DNA of 64,000 nucleotides, from NCBI GenBank assembly GCA_015233135.1, contig JADFYH010000001.1, positions 27,930-91,929 on the forward strand. Direction: 5' to 3'. The position numbers and the translations under genes were made by a program. Numbering within the stretch: the first letter of the stretch is position 1; every line of letters begins with the position of its first letter. Positions 1 to 64,000 of the stretch are shown piece after piece. The DNA is from Deltaproteobacteria bacterium (lineage in GTDB: Bacteria > UBA10199 > JADFYH01). The notes under the pieces are model-generated. The model was not told where the DNA came from, searched no databases, and was given only the letters and a program-made list of their open reading frames with translations.

Positions 1-331
1 ACAACTTTTTATACACCTTGTCTGCCTGAAGAAACTTTTTGGTTTTCCGATAGGCCATCCCCAGGTGAAGCTGTAAATCCATCTGTTCAGGATATTTCAC
101 AACGGCATCTTCCAGAAGGACAATCGCACGATCTCCCTGCCCATTATTGAGAGCAAGCACAGCGTTTTTAATAATTTCCCCAATTTCAGTTTTGGCTTCA
201 ATGCTTTGAGGTGCAATCGCATCTGGAAGACTTCCAGGATTCTGAAGACGTCCCCAGGCAAAAAGGACCAACAGTAATGGAACAAGGGTTACCAAAGTTA
301 ATTTCAATTTTTGATTTTGAAATAGTTTCAT
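1..331 (-). CDS. TPR-like secreted protein, N-terminal part only (gene runs off window start)
   Basis: Manual reverse translation from ATG (rc of 329-331) stays open to position 1: MKLFQNQKLKLTLVTLVPLLLVLFAWGRLQNPGS... Signal-peptide-like N-terminus then TPR-like helices. Not in the ORF track because it is truncated. Confidence 0.4.
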   Translation of the reverse strand, partial: MKLFQNQKLKLTLVTLVPLLLVLFAWGRLQNPGSLPDAIAPQSIEAKTEIGEIIKNAVLALNNGQGDRAIVLLEDAVVKYPEQMDLQLHLGMAYRKTKKFLQADKVYKKL

Positions 332-395
332 AGGCCGTGAGCAATTATTTTAACACGATAAGCAAAAAACCCAAGGAGAAAGGTCAAAAAAAAGG

Positions 396-430
396 CCCCG
401 TCGTAACGGAACCTTTTTTTCAGCTTCTAA
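396..430. terminator. Hairpin flanked by A-run and T-run (bidirectional intrinsic-terminator-like) downstream of the ccm operon
   Basis: aaaaaaaaggccccgtcgtaacggaaccttttttt; on the minus strand GGUUCCGU-UACG-ACGGGGCC stem followed by a U-run. Confidence 0.4.
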
Positions 431-453
431 AACAGTTGTATCAGTTTTTGGGT

Positions 454-570
454 CAAGGTTTTGAAATTGTTCCAGATTGAGGCGGGAGTCCATTCACCCG
501 GAAGGAGGCGTAGCAGACGCTACGTTGACTGACGGGGGAATGGCTCCCAACGAAGAGCTGGGACAATTAC
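454..570. repeat. Structured ~120 nt repeat element, copy 1 (family A)
   Basis: Near-identical to 5522-5636. Internal hairpin CGTAGC-AGAC-GCTACG and long-range pairing GGGAGTCCATTC / GAATGGCTCCC. Confidence 0.6.
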
Positions 571-611
571 GAAAGCTTGCTGGATTCGGCTACTGCCGAA
601 TCTAGGATTAG

Positions 612-1340
612 TTATTTGGGTGGAGTGCTGGTTGCCGCAAGGGCTTCATTCACTTTTTGAAGAAACATCTCCACCCGTGGACGTCCGGGATCATTCAGAT
701 TGGAAAATTTCATAAACTGATCCCAAGTCTCTTTGGCGCCCTTCCAATCTTGATTCTGAAACTGCACAATCCCCTTAAAGAGCAGGGCTTCTGGAAATTT
801 TGGATTAGATTTCAGGGCGGCATCGAATTCTTGGAGGGCTTTTTCTTTTTCCTGCATGGCGGAATCAGACATGCCCATATGCGTGAGGGCCTCGGAATTT
901 TTGGGATCGATTTGCAGGGCCTGTTCAGCCAGGTTAAAAACCATTTCGTAATCCTGGTTCTGTAAGGCCAGATGCCCCAGACGATTGAGGGCAGCGATAT
1001 CTTTTGGATTTTTATCAATGCGTTTTTTGAGGGCTTCCATCTCTTTTTCGTCTACTTTTCCAATAGAGGCCTTGGTGGATCCGCCAGGCCCAGACCCAGA
1101 CATAGGCTTTTTCATCATGCCTTCATCCCCTTCACGCGGACGAACTCCACCCACCAGACTCACAGCCACTCCAGCAACGAAGGCTGCAAGAAAAAGCACG
1201 AGGGCGGTCCGAGATAAAAAGCGCGATTTCTGGGTATTCCCCTGCGCCTTTTCTTTTCGTTCCAAAATGGCGGCAAAAATAGCAGCCATCAGCAAGGCCA
1301 AGGCACAGATAAAACCGACTAATGTTCCTGAAAGCGTCAT
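612..1340 (-). CDS. ccmI: Cytochrome c biogenesis factor CcmI/CycH-like (N-terminal TM + TPR repeats)
   Basis: N-terminal hydrophobic helix and C-terminal TPR repeats. Last gene of the ccm operon, 4-nt overlap with ccmH. Confidence 0.55.
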   Translation of the reverse strand: MTLSGTLVGFICALALLMAAIFAAILERKEKAQGNTQKSRFLSRTALVLFLAAFVAGVAVSLVGGVRPREGDEGMMKKPMSGSGPGGSTKASIGKVDEKEMEALKKRIDKNPKDIAALNRLGHLALQNQDYEMVFNLAEQALQIDPKNSEALTHMGMSDSAMQEKEKALQEFDAALKSNPKFPEALLFKGIVQFQNQDWKGAKETWDQFMKFSNLNDPGRPRVEMFLQKVNEALAATSTPPK

Positions 1341-1720
1341 ATAGAATTTTCTCTCCGTCTACGCAACTGGATCACAATCACAGCCCCTCCCCCAAGCAAT
1401 ACCAGAACGGGCAAAACCCAGATCGTCAGATTCATTCCCTGGGCCTTGGGTTTGAGCAAGATCCATTCACCGTAGCGCTCTTCAAAATATTTGGTAATTT
1501 CTTCATCACTTTTCCCCGCAGCCACCTGTTGCCTGATCACATCCATCATCTCATTGGCTAGGGTGGAGGGGGATTCCGAAACGGGAACTCCTCGACAGAC
1601 CGGACAACGAATTTGAGAACCCAGGCTTTTGATGCGCTCATTAGGATCGGTGGAGGGCTTGGCACAGGCAACGACAAGACCAAAAACGACCATCATTATG
1701 AGCTTCCAGAAAGATTTCAT
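1337..1720 (-). CDS. ccmH: Cytochrome c-type biogenesis protein CcmH/NrfF
   Basis: Signal/TM segment, QIRCPVCRG (LRCxxC-type) motif, C-terminal TM; operon context. Confidence 0.85.
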   Translation of the reverse strand: MKSFWKLIMMVVFGLVVACAKPSTDPNERIKSLGSQIRCPVCRGVPVSESPSTLANEMMDVIRQQVAAGKSDEEITKYFEERYGEWILLKPKAQGMNLTIWVLPVLVLLGGGAVIVIQLRRRRENSI

Positions 1721-2250
1721 GGTGTTCCCCCTGCGTTTTTGGAAAACAGCTGATCGAGCTGGCCCATGATAATTTCTGAGCTGAGTATCCCCGCGTGCTT
1801 GTAGCGAACCCTGCCTTGAGCATCTATAAAGAAAGTCTCGGGAACCCCTGAAACACCGTAATCAATCGCTGTTTTAAGTCCTGGATCCAGAAGAATAGGA
1901 ACACCTGGCCCATATTGGGTTATGAATTTCTTCGCATTCTCTGGGGTATCTTCATAAAGGATCGAATAAAAAGCTACCCCTTGAGGAGAGAGACGCTCAT
2001 AGGCCTGCTTCAAAAGATTATATTCCGCGGCGCAGGGGCCACACCAGGTCGACCAAAAATTAAGAATCAGGGGTTTGCCCCGGGCCATCTCCAAAGAAAT
2101 TTTTTTCCCATCTAAGCTGGTCAACTCAAAGGCCGACGCCTTTTTTTCCAAAATGACAGATGGCAAGTCGCGAGGATCTCGCTGGAGACTGAAATAAAGC
2201 AGGGCAATGGTGGGAACAAAAATAGCCAAAAAAATGAGGAGTTTTTTCAT
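1717..2250 (-). CDS. ccmG: Thiol:disulfide interchange protein CcmG/DsbE (thioredoxin fold)
   Basis: WSTWCGPC active site. Start moved to MKKLLIFLAIF (rc ATG at 2248-2250), 5 nt after the ccmF stop. Confidence 0.85.
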   Translation of the reverse strand: MKKLLIFLAIFVPTIALLYFSLQRDPRDLPSVILEKKASAFELTSLDGKKISLEMARGKPLILNFWSTWCGPCAAEYNLLKQAYERLSPQGVAFYSILYEDTPENAKKFITQYGPGVPILLDPGLKTAIDYGVSGVPETFFIDAQGRVRYKHAGILSSEIIMGQLDQLFSKNAGGTP

Positions 2251-2255
2251 AAAAT

Positions 2256-4214
2256 CTACTCTTTCTTTTTCCGACCCAGGGCCAAGGCCATAAAGCCTCC
2301 CGTCATCACCACGATACCCCCTATCCAAATCCATACCACCGCAGGAGTCAGGATGGCGTGGAGGGTAATCTTGGAGCCATTTTTTTCGAAACTCAAAAGA
2401 GTAAGATAGAGATCTTCCACCCCAGTAGAACGCACAGCGGGGCTACCAATGGGCTCATCTCTACCCGAATAGTAGTTCGACTGAGGAAAAAGCGAGCCCA
2501 AGGACTTGCCTTTGCTCGTAACGTCCACATCGGCCTTTACTTCATAACGCCTAGGGGTGTCTTCGCCGAAAATCTCTCGGAAGGTCAGGCTATAATCCCC
2601 AATGCTCGCCGACTGTCCCTTCTCGAGAATAATCATTCGGTCTTGCGCGTAGCTGCTGGAAATCGCCACCGCCACAATAATCATCAAGGCCCCAAAGTGT
2701 GCAACAAAGCCGCCATAACGGCGCGGGTTATCGGGAAAAAGCCTGAAGAATTCTGCAAGGCAAGAACTTTTTCTGTTCTGGGCCCGCAGCCTGGCCGTCT
2801 GAATCATTTCAATACACATCACAAAAAATGCAAAACTCGCCAGCGTGATCATTCCAACGACAAGGGGATGAGTTTTCCCCCACACGAAGCAAAGAGCCAG
2901 CGGAAGCAGAGCTAGGAGGGCCGGCCATTGGGCGGCCTTTACAAAGGCCTTGGCCTCTGTTTTTCTCCACGGCGTAATGAGCCCTATCCCCATCAGCAGG
3001 AGCATCATCCCCACAATGGGAATCGTCATTTGATTAAAATAAGGCTGACCAATCGAGATTCTTTTGCCTTGAACGGCTTCCACCACCAGCGGGTAGATGG
3101 TTCCTAAAAACACAACAAAGCAGAAGCTGACAAAAAGTAGATTGTTGAAGAGAAAAAGCACTTCGAGACTGAAGATATTTTCCACGCGTCCGGGATTACG
3201 AAATTTCGGTGCCTGCCACAAAAGGAGAGACAACGAGGTCGCCAGGATAACTGTCATGAAAATTAAAAAGTAGGGACCTACATGCGATTCGGTAAAAGAA
3301 TGGACACTGTCCAAGACTCCACTTCGGGTAAGAAAGGTTCCAAGCAGGGTGAGAAGAAAGGTGAGCACCGCAAGAATAAGATTCCAGACCGGCAACATCT
3401 TTCGTTTTTCCTGCACAATCATCGAGTGCACCAGCGCCGTTCCTGCAAGCCAGGGCATAAAACTCGCATTTTCTACGGGATCCCAGGCCCAGTAACCTCC
3501 CCAACCCAACACAGCGTAGGACCACCAGCCCCCCAAAACAATGGCCATCGAGAGAAAAGACCAGGCAAACAAGGCCCAGCGACGAGTCATTTCTATCCAC
3601 TGACCCGGTAGGTCTTGCTCGATCATCGCCGCAATGGCAAAGGCGAAGGGAATGGTAAAGCCGATATACCCCATATAAAGGAAAGGCGGATGGATGGACA
3701 TCAACCAGTGATTTTGCAGCAAGGGATTGGGGCCAGGTCCATTTTGTGGAACCGGGGAAACAGCAATAAAAGGATTGGAAGGAAGGGCCAGCAAAACAAA
3801 AAAGAAGAGCTCCACAAAAAGCAGCGTGATGCCAACCCAACACATTATTTTTTGCTCGCGCTCACGATAAAAGTAGATGCAAACCGCCGAATACGCCGAC
3901 AAGATCCATCCCCAAAAGAGAATGGAACCTGCCAGCGAACTCCAGAGAGAAATGGCGCTAATCCAACGCGGGGTCTCCAGACTTCCGACCTGCGCAACGT
4001 AGCTGACGCTGAAATCGTCGTTGAGCAAGGCATGCACCATCGCCAGATTGGCAAGGGTCATGAGAACAAAATTGGCGTAAACCGACGCCCGGGCGTAAGC
4101 CAAGGCCGTGTCATTTTCCAGTTTGCGTCCCAAAAAATAGAGCAGCATGCCGAAAACGCAGAAACCAATCGCCAGGGCAATGGAAATATTTCCAATGTAG
4201 ACAATGTAGTTCAT
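2256..4214 (-). CDS. ccmF: Cytochrome c heme lyase subunit CcmF
   Basis: 652 aa polytopic membrane protein with WGGYWAWDPVEN (WWD domain). Confidence 0.9.
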   Translation of the reverse strand: MNYIVYIGNISIALAIGFCVFGMLLYFLGRKLENDTALAYARASVYANFVLMTLANLAMVHALLNDDFSVSYVAQVGSLETPRWISAISLWSSLAGSILFWGWILSAYSAVCIYFYREREQKIMCWVGITLLFVELFFFVLLALPSNPFIAVSPVPQNGPGPNPLLQNHWLMSIHPPFLYMGYIGFTIPFAFAIAAMIEQDLPGQWIEMTRRWALFAWSFLSMAIVLGGWWSYAVLGWGGYWAWDPVENASFMPWLAGTALVHSMIVQEKRKMLPVWNLILAVLTFLLTLLGTFLTRSGVLDSVHSFTESHVGPYFLIFMTVILATSLSLLLWQAPKFRNPGRVENIFSLEVLFLFNNLLFVSFCFVVFLGTIYPLVVEAVQGKRISIGQPYFNQMTIPIVGMMLLLMGIGLITPWRKTEAKAFVKAAQWPALLALLPLALCFVWGKTHPLVVGMITLASFAFFVMCIEMIQTARLRAQNRKSSCLAEFFRLFPDNPRRYGGFVAHFGALMIIVAVAISSSYAQDRMIILEKGQSASIGDYSLTFREIFGEDTPRRYEVKADVDVTSKGKSLGSLFPQSNYYSGRDEPIGSPAVRSTGVEDLYLTLLSFEKNGSKITLHAILTPAVVWIWIGGIVVMTGGFMALALGRKKKE

Positions 4215-4672
4215 TTTGTATTTCCCTCAAGACCTTTCTCTTTTTTAAGTGAGCGATAGATCTCCTGGGGAATCATTCCTTCTTTGGGAGGACGATACTC
4301 ATTGCCGTGTTTGACCATCAGACGTTCTGCATTGAAGTGCCCATCCGCCTGCATGGAACCCTCCACCACCACCCCCATGCCTTCATGAAACATTTGCGGC
4401 GGGGTCTTGCTGCTGGTCACCCGTACTGAATTTTTATCATCTTTTACCGAAAAATTGAGGATATTGCCTTCCTGTTTTACCGAACCCTCCAGCACCACTC
4501 CTCCCAGGCGCACAGGGTTTCCAACGGCTGCCTGCCCCTTAGCCAGAACTTCGGTAGGCGTCACAAAATAAACCATATTTTGCTCCAGCCCTCCCCACAT
4601 GATATAGGCAATGGCCCCTGCGATGATGGCCACCGCCAGAAGACTAAAAATCTGTCGTCGTGAAAATTTCAT
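4211..4672 (-). CDS. ccmE: Heme chaperone CcmE
   Basis: MKFSRRQIFSLLAVAII... single TM plus OB-fold region ending HGNEYRPPK, as expected for CcmE. Start set to the internal Met (the listed ORF has a 53-aa spurious extension). Confidence 0.8.
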   Translation of the reverse strand: MKFSRRQIFSLLAVAIIAGAIAYIMWGGLEQNMVYFVTPTEVLAKGQAAVGNPVRLGGVVLEGSVKQEGNILNFSVKDDKNSVRVTSSKTPPQMFHEGMGVVVEGSMQADGHFNAERLMVKHGNEYRPPKEGMIPQEIYRSLKKEKGLEGNTK

Positions 4673-4793
4673 AGGGACGTCGCCTCGTTCTTCTTCACAG
4701 CTCTCCAGCGTATCCAGAGAGTTAAGCCGTAAAGACCGAAAGCAACCCAGGGCGCCGCATAGGCCGCTCGAATGTATTCCCAACCACCTTGAA

Positions 4794-5468
4794 TCATAGA
4801 AGCTCCTTCTTTCTTTCGGGAGGTAGCGCAAGCCTCTCCTCTAAAAGCGCCTCTCTCTTAGCGAGTCTCAGACGGAAAAACAAGAGGGCTAAACACATGG
4901 CCAAAAATGCAAAGGCAGAGAGCCGGAGAGAAACTACCATAGAAGGGGCCATCGTGTTTGGACTGGATTGAACCTGATGAAGCGAACGCCACCATTTCAC
5001 CGACAGGTAAACTAGGGGGACATTGAGAAAAATGAGGAAACCCACACTGGCCGCCACCTTGGCCCGGCGTTCTGGATCTGAAATGAGTTGTCTTAAAACC
5101 AGATAGCCCGAGTACATCACAAAAAGTAATGCCGTGGTCGTCAGTCGTGGGTCCCAGGTCCACCAAACTCCCCAGGTCGGTCTCCCCCAAAGGGAACCCA
5201 GAAGCAGGGCCAGGCCATTCATAAGCAAACCGATTTCGGCCGCGCAATAAGCAAAACGGTCCCATTTTTCTTTTTTGCGGATCAGATAAGCCACTGATCC
5301 TACGAAGCTAAGGGTAAAAAATAATAAGGCCATCCAGGCTGCAGGGACATGGACGAAAAGAATACGATAGACGTCGCCCATCATCCCATCCGCCGGAGCG
5401 ATAAACAATCCCCGATACTCAGCAAAACCCAGGAAGGCGACCACAAAAAGGGCAATAAGGATGTTCAT
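4794..5468 (-). CDS. ccmC: Heme exporter protein CcmC
   Basis: WGVWWTWDPRL tryptophan-rich motif in a polytopic membrane protein; start set at MNILIALF. Confidence 0.85.
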   Translation of the reverse strand: MNILIALFVVAFLGFAEYRGLFIAPADGMMGDVYRILFVHVPAAWMALLFFTLSFVGSVAYLIRKKEKWDRFAYCAAEIGLLMNGLALLLGSLWGRPTWGVWWTWDPRLTTTALLFVMYSGYLVLRQLISDPERRAKVAASVGFLIFLNVPLVYLSVKWWRSLHQVQSSPNTMAPSMVVSLRLSAFAFLAMCLALLFFRLRLAKREALLEERLALPPERKKELL

Positions 5469-5520
5469 GCGAAGACTCCCTAAACCTAGAAAAACAGGTT
5501 CAAATGCATTTTTCCCAGGG

Positions 5521-5646
5521 CAAGGGACTGAAATTGTTCCAGATTGAGGCGGAAGTCCATTCACCCGAAAGGAGACGTAGCCCAAGCTACGTTGACTGAC
5601 GGGGGAATGGCTCCCAACGAAAAGCTGGGGCAATTGCAGTCCCTTG
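5521..5646. repeat. Structured ~120 nt repeat element, copy 2 (family A), between ccmB and ccmC
   Basis: About 90% identical to 454-570. Closing stem AAGGGACTG...CAGTCCCTT. Inner hairpin loop changed (AGAC to CCAA) with the stem preserved. Confidence 0.6.
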
Positions 5647-5649
5647 TTG

Positions 5650-6324
5650 CTAAACTCGATCAAATAAGGTTTCGGCGAAAAGTGTAGATCCCAGAAAAAA
5701 TATGGTGTCAAATAAAATCAAAAGTTTAAGCCAGGCACGCTGTTGCCCAAAGAGATCATGGGCTAAAGATAAACTCGTCGCATTCACGGCGCACAAAAGA
5801 ACCGGAACCAGCATGGGAAAAAGCAGCAATGGCAAAAGCATCTGTGCCTCCCGAAAACTCGCGGTAAGCCCCGCGTAAAGTGTGCCGATACTTGCAATTC
5901 CCACACTGCCCAAGAAGAGGCAAAGGCCCAGCGAAAATGAAAGGTTTTGATCAAACAAAACAGCCATCAAGGGAAGCATCACGAGCTGGAGACAAAGAGT
6001 ATAGCTGAGATTCGTGAGAAATTTCCCCATGTATAGGGCACGAGGGTCTGTTCCCAAAAGAAGCAGACCTTCCCACTGCCCCTCTTCGGTTTCCTGGCGA
6101 AACGAGTGCGAAAGCGACAAAATGGAGGTAAAGAAAATCGAAAGCCAGAAAAGCCCCGGGGCCATTCGGCGCATGAGGTCTGGATCGACGCTTAAGGCGA
6201 AACTGAATAAAAGCAGCAACAAGACACCAAAGAGAATAATAGAAAGCAGGTTGTGCCCCTGTCGAAGTTCGGTCTTTAAGTCTTTTCGAAAAATGGCGCC
6301 TACCTGTTGTAAAAAAAGGCTCAT
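5650..6324 (-). CDS. ccmB: Heme exporter permease CcmB
   Basis: 224 aa, six hydrophobic segments; position between ccmA and ccmC. Confidence 0.8.
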   Translation of the reverse strand: MSLFLQQVGAIFRKDLKTELRQGHNLLSIILFGVLLLLLFSFALSVDPDLMRRMAPGLFWLSIFFTSILSLSHSFRQETEEGQWEGLLLLGTDPRALYMGKFLTNLSYTLCLQLVMLPLMAVLFDQNLSFSLGLCLFLGSVGIASIGTLYAGLTASFREAQMLLPLLLFPMLVPVLLCAVNATSLSLAHDLFGQQRAWLKLLILFDTIFFLGSTLFAETLFDRV

Positions 6325-7004
6325 ACAGGCACCCCGTCATAGCTGATTGTTCCGTCTGAAATCACCAACAATCGATGTGCATGCTGCTTCGCATGACGAG
6401 GGTCATGGCTCGAGAGGAGAATGGTCTTCCCCTGCTTTTGCCAATCCTGAATCAGGCCATCCAAGATTTGTCGGCCTTCATCGTCCAGGGTGGGGTGGGG
6501 CTCATCCAAAAGGTAGAGATCGGTTTTAGATTGTTGCAGCAGGAGTCTTGCGAGCACCACGCGTTTTTTATTTCCTTCGGACAATTGGCTGATACGACGG
6601 TGTTCGTAAGGCTGAATTTTCAATTTTTCCAACAACTTTTGAATTTCCATATCCACTGTAGAGGAAGGAATTCCCAAAAGGGTGGCCACCAGTCTTAAAT
6701 TTTCGCGAACGGTCAGGATATCGTAGAGTTGTTTTTCGTGACCCAAAAAACGAATTCGAGGTCGGATCTGAGCACGGTCCTCCTGCGCATCCAGACCCAA
6801 CACCTTGATGCTCCCTGTCGAATGCGAGAGCAAGGTCGCAATGAGTTTGATAAAAGTGGATTTACCGGACCCGTTTTTACCAAAAAGGGCAACGGTCTCA
6901 CCTTGAGGAATGCTCACATTGAGGCGACTTAAAACCCAACTCCGGCCATAGCGCTTTCCAGCCTCCAGCATCTCGATGGCATTCGGCTTTGCAGAAGACA
7001 TCAA
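6321..7004 (-). CDS. ccmA: Heme exporter ATP-binding protein CcmA
   Basis: Walker A GKNGSGKST, ABC signature LSEGNKKR, Walker B LYLLDEP. Confidence 0.85.
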   Translation of the reverse strand: MMSSAKPNAIEMLEAGKRYGRSWVLSRLNVSIPQGETVALFGKNGSGKSTFIKLIATLLSHSTGSIKVLGLDAQEDRAQIRPRIRFLGHEKQLYDILTVRENLRLVATLLGIPSSTVDMEIQKLLEKLKIQPYEHRRISQLSEGNKKRVVLARLLLQQSKTDLYLLDEPHPTLDDEGRQILDGLIQDWQKQGKTILLSSHDPRHAKQHAHRLLVISDGTISYDGVPV

Positions 7005-8254
7005 TCCCTCTCTTTTAGTGATGACTTCTTCTCATAACGAAGTTCTCCTGTTAGGACCCCAGTAGTTACTTTTGCAATCACAGTAAACATCAAAGCCCCT
7101 ATCGCGGCAATACCTAAGCACAAAACGACTTCGTCTAAATTTGGATAATACTCGGAAATCTCACCCAAAGGCGTGGGAATAAATCCGGGAATCACAAGGC
7201 CCATCCCCTTCTCTATCCACAGGCCTAAAATACACAGATGACAAGCAATCAGGAAAAGAACTTGATTGTTTCGGAACTGCTTAAAACTCACCAGCAACGC
7301 AGCAATAACATTCATGATCGTTGCCGGCCAGATAAACCAGATCAACAGGTGATGCCCTTTTAAACCAAAATAGAGATATTGGGCCGAGGCTGCATGCAGA
7401 GTTCCAGGATAGAGCTCCTTAAAAATTTCACACAAGAGGAGAAAAAGATTAATGGGCAGGGTCACTCGCATCACACTTTTCAAATAATCAAAGACCGTGC
7501 TCTTCACCGCTAGCTTCGTGTGGTAATTGACGGCAAGAAAAACTAAATAAAAAATTGCAGGGCCCACTGAAAAGGCGCTGATTATAAAACGGGGGGCCAG
7601 GATGGCTGTATTCCAAAAATAACGTGATCCTAAACCGGAAAGGAGAAAGGCCTCAGAAACCTGGATGCCAATCGCAAAGAACATCAAAACAAAAATAAGG
7701 GGATAGTATAAGTACCATTTTGTCTGCCGACCCATGTATCTCATATACAGAAGGTAGGCGGGGACATACAGGTTCAGGACAAAATAAATGTTAATGACCA
7801 CCACATCCCAAGCTAAAATAGAGCTGGGAAGATTTAAATGCCCTCCCATGAATGGGATCATGTGCAAGAAACGCTCGGGACGTCCAATATCGGTGATAAT
7901 GAAAAGAAGACACATGACAATGGCTGTAAATGCAAGCTGTTGCGCAAGAAGGACCACCTCTTTAATATCTTGATTACGATTAATATAGGCAGGAAAAACC
8001 AAAATGACCGCCGAGGCCGCCACGCCCACAAAATAGACAAAATTGGCAATCCCCAAGCCCCAGCTGACTTGATCCGACATATGAGTGACGATCAGCCCCT
8101 CAACCAATTGATGGTAGTAAAGCAGCCCTCCCCACCCAATCAAAGCCACAAGAAAACCCACCCAGAGGTAATAGAGCTTTCCCCCCTTAATGGCAAACCG
8201 GAACATCGATAACCAATAATTTAAATAGTTCCGCATAGTTCTCTTTCTCCTCAA
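7001..8254 (-). CDS. NrfD/PsrC-family polytopic membrane subunit (quinone-interacting)
   Basis: 417 aa with about 10 hydrophobic helices, translationally coupled to the FeS protein and ccmA. Confidence 0.65.
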   Translation of the reverse strand: MRRKRTMRNYLNYWLSMFRFAIKGGKLYYLWVGFLVALIGWGGLLYYHQLVEGLIVTHMSDQVSWGLGIANFVYFVGVAASAVILVFPAYINRNQDIKEVVLLAQQLAFTAIVMCLLFIITDIGRPERFLHMIPFMGGHLNLPSSILAWDVVVINIYFVLNLYVPAYLLYMRYMGRQTKWYLYYPLIFVLMFFAIGIQVSEAFLLSGLGSRYFWNTAILAPRFIISAFSVGPAIFYLVFLAVNYHTKLAVKSTVFDYLKSVMRVTLPINLFLLLCEIFKELYPGTLHAASAQYLYFGLKGHHLLIWFIWPATIMNVIAALLVSFKQFRNNQVLFLIACHLCILGLWIEKGMGLVIPGFIPTPLGEISEYYPNLDEVVLCLGIAAIGALMFTVIAKVTTGVLTGELRYEKKSSLKERD

Positions 8255-9288
8255 TCAAAAAAGTAATAGAATTGGGGCCTTGTATTCAGTTCTTCCTTCA
8301 AAACATAAACTCGCTTATGCTTCAAAATCTGAGACACTTCACTGTTCGGATCACGCAAATTTCCAAACTTCCGCGCCCCGGTTGGGCAGGCCTCAAGACA
8401 GGCCGGGTATTTTCCATTACGCGTTCTATGCAAGCAGAAAGTACATTTCTCCACCACGCCCTTCATCCGGATACGATTACTCAAATAGGATTGATTCGGA
8501 TTAATTTGATCGGCAGGAATACTCGGCTTGGTGAAGTTGAAGTGGCGGGCTTCGTAAGGACAAGCTGCCATACAGTAACGACAACCAATGCACCAATTGT
8601 AGTCAACCACCACGATTCCATCTGCTTCCTTCCAGGTAGCCTCCACCGGACAGGCCCTTACGCAAGGTGGATTACGACAATGCTGACATTGAACAGGGAG
8701 ATAAAACTTATCTTTCCGGGGAACCTCGGGAGGGTTGTAGTAACGGTCTCCTTCTACCAAATCAAAACTACCCGCCTCCATTTCTAAAACCGTGATGTAC
8801 TGGATCGCTGGATCCCGTGACTGATTGTTCTCCTTTACACAGGCCTCGACACATTTTCGATTTCCATTGCATCGGGTCAGACTTAGAAAATACGCAAATT
8901 CAACCTCTGGAATCGGAGGAGGATCCGTGATGGTCACATCCACCCCATAGGCAGCCTTCGTTTCATGCTCGATCCGTTTAAAAATTGCTTCCTTGTCCTT
9001 CGGGGTCAGCTCTTTGTAATGCTTCTGAAAAAACTCTGCGAAGGTAAAGGCCTCGGCCGGTTTTGAGCCTGCCAAAACTGCCGCTCCAGCTGCTGCGCCA
9101 GCTCCCTGGATAAAGGATCGTCGGGAAAACATTTTTCCAAAAAACCGATCTGTCAAAGCCTGAATTCTCTTCGTCGCTCTCTTCGGATTTGCGTTTTCAG
9201 AACTTTTCTCAGCGCTTGAGAAATTCTTAAAAAAACGCCCCATCCAGGCACGGAGTTTTGATCGTTCGGAATCCATCGGAGCACTCAT
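8251..9288 (-). CDS. Tat-exported 4Fe-4S ferredoxin-type subunit (NrfC/PsrB/HybA-like)
   Basis: Twin-arginine motif SRRSFIQGAGAAAGA; four Cys clusters CxxCxxCxxxCP (e.g. CQHCRNPPCVRACP, CIGCRYCMAACP). Confidence 0.8.
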   Translation of the reverse strand: MSAPMDSERSKLRAWMGRFFKNFSSAEKSSENANPKRATKRIQALTDRFFGKMFSRRSFIQGAGAAAGAAVLAGSKPAEAFTFAEFFQKHYKELTPKDKEAIFKRIEHETKAAYGVDVTITDPPPIPEVEFAYFLSLTRCNGNRKCVEACVKENNQSRDPAIQYITVLEMEAGSFDLVEGDRYYNPPEVPRKDKFYLPVQCQHCRNPPCVRACPVEATWKEADGIVVVDYNWCIGCRYCMAACPYEARHFNFTKPSIPADQINPNQSYLSNRIRMKGVVEKCTFCLHRTRNGKYPACLEACPTGARKFGNLRDPNSEVSQILKHKRVYVLKEELNTRPQFYYFFD

Positions 9289-9992
9289 CGAACTTCTCCT
9301 TCTTTTTGTTTCTGATCATGGAGCATCCAGGCAGGTTTCGGAGGTGGAGGCAGAGGCTTCATCGCTTCAACGTTGTAGGGACCATGGGGGTTATGACACT
9401 GGGTACAAAGATCAATCTTGCCTGCCCCATTCCACAGCCCTGTGCGGTGACCATGCATGTGAGCCTTCCAGTCATCCAGCTGAATGCCGTGACATTGTCC
9501 GCATATTCTGTAGGATTCGTTGAAGCTAACCAATTCACCCGAGTAAAGCCTGAGCTGATTGTATTGCCCTGGGTTATGGCAATTATGACACCAGTAATTT
9601 GGATCTTCCCGTACCCTTTGTTTCGGATGAATGGATGTGATGTTGAGATGCTCCTTCGTCAGCTGCCTTTTTTCCGTGTTGAAGTCTGTAGGAGCAGAAT
9701 GACACTCGGAACAAGGATACATCTCTATCGAGGGAGTCCTCTTAACTACCTCGTCGAGGTCCGAAATCTTCAGCTCTGTGAGAGCCAATTCTGAGAGCTG
9801 TAATTCCGAGAGTTTTGGTCCTGAGGGCTGTGATTCTGCGGGCTTTGATTCTGGGACCTGTGATGCCGGAGCAGGAGGAGCTGACTTTTTATTCACCGAC
9901 TTAGCCCCCCAGCTTTTCGACAGCGGACTAAAAATAAGAACTGAAACAAGCAGCACCCGAAAGAGTTTTCGATGACGACTCAACATGGACAT
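9285..9992 (-). CDS. Periplasmic tetraheme cytochrome c
   Basis: Signal peptide; four CxxCH motifs (CSECH, CHNCH, CGQCH, CTQCH); low-complexity LSELQLSELALTEL linker encoded by a degenerate tandem DNA repeat at about 9775-9870. Confidence 0.8.
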   Translation of the reverse strand: MSMLSRHRKLFRVLLVSVLIFSPLSKSWGAKSVNKKSAPPAPASQVPESKPAESQPSGPKLSELQLSELALTELKISDLDEVVKRTPSIEMYPCSECHSAPTDFNTEKRQLTKEHLNITSIHPKQRVREDPNYWCHNCHNPGQYNQLRLYSGELVSFNESYRICGQCHGIQLDDWKAHMHGHRTGLWNGAGKIDLCTQCHNPHGPYNVEAMKPLPPPPKPAWMLHDQKQKEGEVR

Positions 9993-10133
9993 CCCTTTTT
10001 TATTTTTCAGCGTTGCAGCTGAGAGACCCTGTAACTGCGGTCGCGCGAGTGACTAACATAACCTCAAACAGGATCTATGATCCGCATCATATTGCTCAGA
10101 TTATTTTTTTAGGCCAATTTCAAGGCAACGAAT

Positions 10134-10850
10134 ATGAATCCAAAAAAAATAACAAAAAAAAGTATTTCCTCTTTCTATCAACTTTTGGCCCCGGTCTTTG
10201 ATTTGCTGGACGGCTATTTCAGTTATGAGGTGAAGGGGCTTCAAAATATCTCTAAAAATAAAGCGGCCCTGCTCGTCATGAATCATGGAATCATTCCCTA
10301 CCATGGTTTTTTACTGGCCCGGCGATTGTATCGGGACGCCCATATTGCCCAGCGCAGCCTGGGAGCGGATTTCATTTTTGAGATCCCTTGTCTTCGAGAG
10401 CTTTTCATGGCGGGGGGCGCTCTTCCTGCAAGCCCCGAAAATGCCAGGAGGCTCTTGAAGGAAGGCCATCTGGTAACCCTTGCTCCAGGCGGAATTTACG
10501 AATCTTTGGTCACCCAGCCCGGGATGAAAAGAATTCCCTGGGAGCGGCATTTCGGATTTGCCAAACTTGCCTGTGAGCTTGGGGTGCCCGTCATTCCCAG
10601 CTATGCCCGGGGAATTGATCGGGTCTATTGGAATTCCAATTTTCTTTTGAGGATGCGGATCAAGATTTTGGAAAAGACACGATTTTCCATCCCTCTCTTT
10701 TTTGGATTGGGATTATTGCCCCTTCCCACACCCATCACTCATCGGATTGGAAAAGCCCTCTTTCCTCCTTCAGGAAAAGTAACTCGAAAAAAAGTCACCC
10801 AATTTCATACCCGAGTCCTTCGAGCGATGCAGAAGTTGAGAGACCAGTAA
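10134..10850 (+). CDS. Putative acyltransferase (lysophospholipid acyltransferase-like)
   Basis: LLVMNHGIIPYHG ... TLAPGGIYES pattern resembling PlsC-type acyltransferases; divergent from the cytochrome operon. Confidence 0.4.
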   Translation: MNPKKITKKSISSFYQLLAPVFDLLDGYFSYEVKGLQNISKNKAALLVMNHGIIPYHGFLLARRLYRDAHIAQRSLGADFIFEIPCLRELFMAGGALPASPENARRLLKEGHLVTLAPGGIYESLVTQPGMKRIPWERHFGFAKLACELGVPVIPSYARGIDRVYWNSNFLLRMRIKILEKTRFSIPLFFGLGLLPLPTPITHRIGKALFPPSGKVTRKKVTQFHTRVLRAMQKLRDQ

Positions 10851-10868
10851 CGCCCCAACTCGCTTTTG

Positions 10869-12104
10869 TCACTTTCCACTCGGAAAAAAATGTTTCGGCT
10901 CTGCAGGCTCCCATCCTCCGTGATGGCCTTTTTCGTAATATTTAGCTAGGGTGTCACGGGCGAGAGGGGTTCCAATATTTTCCAAGGCCCCGGCAATCAC
11001 ACTCACCATGGCAGGATCATGCTGGTTCAGCACTCGTTCCATCAGGGGAATGGCCTTTTCACTCTTGAGTTGCCCCAGGCAAGAGAAGGAATACATCCGC
11101 ACATAATAGCGTTTGTCCTGGCTGTATTTTAAACAAAGTTCTTCGGCCTTTGCTCCCCCCAAATCCCCCAAGGCCTCCAAAATCGAAGCGGTCTCTTTGT
11201 CGTCCGACCAGCTATTCAAGCGCGTTTCAAAAAGAGGAAGGGTATCCAGACGTCTATGCCGAGCTAAAATGGAGAGCAGAGCTGCTTGTAAATTGGGGCT
11301 AAGCTGTGAAAGCAACTTTGAATATTCGGTATAACTGAGCCCTTGTTGCGCAGCTTCCAAACGCTCCGCGCTTTGCAGACACACGGCATCCGGGCTCACG
11401 CAGACAAACTTTTTTAAAATCTGAAACTGTGTAGCCGAGGGATGGGCCGTAAAATATTTGACCAAGCTCAACTTGGCCCCCTCTGAAAAACCCTGTTTTA
11501 AAACCAGGAGGGAGAGTTTTTCCATCTCTTCTGAGTTCAAATCAAAGCCAGGCGAACGTTCAAAAAAACGCGCCAGATCTTCCTGAAGCCTTGCGGAAGC
11601 AGTTTGAAGCAAGGTCGAAAGTAAAATTTCTTTTTTCTTATTTTTTGCCTCGGATGAATCTTGATCGAGATAAGGCAAATAAGATTTGAGGAACTCCTGA
11701 TAAGCCTGTTGATCAGCGCTCTGAAGCAAGACAGATCCCTGTTTAAAGGCAGGGCTATAAACAACGCCCTTTTGAATGAGGGTTTGATAGGCCGAATATT
11801 TGGGGAGATCCTTCAAAAAAATCAGGATGGGCGTGTTGGGCGAAAACACCGAAACCGATTGGGGAAAAAGCGTTTCTTCAAAGAGAAGAATCTTTCCGCC
11901 TGCAATATTTCCACGAAAAAATTGCAGGGTTTTCAATTGGACTACATTTCCCTGAGGATTTTTTTCATGAGCCGTCACAGCCTCCACTTGGGCAGAAACA
12001 ATGTAGGGAGAACGCAGAAGGTCTTCAAAGCTGGGGGCTTGGGCAAAAAGAGAAAGAGGAAATAAAAAGAGGATGAGAAAAAATATTTTTTTCATGTGTC
12101 GCAA
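10869..12104 (-). CDS. Secreted HEAT/ARM-repeat protein, function unknown
   Basis: Signal peptide MKKIFFLILFLFPLSLFAQA; C-terminal HEAT-like repeats; 10 nt downstream of sat. Confidence 0.35.
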   Translation of the reverse strand: MRHMKKIFFLILFLFPLSLFAQAPSFEDLLRSPYIVSAQVEAVTAHEKNPQGNVVQLKTLQFFRGNIAGGKILLFEETLFPQSVSVFSPNTPILIFLKDLPKYSAYQTLIQKGVVYSPAFKQGSVLLQSADQQAYQEFLKSYLPYLDQDSSEAKNKKKEILLSTLLQTASARLQEDLARFFERSPGFDLNSEEMEKLSLLVLKQGFSEGAKLSLVKYFTAHPSATQFQILKKFVCVSPDAVCLQSAERLEAAQQGLSYTEYSKLLSQLSPNLQAALLSILARHRRLDTLPLFETRLNSWSDDKETASILEALGDLGGAKAEELCLKYSQDKRYYVRMYSFSCLGQLKSEKAIPLMERVLNQHDPAMVSVIAGALENIGTPLARDTLAKYYEKGHHGGWEPAEPKHFFPSGK

Positions 12105-12114
12105 AAGCTAACAC

Positions 12115-13314
12115 CTATTTCCTCATCGACTCAATCAAAATCCTCGCCACTTCAGGCCGTGAAAACTCAGGCGGTGGCAATTCCCCTTTGGAGAGTAGCT
12201 CTCGCACCTTGGTTCCCGAAAGCGCCACATGATTTTCTTTGTCATGAGGACAAGTCTTGGTCGAGGCCATGCCTTCGCATTTCTTGCAGTAGAAAGTATG
12301 GTCAAAAAACAGGGGAGTAATTGCCAATTCTTCTTTGTTAAAATTCTCAAAAATGAAATGCGCGTCAAAAGTGCCGTAGTAATTTCCCACACCGGCATGA
12401 TCGCGACCGACGATGAAATGCGAGCAGCCATAATTTTGACGGATTAAGGCATGGAAGATTGCCTCGCGAGGCCCCGCATAGCGCATCGCTGCGGGATTAA
12501 CGGCAAGTTGAGTACGGTTGGCAGGATAATAATTTTCAATGAGTTTTTCGTAGCATTTCATCCGCACCTCGGCCGGAATGTCGTCGCTCTTGGTGTCCCC
12601 CACGAGAGGATGGATGAGGAGTCCATCCACAATCTCCAAGGCACATTTGGTGAGATATTCGTGGGCGCGATGGATGGGATTACGCGTTTGAAAACCCACC
12701 ACGCGCTTCCATTTCTTTTCTGCAAATAAAGCGCGAAGTTGTGCGGGATCCAAACGGTATTGTAAAAAATGATCGTATTGAACTCGGTTGAGAACAGAGA
12801 CTTTCCCCGCCAAATACACTTCGCCTTGAGCATAAACCGCGGCAACACCCGGATGGGCGCCCTCTTCAGTTTTATAAACCTTTAAGGCCTCGTTTTTTTT
12901 ATTGGGTTCAAATTTTTCTTGGAGATGAAGAATAGCAAGAATTTCTCCCTCTGCCGAAAAAGCCCCCTCTCCCTTGAGGGGAGAGGGTTGGGGTGAGGGT
13001 GAAAACAACGCAATATCCTTCCCAATCTCATATTTTGCCGAATCTTCTTTTTTCACCGCCAGGGTAATAGGAATGGTCCACGCCAAACCATTCAAGAGCC
13101 GCATCTTTTCCACGACATTCTCATATTCCTTTTGGCCCATGAAGCCTTCCAGAGGAGAAAGCGCCCCACAGGCAATCATATCCAGATCACTCCTTTCGCG
13201 GGAATTGAGGACGATTTTGGGAAGTGCAGAAACTTGAGTGAGGGCTTTTTCTCTTTCGCTTCCAGTCAGGATACGAGAAATTAATTTTCCACCGTGTGGG
13301 GCTATCGCTGGCAT
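12115..13314 (-). CDS. sat: Sulfate adenylyltransferase (ATP sulfurylase)
   Basis: VGFQTRNPIHRAHE (QTRN and HxxH motifs) and GRDHAGVG motif; carries an in-frame repeat insertion (SPSPQPSPLKGEGAFSAEGE). Confidence 0.9.
   Translation of the reverse strand: MPAIAPHGGKLISRILTGSEREKALTQVSALPKIVLNSRERSDLDMIACGALSPLEGFMGQKEYENVVEKMRLLNGLAWTIPITLAVKKEDSAKYEIGKDIALFSPSPQPSPLKGEGAFSAEGEILAILHLQEKFEPNKKNEALKVYKTEEGAHPGVAAVYAQGEVYLAGKVSVLNRVQYDHFLQYRLDPAQLRALFAEKKWKRVVGFQTRNPIHRAHEYLTKCALEIVDGLLIHPLVGDTKSDDIPAEVRMKCYEKLIENYYPANRTQLAVNPAAMRYAGPREAIFHALIRQNYGCSHFIVGRDHAGVGNYYGTFDAHFIFENFNKEELAITPLFFDHTFYCKKCEGMASTKTCPHDKENHVALSGTKVRELLSKGELPPPEFSRPEVARILIESMRK
12962..13003. repeat. GC-rich palindromic repeat unit (family B) in-frame inside sat
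   Basis: ccccctctcccttgaggggagagggttggggtgagggtg; the same unit recurs at 22916, 31516, 35078, 36457 and as arms of the 16011, 18631 and 27084 elements. Confidence 0.7.
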
Positions 13315-13415
13315 AAAAACTCCATAAATCGAGGTTTGAAAATTGACGCGAAGAGTCTAAAGCATTTTTTACGAGGAGGAGTCAAGCGCTTGGAGGATTT
13401 CCAGTGTATACCTTC

Positions 13416-14534
13416 CTATCCCTTCAACTTCCTCCTCAAATTCGAAATCCCCAAAGCAGCCGTTCGTCCCAAGGCGGTATGGTAAAAATTCTTCATGGCA
13501 ACTTGCAGGCGGGACTTTCCGCCCACAAAATGGCGACCTTCCAGAGGGGTAAGTACCACATCAATTTGACGGATCCAGTTGGTAGAGAGTTTTTTGGCAC
13601 TTACTTTTTCGTAGAGGTAGGCATAGAGAGAAACAATTTCTTTGAGCTCCAAATTCCAACGCGCAGCAAGTTCGCTGTTCTCTTGAGGGGGAAAATAAGT
13701 AAGTAAGGGGAGCACACCCAAATCGGTAAGCACGTCTATGCCTTTTTGGGTAGAGGCATAGGGTTCCAGGCCGATTACCAAATGCGAGGTCACTGCACCA
13801 CCGGGAAACACCTTCACCGCATATTCCAGGGCCTCAAGGTATCTTTTTTGACGAATTCTTTTTTCTTTTTCGGGGTAGGTTTTGGCAAAGAGTTCGGGAT
13901 CAAACACGTCCAGGTCGTAATACACCATATCGGTACCCGCCGCATAAGTACGGTCTATCCAGGAATTTTTAGCCGGCGGCATAACGTCTGCTGAAATCAG
14001 CAAATTGAAGCGTTCACGAATTTTTTTAATAAGGGGTTCCAGCGTCTTCATTCCCCCATCTTCGGAAGTGGAAAAACCGGAAGAAATATGAATCATCTCG
14101 GCAGTGGCATGCTCCATCACCTTTTCCAGAGCTTCCAGGAAATCCTCATCCGTGTAAGGCGTTCCTTCCGGAACCGCCTTGCTGCCGCAATATTTACAAT
14201 CAAAACCGGATTTTGCAAAACGGCAAGGCCCCCGCGGAGCCGCTACCAGAAAGGCCCCGTGGGAGTGAAGGATGTCATGGATGAGATGCCCCGACTGGAC
14301 GCGCTCATCAAAGACGGGAGGACGCATCAATAATTTGACTTTGAGGGATTGATCTCGAAATTTCAGCTCAAACTCATTATTTGTTTCGACAACCTGATAA
14401 GAAGATTTTTCTTTTTGTGAAACCGTCACCCAGGTATTTTCAGGAAGGATGAGAATAATATCGTCATCCCAACCGGGCAAAGGTTGTATGCCTTGGGCAA
14501 AGAGATCAAGTTTGAGGAGGCCGATGTTGAGCAT
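13416..14534 (-). CDS. Conserved hypothetical protein with Cys-x9-Cys-x2-Cys motif (possible Fe-S / radical-SAM-like TIM barrel)
   Basis: 372 aa; PRGPCRFAKSGFDCKYCGS motif; lies between the MNT/HEPN pair and sat in the sulfur operon. Confidence 0.3.
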   Translation of the reverse strand: MLNIGLLKLDLFAQGIQPLPGWDDDIILILPENTWVTVSQKEKSSYQVVETNNEFELKFRDQSLKVKLLMRPPVFDERVQSGHLIHDILHSHGAFLVAAPRGPCRFAKSGFDCKYCGSKAVPEGTPYTDEDFLEALEKVMEHATAEMIHISSGFSTSEDGGMKTLEPLIKKIRERFNLLISADVMPPAKNSWIDRTYAAGTDMVYYDLDVFDPELFAKTYPEKEKRIRQKRYLEALEYAVKVFPGGAVTSHLVIGLEPYASTQKGIDVLTDLGVLPLLTYFPPQENSELAARWNLELKEIVSLYAYLYEKVSAKKLSTNWIRQIDVVLTPLEGRHFVGGKSRLQVAMKNFYHTALGRTAALGISNLRRKLKG

Positions 14535-14537
14535 GGG

Positions 14538-14930
14538 TTAGGGTTCTATTTTTTGAATCAGAATACTTAATGAATGGACAAATTTTTTCGCCGTCTCATA
14601 CACCTCATCCGCCACCATCACATTATAGGTGTGCGCTGTATTATTTCGATAAGAAAGATACTCAAACCATTGCTCTAATTCGGTTTCATCAATCCAACCC
14701 ACTTGAACGGAATCTCTAAACACTTGTTTAGGGCTAGGAGACAAGACTGCTTCCAACTCCAAGGCACGCTTTAAAATCTTCCAAGTCAATTCTAAACAAT
14801 ACTCAAAACGTTTGATCACTGAATCACGAACAAAAGAAGAGTAAGGTTGAGCTAAGGCTTCCTCTAAAGTGCATAAAGCTTGCTTCAACTGACTTAATCG
14901 AAGAGCGAATTGTTCTTCTTTTTCTTCCAT
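14538..14930 (-). CDS. HEPN-domain protein, HI0074 family (putative toxin of HEPN/MNT pair)
   Basis: YRNNTAHTYN (Rx4HxY HEPN motif); 37-nt overlap with the upstream nucleotidyltransferase gene. Confidence 0.75.
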   Translation of the reverse strand: MEEKEEQFALRLSQLKQALCTLEEALAQPYSSFVRDSVIKRFEYCLELTWKILKRALELEAVLSPSPKQVFRDSVQVGWIDETELEQWFEYLSYRNNTAHTYNVMVADEVYETAKKFVHSLSILIQKIEP

Positions 14931-15226
14931 ATCTGTACTTCCTTAAGAGCATAGGCTTTAAAATTCTCATCCACTTTTGAAAAATCGACCAAATCAATTT
15001 TTTGGGCGATGGGAAAGGCCTCTAATTGTTCACGCAAATTTGAAATTTCCAAATTGGACAAAATTTCCTCAGTAAAAAATCCAATATCATAATCGGAGAA
15101 TTTTTTTACCGAGTCGGCATGAGCCCGTGAACCAAACAAAAAAATATCGGCATCTTTCTCTTTAAAGAAATTGAGAATCTGCTTTTTGAGAAACTCTTTT
15201 ACTTCAGAAAAAGACTGCCAATTCAC
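14894..15226 (-). CDS. Minimal nucleotidyltransferase (MNT, HI0073 family; putative antitoxin)
   Basis: [22 protein letters not shown] (GS...DxD pol-beta NTase motif). Confidence 0.75.
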
Positions 15227-15501
15227 TTTCCACCCGCAATGGCAGGCACAATTGACAACTCATCGCCCGCTTTAAGAGGAGTAGCATCACTTTGCAGAAA
15301 GCGGATGTCTTCTTCATTCACATAAAAATTGACGAAGCGACGGAGACTTCCTTTTTCGTCGCAGAGACGATTATAAATTCCGGGATAGGCTTTCTCCAGG
15401 TTTTGGAGGGCTTCTTTGACGGTGCCTGCCTGTATTTGAACTTCACCCTGGTTTTGGGTGAGCTTTTGTAGGGGAGTGGGGATGCGTACTTTGACTGACA
15501 T
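15223..15501 (-). CDS. MoaD/ThiS-family sulfur-carrier protein with C-terminal GG-K
   Basis: 92 aa beta-grasp-like; ends ...VPAIAGGK; start chosen at MSVKVRI with AAGGAG RBS 7 nt upstream; adjacent to a JAMM protease. Confidence 0.65.
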
Positions 15502-15514
15502 GGTTTTCTCCTTC

Positions 15515-15988
15515 TTAAAGAGTGCGTAAACGAAATTTTTTCTCGCTATAATCCTTCTTCTCATCCTCCCAACTAAACAAGCTAGCCGCGACCGCCTTGC
15601 CTTCGCGGACGGAAACTACCACCCAATGTAAATTGGGATTATTAGGTTCGCCCCAAGGACCTGCCATCAATTTGTCTTCTTCAGAAAAATATACCTCATG
15701 ATCAGGGTGCGAATGGTAGATGACTTTAAACTCAAAGTCTTTGTCCGCAGCTTCTCTTTCGACAATGCTCACATCCTTAGGATCCATGTAGTAAGCATTT
15801 TTGCTGGTGCGCGAATACTTTTCAGGATCCTGGGCATGCAGTTCATCCTGAATATTTTTAATGGGAAAAAGCCCAATGGCATTGTGATGTTCTTTAGGGC
15901 CAATGAGAATCCCGCAGGCCTCACTGGGATAGGCCTTTTCGGTTTGAAGACAGATTTGTTTTAAAACGTATTCGGAAATAAAGGGCAT
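15515..15988 (-). CDS. JAMM/MPN+ metalloprotease (Mec+/HcyD-like)
   Basis: Canonical JAMM motif E...[14 protein letters not shown] (HxHx7Sx2D). Confidence 0.85.
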
Positions 15989-16010
15989 AGATATAGATAG
16001 CTTCTTTACT

Positions 16011-16108
16011 TCCCCCTCTTAAGCTAAGAGGGGGTTAGGGGGCGTTATGACCAATTGAATGCGATTGAACCATAACCCCTCCTACCTCCCCTTAGCTTAA
16101 GGGGAGGA
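16011..16108. repeat. Palindromic GC-rich miniature element (family B, full two-armed copy)
   Basis: ccccctcttaagctaagaggggg ttagggggcgttatgacc ... ggtcataacccctcc ... ccccttagcttaaggggagg; intergenic between the JAMM gene and the cysteine synthase gene. Confidence 0.7.
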
Positions 16109-16115
16109 AAGGTCA

Positions 16116-16997
16116 TTACAAATACCTCTCCCCTGAATCACAAAAAATCGTCACAATCACTCCTTCTTTTATTTGTTTTGCAATCTGATAGGCCCCCAGC
16201 AAATTGGCTCCTGCCGAGTGTCCCACCAGCATCCCTTCTTTTTTCGCCAGCGCTTCGCATAAGTCCCAAGCAGGTTCAGTGGCGATGGACAGTTTTTGGT
16301 CGTGCTCTGCTTCTTTGTATATTCCCGGCACAATCGAAGTAGGCATATGCTTCAAACCTTCCAAGCCATGGAGTGCATCTTCGGGTTCTACCGCAATCAC
16401 TTGAATCTTTGGATTGTAGGCCTTGAGCCGACGACCCGTTCCCATCAAGGTGCCACTGGTTCCTATCCCTGCCACAAAATGAGTGACACGACCTTGCGTT
16501 TGATTCCAGATTTCTAGCCCTGTCGTATCGTAATGCGCCTGAGGATTAAAGGGGTTGTTGTATTGATCGGGACAAAAATATTTATCCGGATTTTCTTTTT
16601 TTAATTTCTGCGCCAGGCGAATGGCCCCATCCGAGCCTTCCATCTCTGACGAAAAAGTCAGCTTGGCCCCGTAACTGAGGGCCACGGCTTTTCGCCGCGG
16701 GCTTACATTTCCAGGAACCACCAACTCCACCGGATAACCCAAGGCTGCACCAATCATCGCCAAGGCAATCCCGGTGTTTCCACTGGTGGGATCCATAATG
16801 ATTTTCCCTGGTCTGAGTTGGCCAGATTTTATTCCTTCCATCACCATACGCGCCGCAGGCCTGTCTTTGATGGAACCTCCGGGATTATAAAACTCCAGCT
16901 TCGCGTAAATTTCCACTTTGGGAAGTTCTTTTTCAAAGAATCGTACACGGTAGAGGGGGGTGTTGCCGATTAAGTCTAACATACCAACTTTGTTCAT
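16116..16997 (-). CDS. Cysteine synthase family PLP enzyme (CysK/CysM-like)
   Basis: GSIKDRPA PLP-lysine motif, SGNTGIALA glycine loop. Confidence 0.85.
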   Translation of the reverse strand: MNKVGMLDLIGNTPLYRVRFFEKELPKVEIYAKLEFYNPGGSIKDRPAARMVMEGIKSGQLRPGKIIMDPTSGNTGIALAMIGAALGYPVELVVPGNVSPRRKAVALSYGAKLTFSSEMEGSDGAIRLAQKLKKENPDKYFCPDQYNNPFNPQAHYDTTGLEIWNQTQGRVTHFVAGIGTSGTLMGTGRRLKAYNPKIQVIAVEPEDALHGLEGLKHMPTSIVPGIYKEAEHDQKLSIATEPAWDLCEALAKKEGMLVGHSAGANLLGAYQIAKQIKEGVIVTIFCDSGERYL

Positions 16998-17043
16998 AAT
17001 ATTTTAAACTTCGTTGCAGAAATTCTCTTTATGCAATGAAGCA

Positions 17044-17295
17044 CTATCCCGCCATCACATCCATATCTACAGGCTCAACACCTACTCCACGCGATTCAAA
17101 ATATTTAATCGCTTCTTCAATTCTTTCAGCTGTCCCTTCTAATTCCAGACCAATCAAACCAATTTCTTGCGTGACGGATGCCGTGCGAACATTGAAGCGA
17201 ACTTTATATTTATCGTACATGTCGCAGATGACGGCCTCAGTGGTTTTTGCTTTCGGGAAAGTAAGATAGATTTTTTTCTTAATATTGTTGGACAT
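17044..17295 (-). CDS. Small ACT/NIL-like domain protein
   Basis: About 83 aa MSNNIKKKIYLTFPK...; beta-alpha-beta pattern typical of small ligand-binding domains; start uncertain (three candidate Met). Confidence 0.35.
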   Translation of the reverse strand: MSNNIKKKIYLTFPKAKTTEAVICDMYDKYKVRFNVRTASVTQEIGLIGLELEGTAERIEEAIKYFESRGVGVEPVDMDVMAG

Positions 17296-17370
17296 AAATA
17301 TTTGATGGTTCGACAGGCTCACCATGTCCCCACGTGGGACACCCTGAGGCTCTCGAAGGGTCAACTCCGT

Positions 17371-18606
17371 TTATTTCTTCATCTGTCCCACCACTGCATC
17401 AAAATCGGCCAGCTTGGCATTAATCACGGTAGGGGCACCTACAAAATCGGCCACCGCTTCCTGGGTCTTCAAACCATTTCCAGTCACACACACCACTACC
17501 GATTCGTCTTTGGGAATTTTGCCTTGCTCAATCAATTTCTTGGCGGCCCCCAGGGTAACACCGCCCGCAGTCTCAGTAAAAATCCCAGTGGTTTCTGCTA
17601 GCAGTTTGATGGCTTCCACAATTTCGGGATCACTCACATCTTCGGCCCAGCCCCCCGTTTCTTTCATTGAACCCATGGCGTAAAACCCATCGGCAGGGTT
17701 ACCAATGGCCAGAGACTTCGCAATGGTGTTGGGTTTCACGGGTTTGAACAATTCCCAATCATTTTTGAGTGCGGTCGAAATGGGTGAACAACCCGTGGCC
17801 TGCCCCCCAAACACCTTACAGTTTGGCGCTTCAATCAAGCCCATCTTATGAAACTCTTTCATGGCCTTGTGGATTTTGGTGAGCAGAGAACCCGAGGCCA
17901 TCGGCACCACCACATTTTGGGGGGCCTTCCAACCCAATTGTTCCATGGTTTCGTAAAACAAACTCTTGGAACCTTCGGCATAAAAAGGACGGATATTAAT
18001 ATTCACAAAGGCCCATTTGTATTTCGCGGCAATCTCGCTGCACAGACGATTCACTTCATCGTAGGTGCCGCGGATACCGACCACATTTCCGCCAAACACC
18101 AGGGTTCCCAAAATCTTGCCAGCTTCCAGATCGTGGGGAATAAACACGTAGCTTTTAAGCCCTGCCCCGGCGGCATTGGCGGCGACCGAATTGGCGAGAT
18201 TCCCCGTGGAAGCGCAGGCAACGGTTTCAAATCCAAATTCCTTGGCCTTGGACAAAGCCACCGAAACGACGCGATCTTTGAAAGAAAGCGTAGGATAAGA
18301 AACCGCGTCATTTTTTATATAAAGTTCTTTCACACCCAATATCTTAGCCAGGCGATCGGCTTTTACGAGAGGTGTAAAACCGACATCACGACCCACCGTG
18401 GGCTCGCCATCAATCGGAAGCAGCTCGCGATAACGCCACATGTTTTTGGCGCGACTTTCAATTTTTTTGCGAGAGATATCTTTTTTGATTTCCTCGTAGT
18501 TGTAGTCCACTTCGAGCGGACCAAAACAGTATTCACACACATGCGTGGGAGTGACGGGATAAAGCTGGCCGCATTCGCGACATTTTAGGCCTTTGACGTA
18601 GGACAT
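17371..18606 (-). CDS. Threonine synthase-like PLP enzyme with N-terminal zinc ribbon
   Basis: CRECG...CEYC ribbon; SFKDR PLP-lysine motif; ThrC fold-type II; first gene after a SAM riboswitch. Confidence 0.8.
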   Translation of the reverse strand: MSYVKGLKCRECGQLYPVTPTHVCEYCFGPLEVDYNYEEIKKDISRKKIESRAKNMWRYRELLPIDGEPTVGRDVGFTPLVKADRLAKILGVKELYIKNDAVSYPTLSFKDRVVSVALSKAKEFGFETVACASTGNLANSVAANAAGAGLKSYVFIPHDLEAGKILGTLVFGGNVVGIRGTYDEVNRLCSEIAAKYKWAFVNINIRPFYAEGSKSLFYETMEQLGWKAPQNVVVPMASGSLLTKIHKAMKEFHKMGLIEAPNCKVFGGQATGCSPISTALKNDWELFKPVKPNTIAKSLAIGNPADGFYAMGSMKETGGWAEDVSDPEIVEAIKLLAETTGIFTETAGGVTLGAAKKLIEQGKIPKDESVVVCVTGNGLKTQEAVADFVGAPTVINAKLADFDAVVGQMKK

Positions 18607-18630
18607 TATTAAACACCTTCAGTTCATACT

Positions 18631-18732
18631 CCCCCTCTTAGGCTAAGAGGGGGTCAGGGGGCGTTATGGCAATTGGATTCAAAGTGACCATAAACCCTCC
18701 TAACCCCCTTCTTAGCTTCAAGAGAAGGGAAA
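18631..18732. repeat. Palindromic GC-rich miniature element (family B, full copy) in the 5' leader of the thrC-like gene
   Basis: ccccctcttaggctaagagggggtcagggggcgttatggc ... gaccataaaccctcctaaccccc ttcttagcttcaagagaaggg. Confidence 0.7.
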
Positions 18733-18754
18733 ATTAATTCATTCCCCCATTTTC

Positions 18755-18932
18755 ACGAAAAAAAACCCCTTCTTGGGTGATCTGTTCCAGAATCATTCAA
18801 GAAGAGGTTTTATACCGCTCTCTCCTTATCTACCCCGATTCTTCGGGATGGAATTAGCACCCGTCGAATTTTCAAATTCCGGGTTGCTGCAGGATCATCG
18901 GGCCATTTCCCTCACCTGCTCTGGATAAGACG
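18755..18932 (-). ncRNA. SAM-I (S-box) riboswitch with intrinsic terminator
   Basis: Minus-strand RNA: UCUUAUCCAGAGCAGGUGAGGGAAAUGGCCCGAUGAUCCUGCAGCAACC...GGUGCUAAUUCC...GAUAAGGAGA (P1 UCUUAUC/GAUAAGA), matching the S-box consensus. Followed by CCUCUUCUUG...CAAGAAGGGG hairpin plus U8 at 18753-18805. Confidence 0.8.
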
Positions 18933-19363
18933 CTCAAGTCTTTCACGTGTATTCGATGCGCGAAGCACTTGTCAAGAGGGCACTTTTGAGTTTTAAGGAT
19001 TTATGGATGGTAAAGATGAGTTCTTAAGCCCTGTGAGACAAGGCCTTGGAGAGACGCTGAGAAAAATTCTGGATGACATCTACTTTGGATTTTATTTGTT
19101 GCACCAAATCTCCCTCGCTGGGACCGGACTTCTTCTGCACCTGGGACAAAAAACGCAACACAATCTCTCGATCCGACAGGTTGTAACCCGCCTCGAGAAA
19201 CCTGTTTTTAATCAGATTGAGAGGTTCTTGGCGCTGCATGGCCCATTTATCGCCATAAAATCGATAATTTTGCACCCATTTTTTTAAGCACCCTTGATCA
19301 TTCTTAAAAAACTGTTATAGGCGCTATACTTATTCGCTCATCTTTAACATTAAGGAGTTTTCG

Positions 19364-19978
19364 ATGTCTTCGTTTTCAGAACCCAAAGCAAAAAATCTCA
19401 CCTGGCACCCAGGCAAACTCAGCAGTGGTCAACGAATTGAAAAACTTGGACAGAAAGGCGCTGTCCTTTGGTTGACGGGCCTTTCCGCCTCTGGAAAATC
19501 CACTGTCGCTCGCGAAGTGGAGCTGGCCCTGGTCGAAAACAGTAAAAATGCCTATGTGCTGGATGGAGACAATATTCGTCAGGGATTAAACTCAAATTTG
19601 GGATTTTCTCCCGAAGACCGCAAGGAAAACATCCGTCGAATTGGCGAAGTGGCCAAGCTTTTTTCCGAGGCCAATGTCATTACCCTTACCGCCTTCATTT
19701 CCCCTTATCAGGCCGACCGAGACCTGGCCCGAAAACTGGTGCCTGCCGGACAATTTTTTGAAATTTATTGCGCAGCCAGTGTGGAAGAATGTGAAGACCG
19801 CGACCCCAAAGGCCTGTATAAAAAGGCTAGAGCCGGAGAGATTAAAGAATTTACTGGAGTCTCTGCCCCTTACGAAGCCCCCGAAAAACCTGAATTGATT
19901 TTATACACCGGCAAGGAAACTCTGGAAGAAAGTACCAAAAAAGTGCTGGCTTTGCTGCAGGAGAAGGGGATTATTTAA
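19364..19978 (+). CDS. cysC: Adenylylsulfate (APS) kinase
   Basis: P-loop GLSASGKST, 204 aa, typical APS kinase length and motifs. Confidence 0.9.
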   Translation: MSSFSEPKAKNLTWHPGKLSSGQRIEKLGQKGAVLWLTGLSASGKSTVAREVELALVENSKNAYVLDGDNIRQGLNSNLGFSPEDRKENIRRIGEVAKLFSEANVITLTAFISPYQADRDLARKLVPAGQFFEIYCAASVEECEDRDPKGLYKKARAGEIKEFTGVSAPYEAPEKPELILYTGKETLEESTKKVLALLQEKGII

Positions 19979-19992
19979 TCGATTGAAAAAAA

Positions 19993-20748
19993 ATGGACAT
20001 CACTCCACAACTCCTCACCACCCTCGAAAAAATCTCCGATCCCAAAGATCTACTGAAGGAGATCTTCAGCCGCTTTGGAAATCGAGCCGCCATCGGAACC
20101 AGCGGACAGCTCACCGGATCGGTCCTGATTGACATGGCCTGCCAGACTGGGCTCAAACCTCGCATCTTCACCCTCGATACCCTCCGGCTTTTTCCGGAGA
20201 CCTACGAACTTTTTTCCGAGGTCGAAAAAAAATACGGGATTCAAATCGAAAAAGTCCACCCCGATCCCACAAAACTATCAGAAATGATTCGTGAGCATGG
20301 GGAGTATCTCTTTTTTGACAGTAAAGAAAAACAGGAACTCTGCTGTAACATCCGCAAAGTGGAACCCAACGAAAAAATGCTAGAGACCTTGGACGTATGG
20401 ATTACCGGTTTAAGAGCCGATCAATCCAGAGCCCGAGCGAGCACCGCAAAATTTGAAATTCAATCGCGTGGAGAAAACAAGCCTCCCCTTCTGAAAGTGG
20501 CCCCTTTGGTAGATTGGACGGAGAAGCAACTCCGCAACTATGCCACGCAACATCAAGTGCCCGTTCATCCATTACTCAACTGGAATCACGAAGGCTGGTA
20601 TTACGAATCGTTAGGCTGCATTTTATGCACCACCCCCATCGGACCCAACGAAGCCCGCCGTGCAGGGCGTTGGCGCTGGTTTAATGCGCTGGATCCAAAT
20701 GCAAACAAGGAATGTGGTCTGCATGGGCTGAAAAAAATCGGGAGATGA
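19993..20748 (+). CDS. cysH: Phosphoadenosine phosphosulfate (PAPS/APS) reductase
   Basis: PAPS reductase fold with C-terminal KECGLH motif. Confidence 0.85.
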   Translation: MDITPQLLTTLEKISDPKDLLKEIFSRFGNRAAIGTSGQLTGSVLIDMACQTGLKPRIFTLDTLRLFPETYELFSEVEKKYGIQIEKVHPDPTKLSEMIREHGEYLFFDSKEKQELCCNIRKVEPNEKMLETLDVWITGLRADQSRARASTAKFEIQSRGENKPPLLKVAPLVDWTEKQLRNYATQHQVPVHPLLNWNHEGWYYESLGCILCTTPIGPNEARRAGRWRWFNALDPNANKECGLHGLKKIGR

Positions 20749-21810
20749 TCATTGCCCTTTTTGATGGGCATTGAGAAAACTCCAGGTATCACAAGCAAAA
20801 GCAGAGGGAAGGGAATGCCCCTCAGGACTGCCACCACTACCACTTCGAATGTTTTCTGAAACCGTATATCCCGCTGCCGTTAACGCCGTAGACAAACTGC
20901 AGGAATAGTAAGGAGAAACAATGTCATCTTGGGCCCCATGGGCGATGTAGGCCGCAGGCTTGCGAGAGCTGGGAGGCGTGGCGGGTTGATCGGCAGAAGT
21001 ACAAGCCGCATTGCACTGAGCCCAGGTCATGGATCCACCCGGAGTGGAAGTAGACAGAGCAGAGCAACTGGTCCCCGAACCGGTAAAGGTGCAAGATCCA
21101 CGGTTGGCACAGGGAATGTTTCCGCCCGAATTCTCCGCAAAAGAAGCAACATTGGAATTGGTAAAGGCCACGAGCTCCGCAAAAAAGGCTCCATTCGAAT
21201 GGCCCAACACATGGATACGATTTGCATCGATATTGTAAGTAGAGCGGGCATAAGTGATGATAGAGTCCACCAGCTGCAAATCGGCATTGGTAGAAGTATT
21301 ATCCGTCAGATCCCAACCAGGTCCATCGCCATCGTAGTGATCAAAATTGGCCATCCCAATAGAATCTCGTGCATTGGGCGCTGCCAACACTATGCCTTGA
21401 GCCTGCGCCAATAAATCTGCAGAAGATTCACAAATGACATTCGCTCCGGTAGAACCCGTGCCATGCATTAAAATCAAAAGCGCCGGGCTAGTGCCACGAT
21501 TGGAAGGAGCATAAAAGGTAACCGTACGACCAGAAAAATGGGTGGTATCGGTGGTTGCACCCGCAATAACAGAAGTGTCTCCCGAACTTGTACAAAGGCT
21601 ACTCACACTGGTACAGCTAGCAGCACTCCCTCCGGTATTTCCCCCAGTATTTCCCCCAGTATTTCCTCCCGTATTTCCCCCTGTATTGGTATTGCCTCCT
21701 CCTGGAGCTGCTGTATCCGTAGTCGAATTGGAACCGGAACCTCCACAGGCTGCAAGGCTAAACGACAAGATCAGAGCAAGAATGTATCTTTTGAAGTAAA
21801 ACATGGCCAC
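20749..21810 (-). CDS. Secreted lipoprotein esterase (alpha/beta hydrolase, PHB-depolymerase/feruloyl-esterase-like)
   Basis: Lipobox LAACGG; low-complexity (GGNT)n linker; nucleophile elbow GHSNG; 12-nt tandem DNA repeat at about 21620-21690. Confidence 0.55.
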   Translation of the reverse strand: MAMFYFKRYILALILSFSLAACGGSGSNSTTDTAAPGGGNTNTGGNTGGNTGGNTGGNTGGSAASCTSVSSLCTSSGDTSVIAGATTDTTHFSGRTVTFYAPSNRGTSPALLILMHGTGSTGANVICESSADLLAQAQGIVLAAPNARDSIGMANFDHYDGDGPGWDLTDNTSTNADLQLVDSIITYARSTYNIDANRIHVLGHSNGAFFAELVAFTNSNVASFAENSGGNIPCANRGSCTFTGSGTSCSALSTSTPGGSMTWAQCNAACTSADQPATPPSSRKPAAYIAHGAQDDIVSPYYSCSLSTALTAAGYTVSENIRSGSGGSPEGHSLPSAFACDTWSFLNAHQKGQ

Positions 21811-21911
21811 CCCCCCCCACTGTAAAAGTTAAAAAAGGACACAGGGGTAATTATGCCATAGATATGAAATGTGAAAAGCAGAAAAGTATTTTTTTTAGGG
21901 CGCCTCTACGG

Positions 21912-23339
21912 TTACTCCCCCACCAAATCGTATTCCGCCGCTTCTACAATTTTCACCTCGCAAAAGTCCCCCACTCTCATTCCTTGAGAAGCTTTCACGT
22001 AGGTGATGCCATCAATTTCAGGGGCTTGAATACCAAGACGGGCCTCGAGGTAGCCTGGTTTTTCTTCGCTGATGCACTCCAGCAGGGCAGGCAAGGCTTT
22101 ACCAACCAGTCTTTTATTTTTTTTGAGCGAGATCCCTTGCTGCAAACTCATCAAGCGGTGAAATCGTTCATCTTTTTCTTCTGGGGCGATTTGACCCGGC
22201 AAGGCTGCGGCCAGAGTATCTTCTTCTGGAGAATATCTAAAAACACCCACATGATGAAATTCGTACTCTTTCACAAACTGATACAGCTCGTCAAATTCCG
22301 CCTTGGTCTCCCCGGGATAACCCACGATAAATGTGGTACGGATGGCAATCTCCGGTATAGCCTTTTTTAATTTTCCTAAAATTTGACGTACATATCGGGC
22401 AGGAGAACCTCGCTTCATGGAACGCATGACGCGGGCATTGATATGCTGCAAAGGCATGTCGACATATTTCACCAGATGCCCCGAATTGCGTAGGACAGCA
22501 ACCAAGCCGTCCGTAAACTCCAACGGGTACATGTAAAGCGGTCGAATCCAGAAATCGCCTTTGATCTGATCAAGCTCTTTCAACAGCCCAGTGAGATTTG
22601 TTCCGTCCCGAAGATCTTTTCCATATTCGTTTAAGTCCTGGGCAATGAGATTAAATTCCCTCACCCCTTTACCAAGCCCCTGCTGTACTTCGCGAACGAT
22701 GGAGGCAATGCGCCTGCTTTTCAAATCCCCGCGAATGTGGGGAATAATGCAAAAAGAACAGCGGTGAGAACAACCTTCGGAAATTTTCACATAACTAAAG
22801 TGCCCCGGCGTAGAAAGCACCCGTGGCAAATCCGGATCAGGCAAGATTTGGCGGCGGGTGGTGAAGGAGCTGAGATCGGAAGGGGTTTTGGATTCGGGGT
22901 GTTGGTTGATGAACAGGCGATCCCCCTCTCCCTGATGACCCTCCCCCTCCCTCAGTATCCTCCCAATCCGATCAAACTCCCCCAAACCCACAAAGGCGTC
23001 TATTTCCGGCAGCTCTGCCTCCAACTGCCTTGCATAACGCTGAGTCAGACAACCTGTCGCCACAAGCACCTTGCAGCGCGCCGTTTTCTTAAGCTCGGCC
23101 ATCTCTAAAATTTTATTAATCGATTCGGTTTTGGAATCTTCCACAAAACCGCAGGTATTCACAATCACCACATCGGCTTCTTGGGGATTGGCCGAAAAGG
23201 AAAAGCCCTCTTGCTTCAGAAAGCCCAGCATCATTTCGGCATCCACCAAATTCTTGGGGCAACCAAGGGAGATAAGGGAGATGATTTTTGAATTTTTTTC
23301 AGTCATCTTGATCTTTCGGATTCTGAAATTGGTGGACAT
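21912..23339 (-). CDS. rimO: Ribosomal protein S12 methylthiotransferase RimO (radical SAM MTTase)
   Basis: N-terminal SLGCPKNLVDAE, radical SAM CSHRCSFC, C-terminal TRAM; in-frame repeat insertion around EGEGHQGEGDRLF. Confidence 0.8.
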   Translation of the reverse strand: MSTNFRIRKIKMTEKNSKIISLISLGCPKNLVDAEMMLGFLKQEGFSFSANPQEADVVIVNTCGFVEDSKTESINKILEMAELKKTARCKVLVATGCLTQRYARQLEAELPEIDAFVGLGEFDRIGRILREGEGHQGEGDRLFINQHPESKTPSDLSSFTTRRQILPDPDLPRVLSTPGHFSYVKISEGCSHRCSFCIIPHIRGDLKSRRIASIVREVQQGLGKGVREFNLIAQDLNEYGKDLRDGTNLTGLLKELDQIKGDFWIRPLYMYPLEFTDGLVAVLRNSGHLVKYVDMPLQHINARVMRSMKRGSPARYVRQILGKLKKAIPEIAIRTTFIVGYPGETKAEFDELYQFVKEYEFHHVGVFRYSPEEDTLAAALPGQIAPEEKDERFHRLMSLQQGISLKKNKRLVGKALPALLECISEEKPGYLEARLGIQAPEIDGITYVKASQGMRVGDFCEVKIVEAAEYDLVGE

Positions 23340-23389
23340 AATAGATGGAATCTGAATGCAATAAGGCCGGGCTATAGCGAAAGATACTT

Positions 23390-24691
23390 ATGACGCAAGT
23401 TTATTTGTTCAGTAGGCAAAGGTCTTTGAGCGGCCAGGCGCCTATACAGGTGGCAGGTGGCCTTCCGGAGACAAACACACAACTTCGAGTGGTAGACAAC
23501 GACGGAAATCAGATTTTTGACGAGAGGGATTCCTATTTTTTTCAGGGAAGTCAGGGAGGGGGGTGGTCTCTCAGTGCCGAGCAGGGCCTGAGATTACTCA
23601 ATGTTTTTACGGATCCTAGAAATCTTTTCAATCATCATGAAACTTTAAAAATTGCTCACCAAGGCTTTAGCCCCGCTTCTTCTGAGCGATGGGCGAGGCT
23701 CAATAGCTTCAGTCAGATACGAGACTTAAATCCCTACGAAAGAGATTTGGGGTTCTTCAGAAGAGAGGCTTATTTTTGGTCTCCCTCCGGCGCGGTGAAT
23801 TATCGTTTCCTGAGCGGAGAACAAAGCTTTGGTCCACAAGAAAATTTGGCCTTTAGTGGGCTTGTTTCGGGATTATCCGGTATATGGAATGCTCTAAACG
23901 CAAACATGATTACACATCGACTTCTCGTTCGAACCACTCTTTTTGTGGGAATTTTTATGTTGGGTTCACGGGCCATCCATCCGCTTTTCATGTGGCAGAT
24001 GTATATGAGTAATTACCTGAACATGAATATAGGGAGTATGCATGAGGGATCTGTCTTGAGGGAACAGCTTAGGATTCTCGAACACCAAAATCCTCAATCG
24101 AGCAATCGGGCAGAACGCGTGCGTGGCAATATTCAAATGGGATTGGCCCGTTCTAGCCTGGCCGAAGATCATGCCTATTGGGGAATCACCTGGCCTTTTG
24201 CGTTGTTTGTGGGTGGTTTTGCAGATTCCAATTTTAGAAAGATCTGGCCTGCCCCCTGGAGAATGCCCAGACTCGGACCTATAAAAGAATATTTTTCCAT
24301 CCAGTCAAGTTCAAGTCTGGCCTATATCCGTCGCGGGCCTTCCCAATTTCTGCTTGCGGGACTTGCCGCTTATGGTCTGTACGAATTGGCCTTAAATTGG
24401 AATGCATTTTTCGGAGGGGCCCCCGAAAGCAGTTCAACGGGGAAGCTGATGGCGATTCCGACCGCTTTGCCCATCGTCCTATTTATTTTAGATTTGATGG
24501 AACGCGGCAGGCCCTTGCCTTGGGGAGTTTCTAACTGGATCCAGCTACACAGTTATTCGGCTGGAAAAATTGGTTTAGGGATTGGTGTTGCCTTGGCTGC
24601 AACGTCTATTTTGGGGTATGCCACCGGTTATTTTGATGAACGACATTCTCCTGTTTCTCGTTTTCGAGAGTTTTTTTCTCACAACTCGTAG
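23390..24691 (+). CDS. Hypothetical protein with C-terminal membrane segments
   Basis: 433-aa ORF, no recognisable motifs. Confidence 0.3.
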   Translation: MTQVYLFSRQRSLSGQAPIQVAGGLPETNTQLRVVDNDGNQIFDERDSYFFQGSQGGGWSLSAEQGLRLLNVFTDPRNLFNHHETLKIAHQGFSPASSERWARLNSFSQIRDLNPYERDLGFFRREAYFWSPSGAVNYRFLSGEQSFGPQENLAFSGLVSGLSGIWNALNANMITHRLLVRTTLFVGIFMLGSRAIHPLFMWQMYMSNYLNMNIGSMHEGSVLREQLRILEHQNPQSSNRAERVRGNIQMGLARSSLAEDHAYWGITWPFALFVGGFADSNFRKIWPAPWRMPRLGPIKEYFSIQSSSSLAYIRRGPSQFLLAGLAAYGLYELALNWNAFFGGAPESSSTGKLMAIPTALPIVLFILDLMERGRPLPWGVSNWIQLHSYSAGKIGLGIGVALAATSILGYATGYFDERHSPVSRFREFFSHNS

Positions 24692-24749
24692 TTTTTTATT
24701 GAGATTAGGGACCAATATTTTCTAGGCTCTAGTTAACAGAGGGGGGGCT

Positions 24750-25256
24750 ATGAAAATTCAAAGCTGGATGAATAATGTTTCAAAACCTGTCATTCACTTT
24801 TTTGGAATTGCTGACCCTGTTTTGTTTAAAAAATTACAGCAACAATTAGAATCGATGGAGCAGCAGTTGCAGATAAAACCACCGCTTGAGAGGGTTCCAT
24901 CCCCTAAAAAAAAATTTCCTCTTTTCGGTTATTTTAATTCGGATCCTGCCACTTTTTCAATACTGAAACAGTCTCTGAAAGATCGTTTTTCACTAAAAAC
25001 CTTTTCCAATTGGGAAAATGTGGTGAGGCATTTGTCAAAAAAACCCATGCCTTATTTTTTGGTTGATTTGTCTTCCATCGGAAGTCAGGGTTTAAAGGCC
25101 CTTAAATTGCTCCGTCAGAAAAGCCCGAGGACAAAAATAATGGCTCTTTCTAGTTATTTGAGCGCTGGATTGGCGCATATCATGCCTAAGCCCCTTATAT
25201 TTGAAGAAATTTTACAAAAACCCCTCAATGAAGAGCAGTTGAATAAACTGAGATGA
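24750..25256 (+). CDS. Hypothetical protein, possible degenerate CheY-like receiver domain
   Basis: PYFLVDLSS...KIMALSSY pattern faintly receiver-like. Confidence 0.25.
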   Translation: MKIQSWMNNVSKPVIHFFGIADPVLFKKLQQQLESMEQQLQIKPPLERVPSPKKKFPLFGYFNSDPATFSILKQSLKDRFSLKTFSNWENVVRHLSKKPMPYFLVDLSSIGSQGLKALKLLRQKSPRTKIMALSSYLSAGLAHIMPKPLIFEEILQKPLNEEQLNKLR

Positions 25257-25351
25257 AGTAAAAGATACAGACTTCCCCCTGAAGATACTTTATGCTAGGG
25301 ACGACTTCACGCTGAATCCATATTCATCCAAAATGCTAACTCGGAATAAAA

Positions 25352-26986
25352 ATGAAAAATCCTATTTTGATGCAATTAAAGGCCTATCAAGAAAGGTTTT
25401 TAAAAATATACGCAGGGTACTATCCCGTCACTGCCACCTCTCTTGGAGTTTATGAATACAACTCTAATTTCAGAGATTTCAGCGGAGGCGCGCTTAAGAA
25501 TTATTTGGCCGAACTGAAGGGGCTTGAAAAAGAACTCAATGATTTTAAAAACGATAAAGAGTTGTCCTTAGACGAATCGATGGATGCAGAACTTTTGGCA
25601 CGAAAGATCAAACTGGAACGCAAAGAGCTTCTTGAATTCGTTTATTTTGAACGTGATCCCAGCTTGTATGTGAGTGAGGCCTTGTACGGTCTCTGGTACT
25701 TATGGATGCGTCCCTTAGATGAAGGAGATCGCATTCAATCCCTTACCGATCGTATTGGCAAAATCCCTGCCTTGTTTGCACAGGCCAAAGAATTTTTAAA
25801 GGAACCCGCCAAGGTTTGGGTAGATTTGGCCCTGGATGAAATCAGTGGCCTGGAAAATTTTTTAGCGGAAACCTTGAAGAACCTCTCCCGTGTCAGTCCT
25901 GCCAAGGCAAAGTTGCAAGAGTTGGGAGAGGAAGCAGCCAAAGAAATTAAAAGTTTCAAAAAATTTCTTACTCTCAAGTTTGCCAAGGCCAAAGGCGATT
26001 ATGCGATTGGTAAAAAAAGTTTTGAAGAATTGCTAAAGCTTTATCATGGTTATTCTGAAAGTATTGCGGATATCGAAAAAATGGGTCAAAAAGCCCTAAA
26101 AGAAACCCAAAAAGAGATTACAGAGCTTTCGAAAAAAGTGAGTGGCAATGTCGCCTGGAAATCTTTTGTGGGCAAGCTGAAGAAAAAGCATCCTGCCTAT
26201 GTCGATTTGTTGCGCACTTATGAAGCCGAGGTGGAAAAACTGAAAGGCTTTCTGGTGCAAAATAAAATCGTCACCATTCCCAAATATGAATCTCTACGGG
26301 TGATGGATACACCGCTTTTCTCAAGGGCCACGGTTCCTATCGCGGCTTATATTGATCCTCCCTTATTTTCAAAAGATCGCACAGGAACTTTTTTTGTCAC
26401 TCCTCCCAAAAGCGCCAAAGACAGTGAGGCCTTGCAGGAGCACTGCTACGCGTCACTCTTAATTACCGCCTTGCACGAGGCCTATCCGGGACACCATTTG
26501 CAATTTGTCTATCAGGCCAATTTGAAAAGTCCTATCCGCAAACTCTTCAATTGTTCCAGCTATTACGAGGGTTGGGCCCTTTACTGCGAAGAAATGCTGG
26601 GCGAGCAGGGTTATTACAACGATGAAGTGAAAATTTTTCAGCTGAAAGATAAAATCTGGCGTGCCTGCCGCATTCTGGTGGATATCGGCCTGCATACCAA
26701 AAAGATGAGCATCGACGAAGCAGCCCGTTTTATTGCCAAGGAGACCCAGATGAGCCTGGAGTCCGCCAAGGCCGATGTGCGCTGGTACACGCAGCGTCCC
26801 ACCGTGCCACAATCGTATCTCAGCGGGATGCTGAAAATAAAAAGCCTGCGCGAAAAAGCCCAAAAGAAATGGGAGAAAAAATACAGTCTCAAGAAGTTTC
26901 ACGATTGGTTTTTAAAATTCGGTGCCATTCCCCTGGGTATGATTGAAGAGGCTTTGATGCAGGGTGGGGGAGAGACGGAGGAGTGA
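25352..26986 (+). CDS. DUF885-family protein (putative metallopeptidase)
   Basis: ALHEAYPGHHLQ motif characteristic of DUF885. Confidence 0.5.
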   Translation: MKNPILMQLKAYQERFLKIYAGYYPVTATSLGVYEYNSNFRDFSGGALKNYLAELKGLEKELNDFKNDKELSLDESMDAELLARKIKLERKELLEFVYFERDPSLYVSEALYGLWYLWMRPLDEGDRIQSLTDRIGKIPALFAQAKEFLKEPAKVWVDLALDEISGLENFLAETLKNLSRVSPAKAKLQELGEEAAKEIKSFKKFLTLKFAKAKGDYAIGKKSFEELLKLYHGYSESIADIEKMGQKALKETQKEITELSKKVSGNVAWKSFVGKLKKKHPAYVDLLRTYEAEVEKLKGFLVQNKIVTIPKYESLRVMDTPLFSRATVPIAAYIDPPLFSKDRTGTFFVTPPKSAKDSEALQEHCYASLLITALHEAYPGHHLQFVYQANLKSPIRKLFNCSSYYEGWALYCEEMLGEQGYYNDEVKIFQLKDKIWRACRILVDIGLHTKKMSIDEAARFIAKETQMSLESAKADVRWYTQRPTVPQSYLSGMLKIKSLREKAQKKWEKKYSLKKFHDWFLKFGAIPLGMIEEALMQGGGETEE

Positions 26987-27013
26987 GTTTTCTAAAAAAG
27001 TATTTGAGCAAAG

Positions 27014-27250
27014 TTCCCTCTCCCTTGAGGCATAGGTATCTACACATCTCAGCAAACTATTGGTTTTATTGACTCTGCTGTTCCTCCCCTTAAGCTAAGG
27101 GGAGGTTAGGAGGGGTTATGGAAGATCTTGCTGAACTCAAAAATACTGTAATTTGCACGGTTTTCCATAACTCCCCCAACCCCCTCTTAGCTTAAGAGGG
27201 GGCAATACCAAAAGATGTGTAGATACCTATGCCCTTGAGGGGAGGGGAAA
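27014..27250. repeat. About 240-bp near-perfect palindromic miniature element (family B core with long terminal inverted repeats)
   Basis: ccctctcccttgaggcataggtatctacacatct (27014-27050) mirrored by agatgtgtagatacctatgcccttgaggggagggg (27213-27250); core two-hairpin unit at 27084-27203. Confidence 0.75.
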
Positions 27251-27281
27251 ACCGCGTGATTACAATGTTTATACTTCGTTA

Positions 27282-27953
27282 ATGAGGCGTCAAATTTATA
27301 TGAGAAAAATTATTTACCAAATTTCGATTTTAGTCTTTTTTTCTTCTTCTCTCTACGCGAAATCCAATCTGCAGGCTGGTTTCCAAGGTCAAGCTCCCCT
27401 CAATCAAAACATTTACTTAGTCGTCAAAGGTGTTTTTGCCAGCCAGTCTCAGGCCGCGGAAACCAAAAAATTTATTCAACAGCTTCTTGTGCGCACCCCG
27501 GCGGATGGGATCATCGCATCGGACGACCTCAAGGATTTTCCTAAAGGCAAGTGGGTGGTCGCTTCGGCTTTTGATGATGAAAAAAAGGCAAAGTGGTGGC
27601 TGAGTTTTTCGGACCGCAATGCGAAACTTCCCCGCCCTTACGTGAAGAAAACCCAGATTTCACAAAATGCCCAGGCCCTTCCTTATTTCCCGGAAGCCGA
27701 GCGTCTGGGAGAAAAACGCTTTGCCTCCGAGCAAGAGATCTTGAATCAGATCGAGGCCTTTTCAGATGTGAGGAGTCTTAAAAAAGAGGCCAAAATCAAG
27801 TACCAGTTTACCAAATATCCTCGCAGTGAAGACATGCGCTATGAAGTGGAAATCCTGAAAGAGAAAAACGGAAGATTTATTTCCTACGATTTTGTAAAAG
27901 TGGATGCGGAAAATCCAAAACGCTATAGTCGATTTTTAGAAAAATTAAAATAG
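27282..27953 (+). CDS. Hypothetical secreted protein
   Basis: Signal peptide MRKIIYQISILVFFSSSLYA; no recognised domain. Confidence 0.35.
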   Translation: MRRQIYMRKIIYQISILVFFSSSLYAKSNLQAGFQGQAPLNQNIYLVVKGVFASQSQAAETKKFIQQLLVRTPADGIIASDDLKDFPKGKWVVASAFDDEKKAKWWLSFSDRNAKLPRPYVKKTQISQNAQALPYFPEAERLGEKRFASEQEILNQIEAFSDVRSLKKEAKIKYQFTKYPRSEDMRYEVEILKEKNGRFISYDFVKVDAENPKRYSRFLEKLK

Positions 27954-28357
27954 AGAGCTCCTAGACTTGCTGTGCTTCTTACACCCAACCAGAAACTGTT
28001 TTTGCTGACCAACCTGGGCCTTCAACTTCCAGAAAACAAGACTTTCAATTTGGAGGTAGTTCCCGAGGGACTCCTTTTCAGTCCCGCCTTCGGAGCAGGT
28101 TCACAAAATTGTGACTGCGCTTTATTAATCACGCGAGAGCGGGCTGAAATCTTAATGGGGAGTCTCTGCAGAAACGATAATTGGAGAACCTTTTCTCCTA
28201 TTTGGAGGCCGTCGGGCTGTCTCTCGGACACCAATCTTTTTAGAGAGACGCGTGCGGCCATCGCGCTCATCCAAGGAGCTGCTACTTATATAGATGCCCG
28301 CTTTCTACGAACCCACCGTTTGCAGATAGAAAATATTCGGCGGCAGTTCTTGCAAGA

Positions 28358-31081
28358 TTAAGCACCGCTGGCTTCTGGAGCCTCTTTTTCAAGGGGAAGA
28401 TAAGACGACAACCTGTTGAAACAGTGCAGCAGCTCATTTATTTTTTGAGGGGTGGCAAAGTTCGAATAAATTTTCAGGCCTCGCTTGCCCAATTCCTTTT
28501 CATGGCTTTTGAGTAAACCCAAGGCCTTAAAAGAGGCCATCGTATTTTGAAGAATAAATTGGCTCAGGCTTTCGGGTTTCGTAATTTCACCCTTTAAATA
28601 AAGGATATTTCCCCACTGTAAGATCTTGCCAATCAGATTCTTTTCTTCCCATTTTACAAAGGAGTTCAAGGCCAGAAATTCCAAGGCCAGACTATAGGCC
28701 TCACGAAGATCAGCAGAAAGTTCTGCCATAAATTCTAAGGTGATCCTGTTTTGAGGCATCCAATTTAAGCTCTTTAAGTCGGCCCAGGCTTCTTGAAAAG
28801 GAAGCTGCCCTACAAATTCAAAGGCAAATAACTCACTCAATCGGCTGTATTGTAGATGCAATTGATCTAAAAAAGTCTCCGAGGGAGTTTCGAGGACCTT
28901 CGGATTTTGAAGAAGGAGAAAGCTCAGCAAGCTGAGGTGTATCACATGCGTCATGAGGGAGTTTTTGTAGAAATTCAGGTGACTGCGATGCTGGGCCTCC
29001 ACCACGTAGAAGTTCTCCTTCCCGTCATGATGTTCGCTCACTAAACCCTGCTTCGTATAGCGTTTCAGACCTTGATGGATGGCAGGTAGATATTGATTTT
29101 GAAGGGCTTCTGAAAGATTTACGTTTCGAAGACGCAAGGCAGCTTGCAAATCTTCTAGACGGGCACAAATCTCCTCAAGGGAATGCCCTTTGAGCCGCGA
29201 AGCCAGGAGGGCCGCCGAAATCAGTGCAGGTGCGGTGACAATAGCACTTTGGTTGATCTCCTTAGAAATTTCCAAGGCGAGTTGCCTTACCCCCTTGCGA
29301 ATCTCTTCTTTTTCGGAAAGAGAACTGAATCCTTTTTTATCACTAAAGTCTTTTGCTGAGATGGGCTCGCCAAAGCGAACATAAATTTGCCCCGAGCGGT
29401 GTTTGAGATGTTTTCTGATTTTGAAGAGATCCAAAAAGCTTTCGCCTTTCTTTTGGGCCCCCTTGCTTTCACTAAAATAGCTTTGCTCCTCCAACACCTT
29501 TTCATAGGTGATGGAAATGGGCACAAAGATTAAATCTTCGTGTTGCTGTTCCAGAAAATTATCCATCAGAATGGAAAGCAGACCCGTCTTGGGCTGTTCC
29601 AGCTTTCCACTGCGCGAGCGGGTTCCTTCGATAAAAAACTCATGAAAATAACCTTCTGCCGTCAGGGCCTTGACGTAGGCCTTAAATAAAAGGGGATAAA
29701 GTTTATCGTCTCCAAAACTGCGTTTGATGAAATAGGCGCCTGATTTTCGAAAGACATAACCCATGGGCCAGAAAGAAAGATTTTCTCCCGCCGCCACCAT
29801 GGGCACCGACAGGCTGTGCGAATAAAAGACATAGGAAAGCAGCAGGTAATCGACATGAGAGCGATGAGAGGGGATGAGCACGATGGATGATTTTTTGGAC
29901 AGGTCCTTGATTTTTTGCAGCACCGCTTCATCCACCGAAAGCCCTTCGTAGACATGATTAAAAACCCAGCGCAGAAAAAAGGCCCATAAATCGATGTAGG
30001 TGTAATTGGGGTCGGCGACAATTTTTTCCAAAACCTTTTCGGCCTCCAAATAGAGAGAGTCCGTCGGAAGCCTTTTTTCCTGGGCCAGGGCCATTAAATC
30101 CTGCCTCAGAGTTTTGTCCTGGAGCACCAGATCGATCATTCGTTTTCTATCTTTCAAACGAGGACCGGTGATGGCCTTTTGCTCTTTGTGAAAGATTTGA
30201 TGCAATTCTTTTTGCAATACCTTCGCCTGGTCAAAAATATCTAACGACTGATGCCCCTTGATCCAGGCGCTCAGGGAGATGGGATTTCCGGTTTGTGCCA
30301 GGGCATGTTTTTTATAATGCCTGAAAAAGATGGCGAGTTTTCGTAAGGTGCCTGGATTTTCTCTTTCGCCAAATAAAATATCCACCAAAGAACGCTCTTC
30401 GCTGCCGGGCCGGTGATCATAAGCAAAGGTGAGGGGAATGAGGCATACTTCCTGATTCGCCTCCTCTTTCTCCAGTTCAAACTTTTGGACGCTTTCGAGC
30501 AAAGGCAACAGCACATCTTTCGATTGCAAATCCTTCGCGTCCAGATATTCGGGCAGATTTAAAAATAAAAAGGAAACTTCCTGCTTTAAATCCATCGCTA
30601 GGGGGGCCGACGATTTTTCCTGGATGTTCTGAAGATAATCTTCGGGAAACCCGCCATGGCTGTAGGCAAAATGGAGACGGGCAATTTTGTGAACAAAGAA
30701 TTTTTTGAGCGGCATCCACCAATACATGCGCAGCAGGTTGGCGCGTGTGGCGAGGGGCAGGTTTTCTTTTAAAAAAAGATGATTGAAAAAATTGTATTCC
30801 ACCTGACCCCAATTGCGCATCATATAAACCACAGGACCCTTTTGACTGGCTTGTCTGATTTTTTCCACATCCTGGGGATGAATTTGAATACGATTTAAAG
30901 ATCCTCGAAACATCAAACGGTGAAATAAATTAAATTTCTGAAGCATGGCCGAAACAAAGAGCGGTCCTGATTCTGCAATCCAGAGATTGAAGCGGTCGGG
31001 ATATTTTTTTTGAAAATGAAAATACAGAGGTCTGAGTAGGGTGGCAATGAAGAGGCGAAGGAAATGAGAAACGGTTTTCAT
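28358..31081 (-). CDS. plsB: Glycerol-3-phosphate O-acyltransferase PlsB
   Basis: 907 aa; acyltransferase motif I SHRSHVDY and motif III FIEGTRSRSGK. Confidence 0.85.
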   Translation of the reverse strand: MKTVSHFLRLFIATLLRPLYFHFQKKYPDRFNLWIAESGPLFVSAMLQKFNLFHRLMFRGSLNRIQIHPQDVEKIRQASQKGPVVYMMRNWGQVEYNFFNHLFLKENLPLATRANLLRMYWWMPLKKFFVHKIARLHFAYSHGGFPEDYLQNIQEKSSAPLAMDLKQEVSFLFLNLPEYLDAKDLQSKDVLLPLLESVQKFELEKEEANQEVCLIPLTFAYDHRPGSEERSLVDILFGERENPGTLRKLAIFFRHYKKHALAQTGNPISLSAWIKGHQSLDIFDQAKVLQKELHQIFHKEQKAITGPRLKDRKRMIDLVLQDKTLRQDLMALAQEKRLPTDSLYLEAEKVLEKIVADPNYTYIDLWAFFLRWVFNHVYEGLSVDEAVLQKIKDLSKKSSIVLIPSHRSHVDYLLLSYVFYSHSLSVPMVAAGENLSFWPMGYVFRKSGAYFIKRSFGDDKLYPLLFKAYVKALTAEGYFHEFFIEGTRSRSGKLEQPKTGLLSILMDNFLEQQHEDLIFVPISITYEKVLEEQSYFSESKGAQKKGESFLDLFKIRKHLKHRSGQIYVRFGEPISAKDFSDKKGFSSLSEKEEIRKGVRQLALEISKEINQSAIVTAPALISAALLASRLKGHSLEEICARLEDLQAALRLRNVNLSEALQNQYLPAIHQGLKRYTKQGLVSEHHDGKENFYVVEAQHRSHLNFYKNSLMTHVIHLSLLSFLLLQNPKVLETPSETFLDQLHLQYSRLSELFAFEFVGQLPFQEAWADLKSLNWMPQNRITLEFMAELSADLREAYSLALEFLALNSFVKWEEKNLIGKILQWGNILYLKGEITKPESLSQFILQNTMASFKALGLLKSHEKELGKRGLKIYSNFATPQKINELLHCFNRLSSYLPLEKEAPEASGA

Positions 31082-31115
31082 AAATAGTACGATGGGGTCA
31101 AGAATTTATTGGATT

Positions 31116-31916
31116 TCACTTCAACAAAGCCACCCAGCCCGTAGCAATCTGATGCGCCCAGCGACGCAGTCCGGGAAGGTATTTAAGCATGTCCGTCAAA
31201 ATTTGCCTGGGATTTAAACCGGCCGTGATAATTTCCTGTTCCCCAATTTCTACCCAGTTTCTCAGCATGCTATCGGTCATCTCCGGGTGAAATTGCAAAC
31301 CATACACCCGATCCATATAGCGAAACGCCTGGTTGATAAAAAGCGCAGAACCCGCCAGGCGCATGGCCCCGCTGGGAATATCAAACGTTTCCCCATGCCA
31401 TTGAAATAAAACGGAAGGAGAGGGAAGCATCCCAAAAATAGGATCTTTATTAGAAGCCGGCGCCAGAGTCAGCGGATACCAGCCGATTTCCCTCAGAATG
31501 TTTCCCTTCAATATTCCCCTCCCCCCCTGAGGGGGAGGGTGTCCGCCAGAGGCGGACGGGAGAGGGGCAGGAGGACCAGGGAGAGGGGTAGAAATAGAAT
31601 ACACCTTCGCCCCCAAAGCCTTCGCAATCAGCTGGGCCCCCAAACACACCCCTAAAAGGGGAAGCCGTAACTGAATGGCCTGGAGAATCATCTTCAACTC
31701 ATCGGCAATAAATTGAAGCTTAGCTCCATCGTTCGCACTCATAGAACCACCCATCAGGACAATGCCCGAATAATCGCAAAGCTCTTCATCGAGAGGAACT
31801 GGATCGCCCAAAAAAAGTTTTTTAGTGATGACCTGCTGGCCCGGTTTGTGGAACAAGGGCTCAAAGGCGCCAATGCCTTCGTGGGCTTCGTGTTGGAGGA
31901 CGAGTATTTTTTTCAT
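31116..31916 (-). CDS. Class I glutamine amidotransferase-like protein
   Basis: GVCLGAQL catalytic Cys region and HPE motif; in-frame Pro/Gly-rich insertion (PLPGPPAPLPSASGGHPPPQGGRG) from repeat DNA at 31516-31590; start set to MKKILVLQ. Confidence 0.65.
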   Translation of the reverse strand: MKKILVLQHEAHEGIGAFEPLFHKPGQQVITKKLFLGDPVPLDEELCDYSGIVLMGGSMSANDGAKLQFIADELKMILQAIQLRLPLLGVCLGAQLIAKALGAKVYSISTPLPGPPAPLPSASGGHPPPQGGRGILKGNILREIGWYPLTLAPASNKDPIFGMLPSPSVLFQWHGETFDIPSGAMRLAGSALFINQAFRYMDRVYGLQFHPEMTDSMLRNWVEIGEQEIITAGLNPRQILTDMLKYLPGLRRWAHQIATGWVALLK

Positions 31917-32236
31917 GGGTGTTCCATCCAAAAGCGAAGGGAGTCCGGACAAAGTTCAAAACCATTAGGCCAGGCCAAGGCACCCGATTCAACAAAACAT
32001 TTCTCAAAAATCCCTCCTCTGAGGACCTCTGCAGCCAGACCCTTTGGATGTAAAAAAAGGTGTTGAAGCGAAACAGCAGCTTTACATCCATCTTGAAATA
32101 ATAAGCTCACTTGAAAATTTTCCAAGCTTACCTTCAAAATCTTTTGAACACTATTTCCTAAAGAGACCGGGGTGATTCTTACTTTTCCAGCCCTTGTATT
32201 CTTTTTGACGTCTTGTTTTCTTGCGCGAGTTGCCAT
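31913..32236 (-). CDS. Hypothetical small protein (DUF2442-like?)
   Basis: 107-aa ORF, 4-nt overlap with the GATase start. Confidence 0.3.
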   Translation of the reverse strand: MATRARKQDVKKNTRAGKVRITPVSLGNSVQKILKVSLENFQVSLLFQDGCKAAVSLQHLFLHPKGLAAEVLRGGIFEKCFVESGALAWPNGFELCPDSLRFWMEHP

Positions 32237-32278
32237 GCTCTCCTCAATTCAAGAAATGCAGCGATGATAGGCATAAAA

Positions 32279-32665
32279 TTATTTTCTTCGCTTGGGCTTC
32301 AACTTCTTCAACCTCACCGAGGGCATTCTTTTCAGTTTTTGATTTTTGGGGTCAATATCAATCCCCACCGATTCTAAAGCAGTCACCCCCAAAATGGGTT
32401 CAGTGCCAGGATCTCCAAAGATAATGGTACCTCCAACAATTTCTCCCATAAACTCTATATCACCCGTTGTAATGTCCATTTTTATTTCACTTCCATCCCC
32501 CAGTTCATAAGTGCGCTGAGATTTAGGCTTGAGTCCTATAGCTTCTAAATGATCTCGCGGGACCAGAGAATCGATCGCTCCACTATCCACAAGGAAAAGC
32601 CCTTCCCAAGATTTTTTTGGATTTGCTGGATTGCGAATGGTAACTGTGACATGTGTGGCGCCCAT
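32279..32665 (-). CDS. Retropepsin-like (clan AA) aspartyl protease
   Basis: FLVDSGAIDSLV, a D-S-G-A catalytic motif in a 128-aa protein with a basic C-terminal tail. Confidence 0.55.
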   Translation of the reverse strand: MGATHVTVTIRNPANPKKSWEGLFLVDSGAIDSLVPRDHLEAIGLKPKSQRTYELGDGSEIKMDITTGDIEFMGEIVGGTIIFGDPGTEPILGVTALESVGIDIDPKNQKLKRMPSVRLKKLKPKRRK

Positions 32666-32691
32666 AAAATACTCCCTTATCCATGAGGATA

Positions 32692-33006
32692 CTAATATTC
32701 TTCCCGTTCCAAAAGCTCAATCTCAGGAAAAATTTCTTTCAGCAAAGCTTCCCAGTATTGAGGGCGCTGGGTTTCCTCGATTTTAATTAAAACTTGAAAT
32801 TCTTTATAAAGGACTCGATGGTTTTCATCGTCGATAAACCAATTGAGTAATATACAAATTTTTTCTCCTGTATTGAGATCGTAAGAATAATACTCCCCAT
32901 AATGATCGCTAATTCTTCCAACAGGACTTACTGGAACGATCTTGTTTAATTCAAGATACAATACCTCAACATCACCTTTTTTTAACCCATACAAATCGTA
33001 GATCAT
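32692..33006 (-). CDS. Hypothetical protein
   Basis: 104-aa ORF, co-directional with its neighbours. Confidence 0.3.
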   Translation of the reverse strand: MIYDLYGLKKGDVEVLYLELNKIVPVSPVGRISDHYGEYYSYDLNTGEKICILLNWFIDDENHRVLYKEFQVLIKIEETQRPQYWEALLKEIFPEIELLEREEY

Positions 33007-33014
33007 ACTTCCAC

Positions 33015-34160
33015 CTATTTCTTAAGAAAATTGATATAGTACCCTCTCTGCGAAAGAGTTGCTTCAGAATCATAAATCACAAAAGTAACTTCTCTCTGAA
33101 AATAATTTTTTAATTCTAGAGTCAATTGATGTAGCCCTAGCTTTTCTGAATAATTGGGCTCTAAAGGCCATGTTCGTCTTCTGCTTGCAAGAGGCGCTCT
33201 CACTTCCTTCGCCCTCTCAAAAATCTCCTTCCCCGAAATAGAAAAATCAAAATCGCTTCGTTTCACTGCATCAAAAGCATGACCCAGTCTAAAATTCTTC
33301 CCTGTCACCGCACTCCCAAACAGGTGAGCTTTGGCTTCCGGAAACCCTGCTTCTGCAAGGGCTTGATGGATCTTATTCCCCACCACCTCAAATTCCGCAA
33401 CATCTTTAAATCCATGGGGTAACTTTGAAAGTGCCTTAAATTTGGAAATATCCCCTATCGCCCCAATCTCACCCAACTCCCCAATCTTCCCCACTTTTGC
33501 AACAGGAGCAATCAAAGTCGCAACTTCAAAAGCAATCGAGCCTTTCCCTTCATCACTATTCCATTTTTCCTGATACTGCTGTTTAACCCCTTCCCAAGTC
33601 TGCAAGGGATGCAAGGCCATGTTGCCCAAGCCTTCCAGAGGCTTCATGCCTGGCATCATTCGGAGATTTTCTTTGAAATTTTCCTTTGCCCCTTCCCAGG
33701 TTTTGTTCTGTTCCGCGTGATAACCAAAATGTTCCCATTCTTTTTTGAAAGAATCGTAAATATTTTCTAAAGGAGAAAGTGAGACCACCCCCTTAATCAT
33801 TTCTCCAGGGCCATCGATAAAAAATCCTTTTAAAAAATGGGTGGCTCGTTTTCTTAACTCGGAAGTATTTGCATCCCAAGCGCTTTTTCGTTTTTCGAGA
33901 GCAGAAAAACCCTTTTGCATGTCCTGACTAAAAAAAGGAGAGCCTTGTTGCCTTTCTTTTATTTCCTGAGCCTGAGAATCATCAATTTCAGTCTCTACTT
34001 TTGCAGAGAAGGTCGAGGGCTTGATTTCTTTTAAATTGGATCGGAGGAGTGCTTGTGTCATAGCTTGTGGAAAAAGCAGGAGCTGTGCCAAAAAATTAAA
34101 ACTTGAAATTGAAGCACTTACAAAAATGAAAAAAATGAGCGGCATCCGATTTTCAGACAC
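33015..34160 (-). CDS. Hypothetical secreted protein with C-terminal nucleotidyltransferase-like motif
   Basis: Signal peptide; HLFGSAVTGKNF...SDFDFSISG resembles the pol-beta NTase GS...DxD motif. Confidence 0.3.
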   Translation of the reverse strand: MSENRMPLIFFIFVSASISSFNFLAQLLLFPQAMTQALLRSNLKEIKPSTFSAKVETEIDDSQAQEIKERQQGSPFFSQDMQKGFSALEKRKSAWDANTSELRKRATHFLKGFFIDGPGEMIKGVVSLSPLENIYDSFKKEWEHFGYHAEQNKTWEGAKENFKENLRMMPGMKPLEGLGNMALHPLQTWEGVKQQYQEKWNSDEGKGSIAFEVATLIAPVAKVGKIGELGEIGAIGDISKFKALSKLPHGFKDVAEFEVVGNKIHQALAEAGFPEAKAHLFGSAVTGKNFRLGHAFDAVKRSDFDFSISGKEIFERAKEVRAPLASRRRTWPLEPNYSEKLGLHQLTLELKNYFQREVTFVIYDSEATLSQRGYYINFLKK

Positions 34161-34164
34161 GAGT

Positions 34165-35646
34165 ATGAAAACAAAACAAAAGATTTACACCCTCACCCTA
34201 CCCTCTTCCCTCTCCCAACTCCGCTCTACCCTCCTCCCTTGGTACCAGCAGCACAAGCGCAGTCTACCTTGGCGCCAGACGAAAGACCCATACAAAATCT
34301 GGCTTTCCGAAATCATGTTACAGCAAACGCAAGTCACCACCGTGATTGATTACTATCAGCGTTTTCTAAAAAAATTCCCTACCTTGGAGAGTTTGGCTAA
34401 GGCTAAAGAACAAGACGTGCTCACCCTGTGGTCAGGGCTGGGCTACTACAGCCGAGCCAAAAATCTGCAAAAAGCCGCCCAAAAAATTGTTCAAAACTAT
34501 CATGGAATTTTTCCAAACGATCCGGCTGAAATGCTCAAACTCCCGGGCATAGGCCTCTACACTCGAGGTGCCATTGCCAGTATTGCCTTTGATTTGCCGG
34601 TGGCTTTGGTGGATGGAAATGTGATTCGCGTGTATTCCAGATTACTCGCACTTGCGGGATCGCCTTCGGACGCAAAATTTGTGAAGGAAATTTGGAGAGT
34701 GGCGGAGGGGGTGATTGAGAAGTTAGACGTGAGACGTGAGACGAAAGAAGTAAAAAGTAAAACTGAAAAAAACCCAGGTCTTTCGTCTCACCTCTCACGT
34801 CTCACGTCTTCCCCTCCCCATTCCCCTGGCGACTTCAACCAGGCCCTCATGGAACTGGGCGCCACGATTTGCAGCCCAAAAAATCCCAGCTGTCTGATTT
34901 GCCCACTTCAAAAATGTTGTGAAGGAAAATTACTGGGCCCTGAAAATTTCCCGGAGAAGAAAAAGAGGACGAAAACGAAGGAAATGACGCGCGTAGTGTG
35001 GGTGATGCTGGAGCATGAGAAAGGGTGCAGATGCATTTTACCTCACCCTGACCCTTTCCTCAAGAAGGAAGCAGAATCCCCTCTCCCTCGAGGGGAGAGG
35101 GCCGGGGTGAGGGTGATAAATCAACTGGACCCCCACTGCAAAATCCAACTGATTCAAGACCCCAATACCCGTTGGCACAAGGGCTTGTGGCAGTTGCCTG
35201 GGGAATGGGAGGAGGGAAGAGGAAAAAGGAAAGAGGGAAGAGGGGAGAAGGGAGAAGGGAGACGTGAAACGAAAGACGTAAAAAGTGAAATGGGAAAAAG
35301 CTCCCATCTTCCGTCTCACCTCTTACGTCTCACACCTCACGTCTTACCCCTCCCCTCCTTCACCCACCACATAACCCATCATAAAATAAAGGTTTTGCCG
35401 TATTTGGTAAGAAAGTTAGAAGTAAGTCGTGAAACGAAAGACGTAAGACGGAAGACGAAAGAAGTGAGACGTGAAACGGGAAAAACATTTCCTCTTCCGT
35501 CTCACATCTCACATCTCACATCTCACGCATCTCCCCTCACGTCCCTCCCCCTCCCCCAGGCCCTAAAACTCCCCCTCCCCGCCCCGGACAAGAAAATTTT
35601 AAATTTCTTGCGAGAATTTATGGATAAAGGCAGGGCATCTAAATGA
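34165..35646 (+). CDS. mutY: Adenine DNA glycosylase MutY with multiple in-frame repeat insertions
   Basis: LPWRQTKDPYKIWLSEIMLQQTQV; HhH-GPD region; 4Fe-4S cluster CSPKNPSCLICPLQKCC; C-terminal NUDIX-like region split by three inserted segments (VRRETKEVKS..., GRRETKDVKS..., SRETKDVRRKTKEVRRETGK...). Confidence 0.8.
   Translation: MKTKQKIYTLTLPSSLSQLRSTLLPWYQQHKRSLPWRQTKDPYKIWLSEIMLQQTQVTTVIDYYQRFLKKFPTLESLAKAKEQDVLTLWSGLGYYSRAKNLQKAAQKIVQNYHGIFPNDPAEMLKLPGIGLYTRGAIASIAFDLPVALVDGNVIRVYSRLLALAGSPSDAKFVKEIWRVAEGVIEKLDVRRETKEVKSKTEKNPGLSSHLSRLTSSPPHSPGDFNQALMELGATICSPKNPSCLICPLQKCCEGKLLGPENFPEKKKRTKTKEMTRVVWVMLEHEKGCRCILPHPDPFLKKEAESPLPRGERAGVRVINQLDPHCKIQLIQDPNTRWHKGLWQLPGEWEEGRGKRKEGRGEKGEGRRETKDVKSEMGKSSHLPSHLLRLTPHVLPLPSFTHHITHHKIKVLPYLVRKLEVSRETKDVRRKTKEVRRETGKTFPLPSHISHLTSHASPLTSLPLPQALKLPLPAPDKKILNFLREFMDKGRASK
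34725..34812. repeat. ACGTGAGACG-type palindromic element (family C) in-frame in mutY
   Basis: agacgtgagacgtgagacgaaagaag ... tctttcgtctcacctctcacgtctcacgtct. Confidence 0.7.
35260..35349. repeat. Family C palindromic element, second copy in mutY
   Basis: gagacgtgaaacgaaagacgtaaaaagtgaaatgggaaaaagctcccatcttccgtctcacctcttacgtctcac. Confidence 0.7.
35407..35530. repeat. Family C palindromic element, third copy in mutY (with ctcacat x3)
   Basis: aagtcgtgaaacgaaagacgtaagacggaagacgaaagaagtgagacgtgaaacgg ... ccgtctcacatctcacatctcacatctcacgc. Confidence 0.7.
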
Positions 35647-36065
35647 CCTTAAAACTGACAAGTCTTACAAAAGCAATTGAATCGCTGGCAAAATCTGTTC
35701 AAGTTATTTCCTCTCCAAAACAGATGGAAGCGCTGACTCCTGAAGCACGAGAGACCATCCAATCGGGTGTCATTCAAAACTTTGAAGTCGCTTATGAACA
35801 AGCCTGGAAGATGATGAAACGCTGGATTGAAAACAATGTCGGGAGCACTGTGGTGGATGGCGTCAGTCGCAGAGAACTTTTTCGTTTAGCGGCTGAATCC
35901 CAATTGATTCAGGATGTCGATTTGTGGATGAGTTTTCATCAGGCAAGAAATGAAACTTCACACACTTATGACGGTGAGATTGTCGAAGAAGTGTTGGAAA
36001 TAGCTTCTCGCTTTTTGCTGGAAGTCAAAAATCTTTATTCCTATCTGGAAAAACACAATGATTGA
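35643..36065 (+). CDS. HEPN-domain protein, HI0074 family (second pair)
   Basis: QARNETSHTYD Rx4HxY motif; 4-nt overlap with the mutY stop, 8-nt overlap with the downstream MNT gene. Confidence 0.75.
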   Translation: MTLKLTSLTKAIESLAKSVQVISSPKQMEALTPEARETIQSGVIQNFEVAYEQAWKMMKRWIENNVGSTVVDGVSRRELFRLAAESQLIQDVDLWMSFHQARNETSHTYDGEIVEEVLEIASRFLLEVKNLYSYLEKHND

Positions 36066-36375
36066 TTTGCCCCAAACTACCCTTAAAACCATCCAAAATA
36101 TTCTCAAAACCCGGCTTCCCCAAGCGGAAGTGCGCGCCTTTGGTTCGCGGGTGATGGGAACAGCTAAACCCTACTCCGATCTCGATTTAGTCATTCTAGA
36201 CTCCCAAAAATTAGGCCTGAACACCCTGGCTACACTAAAAGAGGCCTTTCAAGAATCCAATATACCCATTCGTGTGGATGTTCTGGATTGGAACGCCATT
36301 AGCCCCGAATTTCGGGAAGTGATTGAGAAAAAGTACGAAATCCTTCAAAAATCAGAAAATCACAAAAAATTTTAA
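36058..36375 (+). CDS. Minimal nucleotidyltransferase (MNT, HI0073 family), second pair
   Basis: AFGSRVMGTAKPYSDLDLVILD. Confidence 0.75.
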   Translation: MIDLPQTTLKTIQNILKTRLPQAEVRAFGSRVMGTAKPYSDLDLVILDSQKLGLNTLATLKEAFQESNIPIRVDVLDWNAISPEFREVIEKKYEILQKSENHKKF

Positions 36376-36456
36376 AAAACTTAGCAACATTTCTGAAGAA
36401 GTGACGAAAATGGAGAAGTTGACAATTTAGCCTTGTTGGATAGGGCTATTTCAAAA

Positions 36457-36497
36457 TCCCCTCTCCTTACGAAGGAGAGGGTTAGGGTGAGGTCTTA
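36457..36497. repeat. Family B short unit, intergenic
   Basis: cccctctccttacgaaggagagggttagggtgaggtc. Confidence 0.6.
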
Positions 36498-36558
36498 ATT
36501 GGATGCAATTTGATCTCAATTGAGACCTTCTTCCAACTCAAATACCTGGGGAGGTATT

Positions 36559-39500
36559 ATGTTTCGTTCTTCCAAAAAAACTTTCTTCCTACTCTTACTC
36601 TTCACTCTTCACTCTTCGCTCTTTTCTCCCCTCGCCCAGGCAAGACAGAACTGGTTTGACTCCCTGAAAGATTTTTTCAAACAACAAATTGGTTCTGTGG
36701 ATTTCAATATAAAACCTAACTCGACACAAAATCTCAATCCTGTCCAAAACACCTCTTTCGATCCCAGAATACGATTAAATCCCAACGTTATTTTCGATCC
36801 AAGCCTGTTGAGAGATGGCCCTACTCCCATGGAACCCTTTCGTTTGAATCCCGCTACGGCTTATGATCCTGTCCACCAGCGGTATTTGGTGGTTTGGGAA
36901 CAGAAACCTGCCCTGGATAGCAGTGAAATTCATGCCCAGTATTACAGTCGGGAAGGAGTGGCTCAGGGCACGGACCTGCTCGTCAGTACTGCCCGACCTA
37001 CTCAGGGTTGTTTGTACTCAGGCTTTCATAGCGATCGCCCTAATCTAACCCCGCTCAGCGAAGACAATTGCAAAGAGGCACGCAATCCTTCTGTGGCTTA
37101 TAGCAATGGGAAATTTTTAATCCTCTGGGAACTGGGCGGAACCGCGCCTTATGCCTATAACGCTCACTATATAACTGAAATGCGCGATGGACATTCTGTA
37201 CTCGTCCGTACCGACGAAGCCCCCACGGTGAATGAGGAAGGAAAGGTATTTTCTAACATCATCGCAAAAATGGTAAATGCCGACGACAGCCTAAGCCCTG
37301 CAAACCCCATGGGGCATGATAATAATTGGGATGAAGGCATTTTAATCTCCCAGTTCAACGTCTCGGTCAATCAGGATTATGTCTATAACGCAACCACTCG
37401 CCATTGGGATGCCTTTAACCCTGCAACAGCTACCGATATGGATGTGCAGGCCTGGTGGGTCTCCAAAAATCCAAAGGTTGCCGCTTTAACTCATGCGGGA
37501 GCCAGCGATCCTACGGGCTTTGTGGTGACTTGGGATTCCAACCGGGAATTCACCGATTGCCGCGAACCTATACGCCGCGCTTCCACGGGAGTTTTTGCCC
37601 GTTATATCGATGAAAATTTCCTGGGGCAAATTCCCAGAGGCAGCGCTAATCCCAACAAACCGGTCATCCCCATCAGTCGCGACGTTTCGGGAGATCCCAC
37701 AACCACACCCGATCACCGTTGCAGCGGAGATGTGCAAGAAGCCAAAAAACCCAAATTGGCCGTGGCAGCTTCGAATGATGTCGTGCTGACTTACGAAAGC
37801 ACAACGGCCAGTTTCCCCAACGCAACCGGCACGCCGACGCGCACACCCACTCGCATTGGTCTCAAAAAATTAAGTTTCTCCAATATACAAGGGATGAGCC
37901 ACGAGAATAGCAGCAGCGATTTTGGAATTATCTTTCCTTCGACAGGCACAGAAAATCAGCAAAATCCGGATCTCCTTACTTATCGCAATCAAGTCGTGTT
38001 GGCCTATGATGACGCAAGCTCCATCTATCTTCAAAAATTTAATACCAGTCCTGCTTTATCGGCCACTTGCCCCATGGGGATGCCGACTTGCAGCCCTGTT
38101 CGTCTGGGGATGGAAGGCGATGCCGCGAAAACCAAACCTGTACTCGGAAGCAATTTAAATGGATCGGCCTGCCCCATGGCCCCTGCAGGGATGGAGACGG
38201 CCTGCAGACCCGACACCCTGGGCCTGAGTTATCTGGAAGCGGACAATGTGAAATTAGCCTTCCTGGATGCGGACAGCAATTTCAGCCCCGCTCGTCCCCC
38301 CGTCACTTTATCTTCCGGATCTACGACTAATGTGCCTGGGGCACTCGCCAGCAACGGCGTGGATTTCTTTGGCGCCTGGACGGGTGTTGCCGCTCATCGC
38401 ACCAATATCTTCACGAGCGCCAGCCCCACCTTGGCAGCTCTCGTTGCTCCCACTTTAGTCACACCCAATGTGGATGCCAATTTACCCAGCACCACGGTAG
38501 ATTTTTCCTGGTCGCATCCCGGTGGAACTGGGATTCAATATACCTTACAACTGGCCCCCATGGGATCGACCTTGGCAGATGTTGCCAGTTGTCAAAATGT
38601 CTCCACGACGATGTGTCGAGTCTCTACAGGTCTAAGCTTCGGCCAAAGCTATCAATGGCGTGTCAAAGCAGTAGACAGTCGATATAGAGGACGTGAAATT
38701 TTTTCGACGGAAACCAGAACCTTCAGACTCTCTGTGGATGCCTTACCCGCACCCGTACTAATTTCTCCAGCAGCCGATGCCTCCCTCACCTCGAACAGCG
38801 TTGATTTCTCATGGTCGCATCCCGGCGGAGCTGGCATTCAATACACCTTGCAACTGGGACAGGGGGGCATGCCCGCAACCGATGTCCCTACTTGCCAAAA
38901 CATCACTGCCCTCACTTGCCGTGTGAGTGGACTGACTTTTGGACAGAGCTACCAATGGCGAGTGACCGCTCGCGACAGCACCATGCCTTTGCGCACTTCC
39001 GTTTCTGCCGAAACCCGAAGCTTTAATTTAGCGGTAGAAGTTCTGGCCCCCCCTGTTTTAATCAGCCCTGTCACTACACCCGTGGGCAGCCCTCTCACTT
39101 CCAACGCCATGGACTTCAGTTGGACTCATCCCGGTGGCGCAGGAATTCAATACACCTTGCAGCTTTCTCCCACGGGAATGGATCTGGTGGATGTCCCCAC
39201 TTGTCAAAACATCACTGCCCTCACCTGTCACGTCAGCGGGCTGATGTGGGGACAGACCTATCAATGGCGAGTCACCGCTCGAGACAGCACCATGCCCTTG
39301 CGCACTTCCGTTTCTGCGGAGATGAGAACCTTTACCCTCATCGGTATTTTAGCGGCCCCTATGCTGGTCTCCCCTGATAACGCCGCAACTCTCAGCACAA
39401 ACTCCGTCACCCTGCAATGGGCCGCCATGACACCCAGACCCGGCCTGGTCTACGATGTGTTTGTAGATGACATCACAACAAGCGGCAGCAGCACCCCCTT

Positions 39501-40803
39501 CGCCCGACAAACAGGCCTCAGCGGAAACAGCGCCGCAATCACAGGATTACTCGGCAGTCACGATTATCGCTGGTGGGTAGTGGCAAGAGATTCGACAGCG
39601 ATGAGAATCGAATCGGACATGAGAAGAGATTTTCATGTGAACGATTTGAACCCACCGAGTGCCCCCGGACTCGCCGCCCAACCCGCAAACGGCGTCACCT
39701 GGGCACCCACAAGACTCTACTTAAGCTGGACCGCTTCCACCGATATAGACCCGGGTGATAGCATTACAGGCTACGACGTGTACTTCGTCGAAGGCACAAC
39801 CGTACCCAGCGATGCCTGCCCCTACAAACGCGTCAGCACAAGCACCACCAACTTCATCATCCAAGCCAGCACCGATGGAAGAGCCACGTATGTGCCCGAT
39901 ATGACTGCACCTGCTGGTTTAACCTGCAGCATGACCTCAGGTGGTACACGCCCGATTTATTTACAAGCGCCAGACACAGGCATGACGAGTCGCGCGTACG
40001 CCTGGAAAATCTGTTCAGTAAATAACCATAATTTGAGAAGCTGCAGTGAAGTAAGACAATTTAACACAGATGATAGCGTGGTGGGTTGGTGGAGATTTGA
40101 TGAAAGCCCGACAGGACCTGTTTGCCCAGCCGGCCTAGGCGGAGTTACTGCGCTCGGCGGTGATGTGGGTGAAACGGTATGTGATTATTCAGGGAAGGGA
40201 AATCATGGGGTTCCTCATGGAAGCCCGGTGTGGTTGCCTCCCGTGACGGGAGGTATGGCGGGGGTTTTGGGTGGGGCTTTGCAGTTTGATGGGGTGGATG
40301 ATAAAGTGACGGTGGATAATTCTACACAGTTAAACCCTATCTCATTTTCCATACAATCTAATACTAGGGTTATATTGCCTACAATGGGCGAAGAAGGAGT
40401 AATTGATAAAAGGTTTGGGGGGTATGGATACAATTTAAGATTTTCTGGAAGTTCTTTTCCAATGCAAGTGGAGTTTAGAATAAAATCAGATGGTCCATCG
40501 GAAGATGCTGAAATATCTGGTGGTATAATACGATCTGAACTTTACACTCTCATTGGCACATATAACCATGTCACAAGAACAATTTCTTTATATAAAAACA
40601 ATTCTCTGACAGGAAATCACATAGTGGATGCACCATTCGTGAGAACATCCCCGTCCACCGGGCCTATAGTCATTGGAGAACGTTCATTCACTGGAACTTC
40701 TCCTAGTTCTTTCACCGGGAGCATTGATGAAGTATTATTATATTCTAAATCGCTTATTGGGAGTGAAGCAATTAATAATCTTGAATCTGTTAATTTACCA
40801 TAA
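36559..40803 (+). CDS. Large secreted protein with tandem FN3-like domains and C-terminal LamG/concanavalin-like domain
   Basis: GGGGAGG RBS then MFRSSKKTFFLLLLFTLHSSLFSPLAQA signal peptide. Three near-identical ~100-aa repeats (VDFSWSHPGGxGIQYTLQL...QSYQWRV) and one diverged copy. C-terminal GGALQFDGVDDKVTVDNS LamG-like region. Confidence 0.65.
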   Translation: MFRSSKKTFFLLLLFTLHSSLFSPLAQARQNWFDSLKDFFKQQIGSVDFNIKPNSTQNLNPVQNTSFDPRIRLNPNVIFDPSLLRDGPTPMEPFRLNPATAYDPVHQRYLVVWEQKPALDSSEIHAQYYSREGVAQGTDLLVSTARPTQGCLYSGFHSDRPNLTPLSEDNCKEARNPSVAYSNGKFLILWELGGTAPYAYNAHYITEMRDGHSVLVRTDEAPTVNEEGKVFSNIIAKMVNADDSLSPANPMGHDNNWDEGILISQFNVSVNQDYVYNATTRHWDAFNPATATDMDVQAWWVSKNPKVAALTHAGASDPTGFVVTWDSNREFTDCREPIRRASTGVFARYIDENFLGQIPRGSANPNKPVIPISRDVSGDPTTTPDHRCSGDVQEAKKPKLAVAASNDVVLTYESTTASFPNATGTPTRTPTRIGLKKLSFSNIQGMSHENSSSDFGIIFPSTGTENQQNPDLLTYRNQVVLAYDDASSIYLQKFNTSPALSATCPMGMPTCSPVRLGMEGDAAKTKPVLGSNLNGSACPMAPAGMETACRPDTLGLSYLEADNVKLAFLDADSNFSPARPPVTLSSGSTTNVPGALASNGVDFFGAWTGVAAHRTNIFTSASPTLAALVAPTLVTPNVDANLPSTTVDFSWSHPGGTGIQYTLQLAPMGSTLADVASCQNVSTTMCRVSTGLSFGQSYQWRVKAVDSRYRGREIFSTETRTFRLSVDALPAPVLISPAADASLTSNSVDFSWSHPGGAGIQYTLQLGQGGMPATDVPTCQNITALTCRVSGLTFGQSYQWRVTARDSTMPLRTSVSAETRSFNLAVEVLAPPVLISPVTTPVGSPLTSNAMDFSWTHPGGAGIQYTLQLSPTGMDLVDVPTCQNITALTCHVSGLMWGQTYQWRVTARDSTMPLRTSVSAEMRTFTLIGILAAPMLVSPDNAATLSTNSVTLQWAAMTPRPGLVYDVFVDDITTSGSSTPFARQTGLSGNSAAITGLLGSHDYRWWVVARDSTAMRIESDMRRDFHVNDLNPPSAPGLAAQPANGVTWAPTRLYLSWTASTDIDPGDSITGYDVYFVEGTTVPSDACPYKRVSTSTTNFIIQASTDGRATYVPDMTAPAGLTCSMTSGGTRPIYLQAPDTGMTSRAYAWKICSVNNHNLRSCSEVRQFNTDDSVVGWWRFDESPTGPVCPAGLGGVTALGGDVGETVCDYSGKGNHGVPHGSPVWLPPVTGGMAGVLGGALQFDGVDDKVTVDNSTQLNPISFSIQSNTRVILPTMGEEGVIDKRFGGYGYNLRFSGSSFPMQVEFRIKSDGPSEDAEISGGIIRSELYTLIGTYNHVTRTISLYKNNSLTGNHIVDAPFVRTSPSTGPIVIGERSFTGTSPSSFTGSIDEVLLYSKSLIGSEAINNLESVNLP
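38460..39360. repeat. Three tandem ~310-bp near-identical DNA repeats encoding the FN3-like modules
   Basis: Recurring ttctcatggtcgcatcccggcggagctggcattcaatacaccttgcaactgg and ccatgcctttgcgcacttccgtttctgc segments. Confidence 0.7.
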
Positions 40804-42005
40804 ATATTTAGTTTAAAATAAGTAATAATAGCTGTGATTGGGAACAACCAAAATTGATAATATATAATGTTATTAAACAAGCTAGAAAATAAAACTATTA
40901 TAATAATATAATTTAAAAAGTCAGTTATTATTTCTCTTAAAATAATACCTTTACTCGATAATTGCCTTTTAATTTTAAAATAAAAAAAACTGAAAAATGT
41001 AAAAAAAACTAAAGAAAAAATTAACCCAAAACTTACAAATGTAAGTAATACAGATGAGTCGATTGGTAATGAGAAAGCATCAAAACCAATTCCAAGCACT
41101 GGGTGTTCAAAAAACAGATTAAACCCAAATTGAGCGGAATTCAGCCTAGCCAAAGCCGAACCATCACTATCCATATTCTCTAGCTTTCCTGAAAAATAAA
41201 CCAATTTCTCAGGAAATACCAATGCAGAAAAAATTAAAACCAATAGAGCTGTTCCCGCAATAATAATGTTACCTTTTTTAAATTTAAATAAACTATAAGG
41301 GGATATTTTTTTTAGAAAAAAAGGAATTAAAATTAAAAAGAGAGTTCCAATGCCACTTCTCGATCCAGTCAATAGGATAGTAATTAAGAATATATATACA
41401 ATTAATAGATAAATAATTTTATTTGTTAATTTATATAAATATTTACCTATCAAAACAGGAATACATGCTATTGAAGCGTAATAATTTGGATCAAAATAAG
41501 CAGAAATAAATCTTGCACTATGGGGATCGCCTTCAAAGGCAATTCCATGGGCATTTAAAAACAACCAAAACTCTGCAGAATCCGGAAAATATATATATAT
41601 AACAAGACTGACAAAAAACAATACGATATACGCACATATAATTAAGTTACAAAACTCGACCGAGTTACATTTGTAAGTTTTAAAAAAGAAATACCCTGCA
41701 ATTGTACCCGATAGAAGAATAGATACAACCCTTAGATAATATAATAAGGATGTAATGGAAAAACCATAAGCAGAAGTCCCATACAAATAAGAAATGGACA
41801 AAATAAATAATATTAATAACCAGCTTTTCACTATCTTAATAATTAGTCTTGTATAAAACGAATAGAAAAATAATACTGCATATAATAGGACTTCTGTGAA
41901 TAACAGATTATTACTATGCAAATTAGTCAACGAAAGGTTAACTATTCTTGGCAAATTTCCAATGCTCAGATAAATAAATATGGTTATAAATACGATATAT
42001 CTCAT
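40617..42005 (-). CDS. Polytopic membrane protein, O-antigen polymerase/ligase (Wzy/WaaL)-like
   Basis: About 12 hydrophobic helices, AT-rich island composition. The 3' end (40617-40803) overlaps the convergent large-protein gene, so this tail may be fortuitous read-through. Confidence 0.45.
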   Translation of the reverse strand: MRYIVFITIFIYLSIGNLPRIVNLSLTNLHSNNLLFTEVLLYAVLFFYSFYTRLIIKIVKSWLLILFILSISYLYGTSAYGFSITSLLYYLRVVSILLSGTIAGYFFFKTYKCNSVEFCNLIICAYIVLFFVSLVIYIYFPDSAEFWLFLNAHGIAFEGDPHSARFISAYFDPNYYASIACIPVLIGKYLYKLTNKIIYLLIVYIFLITILLTGSRSGIGTLFLILIPFFLKKISPYSLFKFKKGNIIIAGTALLVLIFSALVFPEKLVYFSGKLENMDSDGSALARLNSAQFGFNLFFEHPVLGIGFDAFSLPIDSSVLLTFVSFGLIFSLVFFTFFSFFYFKIKRQLSSKGIILREIITDFLNYIIIIVLFSSLFNNIIYYQFWLFPITAIITYFKLNIYGKLTDSRLLIASLPISDLEYNNTSSMLPVKELGEVPVNERSPMTIGPVDGDVLTNGASTM

Positions 42006-42062
42006 TTTTTATTATTGTTGAATTATTTCACTTTTGCCTTATTATACACCAAGAGACATGTT

Positions 42063-43142
42063 ATGCAATCTATCGCTATTGACGTTCGGATGATCAATTC
42101 ATCCGGTATTGGCACTTATTTACAAAACCTAATCCCATTAGTCATTTCCAATTATCCAAAGATAATTTTTTATCTCCTTGGCAACAAAGAAAAATTAGAA
42201 AAATATCAAAAATTAAAAAACGTCAATGTAGTTAATTTCAAATCGCCTATATACTCTATTATCGAACAATTTGAGTTTTTTAAAAAAACTCCGGAAAAAG
42301 CATCTCTCTTTTGGTCACCGCACTACAATATACCACTATTTTTTAAAGGTAAATTAATGGTAACGGTACATGATGTTTTTCATTTAGCAATGCCTCAATT
42401 TGTTTCTGGACTGGATAAAAAATTATACGCAAAATTCATGTTAAATGCCGTAAGTAAAAAAGCAGACACTATAATTTTCAATTCCAATTTTACTTCTAAT
42501 GAATGGTCGCGTTTAATGAAAAAAAACAGAGGAAAAACTTGCATTACTTATTTAGGTATTTCGAAACCATTTTTATCAGTTTATAAAAAAAACAACCCGC
42601 ACAATAATCCTTTCTTATTATATGTAGGTAATGTTAAGCCACATAAAAATTTAGCATGCCTCATAAAAGCATTTACCTTAATAATGGATTCAATCCCCCA
42701 TGATTTAGTCATTGTTGGTAAAAAAGATGGCTTTATTACTAATGATAAAAATATAATTCAAGAAACAAGGCTATTGGGAGACAGAATTTTTTTTACAGGT
42801 CAAATTGATGACAATTTGTTAAAACAATATTATGCTCATGCAAGCATAATGGTTCATCCATCACTGTATGAAGGGTTTGGCTTTACACCACTTGAAGCTA
42901 TGGCTACTTCTTGTCCTGTTATAGTTTCTAAAGTTGCTTCATTACCTGAAATTTGCTCTGATGCAGCTTTATACTTTAACCCTTATAACTTTAAAGAGTT
43001 GGCAGATCTAATCATTAATTTATTAAATGACAAAAAGCTTCAGGAAGTAATGCGTGCAAAAGGTTTGGAACAAGCAAAAAAGTTCACTTGGGAACAAACC
43101 TTAAAAGAAACGTGCCAAGTGATTGACAGATTATTGCAATAA
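42063..43142 (+). CDS. Glycosyltransferase family 1 (GT4-type)
   Basis: C-terminal [13 protein letters not shown]-x7-E motif; start set at MQSIAID. Confidence 0.8.
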
Positions 43143-43175
43143 TTTAAAGTTCTGTTAGAAAGAATTTAACAATAA

Positions 43176-44096
43176 ATGGGTACCATTCCTCAAACCAACA
43201 TAGAAAAAAATATTTTTATAACTGGTGCTTCAGGCTTTATTGGATTGTCACTTCTACAACTTTTAAAAGAACAACAGTGCTATAATGTAAAAGCATTAGT
43301 AAGAAAATCTTCAAATATAAAATTATTACATAATAATATTGAATATACGTATGGTGATATTCGTAATTTTGATGAATTACAGAACTCTCTTAACGGCGTA
43401 GATATAGTTATTCATTTAGCAGCTTGTAAGGCAGATGAAAAAGAAAGTTATAACGTAAATGTTGAGGGTGCTAAAAACTTAATAAAAGCTTGTAAAATAA
43501 ATGGTGTTCAAAAAATTATTAATGTTAGCACTCAATCTGCTCTTTTTAAAAAGAGAGGCATTTATGGTGAAACAAAGTTACAAGCTGATAAGTTATTCGA
43601 AGCATCTGGTTTAAATGTTGTTACTCTATATCCAAGTCTTGTTTATGGCTCAGATAAAACTGGAGTATTCTTAAAACTCATTAAACAAATATCAAGTCTA
43701 CCTTTTATTCCTATTCTTGGGAATGGGAAGACTATTTTCCAACCCATATATGTTGAAGATATATCAAAAGTAATTTTATCTTGTATGATTCATGGGCCCT
43801 TAAAAAATTACTATGAGGTTGGTAGCGCCACACCTTTCACCTATGATGAAATTATTGATAAGCTACAAGCACATCTTTGCTTATCTAAGATAAAAGTTCA
43901 TATCCCTTGGTTTTTAGGCTATTATGCCGCCCGTTTAATGAATATATTTTCACCTTCTCCTGCCGTTACCGTAAGTAACACACTTGGTTTATGTTCTAAA
44001 AATATTCGATCATTTGACATACAGCCTATTTTAACAGATTTAAACGTAAAACCTTTGTCTTTCGAAAAAGGCTTAAAAATTATTTTTAAAAATTAA
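43176..44096 (+). CDS. NAD-dependent epimerase/dehydratase (extended SDR)
   Basis: ITGASGFIG Rossmann motif, YxxxK region. Confidence 0.75.
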   Translation: MGTIPQTNIEKNIFITGASGFIGLSLLQLLKEQQCYNVKALVRKSSNIKLLHNNIEYTYGDIRNFDELQNSLNGVDIVIHLAACKADEKESYNVNVEGAKNLIKACKINGVQKIINVSTQSALFKKRGIYGETKLQADKLFEASGLNVVTLYPSLVYGSDKTGVFLKLIKQISSLPFIPILGNGKTIFQPIYVEDISKVILSCMIHGPLKNYYEVGSATPFTYDEIIDKLQAHLCLSKIKVHIPWFLGYYAARLMNIFSPSPAVTVSNTLGLCSKNIRSFDIQPILTDLNVKPLSFEKGLKIIFKN

Positions 44097-44112
44097 TTAA
44101 CAGGGGAAACTT

Positions 44113-45693
44113 ATGTTTATAATTGTGGGCTCTGGTCCGTCTGGAGTTGCTTGCGCCTTAGGCTTATTAGAAATGAATAAAAATGTACTAATGATTGACG
44201 TGGGTATTTCTTTAGAAAATGAAAAAAAAACATTGGTTAAGAAAATGTCATCTTTAAATAAAAATGCATGGCAACCTGAATGGTTAGATTCTTTTAAAGA
44301 AAAACAAAAAACCAGTATTAAAGGAATAAATAAAAAAAATGTATATGGGTCAGATTTTCCTTACCGATTAAACTCTTCTTTAAATAACACAATATTTAAA
44401 AACGCCACTGGTTATATTTCTAATGCTGAGGGGGGCTTAAGTAATGTTTGGGGAGGGGCAATATTACCATACACTTCTCGAGACACTCAGAGTTGGCCAT
44501 TTCATATCTCTAGATTAAACCCACACTATAATTCATTACTATCTTATATAGATTACTCTCATGAAGGTGATAATTTTCTGGATATGTTTGATTTTAAATT
44601 TCAAAAATCTGAATCCAGCCTAAAACTAAGTCAACAAGCGCAGTGTTGCGTAGATTGTTTAAATAAATATAAAAAACAACTTTTAGATACGGGGATTATA
44701 TTCTCTAAAGCTACATTAGCTACTAAAGTAAGTAGTGATTCTAAAAATGGATGCATTTATTGTGGTTTATGCCTACATGGATGTCCCTACGGATATATTT
44801 ATAATTCCTTTTCAACTATTGAGATTTTAAAGAAAAATAAAAACTTTAAATTTTTAAAAGGACTATGCGTCCAATCAATAATAGAGAATAATAATCAAGT
44901 CGTAATTTCGGCTTTAACAGAAGAAGGAAAGATAAAAGAATTATCCGCAGAACGAGTTTATTTAGCCTGCGGCCCTTTAGCAACGGCTAAAGTTATCCTT
45001 ACATCACAAGGGAGAGTTAATGAACCAATAATAATGAAAGATTCACAATATTTTCTATTACCTATTACATTTTCAAAAATTATAAGAAATGTTCATAATG
45101 AAGAATTGTATACTCTAGCTCAATTATTCATTGAATTATACGATTCGAAAATTAGCCCACATAACATACACCTACAACTTTATTCTTATAACGATTTAAT
45201 ATCTGATTTTTTTGAAAAGAAAGTTCCTTTTTCTAGGTGGCTAAAATCTATTAAAGAAATATTAATCTCCAGAATTGGGATTATACAAGGTTATTTACAC
45301 TCAGATGACTCGTCTCATATTGAGGTATCTTTAAAAAAACATCATAAATTAACAAATTTGTATATAAATGGTTTCATTTCACCTAACCCTAAAAAAGTTA
45401 TTAAGAAACTTATTTACAAAGTTAAACAAAATAAAGTTATGTTAGGCTTTAATCCAATCCAAACACTGTTAAGCATTGGTCTTCCTGGGCAAGGTTGGCA
45501 CACTGGCTCCACTTTCCCAATGAAAGAAATAACTCTCAATCTTAACGAAAGTGACATTTATGGCAGACCGCACGAGTATAAAAGAACGCACATCGTTGAT
45601 TCATCGGTACTCCCTTCTATTCCAGCAACTACAATCACCTTTTCGGTAATGGCAAATGCACACCGAATTGCTATAGAATCATCAAATTTATAA
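44113..45693 (+). CDS. FAD-dependent oxidoreductase, GMC-like
   Basis: N-terminal IIVGSGPSGVACA dinucleotide-binding motif; C-terminal HIVDSSVLPS...ANAHRIA GMC-type motif. Confidence 0.55.
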   Translation: MFIIVGSGPSGVACALGLLEMNKNVLMIDVGISLENEKKTLVKKMSSLNKNAWQPEWLDSFKEKQKTSIKGINKKNVYGSDFPYRLNSSLNNTIFKNATGYISNAEGGLSNVWGGAILPYTSRDTQSWPFHISRLNPHYNSLLSYIDYSHEGDNFLDMFDFKFQKSESSLKLSQQAQCCVDCLNKYKKQLLDTGIIFSKATLATKVSSDSKNGCIYCGLCLHGCPYGYIYNSFSTIEILKKNKNFKFLKGLCVQSIIENNNQVVISALTEEGKIKELSAERVYLACGPLATAKVILTSQGRVNEPIIMKDSQYFLLPITFSKIIRNVHNEELYTLAQLFIELYDSKISPHNIHLQLYSYNDLISDFFEKKVPFSRWLKSIKEILISRIGIIQGYLHSDDSSHIEVSLKKHHKLTNLYINGFISPNPKKVIKKLIYKVKQNKVMLGFNPIQTLLSIGLPGQGWHTGSTFPMKEITLNLNESDIYGRPHEYKRTHIVDSSVLPSIPATTITFSVMANAHRIAIESSNL

Positions 45694-45711
45694 TAATATC
45701 ACGAGTCAAAC

Positions 45712-46887
45712 TTATTTATGCGGCAATTTTAATACATTAATAAAGAAACTACCAAATATAATTTGAAAACCGAGTGCCAACATCATTGCCGCAGGAATTA
45801 CCATTCGAAGACTGTCTGGATATGAAATAATCCCAAACTTATAATGCTTCCAATAAAGTATACTTTTAACTAACAGTGCAAATCCAATTACCACAAAAGA
45901 CAATCCAGTTAAAATTCCTATTTCAAGATTTGAAAAAATATCGATATATTTAGTATTAACTTCATTAGGCAGTAGGCCGACAGATTTAGTAAAAATTTTT
46001 GTAAAAAATGAAAAATAGATAAGTTGAAAACCGATAATCATAGAGATAGATGAAAAGAGAAGAGTATTAGTATCCAAAACAACTTCACCTAAATGTATTG
46101 GGCTCTTTAATAACAATAATGTTAAAAACAGCCCTATAATAACAAGTAAAATTCCTGGAGTTAAAAAAAGCCACTTCGGACTGAAAAGTAACATAAATCT
46201 TAAATGCCTCCACCCATCTCTCCAACTTCTAAGATGAGGGGGTCTATCTCTACCATCCTTATACAAAGTAATTGGAGTTTGAGAGATTTTCATTTTTAAA
46301 AGAGTAGCTTTAATAACCATTTCAGAAGCAAATTCCATACCTGTTGTTTTTAAATTCATTTCATCAAATGCAGATTTATGAAAACCTCTAAGCCCACAAT
46401 GAAAATCGACAACATTAGATTTGAAAAAAATTCTACCAATTGTACTCAAAATAGGATTTCCAATCCATCTGTGTTTCCAAGGCATAGCACCCGGCATTAT
46501 TTTTCCACCGCCTCTTGGCATACGACACCCCATTACCAACTGATTCCCTTTTCTTAACTCTTCCACGATAGGGTAGATAGAACTAAAATCATAACTGTCA
46601 TCCGCATCTCCCATGATAATTAAAGATCCATTGGCAACAGCGATACCACCCATAAGTGCTGCGCCATACCCTTTTTGTTTAACATCAACAACTTTTGCAC
46701 CTAATTGTCTGGCGAGTTTTTGAGACCCATCAGTACTACCATTGTCTGCAATGATAATTTCACCTTGAATTTTATTTTTTTGTAAAGCAATTTTGGCCTT
46801 TTCTATACAAGGAGCCAGAGTCATGACCTCGTTCAAACAAGGCAACACAATCGATAATTCTAAATTTGATTCATTTGATGTCTGCAT
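45712..46887 (-). CDS. GT2 polyprenyl-phosphate glycosyltransferase (GtrB/ArnC-like) with C-terminal TM helices
   Basis: LSIVLPCLNE, ADNGSTDGS, MGDADDSYD (DxD); two to four C-terminal hydrophobic helices. Confidence 0.75.
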   Translation of the reverse strand: MQTSNESNLELSIVLPCLNEVMTLAPCIEKAKIALQKNKIQGEIIIADNGSTDGSQKLARQLGAKVVDVKQKGYGAALMGGIAVANGSLIIMGDADDSYDFSSIYPIVEELRKGNQLVMGCRMPRGGGKIMPGAMPWKHRWIGNPILSTIGRIFFKSNVVDFHCGLRGFHKSAFDEMNLKTTGMEFASEMVIKATLLKMKISQTPITLYKDGRDRPPHLRSWRDGWRHLRFMLLFSPKWLFLTPGILLVIIGLFLTLLLLKSPIHLGEVVLDTNTLLFSSISMIIGFQLIYFSFFTKIFTKSVGLLPNEVNTKYIDIFSNLEIGILTGLSFVVIGFALLVKSILYWKHYKFGIISYPDSLRMVIPAAMMLALGFQIIFGSFFINVLKLPHK

Positions 46888-48407
46888 CAGGTGTCTCCGA
46901 TTTTAAGTTTGGTATCTTTAAAATAAACTGCAGAAATCCATAAAATCCATATAGAGATAAGCGATACACACAAAAACTTTATTTTTTCTGGATTTGGTAA
47001 TTTCTTTGAATATTTATCATTTAACTCACCTGAAGATTCAGTAGATAAAAAAATCATCCTAGACAAACCGGTCATCGGAAAAATTTGTTTTGAAAGAACA
47101 TTTATCTGTTCATTATTTAATCTTATTCTAAAAATCTGATTACCATTAATTTTAGTTAATAATACTCCCCACGCAAAGAATGGAGGATAAAATTGAGGCT
47201 GCCAGTATGGCAAGGTATTATAATTAACGGTAGATGGAGTTACTTGAGAGGGAGGTAAAAGATAGTTTGATACAATAAGATTGTGCCTATAATTTATTGT
47301 AGGAAAAAATAATATGATTAAAAACAACATTGCACAAATAAATCTTTTTTTATTTTTTTGATACAGAATAAACAAACAATCTGAAATTTCTGGAATCAAT
47401 GATAGTAGGAATGGAAAAATAAGCCTGTTACCCGCTATCCCATTTGCCCCATGCCAAAATGGGAAAAAACCAAAAAACATAAAAAGAAAAATAATAGCGG
47501 TATATTTATAAATAGCTTTTTTAAATATGGATCTAAACATAATTGGGAGAGCTATCAAAGGAAAAGTCCACAGAATTCCATAAGAAAAACTAAATAAGGC
47601 TTTAAATAAATTACTTATCGCAGTAACAAACATTATATTTCCAGAGTTTTCCATCTGATCTGTGTAAAATTCCAAATGTCCAAAATTGACAGAATGTTTA
47701 AAATAAAACCACATACTTAATAGAGAAAGAAAAACTGTAAAATACTTAGATATAAAACTTTTTCGAACAGATGGGGGCATTTTAATTATGAGTTCTGTTA
47801 GAGTAATTAAACAAAAAATAATGGAGTATGTCTTGATAGAAACCATTAAAAAATCTAGGACAGCAATGCTAAATGGATCAAATTTAGACAAAAGATTAAA
47901 TGAACTATCGGTATAAAATAATCGAATTACTAGCAACAAACAGAGAGTATTTTCTATAAAACCACCTGTCAAAAAACTTATACCATAGCTCCCTACCCAA
48001 ATTAATAATAGAACCGACAGTGATACAGAAATACTTTTACTTCTTTGAAAAAGATAATTAAAAGAAATCACTAAAGCAAAAAAAATAACCCCCACCTGCA
48101 AATAACTCATAGCCCACTCTCGAACCATATCGTTCTTCAAGAAAGGGATAGCCTTGCTAATCACATCTAGTATATACGAATAACCACTCTGCATAAAAAA
48201 CCAAAATAAACGATGTGTAAACCATCCATCTAGTGAAGAATTGAGAGTGAAATTTGACCAAGAATAATTATATATTTTAAATTGTTGAACTGAAAGACAG
48301 ACAGCACCTTCATCTCCTCCACATTTTCCACGACTCACTGCAATAGAAGTTAGAACACATAAAAAGATAAATATATAATAATTTATATTTCTAGTTTTGG
48401 AGGACAT
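46887..48407 (-). CDS. GT-C-type polytopic membrane glycosyltransferase (ArnT/GtrC-like)
   Basis: 506 aa, many TM helices, immediately downstream of the GtrB-like GT2 (start/stop overlap). Confidence 0.45.
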   Translation of the reverse strand: MSSKTRNINYYIFIFLCVLTSIAVSRGKCGGDEGAVCLSVQQFKIYNYSWSNFTLNSSLDGWFTHRLFWFFMQSGYSYILDVISKAIPFLKNDMVREWAMSYLQVGVIFFALVISFNYLFQRSKSISVSLSVLLLIWVGSYGISFLTGGFIENTLCLLLVIRLFYTDSSFNLLSKFDPFSIAVLDFLMVSIKTYSIIFCLITLTELIIKMPPSVRKSFISKYFTVFLSLLSMWFYFKHSVNFGHLEFYTDQMENSGNIMFVTAISNLFKALFSFSYGILWTFPLIALPIMFRSIFKKAIYKYTAIIFLFMFFGFFPFWHGANGIAGNRLIFPFLLSLIPEISDCLFILYQKNKKRFICAMLFLIILFFPTINYRHNLIVSNYLLPPSQVTPSTVNYNTLPYWQPQFYPPFFAWGVLLTKINGNQIFRIRLNNEQINVLSKQIFPMTGLSRMIFLSTESSGELNDKYSKKLPNPEKIKFLCVSLISIWILWISAVYFKDTKLKIGDT

Positions 48408-48437
48408 ATCATTAAGATGTTTGAATTATTAATAGGA

Positions 48438-48779
48438 TTACTCTAATTGGGCCTTCCAATTTTTAGAAAAAAACAAAGCCTTATCATCAATCATAATATC
48501 GCATCGAGGTTTTCCCATATATAATTCATGAAATTTAACACCCCAAGCTTTTAATTGATTTAAAGTTAAACTATACCCCTCTTTATACACCTTTATAATA
48601 TCATTATTATTTCTACCCATAAATCGCGATGTATAGAAATTTATTTTATGACCTTTCTCATAAAGTTTATTGATTAACTCAATAGCGTCTTTAAAAGGAG
48701 TCAAATTTTCGTAATCCCCCTCACATTGAGAACATATTGTGCCATCAATATCAAATAGGAATGTCTTTAACTGAGCCAT
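48438..48779 (-). CDS. HAD-superfamily phosphatase (small, GmhB-like context)
   Basis: Motif I FLFDIDGTI; 113 aa. Confidence 0.55.
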   Translation of the reverse strand: MAQLKTFLFDIDGTICSQCEGDYENLTPFKDAIELINKLYEKGHKINFYTSRFMGRNNNDIIKVYKEGYSLTLNQLKAWGVKFHELYMGKPRCDIMIDDKALFFSKNWKAQLE

Positions 48780-49435
48780 GATTGAAAATCAGAAATAAAT
48801 TGGTTTACCGAGGCGGTTGTTTGGGGATGTGCACACATTTTAGAAACAATTTTGTAACCGGCCGTAACTATGTGCGCGCCTTTATTCCAAGAACTTACGA
48901 TATCTTCTTCCCTTCGTATACTTCCCACAATGATTTCACAATTTAATTTAGATTGATTTAAAAAAGTTGCCACCTTTTCTATCACATTCAAAGGGTACCC
49001 ACTTACATCGAGCAGACGATTATAAAACAAAGATACATATTTTGCTCCCGCCAATGCAGCCAGCATCATTTGAGATTCCGAGAAGCAACAAGTGCAATTT
49101 ACTGGAATCCCTTTTTTTGATAGCTCTGATATTACTTCAAGTTCATCCCAGCCAATAGGAACTTTGATAGCAATATTTTTGTAGTCCAGCTTTTCATAAA
49201 ATTCTAACCCTTGTGATATCATTTCAGAAGGCTTGGTAGCAAACACTTCAACACTAATAGGTAAACCATCATTATATTTTTTTGTGAGAGAGATTATTTT
49301 TTTAATATGCCCTAAAAAATCAGACTTAGGTTCTTTTGAAATAATAGATGGATTAGTTGTAATACCCGACACGATCCCTTTTTTTAAAGAATCCTCAATT
49401 TCACTAAGATTTGCTGTATCGATAAATAATTTCAT
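48767..49435 (-). CDS. Fructose-6-phosphate aldolase / transaldolase (TalC/Fsa family)
   Basis: MKLFIDTANLSEI...GITTNPSI, the hallmark N-terminus of the Fsa/TalC subfamily. Confidence 0.8.
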   Translation of the reverse strand: MKLFIDTANLSEIEDSLKKGIVSGITTNPSIISKEPKSDFLGHIKKIISLTKKYNDGLPISVEVFATKPSEMISQGLEFYEKLDYKNIAIKVPIGWDELEVISELSKKGIPVNCTCCFSESQMMLAALAGAKYVSLFYNRLLDVSGYPLNVIEKVATFLNQSKLNCEIIVGSIRREEDIVSSWNKGAHIVTAGYKIVSKMCAHPQTTASVNQFISDFQSWLS

Positions 49436-49447
49436 AGGTTACCTTTC

Positions 49448-50290
49448 TTAAGAATCTACATGTTGATAAGTATTACCATCTTCTACAAGATGAGAATCTT
49501 TGTCGTCATCTTTTGTAGAAACTTCTATAATGACTGAATCTTCTAAACCCATTCTACAATGCATTAAACCGACAGGTATCACAAAGGCATCACCAGGATT
49601 CAAGATAAGAGATTTATTCTCAGCCCTTCCTACTCTGACACCCACCTTCACCAAACCAGACTGTAAAAAATAAGCCTCTTTTTTCTTACAATGAAATTCC
49701 ATACTGCCCCGACTGCCCGCCTTTAGAACTATTCGTTTAGCTGCATAATCATCGCTTAAAATACTCTCTATAGAGCCCCAATACTTTTCTCTATAATCAA
49801 AAGTATGTTTAATATTAACTTCGGTTTTTTTTTCAGAAAAATCTTCTACTTGAAGTTTTACAGAAGAAGGCGCTGGTTCAAGACAATAAACATCTTCTTT
49901 ACTTGCTGAATCTCCAAAAAAATAAACTACACTTTTTTCAAAAGAATAAAGACTATGGGCAATCATCTTTGGTATCTGAAATACATCTCCTTTCTTGAGA
50001 AGATGCCACTTGGTATTTCCATCTTTTTCTATAATTTTTAAAACTACCAAACCTTCTTCTACAAAAATAGCCCCGTTTACACTTCTGTATAATTTTAATT
50101 GAGTAGATTTATGTGGAATTAAGTTTAATTGTCTCAAGCAAAACTCTGACTCAGACACAATATCCAATTCATAACCAGAGGGCGTTAATTGCTTAGAGGC
50201 TGTCAACACTCTATTAATTGAATCAAAACTTAATCCATATTCAGACATTGGATTGGCCATAATATTTTGATTTTCCATGCTTTCTTTCAA
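49448..50290 (-). CDS. Bicupin protein (putative sugar isomerase/epimerase)
   Basis: Two cupin-like beta-barrel motifs (G..H...H and PxG..H patterns); AT-rich island. Confidence 0.35.
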   Translation of the reverse strand: MKESMENQNIMANPMSEYGLSFDSINRVLTASKQLTPSGYELDIVSESEFCLRQLNLIPHKSTQLKLYRSVNGAIFVEEGLVVLKIIEKDGNTKWHLLKKGDVFQIPKMIAHSLYSFEKSVVYFFGDSASKEDVYCLEPAPSSVKLQVEDFSEKKTEVNIKHTFDYREKYWGSIESILSDDYAAKRIVLKAGSRGSMEFHCKKKEAYFLQSGLVKVGVRVGRAENKSLILNPGDAFVIPVGLMHCRMGLEDSVIIEVSTKDDDKDSHLVEDGNTYQHVDS

Positions 50291-50933
50291 AGTGTTTTAT
50301 AAACAGTTGAGAATTGGGCTTACTTTCGCCCTTACTTAGTAACAGCGTCTTAAATGCCAAACGAGCTACTTGCTCTACTATATACGAGTTTTCATAAGCT
50401 TGTTGTATATTCTTTCCCCAAGCAAATACCCCATGACTTTCAATGAGGGCAGCAGGGATTTCAAGCATATTTACTTTTTTTTCCTGAAAATAAGCTATAA
50501 TTCTCTGACCAATACTTACCTCATAATTTTCATTAATCTCATTATCAGTAAAATTTCCAATCACTGGAACATCACTTTTAAAATAATCCGCATGAGTTGT
50601 ACCTAAAATTGGAATAGGCATTTTCGCCTGAGCAAATGCAGTAGCATAAGGCGAATGAGTATGAATAACGGCTCCAATTTCATTGGAACCTTTATACAAC
50701 TCCAAATGAGTGGGTGTATCCACAGAAGGCTTATACTGACCAACAAAACCACCTTCCAAATTTACTTTTACAATTTTTTCTGGAGTAAGATCTTTAAAAG
50801 ATACACCAGAGGGCTTAATGTAGATATGTTTTCTATCTGGTTCAATTGCGCTTGCATTTCCCCAAGTTAAAACAACTAAACCGGATTGAATAAGCTCTTG
50901 GTTAATTCTTACAACTTCATTTATAATAGACAT
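50241..50933 (-). CDS. Class II aldolase/adducin-family protein (fuculose-1-P aldolase / ribulose-5-P 4-epimerase-like)
   Basis: GAVIHTHSPYATAFA metal-binding His motif. Confidence 0.75.
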   Translation of the reverse strand: MSIINEVVRINQELIQSGLVVLTWGNASAIEPDRKHIYIKPSGVSFKDLTPEKIVKVNLEGGFVGQYKPSVDTPTHLELYKGSNEIGAVIHTHSPYATAFAQAKMPIPILGTTHADYFKSDVPVIGNFTDNEINENYEVSIGQRIIAYFQEKKVNMLEIPAALIESHGVFAWGKNIQQAYENSYIVEQVARLAFKTLLLSKGESKPNSQLFIKHFERKHGKSKYYGQSNV

Positions 50934-50943
50934 AGAAAAATCA

Positions 50944-51924
50944 TTATTTAAGATTTGAAATATACTCGTTTAATTCAGATTTTAAAGGAGGCTTAGTTCC
51001 TTTTTTAGTTACTGACAAACCCGCCCAACAATTAGCTAAAAAAAGCGACTCTTCAGGATACGATAAAGGATTACTCAAAGAAAACGATGCAAGGAATGAA
51101 TCTCCAGCGCTACAAGGATCAACCTCTTCAACCTTTATGGAAGAGACAAAGAATGTTTCTCGATTTTTTTCTTTTAAGAACGCACCTTGATTACCCAACG
51201 TAAGACAAATACTAGAGTTTAGTAACGCACTCAGCTTAGTTAAATCTTGTTGTGGATTAAAATTCTGCAAAACTTGATTAGCCTCTTTTAAATTTAAACA
51301 AATATAATCCGAACCGGCATAGTTCAAGTGGTTAGATTCCCGTTGAGACACTTGAGAGCTTGCGAATACAGGTACTTTAAACTTAAAAGACAAATCATTA
51401 ATACTCTTTGCAAGAAAATTACTTATCATTCCATGACGATAATCCACCAGAAGCAACAAATCGAAACTTGAAATGTTTTTTTCTATATAAGCTATAATTT
51501 CTTTTTCAACTTGAGATTCAATTTCAGTATTATCAATTTGATCAAACTGCAAAAGCTTATAACCATCTACCCAAAATCTTTTTTTAACTGTCGTACATTT
51601 ATTTGCAATTTTAATTTTATGGAAATTTAATTTAGGATGAGACCACTCGTCATAATATTTACCAGCAAGATCTTCACCTATAACAGACACAAACGTTACC
51701 TGAGCACCCAGCTCCAGAAGATTTGTCACCACACAACTAGCGCCACCAAAGGAACACTCAGTTTTTTCTTCTCGAGCAACAATAGTAGGCGTTTCAGCAG
51801 ATTTACCGATAGCATGACCATATACATATATATCTAGTATAGAATCGCCTATTACTAAAACTTTTTTATTACCAAATTCTTTGACTATTTGAGACAAAAT
51901 ATTTTTATTTATAACTTTTCCCAT
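50944..51924 (-). CDS. PfkB-family sugar kinase resembling HldE domain I (heptose 7-phosphate kinase)
   Basis: VLVIGDSILDIYVYG, SFGGASCV, DPCSAGDSFLA, ANCWAGLSVTKKGT. Confidence 0.7.
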   Translation of the reverse strand: MGKVINKNILSQIVKEFGNKKVLVIGDSILDIYVYGHAIGKSAETPTIVAREEKTECSFGGASCVVTNLLELGAQVTFVSVIGEDLAGKYYDEWSHPKLNFHKIKIANKCTTVKKRFWVDGYKLLQFDQIDNTEIESQVEKEIIAYIEKNISSFDLLLLVDYRHGMISNFLAKSINDLSFKFKVPVFASSQVSQRESNHLNYAGSDYICLNLKEANQVLQNFNPQQDLTKLSALLNSSICLTLGNQGAFLKEKNRETFFVSSIKVEEVDPCSAGDSFLASFSLSNPLSYPEESLFLANCWAGLSVTKKGTKPPLKSELNEYISNLK

Positions 51925-52799
51925 GTCTCTTTTTCTTTAATTTTTTTCAGAGTCTGAGTAGTAGAATATCCCTCAATAAAAGGGAAAATTTTTACTTCAA
52001 CCTGTTCGGGAATCGCATCTCTTATTTTCACTTCCTGAGCAGTCCACTCTCCACCTTTTACCACTACATCAGGCAATATTTGTTCGATAATATTTTTTGT
52101 TTTAACATCATCAAAAATAATAACCTCATCTACTTCTTGAATAGACTCCAGAAGCTTTTTTCTATCTCCTTCAGAATTAATAGGTCGACTTGGTCCCTTC
52201 AACTCCTTCACTGCTCTATCGGAATTTATACCCACAATTAATTTTGACCCTAAGCTTTTTGCAAATTTTATTAGCTCTATATGTCCCGTATGAAGAACGT
52301 CAAACACACCATTGGTAAATACAATTTTACCAGGTCTGTGATAACTTATTCTCTCTACCCTTTTTACATGGCGACCTTCACCAAAGGGTGTATCTAACCA
52401 CATATCCACAATCTGAGTTGTAACTTCCAGCGAAGTAATCCAAGCACCTAGACACAACACATTCGAATCATTATGTTCTCTACACTTGGGAGCACTTTCC
52501 AAATTATGGATGAGAGCAGCTCTTACATTAGGGAAACGATTTGCCATTATACTCATCCCAACCCCGGTACCACAAACAAGTATCCCTTTACTCACATCCC
52601 TTTTATTGACAATTTGACCAAGTTGACTGGCGTAATCCGTATAATCTACTTTTTTATTAATGTCGTAAGGACCTAAATCGATGCAATTGTATGATTTTTC
52701 TTTAAGATAAGAATGGATTATTTTTTTTAGCTCAATACCATTATGGTCTGAGGCGATAACAATATTTTTTTCTTCATTGCTCATCAAAAACTCCGACAA
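51909..52799 (-). CDS. Fusion of RpiB/LacAB-family sugar-phosphate isomerase and HldE domain II-like nucleotidyltransferase
   Basis: N-terminus IVIASDHNGIELKK...CGTGVGMSIMANR (RpiB fold); C-terminus FTNGVFDVLHTGHIELIKFAKSLGSKLIVGINSDRAVKELKGPSRPI...VVKGGEW (cytidylyltransferase-like, close to HldE adenylyltransferase). Confidence 0.75.
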   Translation of the reverse strand: MSEFLMSNEEKNIVIASDHNGIELKKIIHSYLKEKSYNCIDLGPYDINKKVDYTDYASQLGQIVNKRDVSKGILVCGTGVGMSIMANRFPNVRAALIHNLESAPKCREHNDSNVLCLGAWITSLEVTTQIVDMWLDTPFGEGRHVKRVERISYHRPGKIVFTNGVFDVLHTGHIELIKFAKSLGSKLIVGINSDRAVKELKGPSRPINSEGDRKKLLESIQEVDEVIIFDDVKTKNIIEQILPDVVVKGGEWTAQEVKIRDAIPEQVEVKIFPFIEGYSTTQTLKKIKEKETWEKL

Positions 52800-52880
52800 T
52801 TGAGAAGGCTTTTTCAGGTATAAAATCTTTTAGGGCCTGTACCTAGTTTACCAACTAGGATCAAGCATAAAAATTGCCCA

Positions 52881-54086
52881 TTAAAGCAGATTTAAAGAAG
52901 CTTCATAGACCTTATAAACATCAATATTTTGAACACATTCCATCTCAAGACATCCTTTACTTAGATAGCAAGGGCTGCAAGGTGTAGGATAAGAAATGAA
53001 CATATTTTTATCGGAAGGGGGTCTCCATTGAAAAACATTAGTAATACCATGACCAATAATCACACATGGCTTATCAAAAGCCGAAGCTATATGGGCTATT
53101 ACAGAATCAGCACAAATCACAAGGTCTGCAAGATAAACCGCTGAAACAAACTCTTGCCAATTGAATTGATTGCACAGGTTTAAACAATTAGAAAAACCCT
53201 CAATTGCTTTCTGAATATTGATATTTTCTCTCGCTCCAGCCCCTGTAAAAAGAATGGTATATTTCTGATCTTTAAAAAGATTTATCAACTGACTCCATTT
53301 TGTCAGTGGCCACTCTTTAATACTTGCACCAGAACCAATATGAAAAACTATATAGGCATTTGCCTCAAATCCACATACCTTTAGTTTTTTTAACAAATAA
53401 TTTAAATCTTCATAGCTTACTTTTAGAGAAGGCCTTAATTTTTCAACATCCAGTTTTTTTGAAAAAGTGAATTCTAATAAATCAATATGATATTGTGCGA
53501 CAGGCTGATTTTTTTCTTTCCAGTCGAGGGAGTGAGTAAGAAGGTTTTTAAATCCTCCACTCGAGTATCCTGTGCGAATAGGAATATTTGCTTTCCAAAT
53601 TAGAGGGATTGAATTTGGGAAATAATAATACAGATCAATTGCGACATCATAATGAATTGACCGAATTTCACTCAGAGCTTTTTTACGACTAAAATAATAT
53701 TGTTTTATTTTTTCAAATAAATTCTTTGAGGATCGATTTAGCTTCCAATGATCAAAAGTATGAATCCAATCGACTTGAGGATTATGCTCGATTATTTGTT
53801 TAGCCCAGCTTCCTACTAGAAAACCTATCTTTGCATTAGGATAGTTTTTTTTAATTATTGGAATAATAGAAGTGGCAATAACAACATCACCAAGATGAGA
53901 AATATTACAGATAAGAGCAGCGTTAAAATAATTTAACCTTGGGCTTTGCTTTGACTTTTTTAGGATTTTAATTTTAAAAAGATAATTAGTAAAAATAAGG
54001 AGGAAATAAAGAATACGGTTTCTTACTAAAAACTTCCCACTTAAAGGAGATGTTTTTCGACTACCTATCATTTCTTTACCACACAA
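52881..54086 (-). CDS. Glycosyltransferase family 9 (LPS heptosyltransferase-like)
   Basis: NISHLGDVVIATSIIP...FHIGSGASIKEWPL...LADLVICADSVIAHIASAFDKP typical GT9 layout. Confidence 0.7.
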   Translation of the reverse strand: MCGKEMIGSRKTSPLSGKFLVRNRILYFLLIFTNYLFKIKILKKSKQSPRLNYFNAALICNISHLGDVVIATSIIPIIKKNYPNAKIGFLVGSWAKQIIEHNPQVDWIHTFDHWKLNRSSKNLFEKIKQYYFSRKKALSEIRSIHYDVAIDLYYYFPNSIPLIWKANIPIRTGYSSGGFKNLLTHSLDWKEKNQPVAQYHIDLLEFTFSKKLDVEKLRPSLKVSYEDLNYLLKKLKVCGFEANAYIVFHIGSGASIKEWPLTKWSQLINLFKDQKYTILFTGAGARENINIQKAIEGFSNCLNLCNQFNWQEFVSAVYLADLVICADSVIAHIASAFDKPCVIIGHGITNVFQWRPPSDKNMFISYPTPCSPCYLSKGCLEMECVQNIDVYKVYEASLNLL

Positions 54087-54814
54087 AGTAAATTAGCTGA
54101 GTATATCCCCCCCATACTATCTCCGTTGGCAATCAACATATAGGCTTTAATGCACGGCTTAACCAAAAAATTCCACAACAGTCTTCTTATCATACTGATT
54201 GGTCCATGAACATATGGGGGCAACTCAAAAAATGAAAAATTGGGACTAAATCCTGATAACAACAAACTTTGTCTTAAACTAGACAGTGTATACGCACGCT
54301 TATGGGTAATATCACCATAGGTATGTACTGATATAGGACATATAGCATTCGGAACCTGTATCAGCAGCACTCCTCCGGTTTTCAACGCTACAAAACAAGC
54401 ACGTAATAGATTTATTGAATCCTCCAGATCTATATGTTCGAGAATATCACAAGCAATAATTGTATCGTAAACAGACGTTTTATCTTCTAAAAATGAAAAA
54501 GCATCCGCTAAAAAAATATCGTCCAATCCTAACTTCTCCTTAGCATATACAACTTGCTCTTCACTTATATCTATACCTAACAATTCGGTAAACCCATTTT
54601 CCTTTAATGCCTTTAAATACCTCCCGTATCCACAGCCTATCTCTATAATTTTGGATTTCTTATCATGAGGCAAATGAGGTAGAAGAAACTTTTCAAAATA
54701 TCCCCGACTCCACTCAGTTAACGACTCTTCATTAGTATCAACCAACATTGCAGTCGAAGTATACTTTTTGAAAAATCTCTCATTATCAATTATTTTAGAT
54801 GTATTTTGGATCAT
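54068..54814 (-). CDS. Class I SAM-dependent methyltransferase
   Basis: IIEIGCGYGRYL motif I, DTIIACDILEH motif. Confidence 0.7.
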   Translation of the reverse strand: MIQNTSKIIDNERFFKKYTSTAMLVDTNEESLTEWSRGYFEKFLLPHLPHDKKSKIIEIGCGYGRYLKALKENGFTELLGIDISEEQVVYAKEKLGLDDIFLADAFSFLEDKTSVYDTIIACDILEHIDLEDSINLLRACFVALKTGGVLLIQVPNAICPISVHTYGDITHKRAYTLSSLRQSLLLSGFSPNFSFFELPPYVHGPISMIRRLLWNFLVKPCIKAYMLIANGDSMGGIYSANLLCVVKK

Positions 54815-54815
54815 A

Positions 54816-55799
54816 TTATTTAATCTTCACAACACGAGATTTAATAAACTTATAAATAAAGCTTATTGGAGCCTTTGGGATTAATAATAAAGGCACGCAA
54901 ACTCCCCAAAAAATAAAATATTTTTTATAATAAGGAAACATAAGTACAAATAATCCATTAGTGCTCTTGTTATCTCTTATTTTTACGAGAATATCGTGAA
55001 CAACAAACTCTTTAATAATTCTACATTGAGCTTTATTAACTGCTTTTAAGGTATATCCTATATATTTAAGCTTATTTAGAATCAGCGACATTCCTATTAC
55101 ATTGTATTTATACCAATCGTACCCCCCTGAGTTGTTCCCTCTATTGCAAACCACAGGAATAGGATTATAAATCACATTACATTTTGGAAAGAGACCATAG
55201 TAAGCCGCATAAACCTGTGGATATCCATAGTCCAGAAAAAAATCGTACTCTTTATCTGGGCGCTTAATAAAACAAGACTTTTTAAAAACAAGTGAAGACA
55301 CATAACCTAAATGTATACCAAATTTTGATAAAATATCGTTAGGATTGCTGAACGTTTCCTCAGATTGTATCCTAAAAAAAAAATTCTTTATTAATTTCGA
55401 AAAATCTTTTGACCAAACAGAATAGTTATTTATCACTAGATCATAATTGAGTTTTATATATTGCATAATTATGCCAATGGCGTTTTTGGTAACTTTATCA
55501 TCATCCCCTAAAATCCAAATATATTTACCTGCAACTCTTTTTGTTAGAGAGCGTACATTTCTTTCGGCACCTATATTTTCTTCATTCCTGTAGTAAGTAA
55601 TGAAAGGAAATGAAATTAAATAAGCCCTTACCATTTTATCTGTTCCATCCATACTAGCATTATCGGAAATAATGATTTCTATTTCCGATTCAAAGTCTTT
55701 TATAGATTCTATTACACTATCTAAACATTCCCTTAACATAAATGCTCTATTGTAGGTAGGGATACATATAGACAACAAAATTTCTGGATTAGAGTTCAT
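54816..55799 (-). CDS. Glycosyltransferase family 2
   Basis: LSICIPTYNRAFML, DNASMDGT, DDD. Confidence 0.75.
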   Translation of the reverse strand: MNSNPEILLSICIPTYNRAFMLRECLDSVIESIKDFESEIEIIISDNASMDGTDKMVRAYLISFPFITYYRNEENIGAERNVRSLTKRVAGKYIWILGDDDKVTKNAIGIIMQYIKLNYDLVINNYSVWSKDFSKLIKNFFFRIQSEETFSNPNDILSKFGIHLGYVSSLVFKKSCFIKRPDKEYDFFLDYGYPQVYAAYYGLFPKCNVIYNPIPVVCNRGNNSGGYDWYKYNVIGMSLILNKLKYIGYTLKAVNKAQCRIIKEFVVHDILVKIRDNKSTNGLFVLMFPYYKKYFIFWGVCVPLLLIPKAPISFIYKFIKSRVVKIK

Positions 55800-55814
55800 T
55801 TATTTTAAATAAAA

Positions 55815-56690
55815 TTACATAACCTCGCGTTTTTTCAAACCCCAAGGCTTGTTTATTTTAGGTGATAGAAATGGAAATACATTTTTCAATGCTAATTTTA
55901 AAAATTTAGGAGTGCTACTCTTCATTTTTTTTAATATACGCCCTTTTGCTGAACTTTGAATCTCTCCTGTAAATGCTGTTGTGTAGAATTTTTGTGTAGG
56001 TATTTTATCAGAAGAGGAGTCTGTAATTTTCTCGGCAACAAAAAAAGTCCCCAGAGAGTTATTAGAAGCTATTACTGTATAGTATTCCCAGGGCATTTCA
56101 TAAAAAGTCCATTTTGTATCTGGATCGTATTTACTATGCTCAAATAATAATGCCTGCATATTTATAAACTTATTTTCGCCATAAAAATCATAAAACAAAG
56201 TTGGGCTAAATTGATAAAAACCATGCTGAACCATGTTGTTAGTAGGTGAAAAATGTAACACTCTACCACCATTCTTTAACATCAAACTTATACTTTTAAA
56301 TACTTCTCTAATATTAAAAACATGCTCCGAAGTACCTCCATCAATTATTAAATCAAACTTATTATATAAGTTAGGCGGAACAGGAAAATTCAAATCTTGA
56401 ATCAACTCTGCACCTTCCATATCACTCACATCCATAGACATTACGTTTTTTACCCCTAATAAATCAAAAAAATACCTCTCATCAAGCTGAGCAGTTTCAC
56501 AGCCTATAGGCTTTCTGAATAAAATTGAATTATCACCAAAAATAGGACTTAAAGACTCTTTTTGAAAAGCTTTCAACACTTCAGAAGTTGAAACATATAT
56601 ATTTTGCCTACCTAATGTAAGCACACTCTCAAAAGGTCTCTTTTTATACTCTCGTAATATCATTCTTAAACTAGGATATAACAACCCCAT
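55815..56690 (-). CDS. Hypothetical protein (possible methyltransferase-like fold)
   Basis: 291-aa ORF in an operon with GT genes; no firm motif. Confidence 0.3.
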   Translation of the reverse strand: MGLLYPSLRMILREYKKRPFESVLTLGRQNIYVSTSEVLKAFQKESLSPIFGDNSILFRKPIGCETAQLDERYFFDLLGVKNVMSMDVSDMEGAELIQDLNFPVPPNLYNKFDLIIDGGTSEHVFNIREVFKSISLMLKNGGRVLHFSPTNNMVQHGFYQFSPTLFYDFYGENKFINMQALLFEHSKYDPDTKWTFYEMPWEYYTVIASNNSLGTFFVAEKITDSSSDKIPTQKFYTTAFTGEIQSSAKGRILKKMKSSTPKFLKLALKNVFPFLSPKINKPWGLKKREVM

Positions 56691-56698
56691 AACCCCTC

Positions 56699-58048
56699 CT
56701 AAGCTTCAGCATGCCATTCTCTCCTATATTCATAAAAGATACTTGTTGTCCACGGCATAATTACTATTGCATTGATAATTAAATACGAACTTACAGCTCC
56801 AATAGGACCAAACTTACTTCCATAAAACCACACACACAATCCAATCAATAAGCTACCAACAACAGACATTCCGGTTAGAACCTCTTTTTTATGGGCTCTT
56901 AAATATGCTGCTTCACAAAGAGTGATATGAAAAAATATAGTCGCTAGTGAAAACACGACAACCTCTTTGATAGGCAACAATCTATCTAAAATTTTTATGT
57001 GATTTAGTTTTAAAATTATTAGTAATGAACTAAATAAGGACACCACAAACATAAGCACAAAAAATGATTTTATAGAATTTCTAAACCAAATTTTATCCAA
57101 AGATTTATATTCTTTCTTTGCTATCAAAATTCCAAAGCTTGGTATTTTTATTTGAATCCAAGCTATTCCAATATTTTGAATAGCACCAACTATTTGCCAA
57201 GTTAAACCCATTTGCCCAGCTACAACAGGCCCATAATAATGAAACATTACTGGATTGAATAATGAAAATGAAAAGTAATTTACTAAGCCCGCCAACGCAA
57301 GCCTTGATTGCATTGGTAGAACTTCTTCTTTCCAATTTATTACATCGGTTTGCTTAGTTCTATATATAGATTTAATAAAATTTTTATACTTAATTAATAA
57401 AGCTAGATTACATAAAAGTAAAAAAACTGGTTGTGCTAAGGATGCCCATAATTTTGCCTTTAATCCTAGTAATATACAAAAGGCAATACTGCCTAAAACT
57501 CCCTGGATAAACCTATATTTATATAAAGTTTTTAGTTGATTACAACCTTCGAGAATAGAAATTATTGGTAGCAAAAATAACTGCAGGGCAGAGAGAGCGA
57601 CTAAAACCAACCACGGAAATAACCAAATATTTAATCCCTCGTAATGCGATTTAGAAAAAAATAAAACTCCTATAATGCTTACTATTGCTAAGAATAAAAT
57701 AGAGACCACGAGATACCATCTTACAGTTAACTGAAATAAACTTTTCAACCTCGATAAGTTTGTTTTTTCTCCAATAATATATCCTTGATCATCAAAGTTA
57801 AGGTTAGACCATTCATGACTAGCAAATTGAATGATGACAGTACTGAATGCGAGTTCAAAAAAAATTTGAAGCCCTACCAAGCTACTAAAAGTATAGTAAA
57901 AGCCCTGCAATTTAGGCTCTAAATACTTGTATATGAAAAATATGGTAAGAGGACCAGAAAAAACAGACCAAATTCTGGAGGAAAGATAAATTACAAGAGT
58001 ATAATCAACTTCGAAAAACTTTAAAATTTTTCTTATGAAAAAAATCAC
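56699..58048 (-). CDS. Polysaccharide flippase (Wzx/MOP superfamily)-like membrane protein
   Basis: 449 aa, about 12 TM helices, polysaccharide locus context. Confidence 0.55.
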   Translation of the reverse strand: MIFFIRKILKFFEVDYTLVIYLSSRIWSVFSGPLTIFFIYKYLEPKLQGFYYTFSSLVGLQIFFELAFSTVIIQFASHEWSNLNFDDQGYIIGEKTNLSRLKSLFQLTVRWYLVVSILFLAIVSIIGVLFFSKSHYEGLNIWLFPWLVLVALSALQLFLLPIISILEGCNQLKTLYKYRFIQGVLGSIAFCILLGLKAKLWASLAQPVFLLLCNLALLIKYKNFIKSIYRTKQTDVINWKEEVLPMQSRLALAGLVNYFSFSLFNPVMFHYYGPVVAGQMGLTWQIVGAIQNIGIAWIQIKIPSFGILIAKKEYKSLDKIWFRNSIKSFFVLMFVVSLFSSLLIILKLNHIKILDRLLPIKEVVVFSLATIFFHITLCEAAYLRAHKKEVLTGMSVVGSLLIGLCVWFYGSKFGPIGAVSSYLIINAIVIMPWTTSIFYEYRREWHAEA

Positions 58049-58956
58049 AAAATAGAAGTAGCCACTTTAATGATATTTTCTATTGATAAACCATACAAAG
58101 ATCGAAGGGCCATCTGCGATGCTGCTATTGTTTGAACTTTCCTATCCAATTTAATGGGCATAAAACGCACGTAAAAGCTCTCCTGCATCAAAACTTCAGA
58201 TACCACTGAAGCTAACCCACCTTCCCCATGTTCTTCGATAGTTATAATTTTTTTTGTTTTAATAATTGACTGCAAAATACTATCAACATCTAGAGGGGAA
58301 ATAGTATGGGCACTAAGCACCTCAACTGAAATTTTTCTACTTTCAAGGTGTTGTACAGCTTGCATGGCTAGATCAAGAACTCCGCCTGTAGTAATAAATG
58401 TAACATCCGTTCCTTTTTTTACTCTTATAATTTTACCAATTTGAAAGTCTGGAATATCTTGATAAACAATTGGCTCGCCAGCTTTACCTAAACGCAAGTA
58501 ACACGGGCCATTCCATTTTACCATTGCTTCAGTAGCAAGCTGAGTTTCAACAGGATCACCCGGAGCAATCACTGTCATATTTGGTAATACACGCATTAAC
58601 GCTAAATCTTCTATTCCATGGTGCGTATACCCTTGTGTGCTATATGTAAAACCACCTCCTACCGAGACTATTTTTACGTTAGCATTATGATAGCAAACAT
58701 CATTTCTAATTTGCTCTAAACATCTAACTACAGGAAAATTTGCAATCGAATAAGTAAATACAGTTTTACCAGACAATGCCAAGCCTGCCGCGACTCCAGT
58801 CATATTCTGTTCCGCAACCCCTACGTTAATAAAACGACTTGGAAACTTCTCTATAAATGGTTCCAAAACAGAAAAACCTAAATCACCGCATAACAAGAAT
58901 ATGTTTTCATCATGCTCGGCCAACTCACACAATGTTTTTACAAAAGTGTTTCTCAC
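58045..58956 (-). CDS. Transketolase, C-terminal (pyrimidine-binding) subunit of split transketolase
   Basis: VGVAEQNMTGVAAGLALSGK...GGGFTYSTQGYTHHG. Confidence 0.85.
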   Translation of the reverse strand: MRNTFVKTLCELAEHDENIFLLCGDLGFSVLEPFIEKFPSRFINVGVAEQNMTGVAAGLALSGKTVFTYSIANFPVVRCLEQIRNDVCYHNANVKIVSVGGGFTYSTQGYTHHGIEDLALMRVLPNMTVIAPGDPVETQLATEAMVKWNGPCYLRLGKAGEPIVYQDIPDFQIGKIIRVKKGTDVTFITTGGVLDLAMQAVQHLESRKISVEVLSAHTISPLDVDSILQSIIKTKKIITIEEHGEGGLASVVSEVLMQESFYVRFMPIKLDRKVQTIAASQMALRSLYGLSIENIIKVATSIL

Positions 58957-59765
58957 TGCAAATCTAGCTCCTTTAATGCTTTTTCTAATTGCTCAATATT
59001 AGGTGATTTATAATGCCACTCCAGCTTATCCTCCATGAAACTAACTCCTTTACCTTTAACTGTATGAGCAATTACTACGCTGGGCTTACCTTTATTAAAG
59101 GGAATTAACTTAAAAACATCTTCAATTTCTTTATGAGAATGACCATCAATTTCTTTCACTACCCAACCAAAAGACTCAAACTTGGATTTTAATGGCTCTA
59201 AGTCTAAGACGTCTTTCACAGTACCAAAGCTTTGTATCTTATTATAATCAACAATTAAAATGAGGTTATCCAACTTTTGATGAGGAGCAAAAAGAATAGC
59301 TTCCCAATTTGATCCTTCGTCCAACTCTCCATCACTGACTAAAGTGAAAACACGATAATCTAAAGAATCTGCCTTTCCAGCTAGAGCCATACCACACGCA
59401 ATAGGTAATCCATGACCTAATGAGCCAGTTGAGACCTCTACTCCAGGCACATAGTGGCTGATATGACCCATTAACCTAGAGCCATCTTCACAGTAAGTAT
59501 CAAGCTCCTCTTTTGGAAAGAAATCTAACTCACCAAGCAAGGCATACATAATTGCTGCAGCATGTCCTTTACTTAAAATAAATCTATCACGATTTTTATT
59601 TTTTATATCAGCAGGCGAGATTCTAAGAACTGTAGTGTACAACACTGAAATAATATCAGCCATAGAGAAACAACTTCCCACATGAGAAGCCTTTGATTTA
59701 TGAACCATTTCAAGAGTTTTTTTTCTTATTTTTTTAGATAAGATTAACGAATTATTAGTTAGCAT
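58953..59765 (-). CDS. Transketolase, N-terminal (TPP-binding) subunit of split transketolase
   Basis: GHISHYVPGVEVSTGSLGHGL, GELDEGSNWEA. Confidence 0.85.
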   Translation of the reverse strand: MLTNNSLILSKKIRKKTLEMVHKSKASHVGSCFSMADIISVLYTTVLRISPADIKNKNRDRFILSKGHAAAIMYALLGELDFFPKEELDTYCEDGSRLMGHISHYVPGVEVSTGSLGHGLPIACGMALAGKADSLDYRVFTLVSDGELDEGSNWEAILFAPHQKLDNLILIVDYNKIQSFGTVKDVLDLEPLKSKFESFGWVVKEIDGHSHKEIEDVFKLIPFNKGKPSVVIAHTVKGKGVSFMEDKLEWHYKSPNIEQLEKALKELDLQ

Positions 59766-60681
59766 TAAGCTTTCCTCTATACCAATCCACCGTCTTTTTT
59801 ATACCATATTCTAATTTTGTTTTTGGATACCAATTAATGGTTGATTTTATTTTTGTAATATCTGCTTGCAGATGCATTACTTGATCTTCACGATAGGGAA
59901 CTTCTCCAAATTTAAGCTTTATATTTTTATCAATATATACCGAAATCATTTCGACAATATTTTTTATACTCTGCACTTTACCTGAACCCAAATTAAAAAC
60001 ACCTTCAGCTTTTTGATTAATACCTAATTGATAAATTGCCTCAACAGCATCTTCAACATACAAATAATCCCACAGCTGTTCACCCAAAGTAAGCTTAGGA
60101 ATTTTTTTATTTAAAAGCTGATTTATAACTGAAGGCAACATCCAATACTCATGATCCATAGGACCATAAGTTGAAAACACTCTGACCCATACTAGTTTTG
60201 AATTACACAATTTAGATAATTGAGAAGCAATTAACTGAACAGATAATTTAACTGTACCATACAGAGTTGTAGGGGAGGTCAAATCCTCTTCTTTTGCTAT
60301 TCTATTTAAAGGACCATATTCTGCTTGAGAACCTAAAATAACCCATCTTTTACAATCTGCTTTATGACAAATAGAGAGTAAGTCGAAAGTACTCTTTAGA
60401 TTTGAAGTTACTTGAGCAAAGTCATTTCTTGAATTATTGGCAACACCTGACCAACCTAGATGAAATAACACTTCTGGTTTAAATTTAAAAATTTCTTGTT
60501 CAAGATTTTCTATAGAGAAGTAATCACAAGTGAGTACTTTAATTTTATCTAAACACGCACCAATTCTCCAAAAATCAGAATTCGGACCAGCTACTAATAA
60601 TAACTCATGTTTATTTTTGCAGAGTAATTTTACCAAATATGAACCAATGAATCCTGTTCCGCCAGTGATCAACATTCTCAT
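59755..60681 (-). CDS. NAD-dependent epimerase/dehydratase
   Basis: ITGGTGFIGSYLVKLL. Confidence 0.75.
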   Translation of the reverse strand: MRMLITGGTGFIGSYLVKLLCKNKHELLLVAGPNSDFWRIGACLDKIKVLTCDYFSIENLEQEIFKFKPEVLFHLGWSGVANNSRNDFAQVTSNLKSTFDLLSICHKADCKRWVILGSQAEYGPLNRIAKEEDLTSPTTLYGTVKLSVQLIASQLSKLCNSKLVWVRVFSTYGPMDHEYWMLPSVINQLLNKKIPKLTLGEQLWDYLYVEDAVEAIYQLGINQKAEGVFNLGSGKVQSIKNIVEMISVYIDKNIKLKFGEVPYREDQVMHLQADITKIKSTINWYPKTKLEYGIKKTVDWYRGKLNAN

Positions 60682-61928
60682 GCCAAAAGCTCCAACATAG
60701 ATACAAGCTTACCACCCTTTTGCAGATAGTCTTTAAGCTCTCTTTTTATTTCATCTAAATATCCAAACGAAAATACAATCACCTCATCCACAAAATTTTG
60801 TAATAAATATTCAGGTGAAACTATGGGAACATGAGTATTTGGCGTAAGAAAACCATGAAAGCTAGCATTTTTATCACATAAAAAATTAATCTCTTTATGA
60901 GTGAGGCCCGACATGGCTAAAGTCATAACACCCCGCCCCCCCCCACCATAGCCAGCAAATTTAAATCCGTCAGATATTTTACTTTGTACATAAGATCTCA
61001 TCTTGGAATAAGATTTTGCAACTTTTTGAGCAAATTCTTCATAGATTTTATATTGCTTAAGATAAGTAAAATCAGCGCAGAAAGAAACACTTTCATCGGA
61101 TTTGTGAGAAGAATTATTGAGGGCTGCAGCCACTAGAAGAGAATTTCCTCTTCTAAGTTTTTCAGGAACCAGATCTGTGCTAAGAAGTTTAAATCCAAAT
61201 CGTTCTAAGGTTTCTTTAATTGTTAAGGGAGTCATGTAAATAGAATGCTCATGTTCAAACAGACAAGTTTCACATCGAGCAATAATTTTAGATAAGTCAT
61301 GTATCTCTATAATGAGAACCCCTTTATTTGGATCCAAAATTCTTTTTACTGATTCAAGGAATTGTTTAGGTTGAGGTAAATGATCGAAGGTATAGGTGAG
61401 TAACACCACTTGAGCAGGTAAAAACTCTTTTGGAATTTGATCAATTGTTTCTGCATTAAACAAAGTTTGAATTGTAGGCACATCTCGTTCTTTGGACAAA
61501 TTTGTAAGTTCTGCAGAAGGTTCAATACCCAACACTTTCATTTTTTTTTGCTTAAAATATTTTAATTGCTCGCCATCGCCTGATCCAATTTCAATAACAT
61601 GATCGCCTTCGCGCAATTCAAATTTATTAAAAGTATTATCAGACAACATTTTCATAAAACTTCTTGTAAACTCCGAGCTTGAAGAAGTGTATTTATAGTC
61701 CCGATAGTATTCTTGTACTTCCACATCATGTAATGTTTGTGTAACTTTGCACTCTTCACAAAAAAACAGGTCAATTGGATATGAAAATTCCGTTCCAACT
61801 TTAGCAGGTGTTATGATTTGATCGGTAAAAGGCATATCATCAAAAGTTAAAAAATTCTTGAGGGATGAAGAATTACAAATTCGACAACGTTCGTTCTTTT
61901 GAATATTAATTTTCATGTTAAAACCCAT
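60678..61928 (-). CDS. NDP-sugar C-methyltransferase-like (Zn-ribbon + class I MTase + C-methyltransferase C-terminal domain)
   Basis: CRICNSSS...CEECK zinc ribbon, VIEIGSGDGEQL motif I, architecture of TylC3-type sugar C-methyltransferases. Confidence 0.65.
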   Translation of the reverse strand: MGFNMKINIQKNERCRICNSSSLKNFLTFDDMPFTDQIITPAKVGTEFSYPIDLFFCEECKVTQTLHDVEVQEYYRDYKYTSSSSEFTRSFMKMLSDNTFNKFELREGDHVIEIGSGDGEQLKYFKQKKMKVLGIEPSAELTNLSKERDVPTIQTLFNAETIDQIPKEFLPAQVVLLTYTFDHLPQPKQFLESVKRILDPNKGVLIIEIHDLSKIIARCETCLFEHEHSIYMTPLTIKETLERFGFKLLSTDLVPEKLRRGNSLLVAAALNNSSHKSDESVSFCADFTYLKQYKIYEEFAQKVAKSYSKMRSYVQSKISDGFKFAGYGGGGRGVMTLAMSGLTHKEINFLCDKNASFHGFLTPNTHVPIVSPEYLLQNFVDEVIVFSFGYLDEIKRELKDYLQKGGKLVSMLELLA

Positions 61929-61936
61929 GTCTTCCC

Positions 61937-63025
61937 TTAGTTTTTTTCTGTGACATATTTGAACTCCTGATATATTTTGACTTGTTCTAGAGAAAAAAAC
62001 CTTATATCTTCACCTATAGCCAATTTTTTATACCAAGCCACTATCCAGTTTAATGTAATCTCTAAATTCAACCTTGACTTCCAACCCAAAACAGATCGGG
62101 ATTTGGATGAATCTAACTTTAAATAAGCTGCCTCATGCGCTTGATCAGCACCATCCACCACCCACTCAATATTTGCCCCCCACATTTTACATAACTTATC
62201 CACTATCCAAGATACTGGCTTTGCATCTTCATCCACTGGACCAAAATTAAAAGCTTCTGCAAACTTTCCCTTACTTTCATAAAGTTTTTGAGCAAGCAAG
62301 AGGTATCCACATAAGGGTTCCAGAACATGCTGCCAAGGTCGAATAGCCTCAGGGTTGCGTATGATGGGTTTTTCATTTTGCAATAAAGACTTCATTATAT
62401 CTGGGATTAAACGATCTTCGGACCAATCACCACCACCAATTACATTACCTGCGCGAGCCGAGGCTAAAGCGACGCCATGTTTTTGATAATCATTTAAATT
62501 AAAAAAAGAGTTCCGATAAGCAGAAACAACTAACTCCGCACAACCTTTACTATTGCTGTAGGGATCATATCCTCCCATGGGTTCATTTTCTCGATAAGAC
62601 CAAATCCATTCTTTGTTTTCGTAGCACTTGTCACTTGTCACAACTACAATAGCCCTAAGTGAATCACAATAACGGGCTGCTTCAAGTACATTGACTGTGC
62701 CCATCACATTAGTCGAATAAGTTTCAATAGGATTTTTATAAGAATATCGTACCAATGGCTGAGCTGCCATATGAATGACAATTTCAGGTTTTTCTTCTAA
62801 CAAAACTTTCTTAAGCTTTTCAAAATCGCGAACATCTTCGTAGAATGTTTTTACGCTTTTATCTAAAGCAGCTAATTTAAAAAGAGAAGGCTCTGTTGGA
62901 GGGGGTAGAGAATATCCCACAATATTAACATTCAAATTTTGCAAAAACAAACAAAGCCAACTTCCTTTAAAACCGGTATTTCCGGTAATTAAAACTTTTT
63001 TATTTTTCCAAAAATCTAAATCCAT
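61937..63025 (-). CDS. rfbG: CDP-glucose 4,6-dehydratase
   Basis: VLITGNTGFKGSWLCLFL, YSNSKGCAEL (YxxxK). Confidence 0.85.
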   Translation of the reverse strand: MDLDFWKNKKVLITGNTGFKGSWLCLFLQNLNVNIVGYSLPPPTEPSLFKLAALDKSVKTFYEDVRDFEKLKKVLLEEKPEIVIHMAAQPLVRYSYKNPIETYSTNVMGTVNVLEAARYCDSLRAIVVVTSDKCYENKEWIWSYRENEPMGGYDPYSNSKGCAELVVSAYRNSFFNLNDYQKHGVALASARAGNVIGGGDWSEDRLIPDIMKSLLQNEKPIIRNPEAIRPWQHVLEPLCGYLLLAQKLYESKGKFAEAFNFGPVDEDAKPVSWIVDKLCKMWGANIEWVVDGADQAHEAAYLKLDSSKSRSVLGWKSRLNLEITLNWIVAWYKKLAIGEDIRFFSLEQVKIYQEFKYVTEKN

Positions 63026-63793
63026 TTACCAAACTTTCCATGGTGCCTTACCCGAGGCCCAGAGCTCTTCTAAGTGGTTTTTATCTCTCAATGTATCCAT
63101 AGGCTGCCAAAAACCTTGGTGCTTGAAAGCTGAAAGCTGGCCTTCTTCAACTAACTTTTCTAAAGGTTCCCTTTCCCAAATTGACTCATCCCCTTTTATA
63201 TATCCAAAAACCTTCGGAGAAAGCACAAAAAAACCTCCATTAATCCAAGCCCCGTCGCCTTGGGGTTTTTCTTCAAAACTTTCAATCTTATTTTCTAAAA
63301 TCTTAATGGAACCAAATCTACCTGGAGGCTGAGTGGCAGTCAGGGTTGCAAGAGTTTTTTGTTTTTTGTGAAAATCAATCAAACTAGATATATTCACACT
63401 TGATAAGCCATCCCCGTAAGTGAAACAAAAATCTTCGTCCCCCAGATAATTTTGAACTCTCTTCAAACGCCCACCCGTCATTGTGTTTTCACCTGTATCT
63501 ACTAATGTTATCTTCCATGGTTCAGAGCTATTTTGATGTACTTCCATTTTGTTACTACTCATATCGAAAGTAACATCTGAGTTATACAAAAAATAGTTGG
63601 CAAAATATTCTTTAATTACATAACCTTTATAACCACAACAAATTATAAAATCATTAGCCCCATATGCAGAATATAACTTAAGTATATGCCATAATATTGG
63701 CTTAGCACCAACTTCTATCATAGGCTTGGGCTTTAAGTGCGTCTCCTCTGATATACGAGTACCCAACCCCCCCGCTAAAATTACTACTTTCAC
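63026..63793 (-). CDS. rfbF: Glucose-1-phosphate cytidylyltransferase
   Basis: MKVVILAGGLGTRISEET...KPKPMIEVGAKPILWHIL; GTG start overlapping the upstream stop (GTGA). Confidence 0.85.
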   Translation of the reverse strand: MKVVILAGGLGTRISEETHLKPKPMIEVGAKPILWHILKLYSAYGANDFIICCGYKGYVIKEYFANYFLYNSDVTFDMSSNKMEVHQNSSEPWKITLVDTGENTMTGGRLKRVQNYLGDEDFCFTYGDGLSSVNISSLIDFHKKQKTLATLTATQPPGRFGSIKILENKIESFEEKPQGDGAWINGGFFVLSPKVFGYIKGDESIWEREPLEKLVEEGQLSAFKHQGFWQPMDTLRDKNHLEELWASGKAPWKVW

Positions 63794-64000
63794 GCAAAAC
63801 TCCCAAGCTTTTCCTTCAACTGCTCAACCTCTACCGTTTTTTTACCCAACACTCTTTCTAGTTCGGCAATGTATTCTTGATAATTGTTTTGAGTTAGGGG
63901 GGAGGATTCCGGGGGTAGGACAGAAGTCTTTTTAGACTTTCCATTCAACTGCTTTTTCCATAAAAACAACTGACTTGCTGATATATCGTGTTTGCGGGCA
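63790..64000 (-). CDS. C-terminal part of an unknown ORF running off the window end
   Basis: Manual translation: ...QNNYQEYIAELERVLGKKTVEVEQLKEKLGSFA stop; heptad-like leucine spacing. Confidence 0.25.
   Translation of the reverse strand, partial: ARKHDISASQLFLWKKQLNGKSKKTSVLPPESSPLTQNNYQEYIAELERVLGKKTVEVEQLKEKLGSFA

Follow-up and report, generated by a model that had tools for sequence, protein, structure and literature searches.

In-frame palindromic heptamer arrays in a functional-looking mutY gene of a Deltaproteobacteria bacterium

Introduction

The question raised by this locus is how a gene for a base-excision-repair enzyme can hold several palindromic repeats inside its reading frame, and whether it still looks like a working gene with them in place. 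We address it for mutY in a 64,000-nt stretch of DNA, referred to here as the window, whose source is a metagenome assembly (MAG) of an uncultured bacterium. A sequence-only reading of the window had proposed that one palindromic repeat family is inserted three times in frame in this gene, and that the ORF stays open across these elements (C1, C2 and C3) and one unit of a second family (family B), reaching 493 aa. The features discussed below, with positions counted from the first letter of the window, are:

34165-35646, + strand: mutY coding sequence (A/G-specific adenine glycosylase with four inserts), a 493-aa ORF
34702-34826, + strand: C1, the best-preserved heptamer hairpin (inverted repeat, TRF, fold, homolog alignment)
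35037-35117, + strand: family B, a GC-rich nested palindrome (CCTCACCC...CCCTCTCCCTCGAGGGGAGAGGG..GGGGTGAGGGTGA; arms, fold, homolog alignment)
35207-35360, + strand: C2, an eroded heptamer hairpin (inverted repeat, TRF, fold z -2.9)
35410-35556, + strand: C3, likewise an eroded heptamer hairpin, its left arm containing a duplicated block of period 21 (inverted repeat, TRF, fold z -2.0)
35500-35526, + strand: right arm of C3, the longest perfect heptamer tract of mutY, (TCTCACA)x3.9 (TRF, 100% matches)

Results

The product of 34165-35646 (+ strand) is identical to NCBI MBF0491207.1 / HQM15_00310, which PGAP annotates only as "hypothetical protein". Pfam nevertheless places HhH-GPD (5e-24) and HHH in it, and it matches solved MutY structures at 5e-64; its closest homolog is only approximately 51-55% identical. 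It is some 120 aa longer than its homologs, which mostly have 340-400 aa, and this excess is made up by four inserts, namely C1, C2, C3 and the GC-rich family B palindrome.

The C elements are all built alike, from two inverted arrays of degenerate tandem heptamers, (GTGAGAC)n on the left and (GTCTCAC)n on the right, separated by a loop; the arms, of 40-50 nt, consist of 7-nt units, and the loops measure 17-30 nt. The arms are imperfect inverted repeats, lying at 34701-34748/34779-34826 in C1, 35247-35293/35311-35357 in C2 and 35422-35460/35488-35526 in C3. In agreement with the proposal of a family present three times, the copies align without gaps over 146 nt (34695-34840, 35223-35368 and 35409-35554) at 62-71% identity. 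The inverted arms had been recognised from the sequence alone; what had been missed is that they consist of head-to-tail 7-nt units, as confirmed by TRF and register analysis, with period-7 arrays at 34716-34743, 34784-34809, 35207-35262, 35418-35472 and 35500-35526, in both arms, and that such a build has consequences for stop codons in every frame. The size of 90-125 nt given earlier also has to be corrected, as the elements measure approximately 125-150 nt when their degenerate outer units are counted. A profile of family C matches both strands of every copy, and a paired apex variant, CGAAAGA / TCTTYCG, is common to all three, which points to common descent. What is more, the family is concentrated in this one gene: GTGAGACG occurs 8 times in the 64-kb window, always within mutY (0.49 expected), the 20-mer singled out by the sequence-only reading gives 4 matches at up to 3 mismatches, all within mutY (0 expected), and 21 of the 22 matches to a 15-mer of two heptamers fall there as well.

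The four inserts differ in how they sit in the protein. C1 comprises a left arm of TGAGACG type (34701-34748), an A-rich loop (34749-34778) and a right arm of CGTCTCA type (34779-34826), with boundaries uncertain by about 15 nt, and as DNA it folds into a strong hairpin (dG -33 kcal/mol, z -7.9). It adds approximately 32 aa (LDVRRETKEVKSKTEKNPGLSSHLSRLTSSPPH) at what we call site 1, before GDFNQ, so that a stretch of 19 aa in 39 of 54 homologs has 51 aa here. Family B, with arms at 35041-35069/35084-35112 and fold z values of -3.5 as DNA and -4.7 as RNA, interrupts the first beta-hairpin of the C-terminal domain in frame, for a gain of about 40 aa (57 aa, against 17 aa in nearly all homologs). 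C2, whose units read GGGAAGA/GGGAGAC/GTGAAAC/GAAAGAC on the left and CGTCTCA/CCTCTTA on the right, follows the GLWQLPG motif and precedes the F-T-H loop, and here the net gain is only about 20 aa (67 aa, against roughly 47 aa in close homologs), the native helix of this stretch being no longer recognisable. Finally, C3 separates the last beta-strands of the C-terminal domain and accounts for about 28 extra aa (75 aa, where most homologs have 47 aa); after it, Ser takes the place of a conserved Trp. Two parts of the earlier description therefore hold only in part. Namely, it had placed the inserts in the linker and the NUDIX-like domain, which is right for B, C2 and C3, whereas C1 belongs to the catalytic N-terminal domain, where the GDFNQALMELGA helix of the Fe-S module follows it directly; and it had treated all of them as in-frame insertions, which is true of the frame, while C2 and C3, given the small net gain, the lost helix and the lost Trp, are not clean additions. 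The same can be said of the claim that the inserted peptides are highly charged: this applies to the halves encoded by the left arms, which are rich in Arg, Lys and Glu and predicted to be helical (e.g. H170-199 and H423-438), while the right arms encode peptides rich in Ser, His, Leu, Thr and Pro.

The tandem build has a direct consequence for translation. A perfect (GTGAGAC)n tract encodes V-R-R-E-T-stop-D whatever the frame, with TGA in all three, and survival of such a tract inside a gene therefore required a sense codon (AAA, TTA or GGA) in the in-frame unit. This is what one finds in mutY, where TGA is replaced throughout the in-frame units by TTA, AAA or GGA. By hand count, all 7 left-arm units that start at codon position 1 are free of TGA and TAA, while 13 of the 16 units in the other two phases have kept a stop triplet. 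In keeping with the open ORF described earlier, C1, C2 and C3 are each free of stops when read in the mutY frame and interrupted by one or more in every one of the five others, all four inserts preserve the frame, and the 493 codons run through approximately 540 nt of repeat DNA. An origin of the AAA unit through selection within mutY has become less likely: arrays in other places often contain GAAAGAC, and the variant is matched between the two arms. Probably the source element already carried it.

Does the interrupted gene still encode a plausible MutY? In the G. stearothermophilus enzyme the catalytic Glu and Asp are E43 and D144. Their counterparts here, E49 and D150, are retained together with N152, all in invariant columns, and the four Fe-S cysteines, C236, C243, C246 and C252, which follow the GDFNQALMELGA helix, are invariant across 55 sequences. 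Altogether, 78 of the 80 columns conserved in at least 90% of 54 homologs are kept, which ranks this sequence 30th of 55 and makes it typical for the family; the two exceptions lie at insert edges, one of them being the Trp after C3. The C-terminal NUDIX-like (MutT-like) domain of MutY reads 8-oxoG through a loop of F-S-H type. In our product Pfam NUDIX_4 goes undetected, yet homologs align through the domain and an F-T-H loop is present; the domain holds three inserts, with one helix unrecognisable and one conserved Trp gone. An AF2 model has a mean pLDDT of 80.7, with low blocks coinciding with the four inserts (42-55 across aa 351-390, the C2 region), and its target-normalised TM-score is 0.87 against full-length G. 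stearothermophilus MutY and, for the core, 0.83-0.88 against full-length MutY-DNA complexes. The inserts are thus modelled as low-confidence excursions out of a confident MutY fold. Because the conserved columns and the catalytic and Fe-S residues are kept and the fold is confidently predicted, mutY appears not to be a decaying pseudogene but a functional-looking gene. That said, full function of the C-terminal domain is not assured, since C2 appears to have overwritten a native helix and the residues at insert edges have been lost.

Alignment to homologs also speaks to the age and specificity of the inserts. None of the 54 other aligned homologs has these inserts at the B, C2 or C3 sites, none has any insert at the B or C2 sites, and none has a C-type insert anywhere, so that, judging from these alignments, the inserts look lineage-specific and not like traits of a conserved MutY subfamily. 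Site 1 is occupied in related lineages (L121, L122, L123) by palindromes that are unrelated to family C.

Related repeats were sought at several scales. In the window, no further family C copies are found even at maximum profile sensitivity. Used as an alignment query, the C1-C3 peptides match only MutY itself in a word-indexed collection of 5.8 billion sequences, with no other match among 1.84 billion cluster representatives (about 15 billion proteins); these searches covered the rest of the NCBI proteome of the MAG. They are insensitive to short arrays in large proteins and missed two in-frame cases found at the DNA level. Weaker matches are spurious ORFs over heptamer arrays, and an idealised (VSRLTSH)n query retrieves only hypothetical ORFs of 40-79 aa. 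The genome-wide dispersal implied by the word family thus finds no support in the 64 kb and the public proteins searched, where the three related copies are seen in mutY only. At the DNA level, scanning a genome collection with the loose pattern GTGAGACGN{20,50}CGTCTCAC gives at least 120 loci, most of them chance matches, and among the matches listed the family C profile finds at least 39 heptamer hairpins in at least 34 loci from several phyla. Where the surroundings of these listed hairpins were inspected, they are intergenic apart from the two that lie in frame in real genes, in which the in-frame TGA has become CGA or TTA. Dispersed multi-copy families occur, again among the matches listed, in a 'delta proteobacterium' MAG (L113, with four intergenic copies within 8 kb), a Chloroflexia MAG and a Gemmatimonadales MAG. 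Family C, in other words, belongs to a wider class of heptamer-array hairpins. A scan of metagenomes with the left-arm pattern gave 7 matches, all of which turned out to be heptamer arrays of other organisms and not family C proper. Viral contigs scanned for three perfect units yielded only 2 matches, so that there is no phage association, and a literature search with exact 14-mers returned no paper.

In-frame palindromes are not confined to mutY in this genome. A second in-frame copy of family B lies in the ATP sulfurylase gene (12960-13000, core 12966-12986), and a GATase gene carries a palindrome that adds 31 aa relative to its ortholog. Such inserts are tolerated by this genome and its relatives.

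Discussion

In comparison with systems already described, our verdict is that C1-C3 are RPE-like intragenic palindromes, a variant of a known phenomenon. Passages of PMC10969869 and PMC3733652 portray RPEs as palindromes of 100-150 bp that lie in frame in seemingly functional genes, add 30-50 residues, have one open frame per element and are compatible with the 3D fold. Family C likewise consists of palindromes of approximately 100-150 bp inserted in frame in a conserved gene. The resemblance probably does not extend to sequence: tandem heptamers make up the arms, and the host is a free-living-type 'Deltaproteobacteria' MAG of about 47% GC and not Rickettsia, so that homology is unlikely. What is more, RPEs turn up in numerous unrelated genes, whereas family C occurs only in mutY within the window and the protein collections searched. 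Intragenic REPs of the GTAG and CGTC super-families (Di Nocera et al. 2013; PMC3733652) are also palindromes inside ORFs, sometimes two per gene, and genes for DNA replication and repair are reported to contain them with unexpected frequency; mutY is not among the genes named in the paper's main text. The arms of family C contain CGTC, but CGTC REPs have an 8-9-bp stem, a 4-5-nt loop, a terminal CGTC tag and a CCA tail, and no dedicated transposase is known for them (PMC3733652); arms of 40-50 nt and loops of 17-30 nt rule out an assignment to this class. MITEs such as Correia, ERIC and Nezha, which are small and non-autonomous, have inverted ends, can form hairpins and occasionally give rise to in-frame fusions (PMC10969869), while in family C the whole element is an inverted repeat and no discrete terminal inverted repeats were identified. 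By eye, and with approximate boundaries, no target-site duplication is recognised at the C elements, nor was a terminal tag identified, and Pfam scans of about 17 window ORFs identified no cognate transposase. A role as terminators or promoters can be set aside: there is no intrinsic terminator within mutY on the + strand, and counts in the region, including those of terminator-like structures, are not above those in shuffled sequences. In Rfam 15 no family reaches its gathering score, and the sub-threshold matches are only to eukaryotic miRNA hairpin models, i.e. a generic hairpin resemblance.

By their unit, the elements recall a different group, the bacterial heptanucleotide tandem repeats, to which the STRR heptamers of cyanobacteria also belong. 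TAACTGA repeats of Beggiatoaceae, Cyanobacteria and Bacteroidetes have stops in all three forward frames and are translatable in reverse, are mostly intergenic, and show a patchy spread across phyla with no known mobilising mechanism (PMC4679880). Family C shares the 7-nt unit length. That said, its unit is GTGAGAC, its copies lie inside coding sequence, and it forms long hairpins from two inverted arrays, while heptanucleotide repeats are almost all direct. Family C is, in this sense, a palindromic relative of bacterial heptanucleotide simple-sequence repeats.

We consider it probable (roughly 70%) that a functional-looking mutY was colonised four times by non-coding hairpin repeat DNA, and that the insertions now seen are those that were in frame, at tolerant sites and free of stops, and are carried as passengers. 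The C elements, or copies of one another, would have been inserted or copied into the gene, with transposition, hairpin-mediated template switching and gene conversion as candidate routes. Purifying selection on MutY would then have let through only events that kept the frame, were structurally tolerated and lacked in-frame stops, leaving an RPE-like 'decorated' enzyme, with a conserved MutY core plus approximately 120 extra residues in excursions that are charged and helical or disordered. In all likelihood the inserts are passengers, neutral or slightly deleterious, and not new functional domains. The pattern of stop codons may be read as a sequence-level signature of such selection, stops having been purged only where they are in frame, from a repeat that stops every frame.

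Could the three copies instead have originated locally, from one hairpin seed that entered or arose in mutY and then multiplied inside the gene through template switching at hairpins, unequal exchange or gene conversion, with arms resized by 7-nt slippage? Three copies packed into 830 bp of a single gene are unlike random genome-wide transposition and point to intragenic copying or a bias towards this gene, and a local origin would agree with the lack of copies elsewhere in the 64 kb, with insert peptides found in no other public protein searched, and with derived features common to the copies, such as the apex variant. Moreover, C3 bears two marks that are typical of slippage, an internal 21-nt triplication and the perfect (TCTCACA)x3.9 run, and heptanucleotide repeats are described in the introduction of PMC4679880 as slippage-prone and over-represented in bacteria. 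However, the copies are only 62-71% identical, so that any intragenic copying must be old, the three sites are linked by no direct repeats or shared native flanks, and similar hairpins are clearly dispersed in multiple copies in the L113, Chloroflexia and Gemmatimonadales MAGs. We thus regard a purely local origin as unlikely, though worth bearing in mind. Far less credible is that mutY is a decaying pseudogene filling with repeats, or that the repeats are an artefact of metagenome mis-assembly. One could cite in favour of this the "hypothetical protein" label, the undetected NUDIX_4, the two lost residues next to inserts, the unrecognisable helix at the C2 site and the MAG source. Against it stand a frame kept by all four inserts and open over 493 codons through repeats with stops in the five other frames, the 78 of 80 conserved columns with every catalytic and Fe-S ligand residue intact, and a confidently modelled core; in addition, repeats that are in frame and purged of stops are not what one expects from an assembler.

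Finally, the inserts may be adaptive modules, with charged helices adding contacts to DNA or partners, or a switch, with heptamer slippage toggling MutY in a phase-variable mutator. The helical, Arg/Lys/Glu-rich left-arm peptides would suit the former, and the excess of intragenic REPs in replication and repair genes (PMC3733652) and the repeated hits on site 1 in related lineages could be taken to favour either. As for the switch, the unit length of 7 nt is not divisible by 3, and by computation a change of one unit in the perfect tracts 34725-34743 or 35500-35526 truncates or re-tails MutY; in the latter, a 27-nt perfect period-7 run, it would shift the frame and replace the last 40 aa. On the other hand, the perfect tracts are short (2.4-3.9 units), the insert regions are of low model confidence, and the inserts are conserved in no relative, so that there is no evidence of selection on them; what is more, the site 1 insertions are unrelated in sequence, which speaks more for a permissive loop than for any specific function. 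Adaptive modules or a switch are accordingly very improbable in our estimation. A bolder version, in which mutY is a contingency locus that gains or loses 7 nt at 34725-34743 and 35500-35526 and acts as a reversible G:C-to-T:A mutator, and GTGAGAC hairpins form an unnamed cross-phylum class, strikes us as very doubtful. If it were true, heptamer hairpins would combine an all-frame stop with a hairpin on both strands, and their repeated retention in repair genes would not be accidental.

Returning to the colonisation of a functional-looking gene by passengers, which we prefer, the finding extends a phenomenon known best in Rickettsia, essential enzymes decorated in frame with palindromes, to an environmental lineage unrelated to that genus, and adds a base-excision-repair gene to its hosts. 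It indicates that an enzyme of 360 aa tolerates four inserts amounting to about one third of extra length, and mutY becomes a further instance of the still unexplained overabundance of palindromic repeats in genes for DNA replication and repair. In related lineages, several palindromic families with no relation to one another have independently entered one and the same MutY loop, site 1, which makes this loop a natural permissive site of use for protein engineering. More generally, the results suggest that heptamer-array hairpins form a class of wide distribution that has apparently been little described.

Results

MutY and its four inserts

The mutY gene of the window stays open across all the elements within it, as the sequence-only reading had claimed, with no stop in the mutY frame up to a length of 493 aa. 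Those elements, likewise as claimed, are three related palindromes (family C: C1, C2 and C3) and one unit of a separate GC-rich palindrome, family B, and they are seen as four extra stretches in alignments with homologs.

mutY and other palindromes in the window
34165-35646, + strand: mutY, single open frame, 493 codons
12960-13000, - strand: family B copy, in-frame in the ATP sulfurylase (sulfate adenylyltransferase) gene
31505-31600, - strand: GC-rich palindrome, in-frame in a class-I glutamine amidotransferase (GATase) gene, +31 aa versus the ortholog
16010-16109 and 27080-27200: third palindromic family, intergenic, with nested CCCCTCTTAAGCTAAGAGGGG / GGTTAGGAGGGG motifs

The product matches HhH-GPD (5e-24) and a helix-hairpin-helix motif in Pfam, with no match to NUDIX_4, and its closest solved structures are those of Geobacillus stearothermophilus, E. 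coli and mammalian MutY/MUTYH (E down to 5e-64). The same protein, 100% identical, is MBF0491207.1 (HQM15_00310; 162-kb contig of a 'Deltaproteobacteria bacterium' MAG), labelled 'hypothetical protein' by NCBI. Among the matches listed from a large protein collection, nearly all MutY homologs measure 320-445 aa, and the best shares only about 51-55% identity with the window MutY. In alignments with homologs, 15 at first and later 54, the window MutY carries about 120 extra residues in four inserts, which accounts for its excess length.

Insert sites in the window MutY
Site 1 (C1): between the IWxIAE helix and GDFNQALMELGA; usually 19 aa (39/54 homologs), here 51 aa
Site B (family B): first beta-hairpin of the C-terminal domain; usually 17 aa (few: 18-21), here 57 aa
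Site C2: from GLWQLPG to the F-T-H loop; about 47 aa in close homologs, here 67 aa
Site C3: between the last strands; mostly 47 aa in homologs, here 75 aa

Some of the inserts had been placed in the linker, which the alignment corrects: the interdomain linker (aa 257-276) is free of inserts, and C1, since it follows the IWxIAE helix and precedes GDFNQALMELGA, belongs to the catalytic N-terminal domain and sits at the entrance of the Fe-S module. A period-7 tract, (CCCTCTC)x5.3, is also present at 34201-34238, in the non-conserved N-terminus.

Anatomy and reading frame of family C

The three copies align with one another over 146 nt without gaps, at 62-71% identity, and each is an imperfect inverted repeat, both arms being arrays of 7-nt units (TGAGACG-type on the left, CGTCTCA-type on the right; Tandem Repeats Finder). 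C1 is well kept (DNA hairpin of -33 kcal/mol, z -7.9), while C2 and C3 are eroded (fold z -2.9 and -2.0, respectively). Family C motifs are far above chance and limited to mutY within the window: all 8 occurrences of GTGAGACG (0.49 expected) and 21 of the 22 loose two-unit matches fall there. The sequence-only reading had proposed a search for further copies; a profile of the three, run at maximum sensitivity, recovers those in mutY and no other in the 64 kb.

Because 7 is coprime to 3, a perfect (GTGAGAC)n reads V-R-R-E-T-stop-D in all frames; its complement translates as V-S-R-L-T-S-H, stop-free, and both readings apply to both strands since the element is palindromic. Three perfect GTGAGAC-type units place TGA in all three frames of both strands. 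In mutY, every left-arm unit beginning at codon position 1 (7/7) has a sense codon in place of TGA.

Codons replacing TGA in the mutY frame
34723, 35416: TTA
34744, 35272, 35437, 35458: AAA
35251: GGA

TGA or TAA is retained in 13 of the 16 left-arm units of the other two phases (hand count from the sequence and register table), and in all four inserts the mutY frame alone is free of stops, the other five frames having one or more each. The mutY ORF is held open across some 540 nt in which all other frames are closed. That said, the AAA unit probably came from the source element rather than from fresh selection each time, because it is matched by a right-arm variant (CGAAAGA / TCTTYCG) in C1, C2 and C3 alike, and GAAAGAC units are common in the heptamer arrays of other organisms.

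State of the protein

Is the gene a decaying pseudogene? The other 54 homologs have 80 columns conserved to at least 90%; the window MutY agrees in 78 of them, ranking 30th of 55, a usual level for the family. The catalytic E49 and D150, N152 and the four Fe-S cysteines are present, as is the 8-oxoG-reading loop in its F-T-H version, all of which speaks against decay. The C-terminal domain nevertheless seems to have suffered some damage, since the two mismatched columns border the family B and C3 inserts and the native helix at C2 is not recognisable in the alignment. An AlphaFold2 model built from the 55-sequence alignment (mean pLDDT 80.7, pTM 0.78) is mostly above 90 outside four low-confidence blocks (aa 190-220, 290-320, 350-390, 420-460), and these coincide with the inserts, which the model puts outside the confident MutY fold. 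In Foldseek it fits full-length MutY-DNA complexes (target-normalised TM 0.83-0.88); tolerance of the inserts by the fold is thus predicted, not demonstrated.

Heptamer hairpins in other genomes

A pattern scan of a genome collection finds (GTGAGAC)n/(GTCTCAC)n hairpins in MAGs of Chloroflexia, Gemmatimonadales, Bacteroidota, Nitrospirota, Acidobacteriota and 'delta proteobacterium', and in cultured Flavihumibacter; Vulcanimicrobiota is also among the phyla with such hairpins or long arrays. Several genomes hold more than one copy, and those hairpins whose surroundings were checked lie between genes, at gene ends.

Heptamer hairpin or array loci
L003 4711-4781; L091 7764-7834; L061 4970-5059; L024 3460-3535; L055 6040-6240; L127; L131
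L113 ('delta proteobacterium' MAG, 45% GC) 2736-2850, 3218-3316, 4441-4520, 5505-5615: four intergenic copies with a common loop within one 8-kb stretch

The family C profile matches 39 such hairpins in 34 loci, many at full length, and two of them sit in-frame in real genes, although frequencies are not readable from loci picked by a pattern that itself contains the motif. The two are L031 7124-7199 and L116 2324-2440: one lies in a STAND/NB-ARC ATPase of a Chloroflexia MAG (peptide LRRETRDVRRENEDLTHDSRLTSHAS; TGA to CGA), the other in a sugar 4,6-dehydratase-like gene (NVRRETLDV...SRLTSNVSHLTPRVSHLTPHVSHLTS; TGA to TTA). L116 carries, besides a second internal insert, a heptamer array immediately upstream of the probable start. 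These cases come from unrelated bacteria. In-frame capture of heptamer hairpins thus recurs, with the three copies in mutY as an extreme case.

Neighbourhood

A HepT-like (NTase substrate-binding) and MNT nucleotidyltransferase toxin-antitoxin pair (35643-36375) starts 4 nt before the mutY stop (ATGA overlap); in relatives other genes follow mutY. The GATase gene directly adjoins mutY, divergently, in the related loci L121-L124, and in the window two ORFs separate them within 31116-34160 (32692-33006, and 33015-34160, the latter without a Pfam match). At 36591-36623, (ACTCTTC)x4.9 encodes the hydrophobic, signal-peptide-like N-terminus of a 1427-aa fibronectin-III/laminin-G protein. GC is about 47% up to roughly 40.8 kb and about 32% beyond it, and a chimeric contig is possible there; the genes of the low-GC part (40800-64000), for an O-antigen ligase-like protein, glycosyltransferases, sugar epimerases/dehydratases and a C-methyltransferase, form a polysaccharide gene cluster that may have been horizontally acquired.

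Discussion

The classic in-frame palindromic inserts are the Rickettsia RPEs (PMC3733652; PMC10969869), and REPs inside genes have been catalogued, many of them in replication and repair genes (PMC3733652). Among heptamers, TAACTGA direct repeats carry stops in all forward frames and are patchy across phyla (PMC4679880). Family C is not a CGTC REP, as it falls outside that definition (PMC3733652); it shows no terminator signature and reaches no Rfam family threshold. We therefore file it as an RPE-like in-frame palindrome whose own trait is the heptanucleotide arrays that form its arms. Our literature search returned neither the exact family C 14-mers nor a paper that names GTGAGAC-type heptamer hairpins.

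How did three copies come to lie in one gene? Across the window and the protein collections searched, family C is found in mutY only, and three copies within 830 bp argue for intragenic copying or a bias towards mutY; neither a mobilising enzyme nor a target duplication or terminal tag was identified for the family. Site 1 is a separate matter: in the closest MutY clade it is repeatedly filled by unrelated palindromes.

Extra length at site 1 in MutY homologs
P0003: +34 aa
P0004, P0005, P0006, P0008, P0010: +23-24 aa
P0007: +12; P0011: +16; P0012: +17; P0024: +13

GC-rich DNA hairpins are confirmed there in three mutY ortholog loci: L121 (10541-10690) and L123 (10475-10570) have family B-like elements, and L122 (10490-10610) an element sharing the 15-mer GGGAGGTTAGGAGGG with the intergenic third family of the window. 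Because several unrelated elements, from no fewer than three or four distinct repeat families across related lineages, occupy one loop, a permissive loop filtered by selection fits better than a sequence-specific target or insertion hotspot, which is the less likely reading. Slippage in perfect 7-nt tracts would frameshift MutY; the tracts permit, and do not support, a phase-variable mutator. What the window MutY does illustrate is that well-known enzymes can be masked from routine annotation by repeat inserts.

Follow-up and report, generated by a model that had tools for sequence, protein, structure and literature searches.

A window of 64,000 nucleotides, the whole stretch of DNA analysed here, carries one copy of a six-gene cassette (positions 48438–52799) that is uncharacterised to date and comprises an RpiB–nucleotidyltransferase (NT) fusion, a PfkB kinase, an AraD-type epimerase, a cupin, a transaldolase (TAL) and a mini-HAD phosphatase. 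Judging from sequence, the cassette most likely provides an activated C7 or C8 sugar for surface glycans. On balance we lean towards a route in which the cassette and a neighbouring GT9 glycosyltransferase would produce and use a nucleotide-activated, probably ADP-linked, higher-carbon aldose, following the logic of ADP-heptose synthesis without GmhA or GmhB. The genes lie in an island of 30–35% GC that begins at about 40.3–40.8 kb, the remaining window having ~41–55% GC, and are arranged as follows:

48438–48779, minus strand: mini-HAD phosphatase (type IIIA-like), 113 aa (HAD motifs, NCBIfam, PHROG)
48767–49435, minus strand: small (class 3) transaldolase (Pfam TAL_FSA, 2.9e-42)
49448–50290, minus strand: bicupin, candidate ketose-to-aldose isomerase (Pfam Cupin_1, 6e-11)
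50241–50933, minus strand: AraD-type class II aldolase-fold 4-epimerase (Pfam Aldolase_II, 9.5e-49)
50944–51924, minus strand: PfkB-family sugar-phosphate kinase, HldE-domain-I / HldA-like (Pfam PfkB, 1.4e-26)
51909–52799, minus strand: fusion of RpiB and RfaE-domain-II-like NT (Pfam LacAB_rpiB, 8.8e-50; CTP_transf_like, 1.4e-20)
52881–54086, minus strand: GT9 (heptosyltransferase-family) glycosyltransferase (Pfam Glyco_transf_9, 3.4e-24)
58045–58956, minus strand: TktC, split transketolase (Pfam Transket_pyr and Transketolase_C)
58953–59765, minus strand: TktN, split transketolase (Pfam Transketolase_N)
59755–60681, minus strand: SDR (Pfam)
60678–61928, minus strand: C-methyltransferase (Pfam)
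61937–63025, minus strand: CDP-glucose 4,6-dehydratase-like (Pfam)
63026–63793, minus strand: glucose-1-P cytidylyltransferase-like (Pfam)

Every open reading frame flagged in a preliminary description of this DNA was recovered on the minus strand with unchanged coordinates, and its domain calls agree with Pfam, including those of a class II aldolase/epimerase, a small HAD phosphatase, a heptosyltransferase-family GT9 and a single reading frame that joins an adenylyltransferase to RpiB. Two of its calls needed refinement. The ‘TalC/Fsa’ gene encodes a TAL_FSA transaldolase but not an FSA, since Glu and Phe stand at the FSA positions Gln59 and Tyr131; its closest solved structures are the transaldolases of B. 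subtilis, T. maritima and T. acidophilum (1e-36 to 6e-35, against 1e-16 for FSA), and its family motif is SLFYxR instead of SPF(V/L)GR. Likewise, the ‘split HldE’ is HldE-like in both its kinase and its NT, but both score under the NCBIfam equivalog cut-offs (rfaE_dom_I, 167 versus 345 bits; rfaE_dom_II, 144.6 versus 181.5 bits). As a whole, the idea of a GmhA-free, HldE-like sugar-activation unit stands, whereas the proposed supply of sedoheptulose-7-P by a split transketolase does not and the proposed substitution of RpiB for GmhA is weakened.

The order RpiB–NT / PfkB / (AraD) / cupin / TAL / HAD is kept in 63 loci besides the window, and the reading frames overlap or nearly abut; a grouping repeated in 63 independent loci goes far beyond what chance would give. 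Fifty-four of these loci are viral contigs from IMG/VR, as long as 284 kb, and the other carriers are three marine metagenome contigs (L002–L004), the DPANN archaea Pacearchaeota and Woesearchaeota, Saccharibacteria, two Acidobacteria and a SAR11 single-cell genome. The cassette is horizontally mobile, and in cellular carriers it is embedded in polysaccharide clusters. With the window included, PfkB and the cupin are each present in 62/64 loci, TAL in 61/64, HAD in 56/64 and AraD in 54/64. The fusion occurs in every cassette locus retrieved with it as query; an unfused form of the cassette is seen in L151. A GT9 gene adjoins the cassette in L001, L005, L007, L008, L009 and L151, and the GT9 of the window, which matches the NCBIfam heptosyltransferase II profile below its cut-off (97 versus 134.6 bits), is the probable user of the cassette product.

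The fusion protein likely begins at Met6, which gives 291 aa and matches the NCBI call. Both domains are present in 120/120 best database homologues (59–69% identity, the window's own sequence excepted), and among 25 homologues there is little or no variation at RpiB residues D18, H19, C76, T78, H109, N110, R143, H144 and R147, which are catalytic, or in the NT motifs HxGH and YSTT. By its score the RpiB domain is an ordinary rpiB equivalog (NCBIfam, 153.9 bits; cut-off 138.65), but the RpiBs of the fusions group in a clade of their own and in 119/120 cases carry Trp at the phosphate-ligand site Arg113 (T. cruzi RpiB numbering), features that would fit a new substrate. The same Trp also occurs in RpiB–PRK fusions, in unfused RpiBs and in RpiB–DUF436 fusions, the last showing either R or W. 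At the nucleotide-preference motif the NT reads ‘VKIFPFIEGYSTT’ and lacks the ‘STTR5’ arginine on which a nucleotide-preference rule is based (PMC11461863), and ATP is therefore the likely nucleotide.

In almost every cassette locus the PfkB gene comes after the fusion gene, and the sole PDB relative of its product is HldA of B. cenocepacia (4e84, 2.6e-12). The AraD-type protein passes the NCBIfam profile PRK08193, ‘L-ribulose-5-phosphate 4-epimerase AraD’ (269.7 bits; cut-off 257). Across 40 cassette homologues the E. coli AraD residues N28, G45, S74, D76, H95, H97, D120, H171 and Y229 do not vary, K42, S44 and H218 hardly vary, and V, T or I takes the place of S75 throughout; the enzyme has retained the catalytic residues of an L-ribulose-5-P 4-epimerase and an almost complete phosphate pocket. 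This gene is optional, being present in 53/63 loci besides the window with at least five independent absences, and none of the residues checked in RpiB, cupin, TAL, kinase and HAD convincingly co-varies with its presence. P0173 is a fusion of RpiB with AraD, and in L151 the two are neighbours. In the mini-HAD, the motifs DIDGT, T50, K90 and D98–D99 are invariant in bacterial, archaeal and cyanophage homologues; it matches phrog_1238 (7.7e-27), and its best NCBIfam match, below cut-off, is the capsule biosynthesis phosphatase TIGR01689 (1.6e-11).

The absence of a SIS-domain GmhA, noted in the preliminary description, extends to the whole 64 kb, where tblastn with E. coli GmhA and a SAR11 SIS protein found no homologue; in the locus DNA, a SIS/GmhA-like gene occurs in just 1/64 cassette loci, window included. 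Of 74 loci whose RfaE2-like NT is unfused, 18 carry gmhA no more than 6 kb away, and both the cupin and the mini-HAD are missing from all 18; in unfused NT loci gmhA often lies directly upstream of the NT, the place held here by the RpiB domain. Two cassettes have heptose genes for neighbours: in L007 a bona fide HldE (537 bits; cut-off 521), an additional HldC and a GmhB-like protein, and in L009 a second, HldE-like PfkB/NT pair together with a GmhA-like SIS protein. It thus seems probable that the cassette does not duplicate the ordinary ADP-heptose route. This coexistence and the low HldE scores of the kinase and NT favour a different NDP-heptose or octose, which had been offered as an alternative reading of the island.

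Missing from the earlier gene list was the bicupin, a conserved member of the cassette that likely starts at the ATG of ‘MSEYGLSF’ near 50233. The C-terminal one of its two cupins is similar to type II mannose-6-P isomerase and to D-lyxose isomerase (Pfam MannoseP_isomer, 1.1e-4; Lyx_isomer, 4e-3), profiles that match 24/42 (best 2.5e-8) and 18/42 family members, respectively. Invariant residues include E198, H200, E205 and H244, a putative metal site, as well as K169, K185, K203 and R219. The AlphaFold2 model has a bicupin fold (pLDDT 92.8), for which fold and PDB sequence searches returned generic bicupins only; the viral cupins are mono-cupins that align to bicupin residues 168–280. Like GmhA, enzymes of the PMI and lyxose isomerase families act on 3S ketoses to give 2S (manno/lyxo) aldoses, and transaldolase products are 3S,4R. 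We regard the cupin as a better candidate than RpiB for GmhA's role, with weak profile matches hinting at the isomerase function itself.

NT, cupin and mini-HAD also travel together in ~35 cyanophage or marine-virus records, and neither RpiB nor GmhA was found in the cyanophages that bear this triad. In T4-like cyanophages (P-SSM2, P-TIM68, S-SSM7, S-SM2 and others) the three adjacent genes are among the ‘LPS/heptose’ genes; all three are homologous to their cassette counterparts, the NT at 45–50% and the mini-HAD at 42–49% identity, and the cupin shares PHROG 7851. These phages differ from the cassette in having no RpiB fusion, AraD or adjacent transaldolase, P-TIM68 having an E1/transketolase-like protein in the transaldolase's place, and their product could differ from the cassette sugar. 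Database names for these cyanophage proteins are misleading (HldE-like NT, ‘cysteine dioxygenase’ cupin, ‘phosphoheptose isomerase’).

For the route that we favour, we infer the order of steps, the isomerase, the chain length and the nucleotide as follows. The RpiB domain would convert ribulose-5-P to ribose-5-P, and AraD, where present, may give an alternative pentulose-5-P. The transaldolase would transfer a three-carbon unit from fructose-6-P or sedoheptulose-7-P to an aldose phosphate, yielding octulose-8-P from a pentose-5-P acceptor, like LmbR (see below), or sedoheptulose-7-P from erythrose-4-P. The PMI/lyxose-isomerase-like cupin would then turn the ketose phosphate into a manno-configured aldose phosphate, in the role of GmhA, after which PfkB would phosphorylate O-1, the mini-HAD would strip the terminal phosphate as GmhB does, the NT would form the NDP-sugar, probably with ATP, and GT9 would add the sugar to the island's polysaccharide. 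This route does not cleanly explain AraD. A dedicated RpiB seems superfluous for either a C7 or a C8 sugar, since ribose-5-P and sedoheptulose-7-P are found in metabolism everywhere; the RpiB–NT fusion in every retrieved locus would be natural if RpiB were on-pathway, and counts against the route as drawn. To our knowledge, GT9 and HldE-like enzymes act in heptose systems only, and we know of no natural ADP-octose.

The ADP-L(D)-glycero-β-D-manno-heptose pathway (GmhA, HldE or HldA plus HldC, GmhB, HldD, GT9) shares this logic, from ketose phosphate to aldose phosphate and on through an anomeric kinase, a terminal phosphatase and an NT to GT9, and HldA, HldC and WaaC/F have homologues in the kinase and NT of the cassette and in the GT9. 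The cassette, however, has neither a SIS isomerase nor a GmhB-type phosphatase, its NT has RpiB, not the kinase, as fusion partner, and it has three extra conserved enzymes (transaldolase, PMI-like cupin, AraD-type epimerase). The GDP-octose of lincomycin and celesticetin is made by LmbR (transaldolase), LmbN (isomerase), LmbP (kinase), LmbK (phosphatase) and LmbO (nucleotidyltransferase); Sasaki and colleagues reportedly established the lincomycin reactions in 2012, with LmbR making octulose-8-P from ribose-5-P. We know of no other characterised sugar-nucleotide route that opens with a dedicated transaldolase on ribose-5-P. Following the transaldolase come the same four activities as in the cassette, but the transaldolase alone is likely homologous, the Lmb isomerase, kinase and NT belonging to what we take to be other families (SIS, GHMP and NTP_transferase). 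The Lmb pathway is a Streptomyces antibiotic pathway without RpiB, AraD or cupin, whereas ours is a glycan cassette; its transaldolase, isomerase, kinase, phosphatase and nucleotidyltransferase appear in a published gene table (PMC12945683).

In the preliminary description the RpiB domain was itself a possible non-orthologous replacement for GmhA, converting sedoheptulose-7-P to heptose-7-P for PfkB, HAD and NT. The transaldolase would then top up sedoheptulose-7-P, the cupin would be an accessory epimerase, and the product would be D-glycero-D-gluco if RpiB stereochemistry were kept. The fusion in every cassette locus, the lack of gmhA in 63/64, the position of gmhA in unfused loci and the separate, Trp-bearing clade all speak for this proposal, which we nevertheless consider unlikely. 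The domain passes the rpiB cut-off, and its Trp is not fusion-specific, recurring in the other fused and unfused RpiBs noted above. Moreover, characterised RpiB-family enzymes yield 2R aldoses, RpiB proper using 3R ketoses, whereas sedoheptulose-7-P is 3S and the GmhA product 2S. Cyanophages retain NT, cupin and HAD without RpiB or GmhA, and the proposal leaves unexplained both AraD and the invariant cupin, which is equally conserved and had been overlooked.

We give a similarly low probability to ordinary ADP-D-glycero-β-D-manno-heptose synthesis, with the cupin for GmhA, the mini-HAD for GmhB, and RpiB, transaldolase and AraD boosting sedoheptulose-7-P in viruses and reduced genomes. Heptose enzymes are indeed the closest characterised relatives of the kinase, NT and GT9, viruses or DPANN/CPR with poor central metabolism account for many of the carriers, Tkt follows TAL in L123 and L124, and transaldolase is a known cyanophage auxiliary gene while rpiB is enriched in marine viromes (PMC4022391). 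Yet full-size genomes equipped with heptose enzymes (L007, L009) also carry the cassette, AraD has no role in sedoheptulose-7-P synthesis, RpiB and TAL without Tkt make no coherent route to it, and the kinase and NT fall far under the HldE cut-offs. Viral rpiB (K01808) and talC, both rpiB and transaldolase being enriched in marine viromes, have been read as auxiliary metabolic genes (PMC4022391), and the abundance of the cassette in IMG/VR contigs is a point of likeness. That RpiB and transaldolase merely serve ribose-5-P, NADPH and nucleotide supply beside unrelated glycan genes is nonetheless highly improbable here, where rpiB is one domain of a fusion in a sugar-activation cassette, physically joined to an HldC-like NT. 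The six-gene synteny, with its tightly packed reading frames in viral, archaeal and bacterial loci, already contradicts such a reading, as does the placement of cellular copies within polysaccharide clusters; a role in glycan synthesis fits the viral cassette rpiB better than one in nucleotide synthesis.

The genes at 58045–63793 are a separate conserved module and no part of the cassette. The closest TktN homologues (65–69% identity) come from Chthonomonas calidirosea (L148), a JGI contig (L149) and an Omnitrophica MAG (L150), three unrelated genomes from which the cassette is absent. The JGI and Omnitrophica loci keep the same six-gene order (NTP-transferase / 4,6-dehydratase / C-methyltransferase / SDR / TktN / TktC), and in C. 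calidirosea a sulfotransferase and a kinase replace the C-methyltransferase with the remaining order kept. With these nearest homologues in a cassette-free module, and Tkt next to TAL in only 2/63 cassette loci, the split transketolase is not supported as the sedoheptulose-7-P supply and belongs instead to a CDP-hexose module. Yersiniose-type branched sugars, in which a TPP-dependent enzyme sets a two-carbon branch on a CDP-4-keto-hexose (PMC5399914), offer a functional analogy for this CDP-hexose / C-methyltransferase / split-transketolase module. Unlike yersiniose-type systems, the window has no ddhC/D-type 3-deoxygenation genes, and in place of YerE, an acetolactate-synthase-like flavoenzyme, it has the split transketolase.

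Leaving aside the split transketolase, the sugar genes of this region form a widespread, mobile cassette. Every domain named in the preliminary description was borne out by Pfam and NCBIfam, and a bicupin gene that had been overlooked lies among them; the genes that matter here are the following.

48438–48779, minus strand: HAD-like protein of 113 amino acids, hereafter mini-HAD (profile search)
48767–49435, minus strand: TAL_FSA protein, the transaldolase of the cassette (Pfam and NCBIfam)
49448–50290, minus strand: bicupin (new to the list)
50241–50933, minus strand: Aldolase_II protein that passes an NCBIfam AraD subfamily model (Pfam and NCBIfam)
50944–51924, minus strand: PfkB kinase, best model rfaE domain I (Pfam and NCBIfam)
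51909–52799, minus strand: one ORF in which a LacAB_rpiB domain is fused to a cytidylyltransferase-fold domain resembling rfaE domain II, hereafter the RpiB–NT fusion, NT being its nucleotidyltransferase (Pfam and NCBIfam)
52881–54086, minus strand: GT9 glycosyltransferase (Pfam and NCBIfam)
58045–59765, minus strand: split transketolase (Pfam and NCBIfam)

The RpiB–NT fusion represents a large family: its best 120 database matches, its own sequence aside, are all two-domain proteins 59–69% identical to it, and source names among the relatives include Nanoarchaeota, Woesearchaeota and Pacearchaeota. DNA around such relatives, taken from three collections, provided 63 loci with a full-length fusion, of which 54 are IMG/VR viral contigs (some 100–284 kb long) and three are marine metagenome contigs bearing PhoH and PD-(D/E)XK genes, their PhoH, taken as a guide to the kind of virus, giving only distant matches (≤38% identity). 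The remaining loci belong to a Pacearchaeota MAG, to species-representative genomes of a Woesearchaeote, a Saccharibacterium and two Acidobacteriaceae, and to a SAR11 single-cell genome, while the GenBank phage collection (50,697 records) yielded no full-length fusion. The gene order (RpiB–NT, PfkB, sometimes AraD, cupin, transaldolase, mini-HAD) hardly varies across the 63 loci, and with the window counted the kinase and the cupin are each present in 62 of 64 sequences, the transaldolase in 61, the HAD in 56 and the AraD homologue in 54, several loci being cut by contig ends. The AraD homologue behaves as an optional accessory of the cassette, as it is missing from the RpiB–NT tree at five or more separate points; a search for residues in RpiB, cupin, transaldolase, PfkB and HAD that co-vary with its presence gave none that were convincing. 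One locus (L151) carries an unfused version ordered GT9, AraD, RpiB, PfkB, transaldolase and cupin, with the NT further along. A GT9 gene adjoins the cassette in most cellular loci (L001, L005, L007, L008, L009, L151 and the window) and not in the viral ones. Our literature search found no description of the cassette, of a cupin-type higher-ketose-phosphate isomerase (a cupin acting on sedoheptulose-7-phosphate included), of the RpiB–NT fusion or of a link between RpiB and heptoses.

The split transketolase had been proposed to supply this cassette with sedoheptulose-7-phosphate, a role that its genomic company does not support. Homologues of its N-terminal half number in the thousands, and the three that we examined (66–68% identity; found in the complete Chthonomonas calidirosea genome, on a JGI metagenome contig and in an Omnitrophica MAG) all sit in one array, namely NTP_transferase, 4,6-dehydratase-type SDR, in some cases a C-methyltransferase, SDR, and the N- and C-terminal transketolase halves, which is the window order from 63793 to 58045. 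The RpiB cassette is absent from all three of these loci, and a transketolase adjoins the transaldolase in only 2 of the 63 cassette loci. Because the homologues examined occupy a cassette-free module and a transketolase so rarely neighbours the transaldolase, the split transketolase is best taken to belong to a conserved module for CDP-hexose modification and not to supply sedoheptulose-7-phosphate. In the window this module (58045–63793, minus strand) comprises a glucose-1-phosphate cytidylyltransferase-like protein, a 4,6-dehydratase-like SDR, a C-methyltransferase (Methyltransf_13 and 14), a second SDR and the split transketolase, its probable product being a 6-deoxyhexose with a C-methyl group and/or a two-carbon branch. 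By analogy, the transketolase may add the two-carbon branch, as in the TPP-dependent step of yersiniose synthesis (PMC5399914).

How far the cassette resembles the ADP-heptose pathway can be judged enzyme by enzyme. The reported lack of a SIS-domain GmhA stands: neither E. coli GmhA nor a SAR11 SIS protein found a homologue within the 64-kb window (E≤0.01), and in the DNA covered around the cassettes a SIS protein accompanies only 1 of 64 cassette-bearing sequences (L009). A tblastn search of the window with E. coli GmhB was likewise negative. The idea of a split HldE holds only in part, for the kinase and the NT are HldE relatives but both fall clearly under the HldE equivalog cut-offs. Against the rfaE_dom_I equivalog (TIGR02198) the kinase scores 167 bits, where the cut-off is 345 and the HldE of locus L007 reaches 363.8, and its only PDB relative is HldA (2.6e-12); against rfaE_dom_II (TIGR02199) the NT scores 144.6 bits, where the cut-off is 181.5 and the HldE and HldC of L007 reach 191.9 and 195.5. 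The NT does keep the catalytic HxGH and STT motifs. The mini-HAD is more remote from known models, the best being TIGR01689 (44 bits, cut-off 162), with HAD-SF-IIIA at 22.7 bits (cut-off 44.6). Its likeness to capsule phosphatases had led us to consider PRPP-based ribosylation, an idea that was dropped as incompatible with the kinase, the NT and the GT9.

Two loci carry heptose-type genes of their own: the L007 cassette has as neighbours a genuine HldE (537 bits, cut-off 521), a GmhB-like phosphatase and an extra HldC, and the L009 cassette an HldE-like pair, a GT9 and a GmhA-like SIS protein. Such neighbours, together with the sub-threshold kinase and NT, suggest that the cassette product differs from ordinary ADP-D-glycero-D-manno-heptose. 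A gmhA gene lies within 6 kb at 18 of 74 loci with an unfused RfaE2-like NT, none of the 18 having the cupin or the mini-HAD, so that the SIS/GmhB pair and the cupin/mini-HAD pair are alternative partners of the RfaE2-like NT family. The cassette would work by a logic like that of the ADP-heptose pathway but lacks its defining GmhA and GmhB and fails the HldE equivalog tests.

The front end of the cassette appears to handle pentose phosphates. By its sequence the RpiB domain qualifies as a putative ribose-5-phosphate isomerase B (RpiB/LacAB family), scoring above both the rpiB equivalog TIGR01120 (153.9 bits, cut-off 138.65) and PRK05571 (173.1, cut-off 135) and keeping all of the RpiB catalytic residues invariant (Asp-His, Cys-x-Thr, His-Asn and Arg-His-x-x-Arg). 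In the tree the RpiB domains of the fusions make up a clade of their own, within which an RpiB–AraD fusion (P0173) also falls. We also considered a tryptophan (Trp120), the one striking change in the domain, as a decisive marker of a new RpiB specificity; it is present in 119 of 120 fusions at the position of Arg113, which in T. cruzi RpiB is among three arginines that stabilise the phosphate (PMC4882579). The same Trp occurs, however, in unfused RpiBs, in an RpiB–phosphoribulokinase-family fusion and in RpiB–DUF436 fusions (R and W both occur), for which reason it was rejected as decisive and is not good evidence for a new substrate.

The transaldolase had been described as TalC/Fsa, of which the transaldolase half is retained. 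In an alignment that includes E. coli FSA and the Tal proteins of B. subtilis and T. maritima, the window protein and the cassette consensus both carry Glu and Phe at the positions of FSA Gln59 and Tyr131; a Schiff-base Lys with Glu and Phe marks transaldolases, and Gln59 with Tyr131 marks fructose-6-phosphate aldolase. The protein also scores below the NCBIfam model fsa_talC_mipB (166.5, cut-off 245.95) and carries a family-specific SLFYxR instead of SPF(V/L)GR at the arginine that binds phosphate. The Glu and Phe point to a bona fide small transaldolase. The AraD homologue passes the PRK08193 subfamily model (269.7 bits, cut-off 257) and falls short of the TIGR00760 equivalog (237.8, cut-off 389.1). 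When 40 cassette homologues were compared at 13 AraD reference positions, using the E. coli AraD sequence and the literature roles of its residues (Zn ligands, catalytic Asp120 and Tyr229, phosphate pocket), nine positions were invariant, three nearly so (K42, S44, H218) and one, S75, was replaced by V, T or I. The Zn ligands, both catalytic residues and nearly the whole phosphate pocket are thus kept, only S75 being systematically changed, which argues for a pentulose-5-phosphate as the probable substrate. RpiB and AraD are moreover fused in P0173 and adjacent in L151; with RpiB passing at equivalog level, the cassette would hold two pentose-5-phosphate enzymes plus a transaldolase.

If GmhA is missing, some other enzyme would have to do its job, and the RpiB domain had been suggested as the replacement. 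In favour of that suggestion are the lack of GmhA and the separate clade of the fusion RpiBs, while the ordinary rpiB score, the stereochemistry and the gene content of cyanophages turn the balance towards the cupin. Sedoheptulose-7-phosphate and other transaldolase products are 3S,4R ketoses, and GmhA, phosphomannose isomerase (PMI) and lyxose isomerase convert 3S ketoses to 2S (manno/lyxo) aldoses; characterised RpiB-family enzymes yield 2R aldoses, and RpiB proper takes 3R ketoses. Homologues of the NT, cupin and mini-HAD lie side by side in ~35 cyanophage and marine-virus records (P-TIM68, P-SSM2, S-SSM7, S-SM2 and others), and in these cyanophages neither RpiB nor GmhA was found; P-TIM68 has in addition a PfkB-like kinase and an E1/transketolase-like protein beside the three. 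An NT/cupin/HAD(/kinase) core thus exists without RpiB, transaldolase or AraD, the cupin being its only isomerase candidate. On the stereochemistry and this core we favour the cupin over the RpiB domain as the candidate enzyme for GmhA's job.

The cupin itself belongs to a distinct, uncharacterised family with 48 database members, in which the C-terminal barrel is highly conserved and is all that the viral versions retain. Its only sugar-specific relatives are PF01050 (the C-terminal domain of type II mannose-6-phosphate isomerase) and PF07385 (D-lyxose isomerase), matched by 24 (best 2.5e-8) and 18 of 42 members, respectively; with PF01050 the window cupin scores 22.8 bits, just under the 23.6 cut-off, and the homologue from marine contig L002 scores 27.5, above it. 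Invariant residues include E198, H200, E205 and H244 (Glu-x-His...Glu...His) and several Lys and Arg. An AlphaFold2 model was confident (pLDDT 92.8), and as a guide to function it returned from the PDB by Foldseek only generic bicupins (oxalate decarboxylases and seed globulins), just as profile and sequence searches of the PDB gave only weak generic cupins.

What the cassette makes would depend on the acceptor of its transaldolase. RpiB and AraD would prepare a pentose-5-phosphate, to which the transaldolase would add three carbons to give an octulose-8-phosphate; this would be the most coherent use of the RpiB/AraD/transaldolase trio. Alternatively, the transaldolase makes sedoheptulose-7-phosphate from erythrose-4-phosphate and the product is a heptose, chain length (C7 versus C8) not being readable from sequence alone. 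The octulose reading has a chemical precedent in LmbR, a transaldolase that extends a pentose-5-phosphate by three carbons to octulose-8-phosphate. After this start the lincomycin GDP-octose pathway runs through an isomerase, a kinase, a phosphatase and a nucleotidyltransferase (PMC12945683). The likeness to the cassette front end is one of functional analogy, and the cassette is a member of neither the ADP-heptose nor the lincomycin octose pathway. As to the nucleotide, the cassette NT lacks an arginine that is reported to broaden nucleotide use (PMC11461863), and we would accordingly expect an ADP-sugar.

Tentatively, then, we put forward as possible, if somewhat doubtful, that the cassette is an unrecognised and environmentally widespread route to ADP-manno-octose, in which a dedicated transaldolase adds three carbons to a pentose-5-phosphate (ribose-5-phosphate, or an L-pentose-5-phosphate via AraD) and the cupin is a new higher-ketose-phosphate isomerase. 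Octoses are so far known from the antibiotic lincomycin; were the octose route true, they would be common surface-glycan units of marine viruses, DPANN archaea, Saccharibacteria and SAR11, and the viral 'rpiB' auxiliary gene would serve glycan and not nucleotide synthesis. The nearest published remark to the cassette is the enrichment of rpiB and transaldolase in marine viromes, which that study took as a sign that nucleotide synthesis is supported (PMC4022391). The interest of the cassette lies in its breadth (viruses, DPANN, CPR, SAR11, Acidobacteria), its testability and the possible new activated sugar, which if the model holds could be an octose or an isomeric heptose. A nucleotide-heptose-type biosynthesis would then have non-orthologous first and third steps (cupin for SIS isomerase, mini-HAD for GmhB), pathways of this kind would escape surveys of heptose enzymes that rely on homology, and a gene set of dozens of large uncultured viral genomes, DPANN, CPR and SAR11 would gain a concrete role. 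Since the innate immune receptor ALPK1 has NDP-heptoses among its ligands, a related molecule would be of interest there.

The same model would correct two misleading cyanophage names. The 'phosphoheptose isomerase' of these phages (P-TIM68 gp195, locus L146, 7748–8086; S-T4 gp109, locus L147, 9915–10262; phrog_1238) has no SIS domain and is 42–49% identical to the window mini-HAD, with the same DxDGT, T, K and DD motifs, and the neighbouring 'cysteine dioxygenase' (phrog_7851) is a PMI-like cupin, so judged by their sequences both names look wrong. According to a commentary, a cross-kingdom survey of heptose enzymes reported viruses to be without the phosphatase (PMC11461863); the mini-HAD may be that enzyme. 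In some viral contigs a second mini-module, made up of an NT, a cupin and in some cases a PfkB, follows the cassette directly or lies near it (L097, 13688–15164; L103, 13382–14883; L002, 742–1628), which echoes the cyanophage triad and suggests two related activated sugars per virus.

Further domain arrangements occur among relatives of the fusion. Two (P0002, P0003) are RpiB–NT–NT proteins in which the STT motif is degenerate in the NT next to RpiB (YSTK, HSTG) and intact in the distal NT, which suggests that a fused NT can turn into a structural partner; P0021 is NT–RpiB–NT, L001 carries an NT–HAD fusion (13461–14327), and L007 and L008 have an extra NT on the opposite strand. In locus L085 (294–2954) the RpiB–AraD fusion P0173 adjoins an inositol-monophosphatase-family phosphatase and a SWEET-type transporter, a set that may be a small pathway making and exporting free pentose.

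The cassette of the window lies in a low-GC island, with ~30–35% GC from about 40.3–40.8 kb to the window end (38% in the last 2 kb) and mostly 41–50% in the rest, up to ~55% right before the island edge. At this left edge GC drops from ~55% to <30% between 40.3 and 40.9 kb, and a Wzy_C-type ORF (40617–42005, minus strand) overlaps by ~190 nt with the 3′ end of a gene (36520–40803, plus strand) for a secreted protein of 1427 amino acids with several similar repeats of ~100 residues; no tRNA gene, sought as an island-edge marker, was found in the whole window. Between 63793 and 45712 every ORF is encoded by the minus strand, and these ORFs overlap or nearly abut. Directly downstream of the cassette (45712–48407, minus strand) are a 391-aa GT2 that ends in membrane helices and a polytopic membrane protein of 506 aa without a Pfam match, a pair that resembles a polyprenyl-phosphate-sugar synthase and a GT-C-type transferase. 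Between the two sugar modules (54068–58048, minus strand) lie a GT2 (327 aa), a 449-aa multi-pass membrane protein that had no Pfam match and is possibly a flippase, and two methyltransferase-like proteins (248 and 291 aa), which make methylated sugars likely in the final glycan of the island.

Follow-up and report, generated by a model that had tools for sequence, protein, structure and literature searches.

A CDP-sugar C-methylation module with a glycan-type split transketolase: possible ThDP-dependent branching of a keto sugar in a bacterial surface-polysaccharide island

We analysed a stretch of 64,000 nucleotides from a Deltaproteobacteria bacterium (hereafter, the window). A run of six open reading frames occupies positions 58045-63793 on the minus strand, in the order rfbF, rfbG, C-methyltransferase gene, SDR gene, tktN and tktC, with the coordinates given in a preliminary description of the sequence. 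The six genes and three context genes are:

63026-63793, minus strand: rfbF, glucose-1-phosphate cytidylyltransferase, 255 aa (TIGR02623, PF00483)
61937-63025, minus strand: rfbG, CDP-glucose 4,6-dehydratase, 362 aa (TIGR02622)
60678-61928, minus strand: TylC3/TcaB9-type NDP-hexose C-methyltransferase, 416 aa (PF08421, PF13489, PF08484)
59755-60681, minus strand: extended SDR, 308 aa (PF01370)
58953-59765, minus strand: tktN, ThDP-binding subunit of a glycan-type split transketolase, 270 aa (PF00456)
58045-58956, minus strand: tktC, pyrimidine-binding and C-terminal subunit of the same transketolase, 303 aa (PF02779, PF02780)
56699-58048, minus strand: Wzx-like flippase, 449 aa, context gene (NF041503, O-unit flippase-like, E 4e-15, below cut-off)
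54816-55799, minus strand: GT2 glycosyltransferase, 327 aa, context gene (PF00535, 84.5 bits)
54068-54814, minus strand: SAM methyltransferase, 248 aa, context gene (Methyltransf_23, _12, _25 and _11, above cut-offs)

The junctions of the six genes abut or overlap (0-11 bases), the sole gap being one of 8 bases between rfbG and the C-methyltransferase gene, and tktC in turn overlaps wzx by 4 bases. The six genes are translationally coupled, and the HMM matches of their products are strong and above chance. The GC content of the island is 32%, as compared with 47% in the rest of the window. This is a horizontally acquired Wzx/Wzy-type surface-polysaccharide island, within which the six genes form one module. 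We infer that the GT2 enzyme is a candidate transferase of the CDP-sugar, and the SAM methyltransferase is possibly a sugar O-methyltransferase.

RfbF matched the TIGR02623 equivalog (RfbF/DdhA) over residues 1-255 of 255 with 471.7 bits (cut-off 300.25), and RfbG matched the TIGR02622 equivalog (RfbG/DdhB) over its full length with 495.8 bits (cut-off 278.45). Homology at the equivalog level predicts CDP-D-glucose as the product of RfbF and CDP-4-keto-6-deoxy-D-glucose as that of RfbG. The C-methyltransferase matched Methyltransf_13 (PF08421) with 50.8 bits (cut-off 31.3), Methyltransf_23 (PF13489) with 61.9 bits, above the cut-off, and, following this SAM-binding domain, the C-terminal Methyltransf_14 (PF08484) with 82.2 bits (cut-off 23.5). 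Residues 14-409 align with residues 12-407 of TylC3 (PDB 4RV9, 182 bits), and the protein also aligns end to end with KijD1 and TcaB9. The zinc-site cysteines Cys15, Cys18, Cys57 and Cys60 are all in place, as is the motif H226-E-H228. By this homology, the enzyme is predicted to methylate a carbon adjoining the 4-keto group, most likely C3. The preliminary description had named rfbF and rfbG and assigned a TylC3 architecture to the methyltransferase; the first two identifications are borne out by scores far above the NCBIfam cut-offs, and the third by three complete domains, including the C-terminal one (82 bits). Genes for the E1/E3 enzymes of 3-deoxygenation are absent from the island, and the expected product is therefore a 6-deoxy, not a 3,6-dideoxy, hexose.

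As also described before, an SDR epimerase/reductase gene follows the C-methyltransferase gene and directly adjoins the split transketolase genes (PF01370; PF00456, PF02779 and PF02780). The SDR matched PF01370 (Epimerase) with 132.5 bits and carries the motifs GGTGFIGS and Y141-x3-K145. Orthologues with 32-48% identity were found in 8 of 80 related loci, which were collected by a TktN profile search. The orthologous gene ends right at the start of tktN in seven of these eight loci, just two of which have the C-methyltransferase. Thus, this type of SDR tracks the transketolase rather than the C-methyltransferase, an arrangement that suggests a carboligase-plus-reductase pair. We propose that the SDR reduces a branch ketone; alternatively, it may reduce the C4 ketone.

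TktN matched Transketolase_N (PF00456) with 153 bits, and TktC matched Transket_pyr (PF02779) and Transketolase_C (PF02780) with 109 and 79 bits, respectively; matches of the pair to the NCBIfam transketolase models were below the cut-offs. The pair was also considered as a member of the YerE family, with its acetolactate-synthase-like fold, and rejected: only PF00456, PF02779 and PF02780 were above their cut-offs, although the pair may work like YerE. The closest structure is that of the split transketolase of Carboxydothermus hydrogenoformans (PDB 6YAK/6YAJ; 239 bits for TktN, 192 bits for TktC). TktN retains the catalytic residues H28, H68, H101 and H251, the ThDP/metal motif D145-G-E147 and N175, and TktC has Glu49 and H112; the ThDP/metal motif, activating glutamate and catalytic histidines of a canonical transketolase (EC 2.2.1.1) are all present in the pair. 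In transketolases, Arg359, Ser386, His469 and Arg528 (yeast numbering) form the sugar-phosphate pocket, and Asp477 contacts the 2-OH of the acceptor. This pocket is only in part conserved in TktC. The phosphate-binding histidine (469 in yeast, 416 in human) is replaced by Gly100, with glycine found in 98% of the subfamily, Arg528/474 by Lys158, and Asp477/424 by Gln108, at a position that is variable across the subfamily. Two of the four phosphate-binding residues, Arg2 and Ser29, are retained, and the donor, or even the acceptor, may therefore be phosphorylated.

A second split transketolase pair, on contig C55 of the genome, is the housekeeping enzyme. It is 40% identical to the island pair, and island TktN shares 40% identity with the housekeeping TktN as compared with 63-76% with thousands of proteins from other phyla. 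In a phylogenetic tree, the C55 copy falls in a 17-row clade of the housekeeping enzymes of the phylum (SH-aLRT 100), and island TktN groups with glycan-locus enzymes of Chloroflexota, Omnitrophota, Acidobacteriota and CPR bacteria. By identity (40%) and by its separate clade (SH-aLRT 100), the island pair is not an orthologue of the organism's housekeeping transketolase. The glycan type was found in 11 of 92 other genomes of the phylum and in none of nine genomes of the same family. Bacteria in culture that have a member of the subfamily include Bradyrhizobium diazoefficiens SZCCT0138, Paraburkholderia piptadeniae STM7183 and Chthonomonas calidirosea. The earlier concern that the island genes might be the only transketolase of the genome is answered by the pair on C55 and by a phylogeny that splits the two copies. 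The best explanation of these sequence relationships is that the island pair is a specialised, neofunctionalised paralogue belonging to a large cross-phylum glycan-type subfamily, and not a pentose-phosphate enzyme.

Among the 80 related loci, tktC is present in 79, rfbF in 24 and rfbG in 28. A gene of the DegT family directly adjoins the tkt pair in 28 loci, and a GT2 gene follows tktC in 12 of 49; other neighbors include SDR, AKR, TylF-type methyltransferase, Bac_transf (initiating sugar transferase) and PglF-like dehydratase genes. The order rfbF-rfbG-C-methyltransferase-SDR-tktN-tktC recurs in a Planctomycetales locus (L021; 50, 45, 52, 48, 60 and 55% identity, respectively), where an additional C-methyltransferase-like gene (26% identical) lies between the SDR gene and tktN. 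The same order is found in a Bacteroidales locus (L071), with variants in L043, L063 and L078. An E1-type DegT protein (RfbH/DdhC), with the motif SFYPAHH(I/M)T and histidine in place of lysine, is encoded in 17 of the 80 loci, at least 12 of which also have rfbF. E1 is a 3-dehydrase that yields the 3,6-dideoxy-4-keto substrate branched by YerE; that it is found beside tkt suggests that the transketolase occupies the place of YerE. In about half of the loci, the pair is found with Lys-type aminotransferases and PglF-like dehydratases. There the 4-keto group may go to transamination, and the common reaction of the subfamily may not be C4 branching. Taken together, the comparative context supports a sugar-tailoring role of the glycan-type transketolase.

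We put at roughly one in two the probability that the module adds a C2 branch to a CDP-4-keto-6-deoxyhexose by ThDP catalysis and then carries out a reduction, a chemistry like that of YerE/YerF in the hands of a different enzyme family. In this pathway, CDP-glucose made by RfbF would be converted by RfbG to CDP-4-keto-6-deoxy-D-glucose, and the TylC3-type enzyme would methylate a neighbor of the 4-keto carbon, most likely C3. A TktN/TktC heterotetramer would generate a ThDP-bound C2 carbanion, either dihydroxyethyl, with hydroxypyruvate or a ketose as its source, or, with lower likelihood, hydroxyethyl derived from pyruvate. Attack of this carbanion on the CDP-sugar at its C4 ketone would give a tertiary alcohol bearing a hydroxyacetyl (or acetyl) group. 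The ketone of this branch would then be reduced by the neighboring SDR, much as YerF follows YerE, and the GT2 enzyme would move the finished sugar into the repeat unit. The preliminary description had suggested sugar branching by the transketolase, and this suggestion gains support from the complete methyltransferase, the separate housekeeping pair, the polysaccharide context and the loss of sugar-phosphate-binding residues, the branching itself being predicted. Its label of a yersiniose-type dideoxyhexose is inexact, E1/E3 being absent. Tentatively, the island pair could represent a very large, cross-phylum transketolase family with a nucleotide-sugar ketone as natural acceptor, the product here being CDP-6-deoxy-3-C-methyl-4-C-(1,2-dihydroxyethyl)hexose, the first transketolase-made tertiary alcohol in primary (cell-surface glycan) metabolism. 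We know of no natural counterpart of this compound, nor of a natural sugar with both a 3-C-methyl group and a 4-C two-carbon branch, and to our knowledge neither a ketone nor a nucleotide sugar has been demonstrated as a transketolase acceptor.

Two more points count against branching: a C-methyl sugar requires no enzyme beyond RfbF, RfbG, the C-methyltransferase and the SDR, and pentose-phosphate-like genes are also found in the island, 5 kb downstream. It is conceivable, if rather doubtful, that the transketolase tailors the glycan without C4 branching, by C2 extension of a sugar aldehyde, by supplying a glycolyl or hydroxy-keto substituent for an amino or hydroxyl group, or by an acyloin-type rearrangement of a keto sugar; in that case, the SDR would complete the CDP-sugar of the window, which would be no more than a C-methyl 6-deoxyhexose. 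In many loci, the pair is flanked by genes for a Lys-type DegT aminotransferase and for a PglF-like dehydratase or adjoins a GNAT-DegT fusion, which would fit an N-linked substituent, and the high conservation of the subfamily across phyla (63-69% identity) despite varied nucleotide-sugar contexts suggests one common small substrate. Moreover, split transketolase-like pairs load glycolaldehyde units on carrier proteins in tetrahydroisoquinoline antibiotic pathways. However, no carrier protein, lipoyl protein or acyltransferase is encoded alongside the pair within the window, the pair is consistently accompanied by a reductase or aminotransferase, as expected for branch-ketone processing, and the association with the E1-type dehydrase resembles the context of YerE. 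It is improbable that the module makes just a vinelose-like CDP-6-deoxy-3-C-methylhexose, perhaps O-methylated by the nearby methyltransferase, with the tkt pair as a passenger or in decay. Chemically, RfbF, RfbG, the C-methyltransferase and the SDR would be enough, and there is a precedent in the vinelose of Azotobacter vinelandii, a CDP-activated 6-deoxy-3-C-methyl-2-O-methyl-L-talose. Yet both tkt genes are intact and coupled, with all cofactor and catalytic residues retained, the six-gene order is kept across phyla, and the SDR type goes with the transketolase.

The genes downstream bear on a further explanation. Further along the island, 5-10 kb beyond the tkt pair and with no change of strand, lies a cassette encoding an RpiB-adenylyltransferase fusion, an HldE-kinase-like PfkB protein, an AraD-like epimerase, a cupin, FSA/TalC, a small phosphatase and GT9. 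Conceivably, the split transketolase feeds sedoheptulose-7-P or another ketose phosphate to this ADP-heptose-like cassette and is unrelated to the CDP-sugar. This explanation, which the shared island and strand and the retained Arg2 and Ser29 of TktC would favor, seems very unlikely to us. A housekeeping transketolase, Tal/FSA and RpiB are already encoded elsewhere in the genome, and the phosphate-binding histidine is lost. The tkt pair shares bases with its neighbors (tktN with the SDR gene, tktC with wzx), whereas four other genes lie between it and the cassette. The 80 tkt loci have no convincing homologue of the cassette, a lone PfkB match showing 25% identity. Conversely, the cassette is found in the same order on the transketolase-free metagenome contigs L118 (16 kb), L122 (13.8 kb), L120 and L117, and its recurrence without a transketolase disfavors a role of the pair in sedoheptulose supply. 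Contig L116 (10 kb) ends after the first two cassette genes. The contigs bearing the recurrent cassette are marine.

YerE-like and PDH-E1-like ThDP enzymes are known to branch keto sugars; for transketolases, this has only been proposed, in a few Streptomyces antibiotic clusters. If C4 branching by the island pair is true, central metabolism is the wrong assignment for thousands of polysaccharide-locus genes annotated as "transketolase" in bacteria, CPR bacteria and some archaea, and a class of branched surface sugars has been hidden. It would also provide natural ketone-accepting transketolases for the biocatalytic synthesis of hydroxy-functionalised tertiary alcohols. The window offers a compact six-gene set directly amenable to in vitro work.

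Like the window enzyme, the NDP-hexose 3-C-methyltransferases TylC3, TcaB9 and KijD1 have three domains, a Cys4 zinc site and the HEH motif; these characterised enzymes act on dTDP-sugars in antibiotic pathways, whereas the window enzyme is assigned to a CDP-sugar by context and its regiochemistry is predicted. The split transketolase of C. hydrogenoformans and housekeeping split transketolases share with the island pair the division into subunits, the ThDP motif and the catalytic histidines. However, they keep the histidine, aspartate and arginine of the pocket, form their own clade and have another genomic context. At the positions of His118 and Tyr252 of the glycan type, they have glutamine and glycine; Leu168 (arginine in the housekeeping enzymes) and Ser152 (methionine) further mark the TktN subfamily.

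The yersiniose A pathway of Yersinia pseudotuberculosis (DdhA, DdhB, DdhC/E1, DdhD/E3, YerE and YerF) also runs from CDP-glucose to a CDP-4-keto-deoxyhexose and has a ThDP enzyme with a reductase gene alongside; its E1-type dehydrase is the one that joins the transketolase in 17 related loci. The proposed chemistry is alike, with carboligation at the C4 ketone and then reduction of the branch. YerE is a single-chain, pyruvate-using member of the decarboxylase (acetolactate-synthase-like) superfamily (PMC12247030), in contrast to the two-subunit transketolase of the window (PF00456, PF02779 and PF02780), which would probably transfer a ketol (hydroxyacetyl) rather than an acetyl unit. In addition, the window lacks E1/E3, and C3 is tailored by the C-methyltransferase instead. 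In the alpha-KADH2-type pairs (AviB1/B2, the aldgarose enzymes and KbDH-alpha/beta), a two-subunit ThDP enzyme sets a C2 branch on a keto sugar, followed by reduction or transamination (PMC12247030). These pairs are pyruvate-using PDH-E1 alpha/beta proteins, whereas TktN of the window belongs to Transketolase_N (153 bits) and not to the E1 dehydrogenase family. In miharamycin and amipurimycin biosynthesis, split transketolases have so far only been proposed to move a hydroxyacetyl group to a keto sugar, and the 13 such sequences all come from antibiotic clusters of Streptomycetes (PMC12247030). As in the window, two genes in a sugar-modifying cluster encode an enzyme with a proposed sugar-ring ketone acceptor, the role being predicted in both cases. 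Unlike those enzymes, the island pair lies in a cell-surface polysaccharide island and belongs to a subfamily spread over many phyla.

The CDP-sugar module consists of six minus-strand ORFs, which abut or overlap by 0-11 bases except for a single gap of 8 bases between rfbG and the C-methyltransferase gene:

63026-63793, minus strand, rfbF (NCBIfam equivalog, 472 bits against a cut-off of 300)
61937-63025, minus strand, rfbG (NCBIfam equivalog, 496 bits against a cut-off of 278)
60678-61928, minus strand, C-methyltransferase of TylC3 architecture
59755-60681, minus strand, extended SDR with a Gly-rich NAD motif and YxxxK
58953-59765, minus strand, tktN, sharing the three transketolase domains with tktC
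58045-58956, minus strand, tktC, completing the three domains with TktN

An alignment of the C-methyltransferase with TylC3 (4RV9), KijD1 and TcaB9 spans its whole length and shows that the HEH motif and all four zinc cysteines are kept. The structures nearest to the SDR are a mixture of sugar-nucleotide enzymes: dehydratases (Pal and dTDP-glucose 4,6-dehydratases), a reductase (Rmd) and epimerases (UDP-glucose 4-epimerase and CDP-tyvelose 2-epimerase). Because of this evidence for the identity of all six genes, we confirm the observation of the preliminary description that rfbF, rfbG, a TylC3-type C-methyltransferase and an SDR lie beside a split transketolase; all three TylC3 domains of the methyltransferase were found over their cut-offs.

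From about 40.6 kb to the end of the window the GC content is 30-38%, against about 47% elsewhere in the window, and this low-GC stretch is a polysaccharide island. Its genes from 63793 down to 45712 are all on the minus strand. After tktC come, in order, a Wzx-like flippase, an ORF without known identity, a GT2, a methyltransferase and a GT9; beyond the GT9, an ADP-heptose-like block is followed by a large membrane ORF and then by a polyprenyl-phosphate-type GT2. Further along, a 526-aa ORF that matches no domain is followed on the plus strand by an SDR and a GT4, and a Wzy_C-family protein is encoded on the far side of the island (40617-42005, minus strand). The gene for the latter overlaps at its 3' end with a plus-strand ORF of 1427 aa (36520-40803), whose product has three fibronectin type III domains and, at its C-terminus, a laminin-G/concanavalin-like domain. 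This plus-strand ORF stops at the GC drop, the left edge of the island. In the other direction, the operon extends upstream past the window end, where it encodes a GT9 and then its initiating sugar transferase, a Bac_transf of 244 aa. Two genes for PIN-domain, toxin-like proteins come next, and after them a Bac_transf fragment of 121 aa. The stretch from the 244-aa Bac_transf to the fragment lies just beyond the window end (L226:1634-4480, equal to window 65404-68250) and resembles what an older locus would leave behind on its replacement by the low-GC island; past it, the GC content is back at genome level. A trio of QueC, DUF366 and radical-SAM (QueE-like) genes of intermediate GC adjoins the island (L226:6331-8349).

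The genome (2.6 Mb, 98% complete) encodes a second split transketolase pair on contig C55 (L001:1462-3347), 40% identical to the island pair in both subunits, and this is the housekeeping transketolase of the organism. Thousands of entries in the protein collection share 63-76% identity with island TktN. Within the phylum, 82 of the 93 species genomes have a TktN match at E <=1e-20, most at only 33-47% identity; matches of 50-59% identity occur in only 11 other genomes of the phylum and in none of the nine genomes of the same family. In a TktN tree of 111 sequences, the housekeeping copy, whose relatives are from MAGs labelled "Deltaproteobacteria bacterium", falls inside a 17-row clade of the low-identity copies of the phylum (SH-aLRT 100). 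The island copy lies apart from this clade, grouped with enzymes from Chloroflexota, Omnitrophota, Acidobacteriota and CPR bacteria. The C55 pair, the distribution in the phylum and the tree thus rule out the island transketolase as the sole or the housekeeping enzyme of the genome. Families of the phylum also differ in having split (open frames of about 280 aa) or fused (600-700 aa) housekeeping transketolases.

A scan of species genomes with the TktN profile returned 80 loci with the glycan-type transketolase, from many phyla and including one archaeal MAG. Homologues of the window genes were counted within 10 kb of each locus, and neighboring ORFs were called, clustered and annotated with Pfam. 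Homologues of tktC were found in 79 loci, of rfbF in 24 (median identity 51%), of rfbG in 28 and of the C-methyltransferase in 6, and by their neighbors all the loci are polysaccharide loci.

The island also carries a second nucleotide-sugar module (48438-54086, minus strand), which resembles an ADP-heptose pathway assembled from other parts: a GT9, an RpiB fused to an HldE-type adenylyltransferase, an HldE-kinase-like PfkB, an AraD-like class II aldolase/epimerase, a bicupin, an FSA/TalC and a 113-aa capsule-type small phosphatase, in this order. No GmhA is encoded in the island. That these pentose-phosphate-like genes share an island with the transketolase would suit a supply of sedoheptulose-7-P by TktN/TktC to the cassette, but this explanation is disfavored. 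Within 10 kb of the 80 transketolase loci there was no homologue of the RpiB fusion, the aldolase, the cupin or FSA, and the only PfkB match was at 25% identity. Conversely, the six cassette genes from the RpiB fusion to the phosphatase were found again, in unchanged order, on contigs from marine metagenomes, all six on L118 and some of them on L117, L120 and L122, with the RpiB-adenylyltransferase fusion at 45-65% identity, and these contigs, including those of 16 kb (L118) and 13.8 kb (L122), are without a transketolase; nor was there one upstream of the first two cassette genes, the only ones present, at the end of a 10-kb contig (L116). Within the phylum, housekeeping RpiB was all that a search for the fusion returned, and it was a metagenome scan that found the cassette elsewhere. 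Moreover, a housekeeping transketolase, Tal/FSA and RpiB are encoded elsewhere in the genome. Tested in both directions, the genes were not found together in these loci and contigs, and we reject the transketolase as a part of the heptose-like cassette. The two modules are separable, and the split transketolase goes with the CDP genes.

We aligned TktC with human transketolase, the split enzyme of C. hydrogenoformans and 60 members of the subfamily, and took the roles of pocket residues to be those assigned by structural work on the yeast, E. coli and human enzymes. TktN keeps the ThDP/metal motif (D145-G-E147, N175) and the four N-domain histidines (H28, H68, H101 and H251), and TktC keeps the cofactor-activating Glu49 and His112. 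The phosphate-binding His (yeast 469, human 416) is replaced by Gly100 of TktC, a Gly in 98% of the subfamily; Gln108 stands at the position, variable in the subfamily, of the Asp that contacts the acceptor 2-hydroxyl (yeast 477, human 424), and Lys158 at that of Arg528/474, while Arg2 and Ser29 are retained. Near the conserved active-site motifs, Tyr69, Asp86 and Tyr105 of TktC are fixed differently from the housekeeping enzymes, and TktN has His118 for Gln, Tyr252 for Gly and Leu168 for Arg. This pattern fits an enzyme that would still make the ThDP carbanion and bind a different acceptor.

By homology, CDP-glucose would be formed, converted to CDP-4-keto-6-deoxyglucose and methylated at the carbon next to the ketone. 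The C4 ketone may then receive a C2 unit carried on the ThDP of TktN/TktC, and the SDR would reduce the branch ketone. We put the probability of C4 branching by TktN/TktC at about one in two. A dihydroxyethyl (hydroxyacetyl) unit is favored, because the C1 hydroxyl of the ketol intermediate is held by two histidines and both are kept. In variants of this scheme, the C-methyltransferase would methylate the branch rather than C3, or the SDR would reduce C4 and the transketolase act elsewhere. ThDP-dependent branching of sugars is already known; here it would be performed by an enzyme family whose role in it has so far only been proposed. According to a 2025 review, the transfer of hydroxyacetyl to a keto sugar by split transketolases is no more than a proposal, made for miharamycin and amipurimycin, and the 13 candidates are all from Streptomycetes, none of them characterised (PMC12247030). 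Ten split transketolases studied in 2026 were given aldehyde acceptors only, and that paper mentions neither glycan clusters nor ketones (PMC13663882). In the literature searched we found no description of the glycan-locus subfamily, and nothing relevant on vinelose or on a transketolase linked to a C-methyltransferase, CDP-glucose or an O-antigen gene cluster.

Directly flanking the transketolase pair in the 80 loci are DegT-family enzymes (14 upstream, 14 downstream) and SDRs (11 upstream, 5 downstream); other immediate neighbors are TylF-type methyltransferases (9), aldo-keto reductases (4), GT2 (15) and Bac_transf (7). In five loci, a fusion of a GNAT acetyltransferase to a Lys-type DegT aminotransferase, of about 600 aa (800 aa in L029), lies immediately upstream of tktN, preceded in L006, L007, L018 and L066 by an E1-type dehydrase gene; transamination and N-acetylation of a branch ketone would fit:

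L006:8160-9998, GNAT-DegT fusion
L007:8115-9941, GNAT-DegT fusion
L018:8166-9983, GNAT-DegT fusion
L066:8193-9974, GNAT-DegT fusion
L029:7545-9947, GNAT-DegT fusion

A DegT protein with the motif SFYPAHH(I/M)T, of 309-542 aa (most 430-460; two end at a contig edge), is encoded in 17 of the 80 loci, near position 10000 (L006, L007, L012, L018, L020, L022, L027, L030, L044, L048, L064, L066, L068, L075, L078, L083 and L084), and rfbF is present in at least 12 of these. With His in place of the PLP lysine, this motif is the signature of E1 (RfbH/DdhC), the CDP-4-keto-6-deoxyglucose 3-dehydrase. The preliminary description had suggested a yersiniose-type dideoxyhexose as product; since the island has no DegT/E1 gene (the DegT genes of the genome sit on contigs other than the window's), this part is not upheld, and a 3,6-dideoxy sugar, yersiniose proper, is rejected as the product of the window. 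The branched-sugar reading itself has support from comparative genomics.

The full order rfbF-rfbG-C-methyltransferase-SDR-tktN-tktC also occurs in a Planctomycetales locus (L021), with an additional C-methyltransferase-like gene of weak similarity between the SDR gene and tktN, and in a Bacteroidales locus (L071), with variants in Omnitrophota and Phycisphaerae. Orthologues of the window SDR (32-48% identity) were found in eight loci, in seven of which they end directly at the start of tktN; only two of the eight have a C-methyltransferase. The SDR is thus the partner of the transketolase, as YerF is that of YerE. In yersiniose synthesis, the substrate of YerE is the product of E1; thus, in the 17 related loci, it is the transketolase that occupies the place of YerE beside E1.
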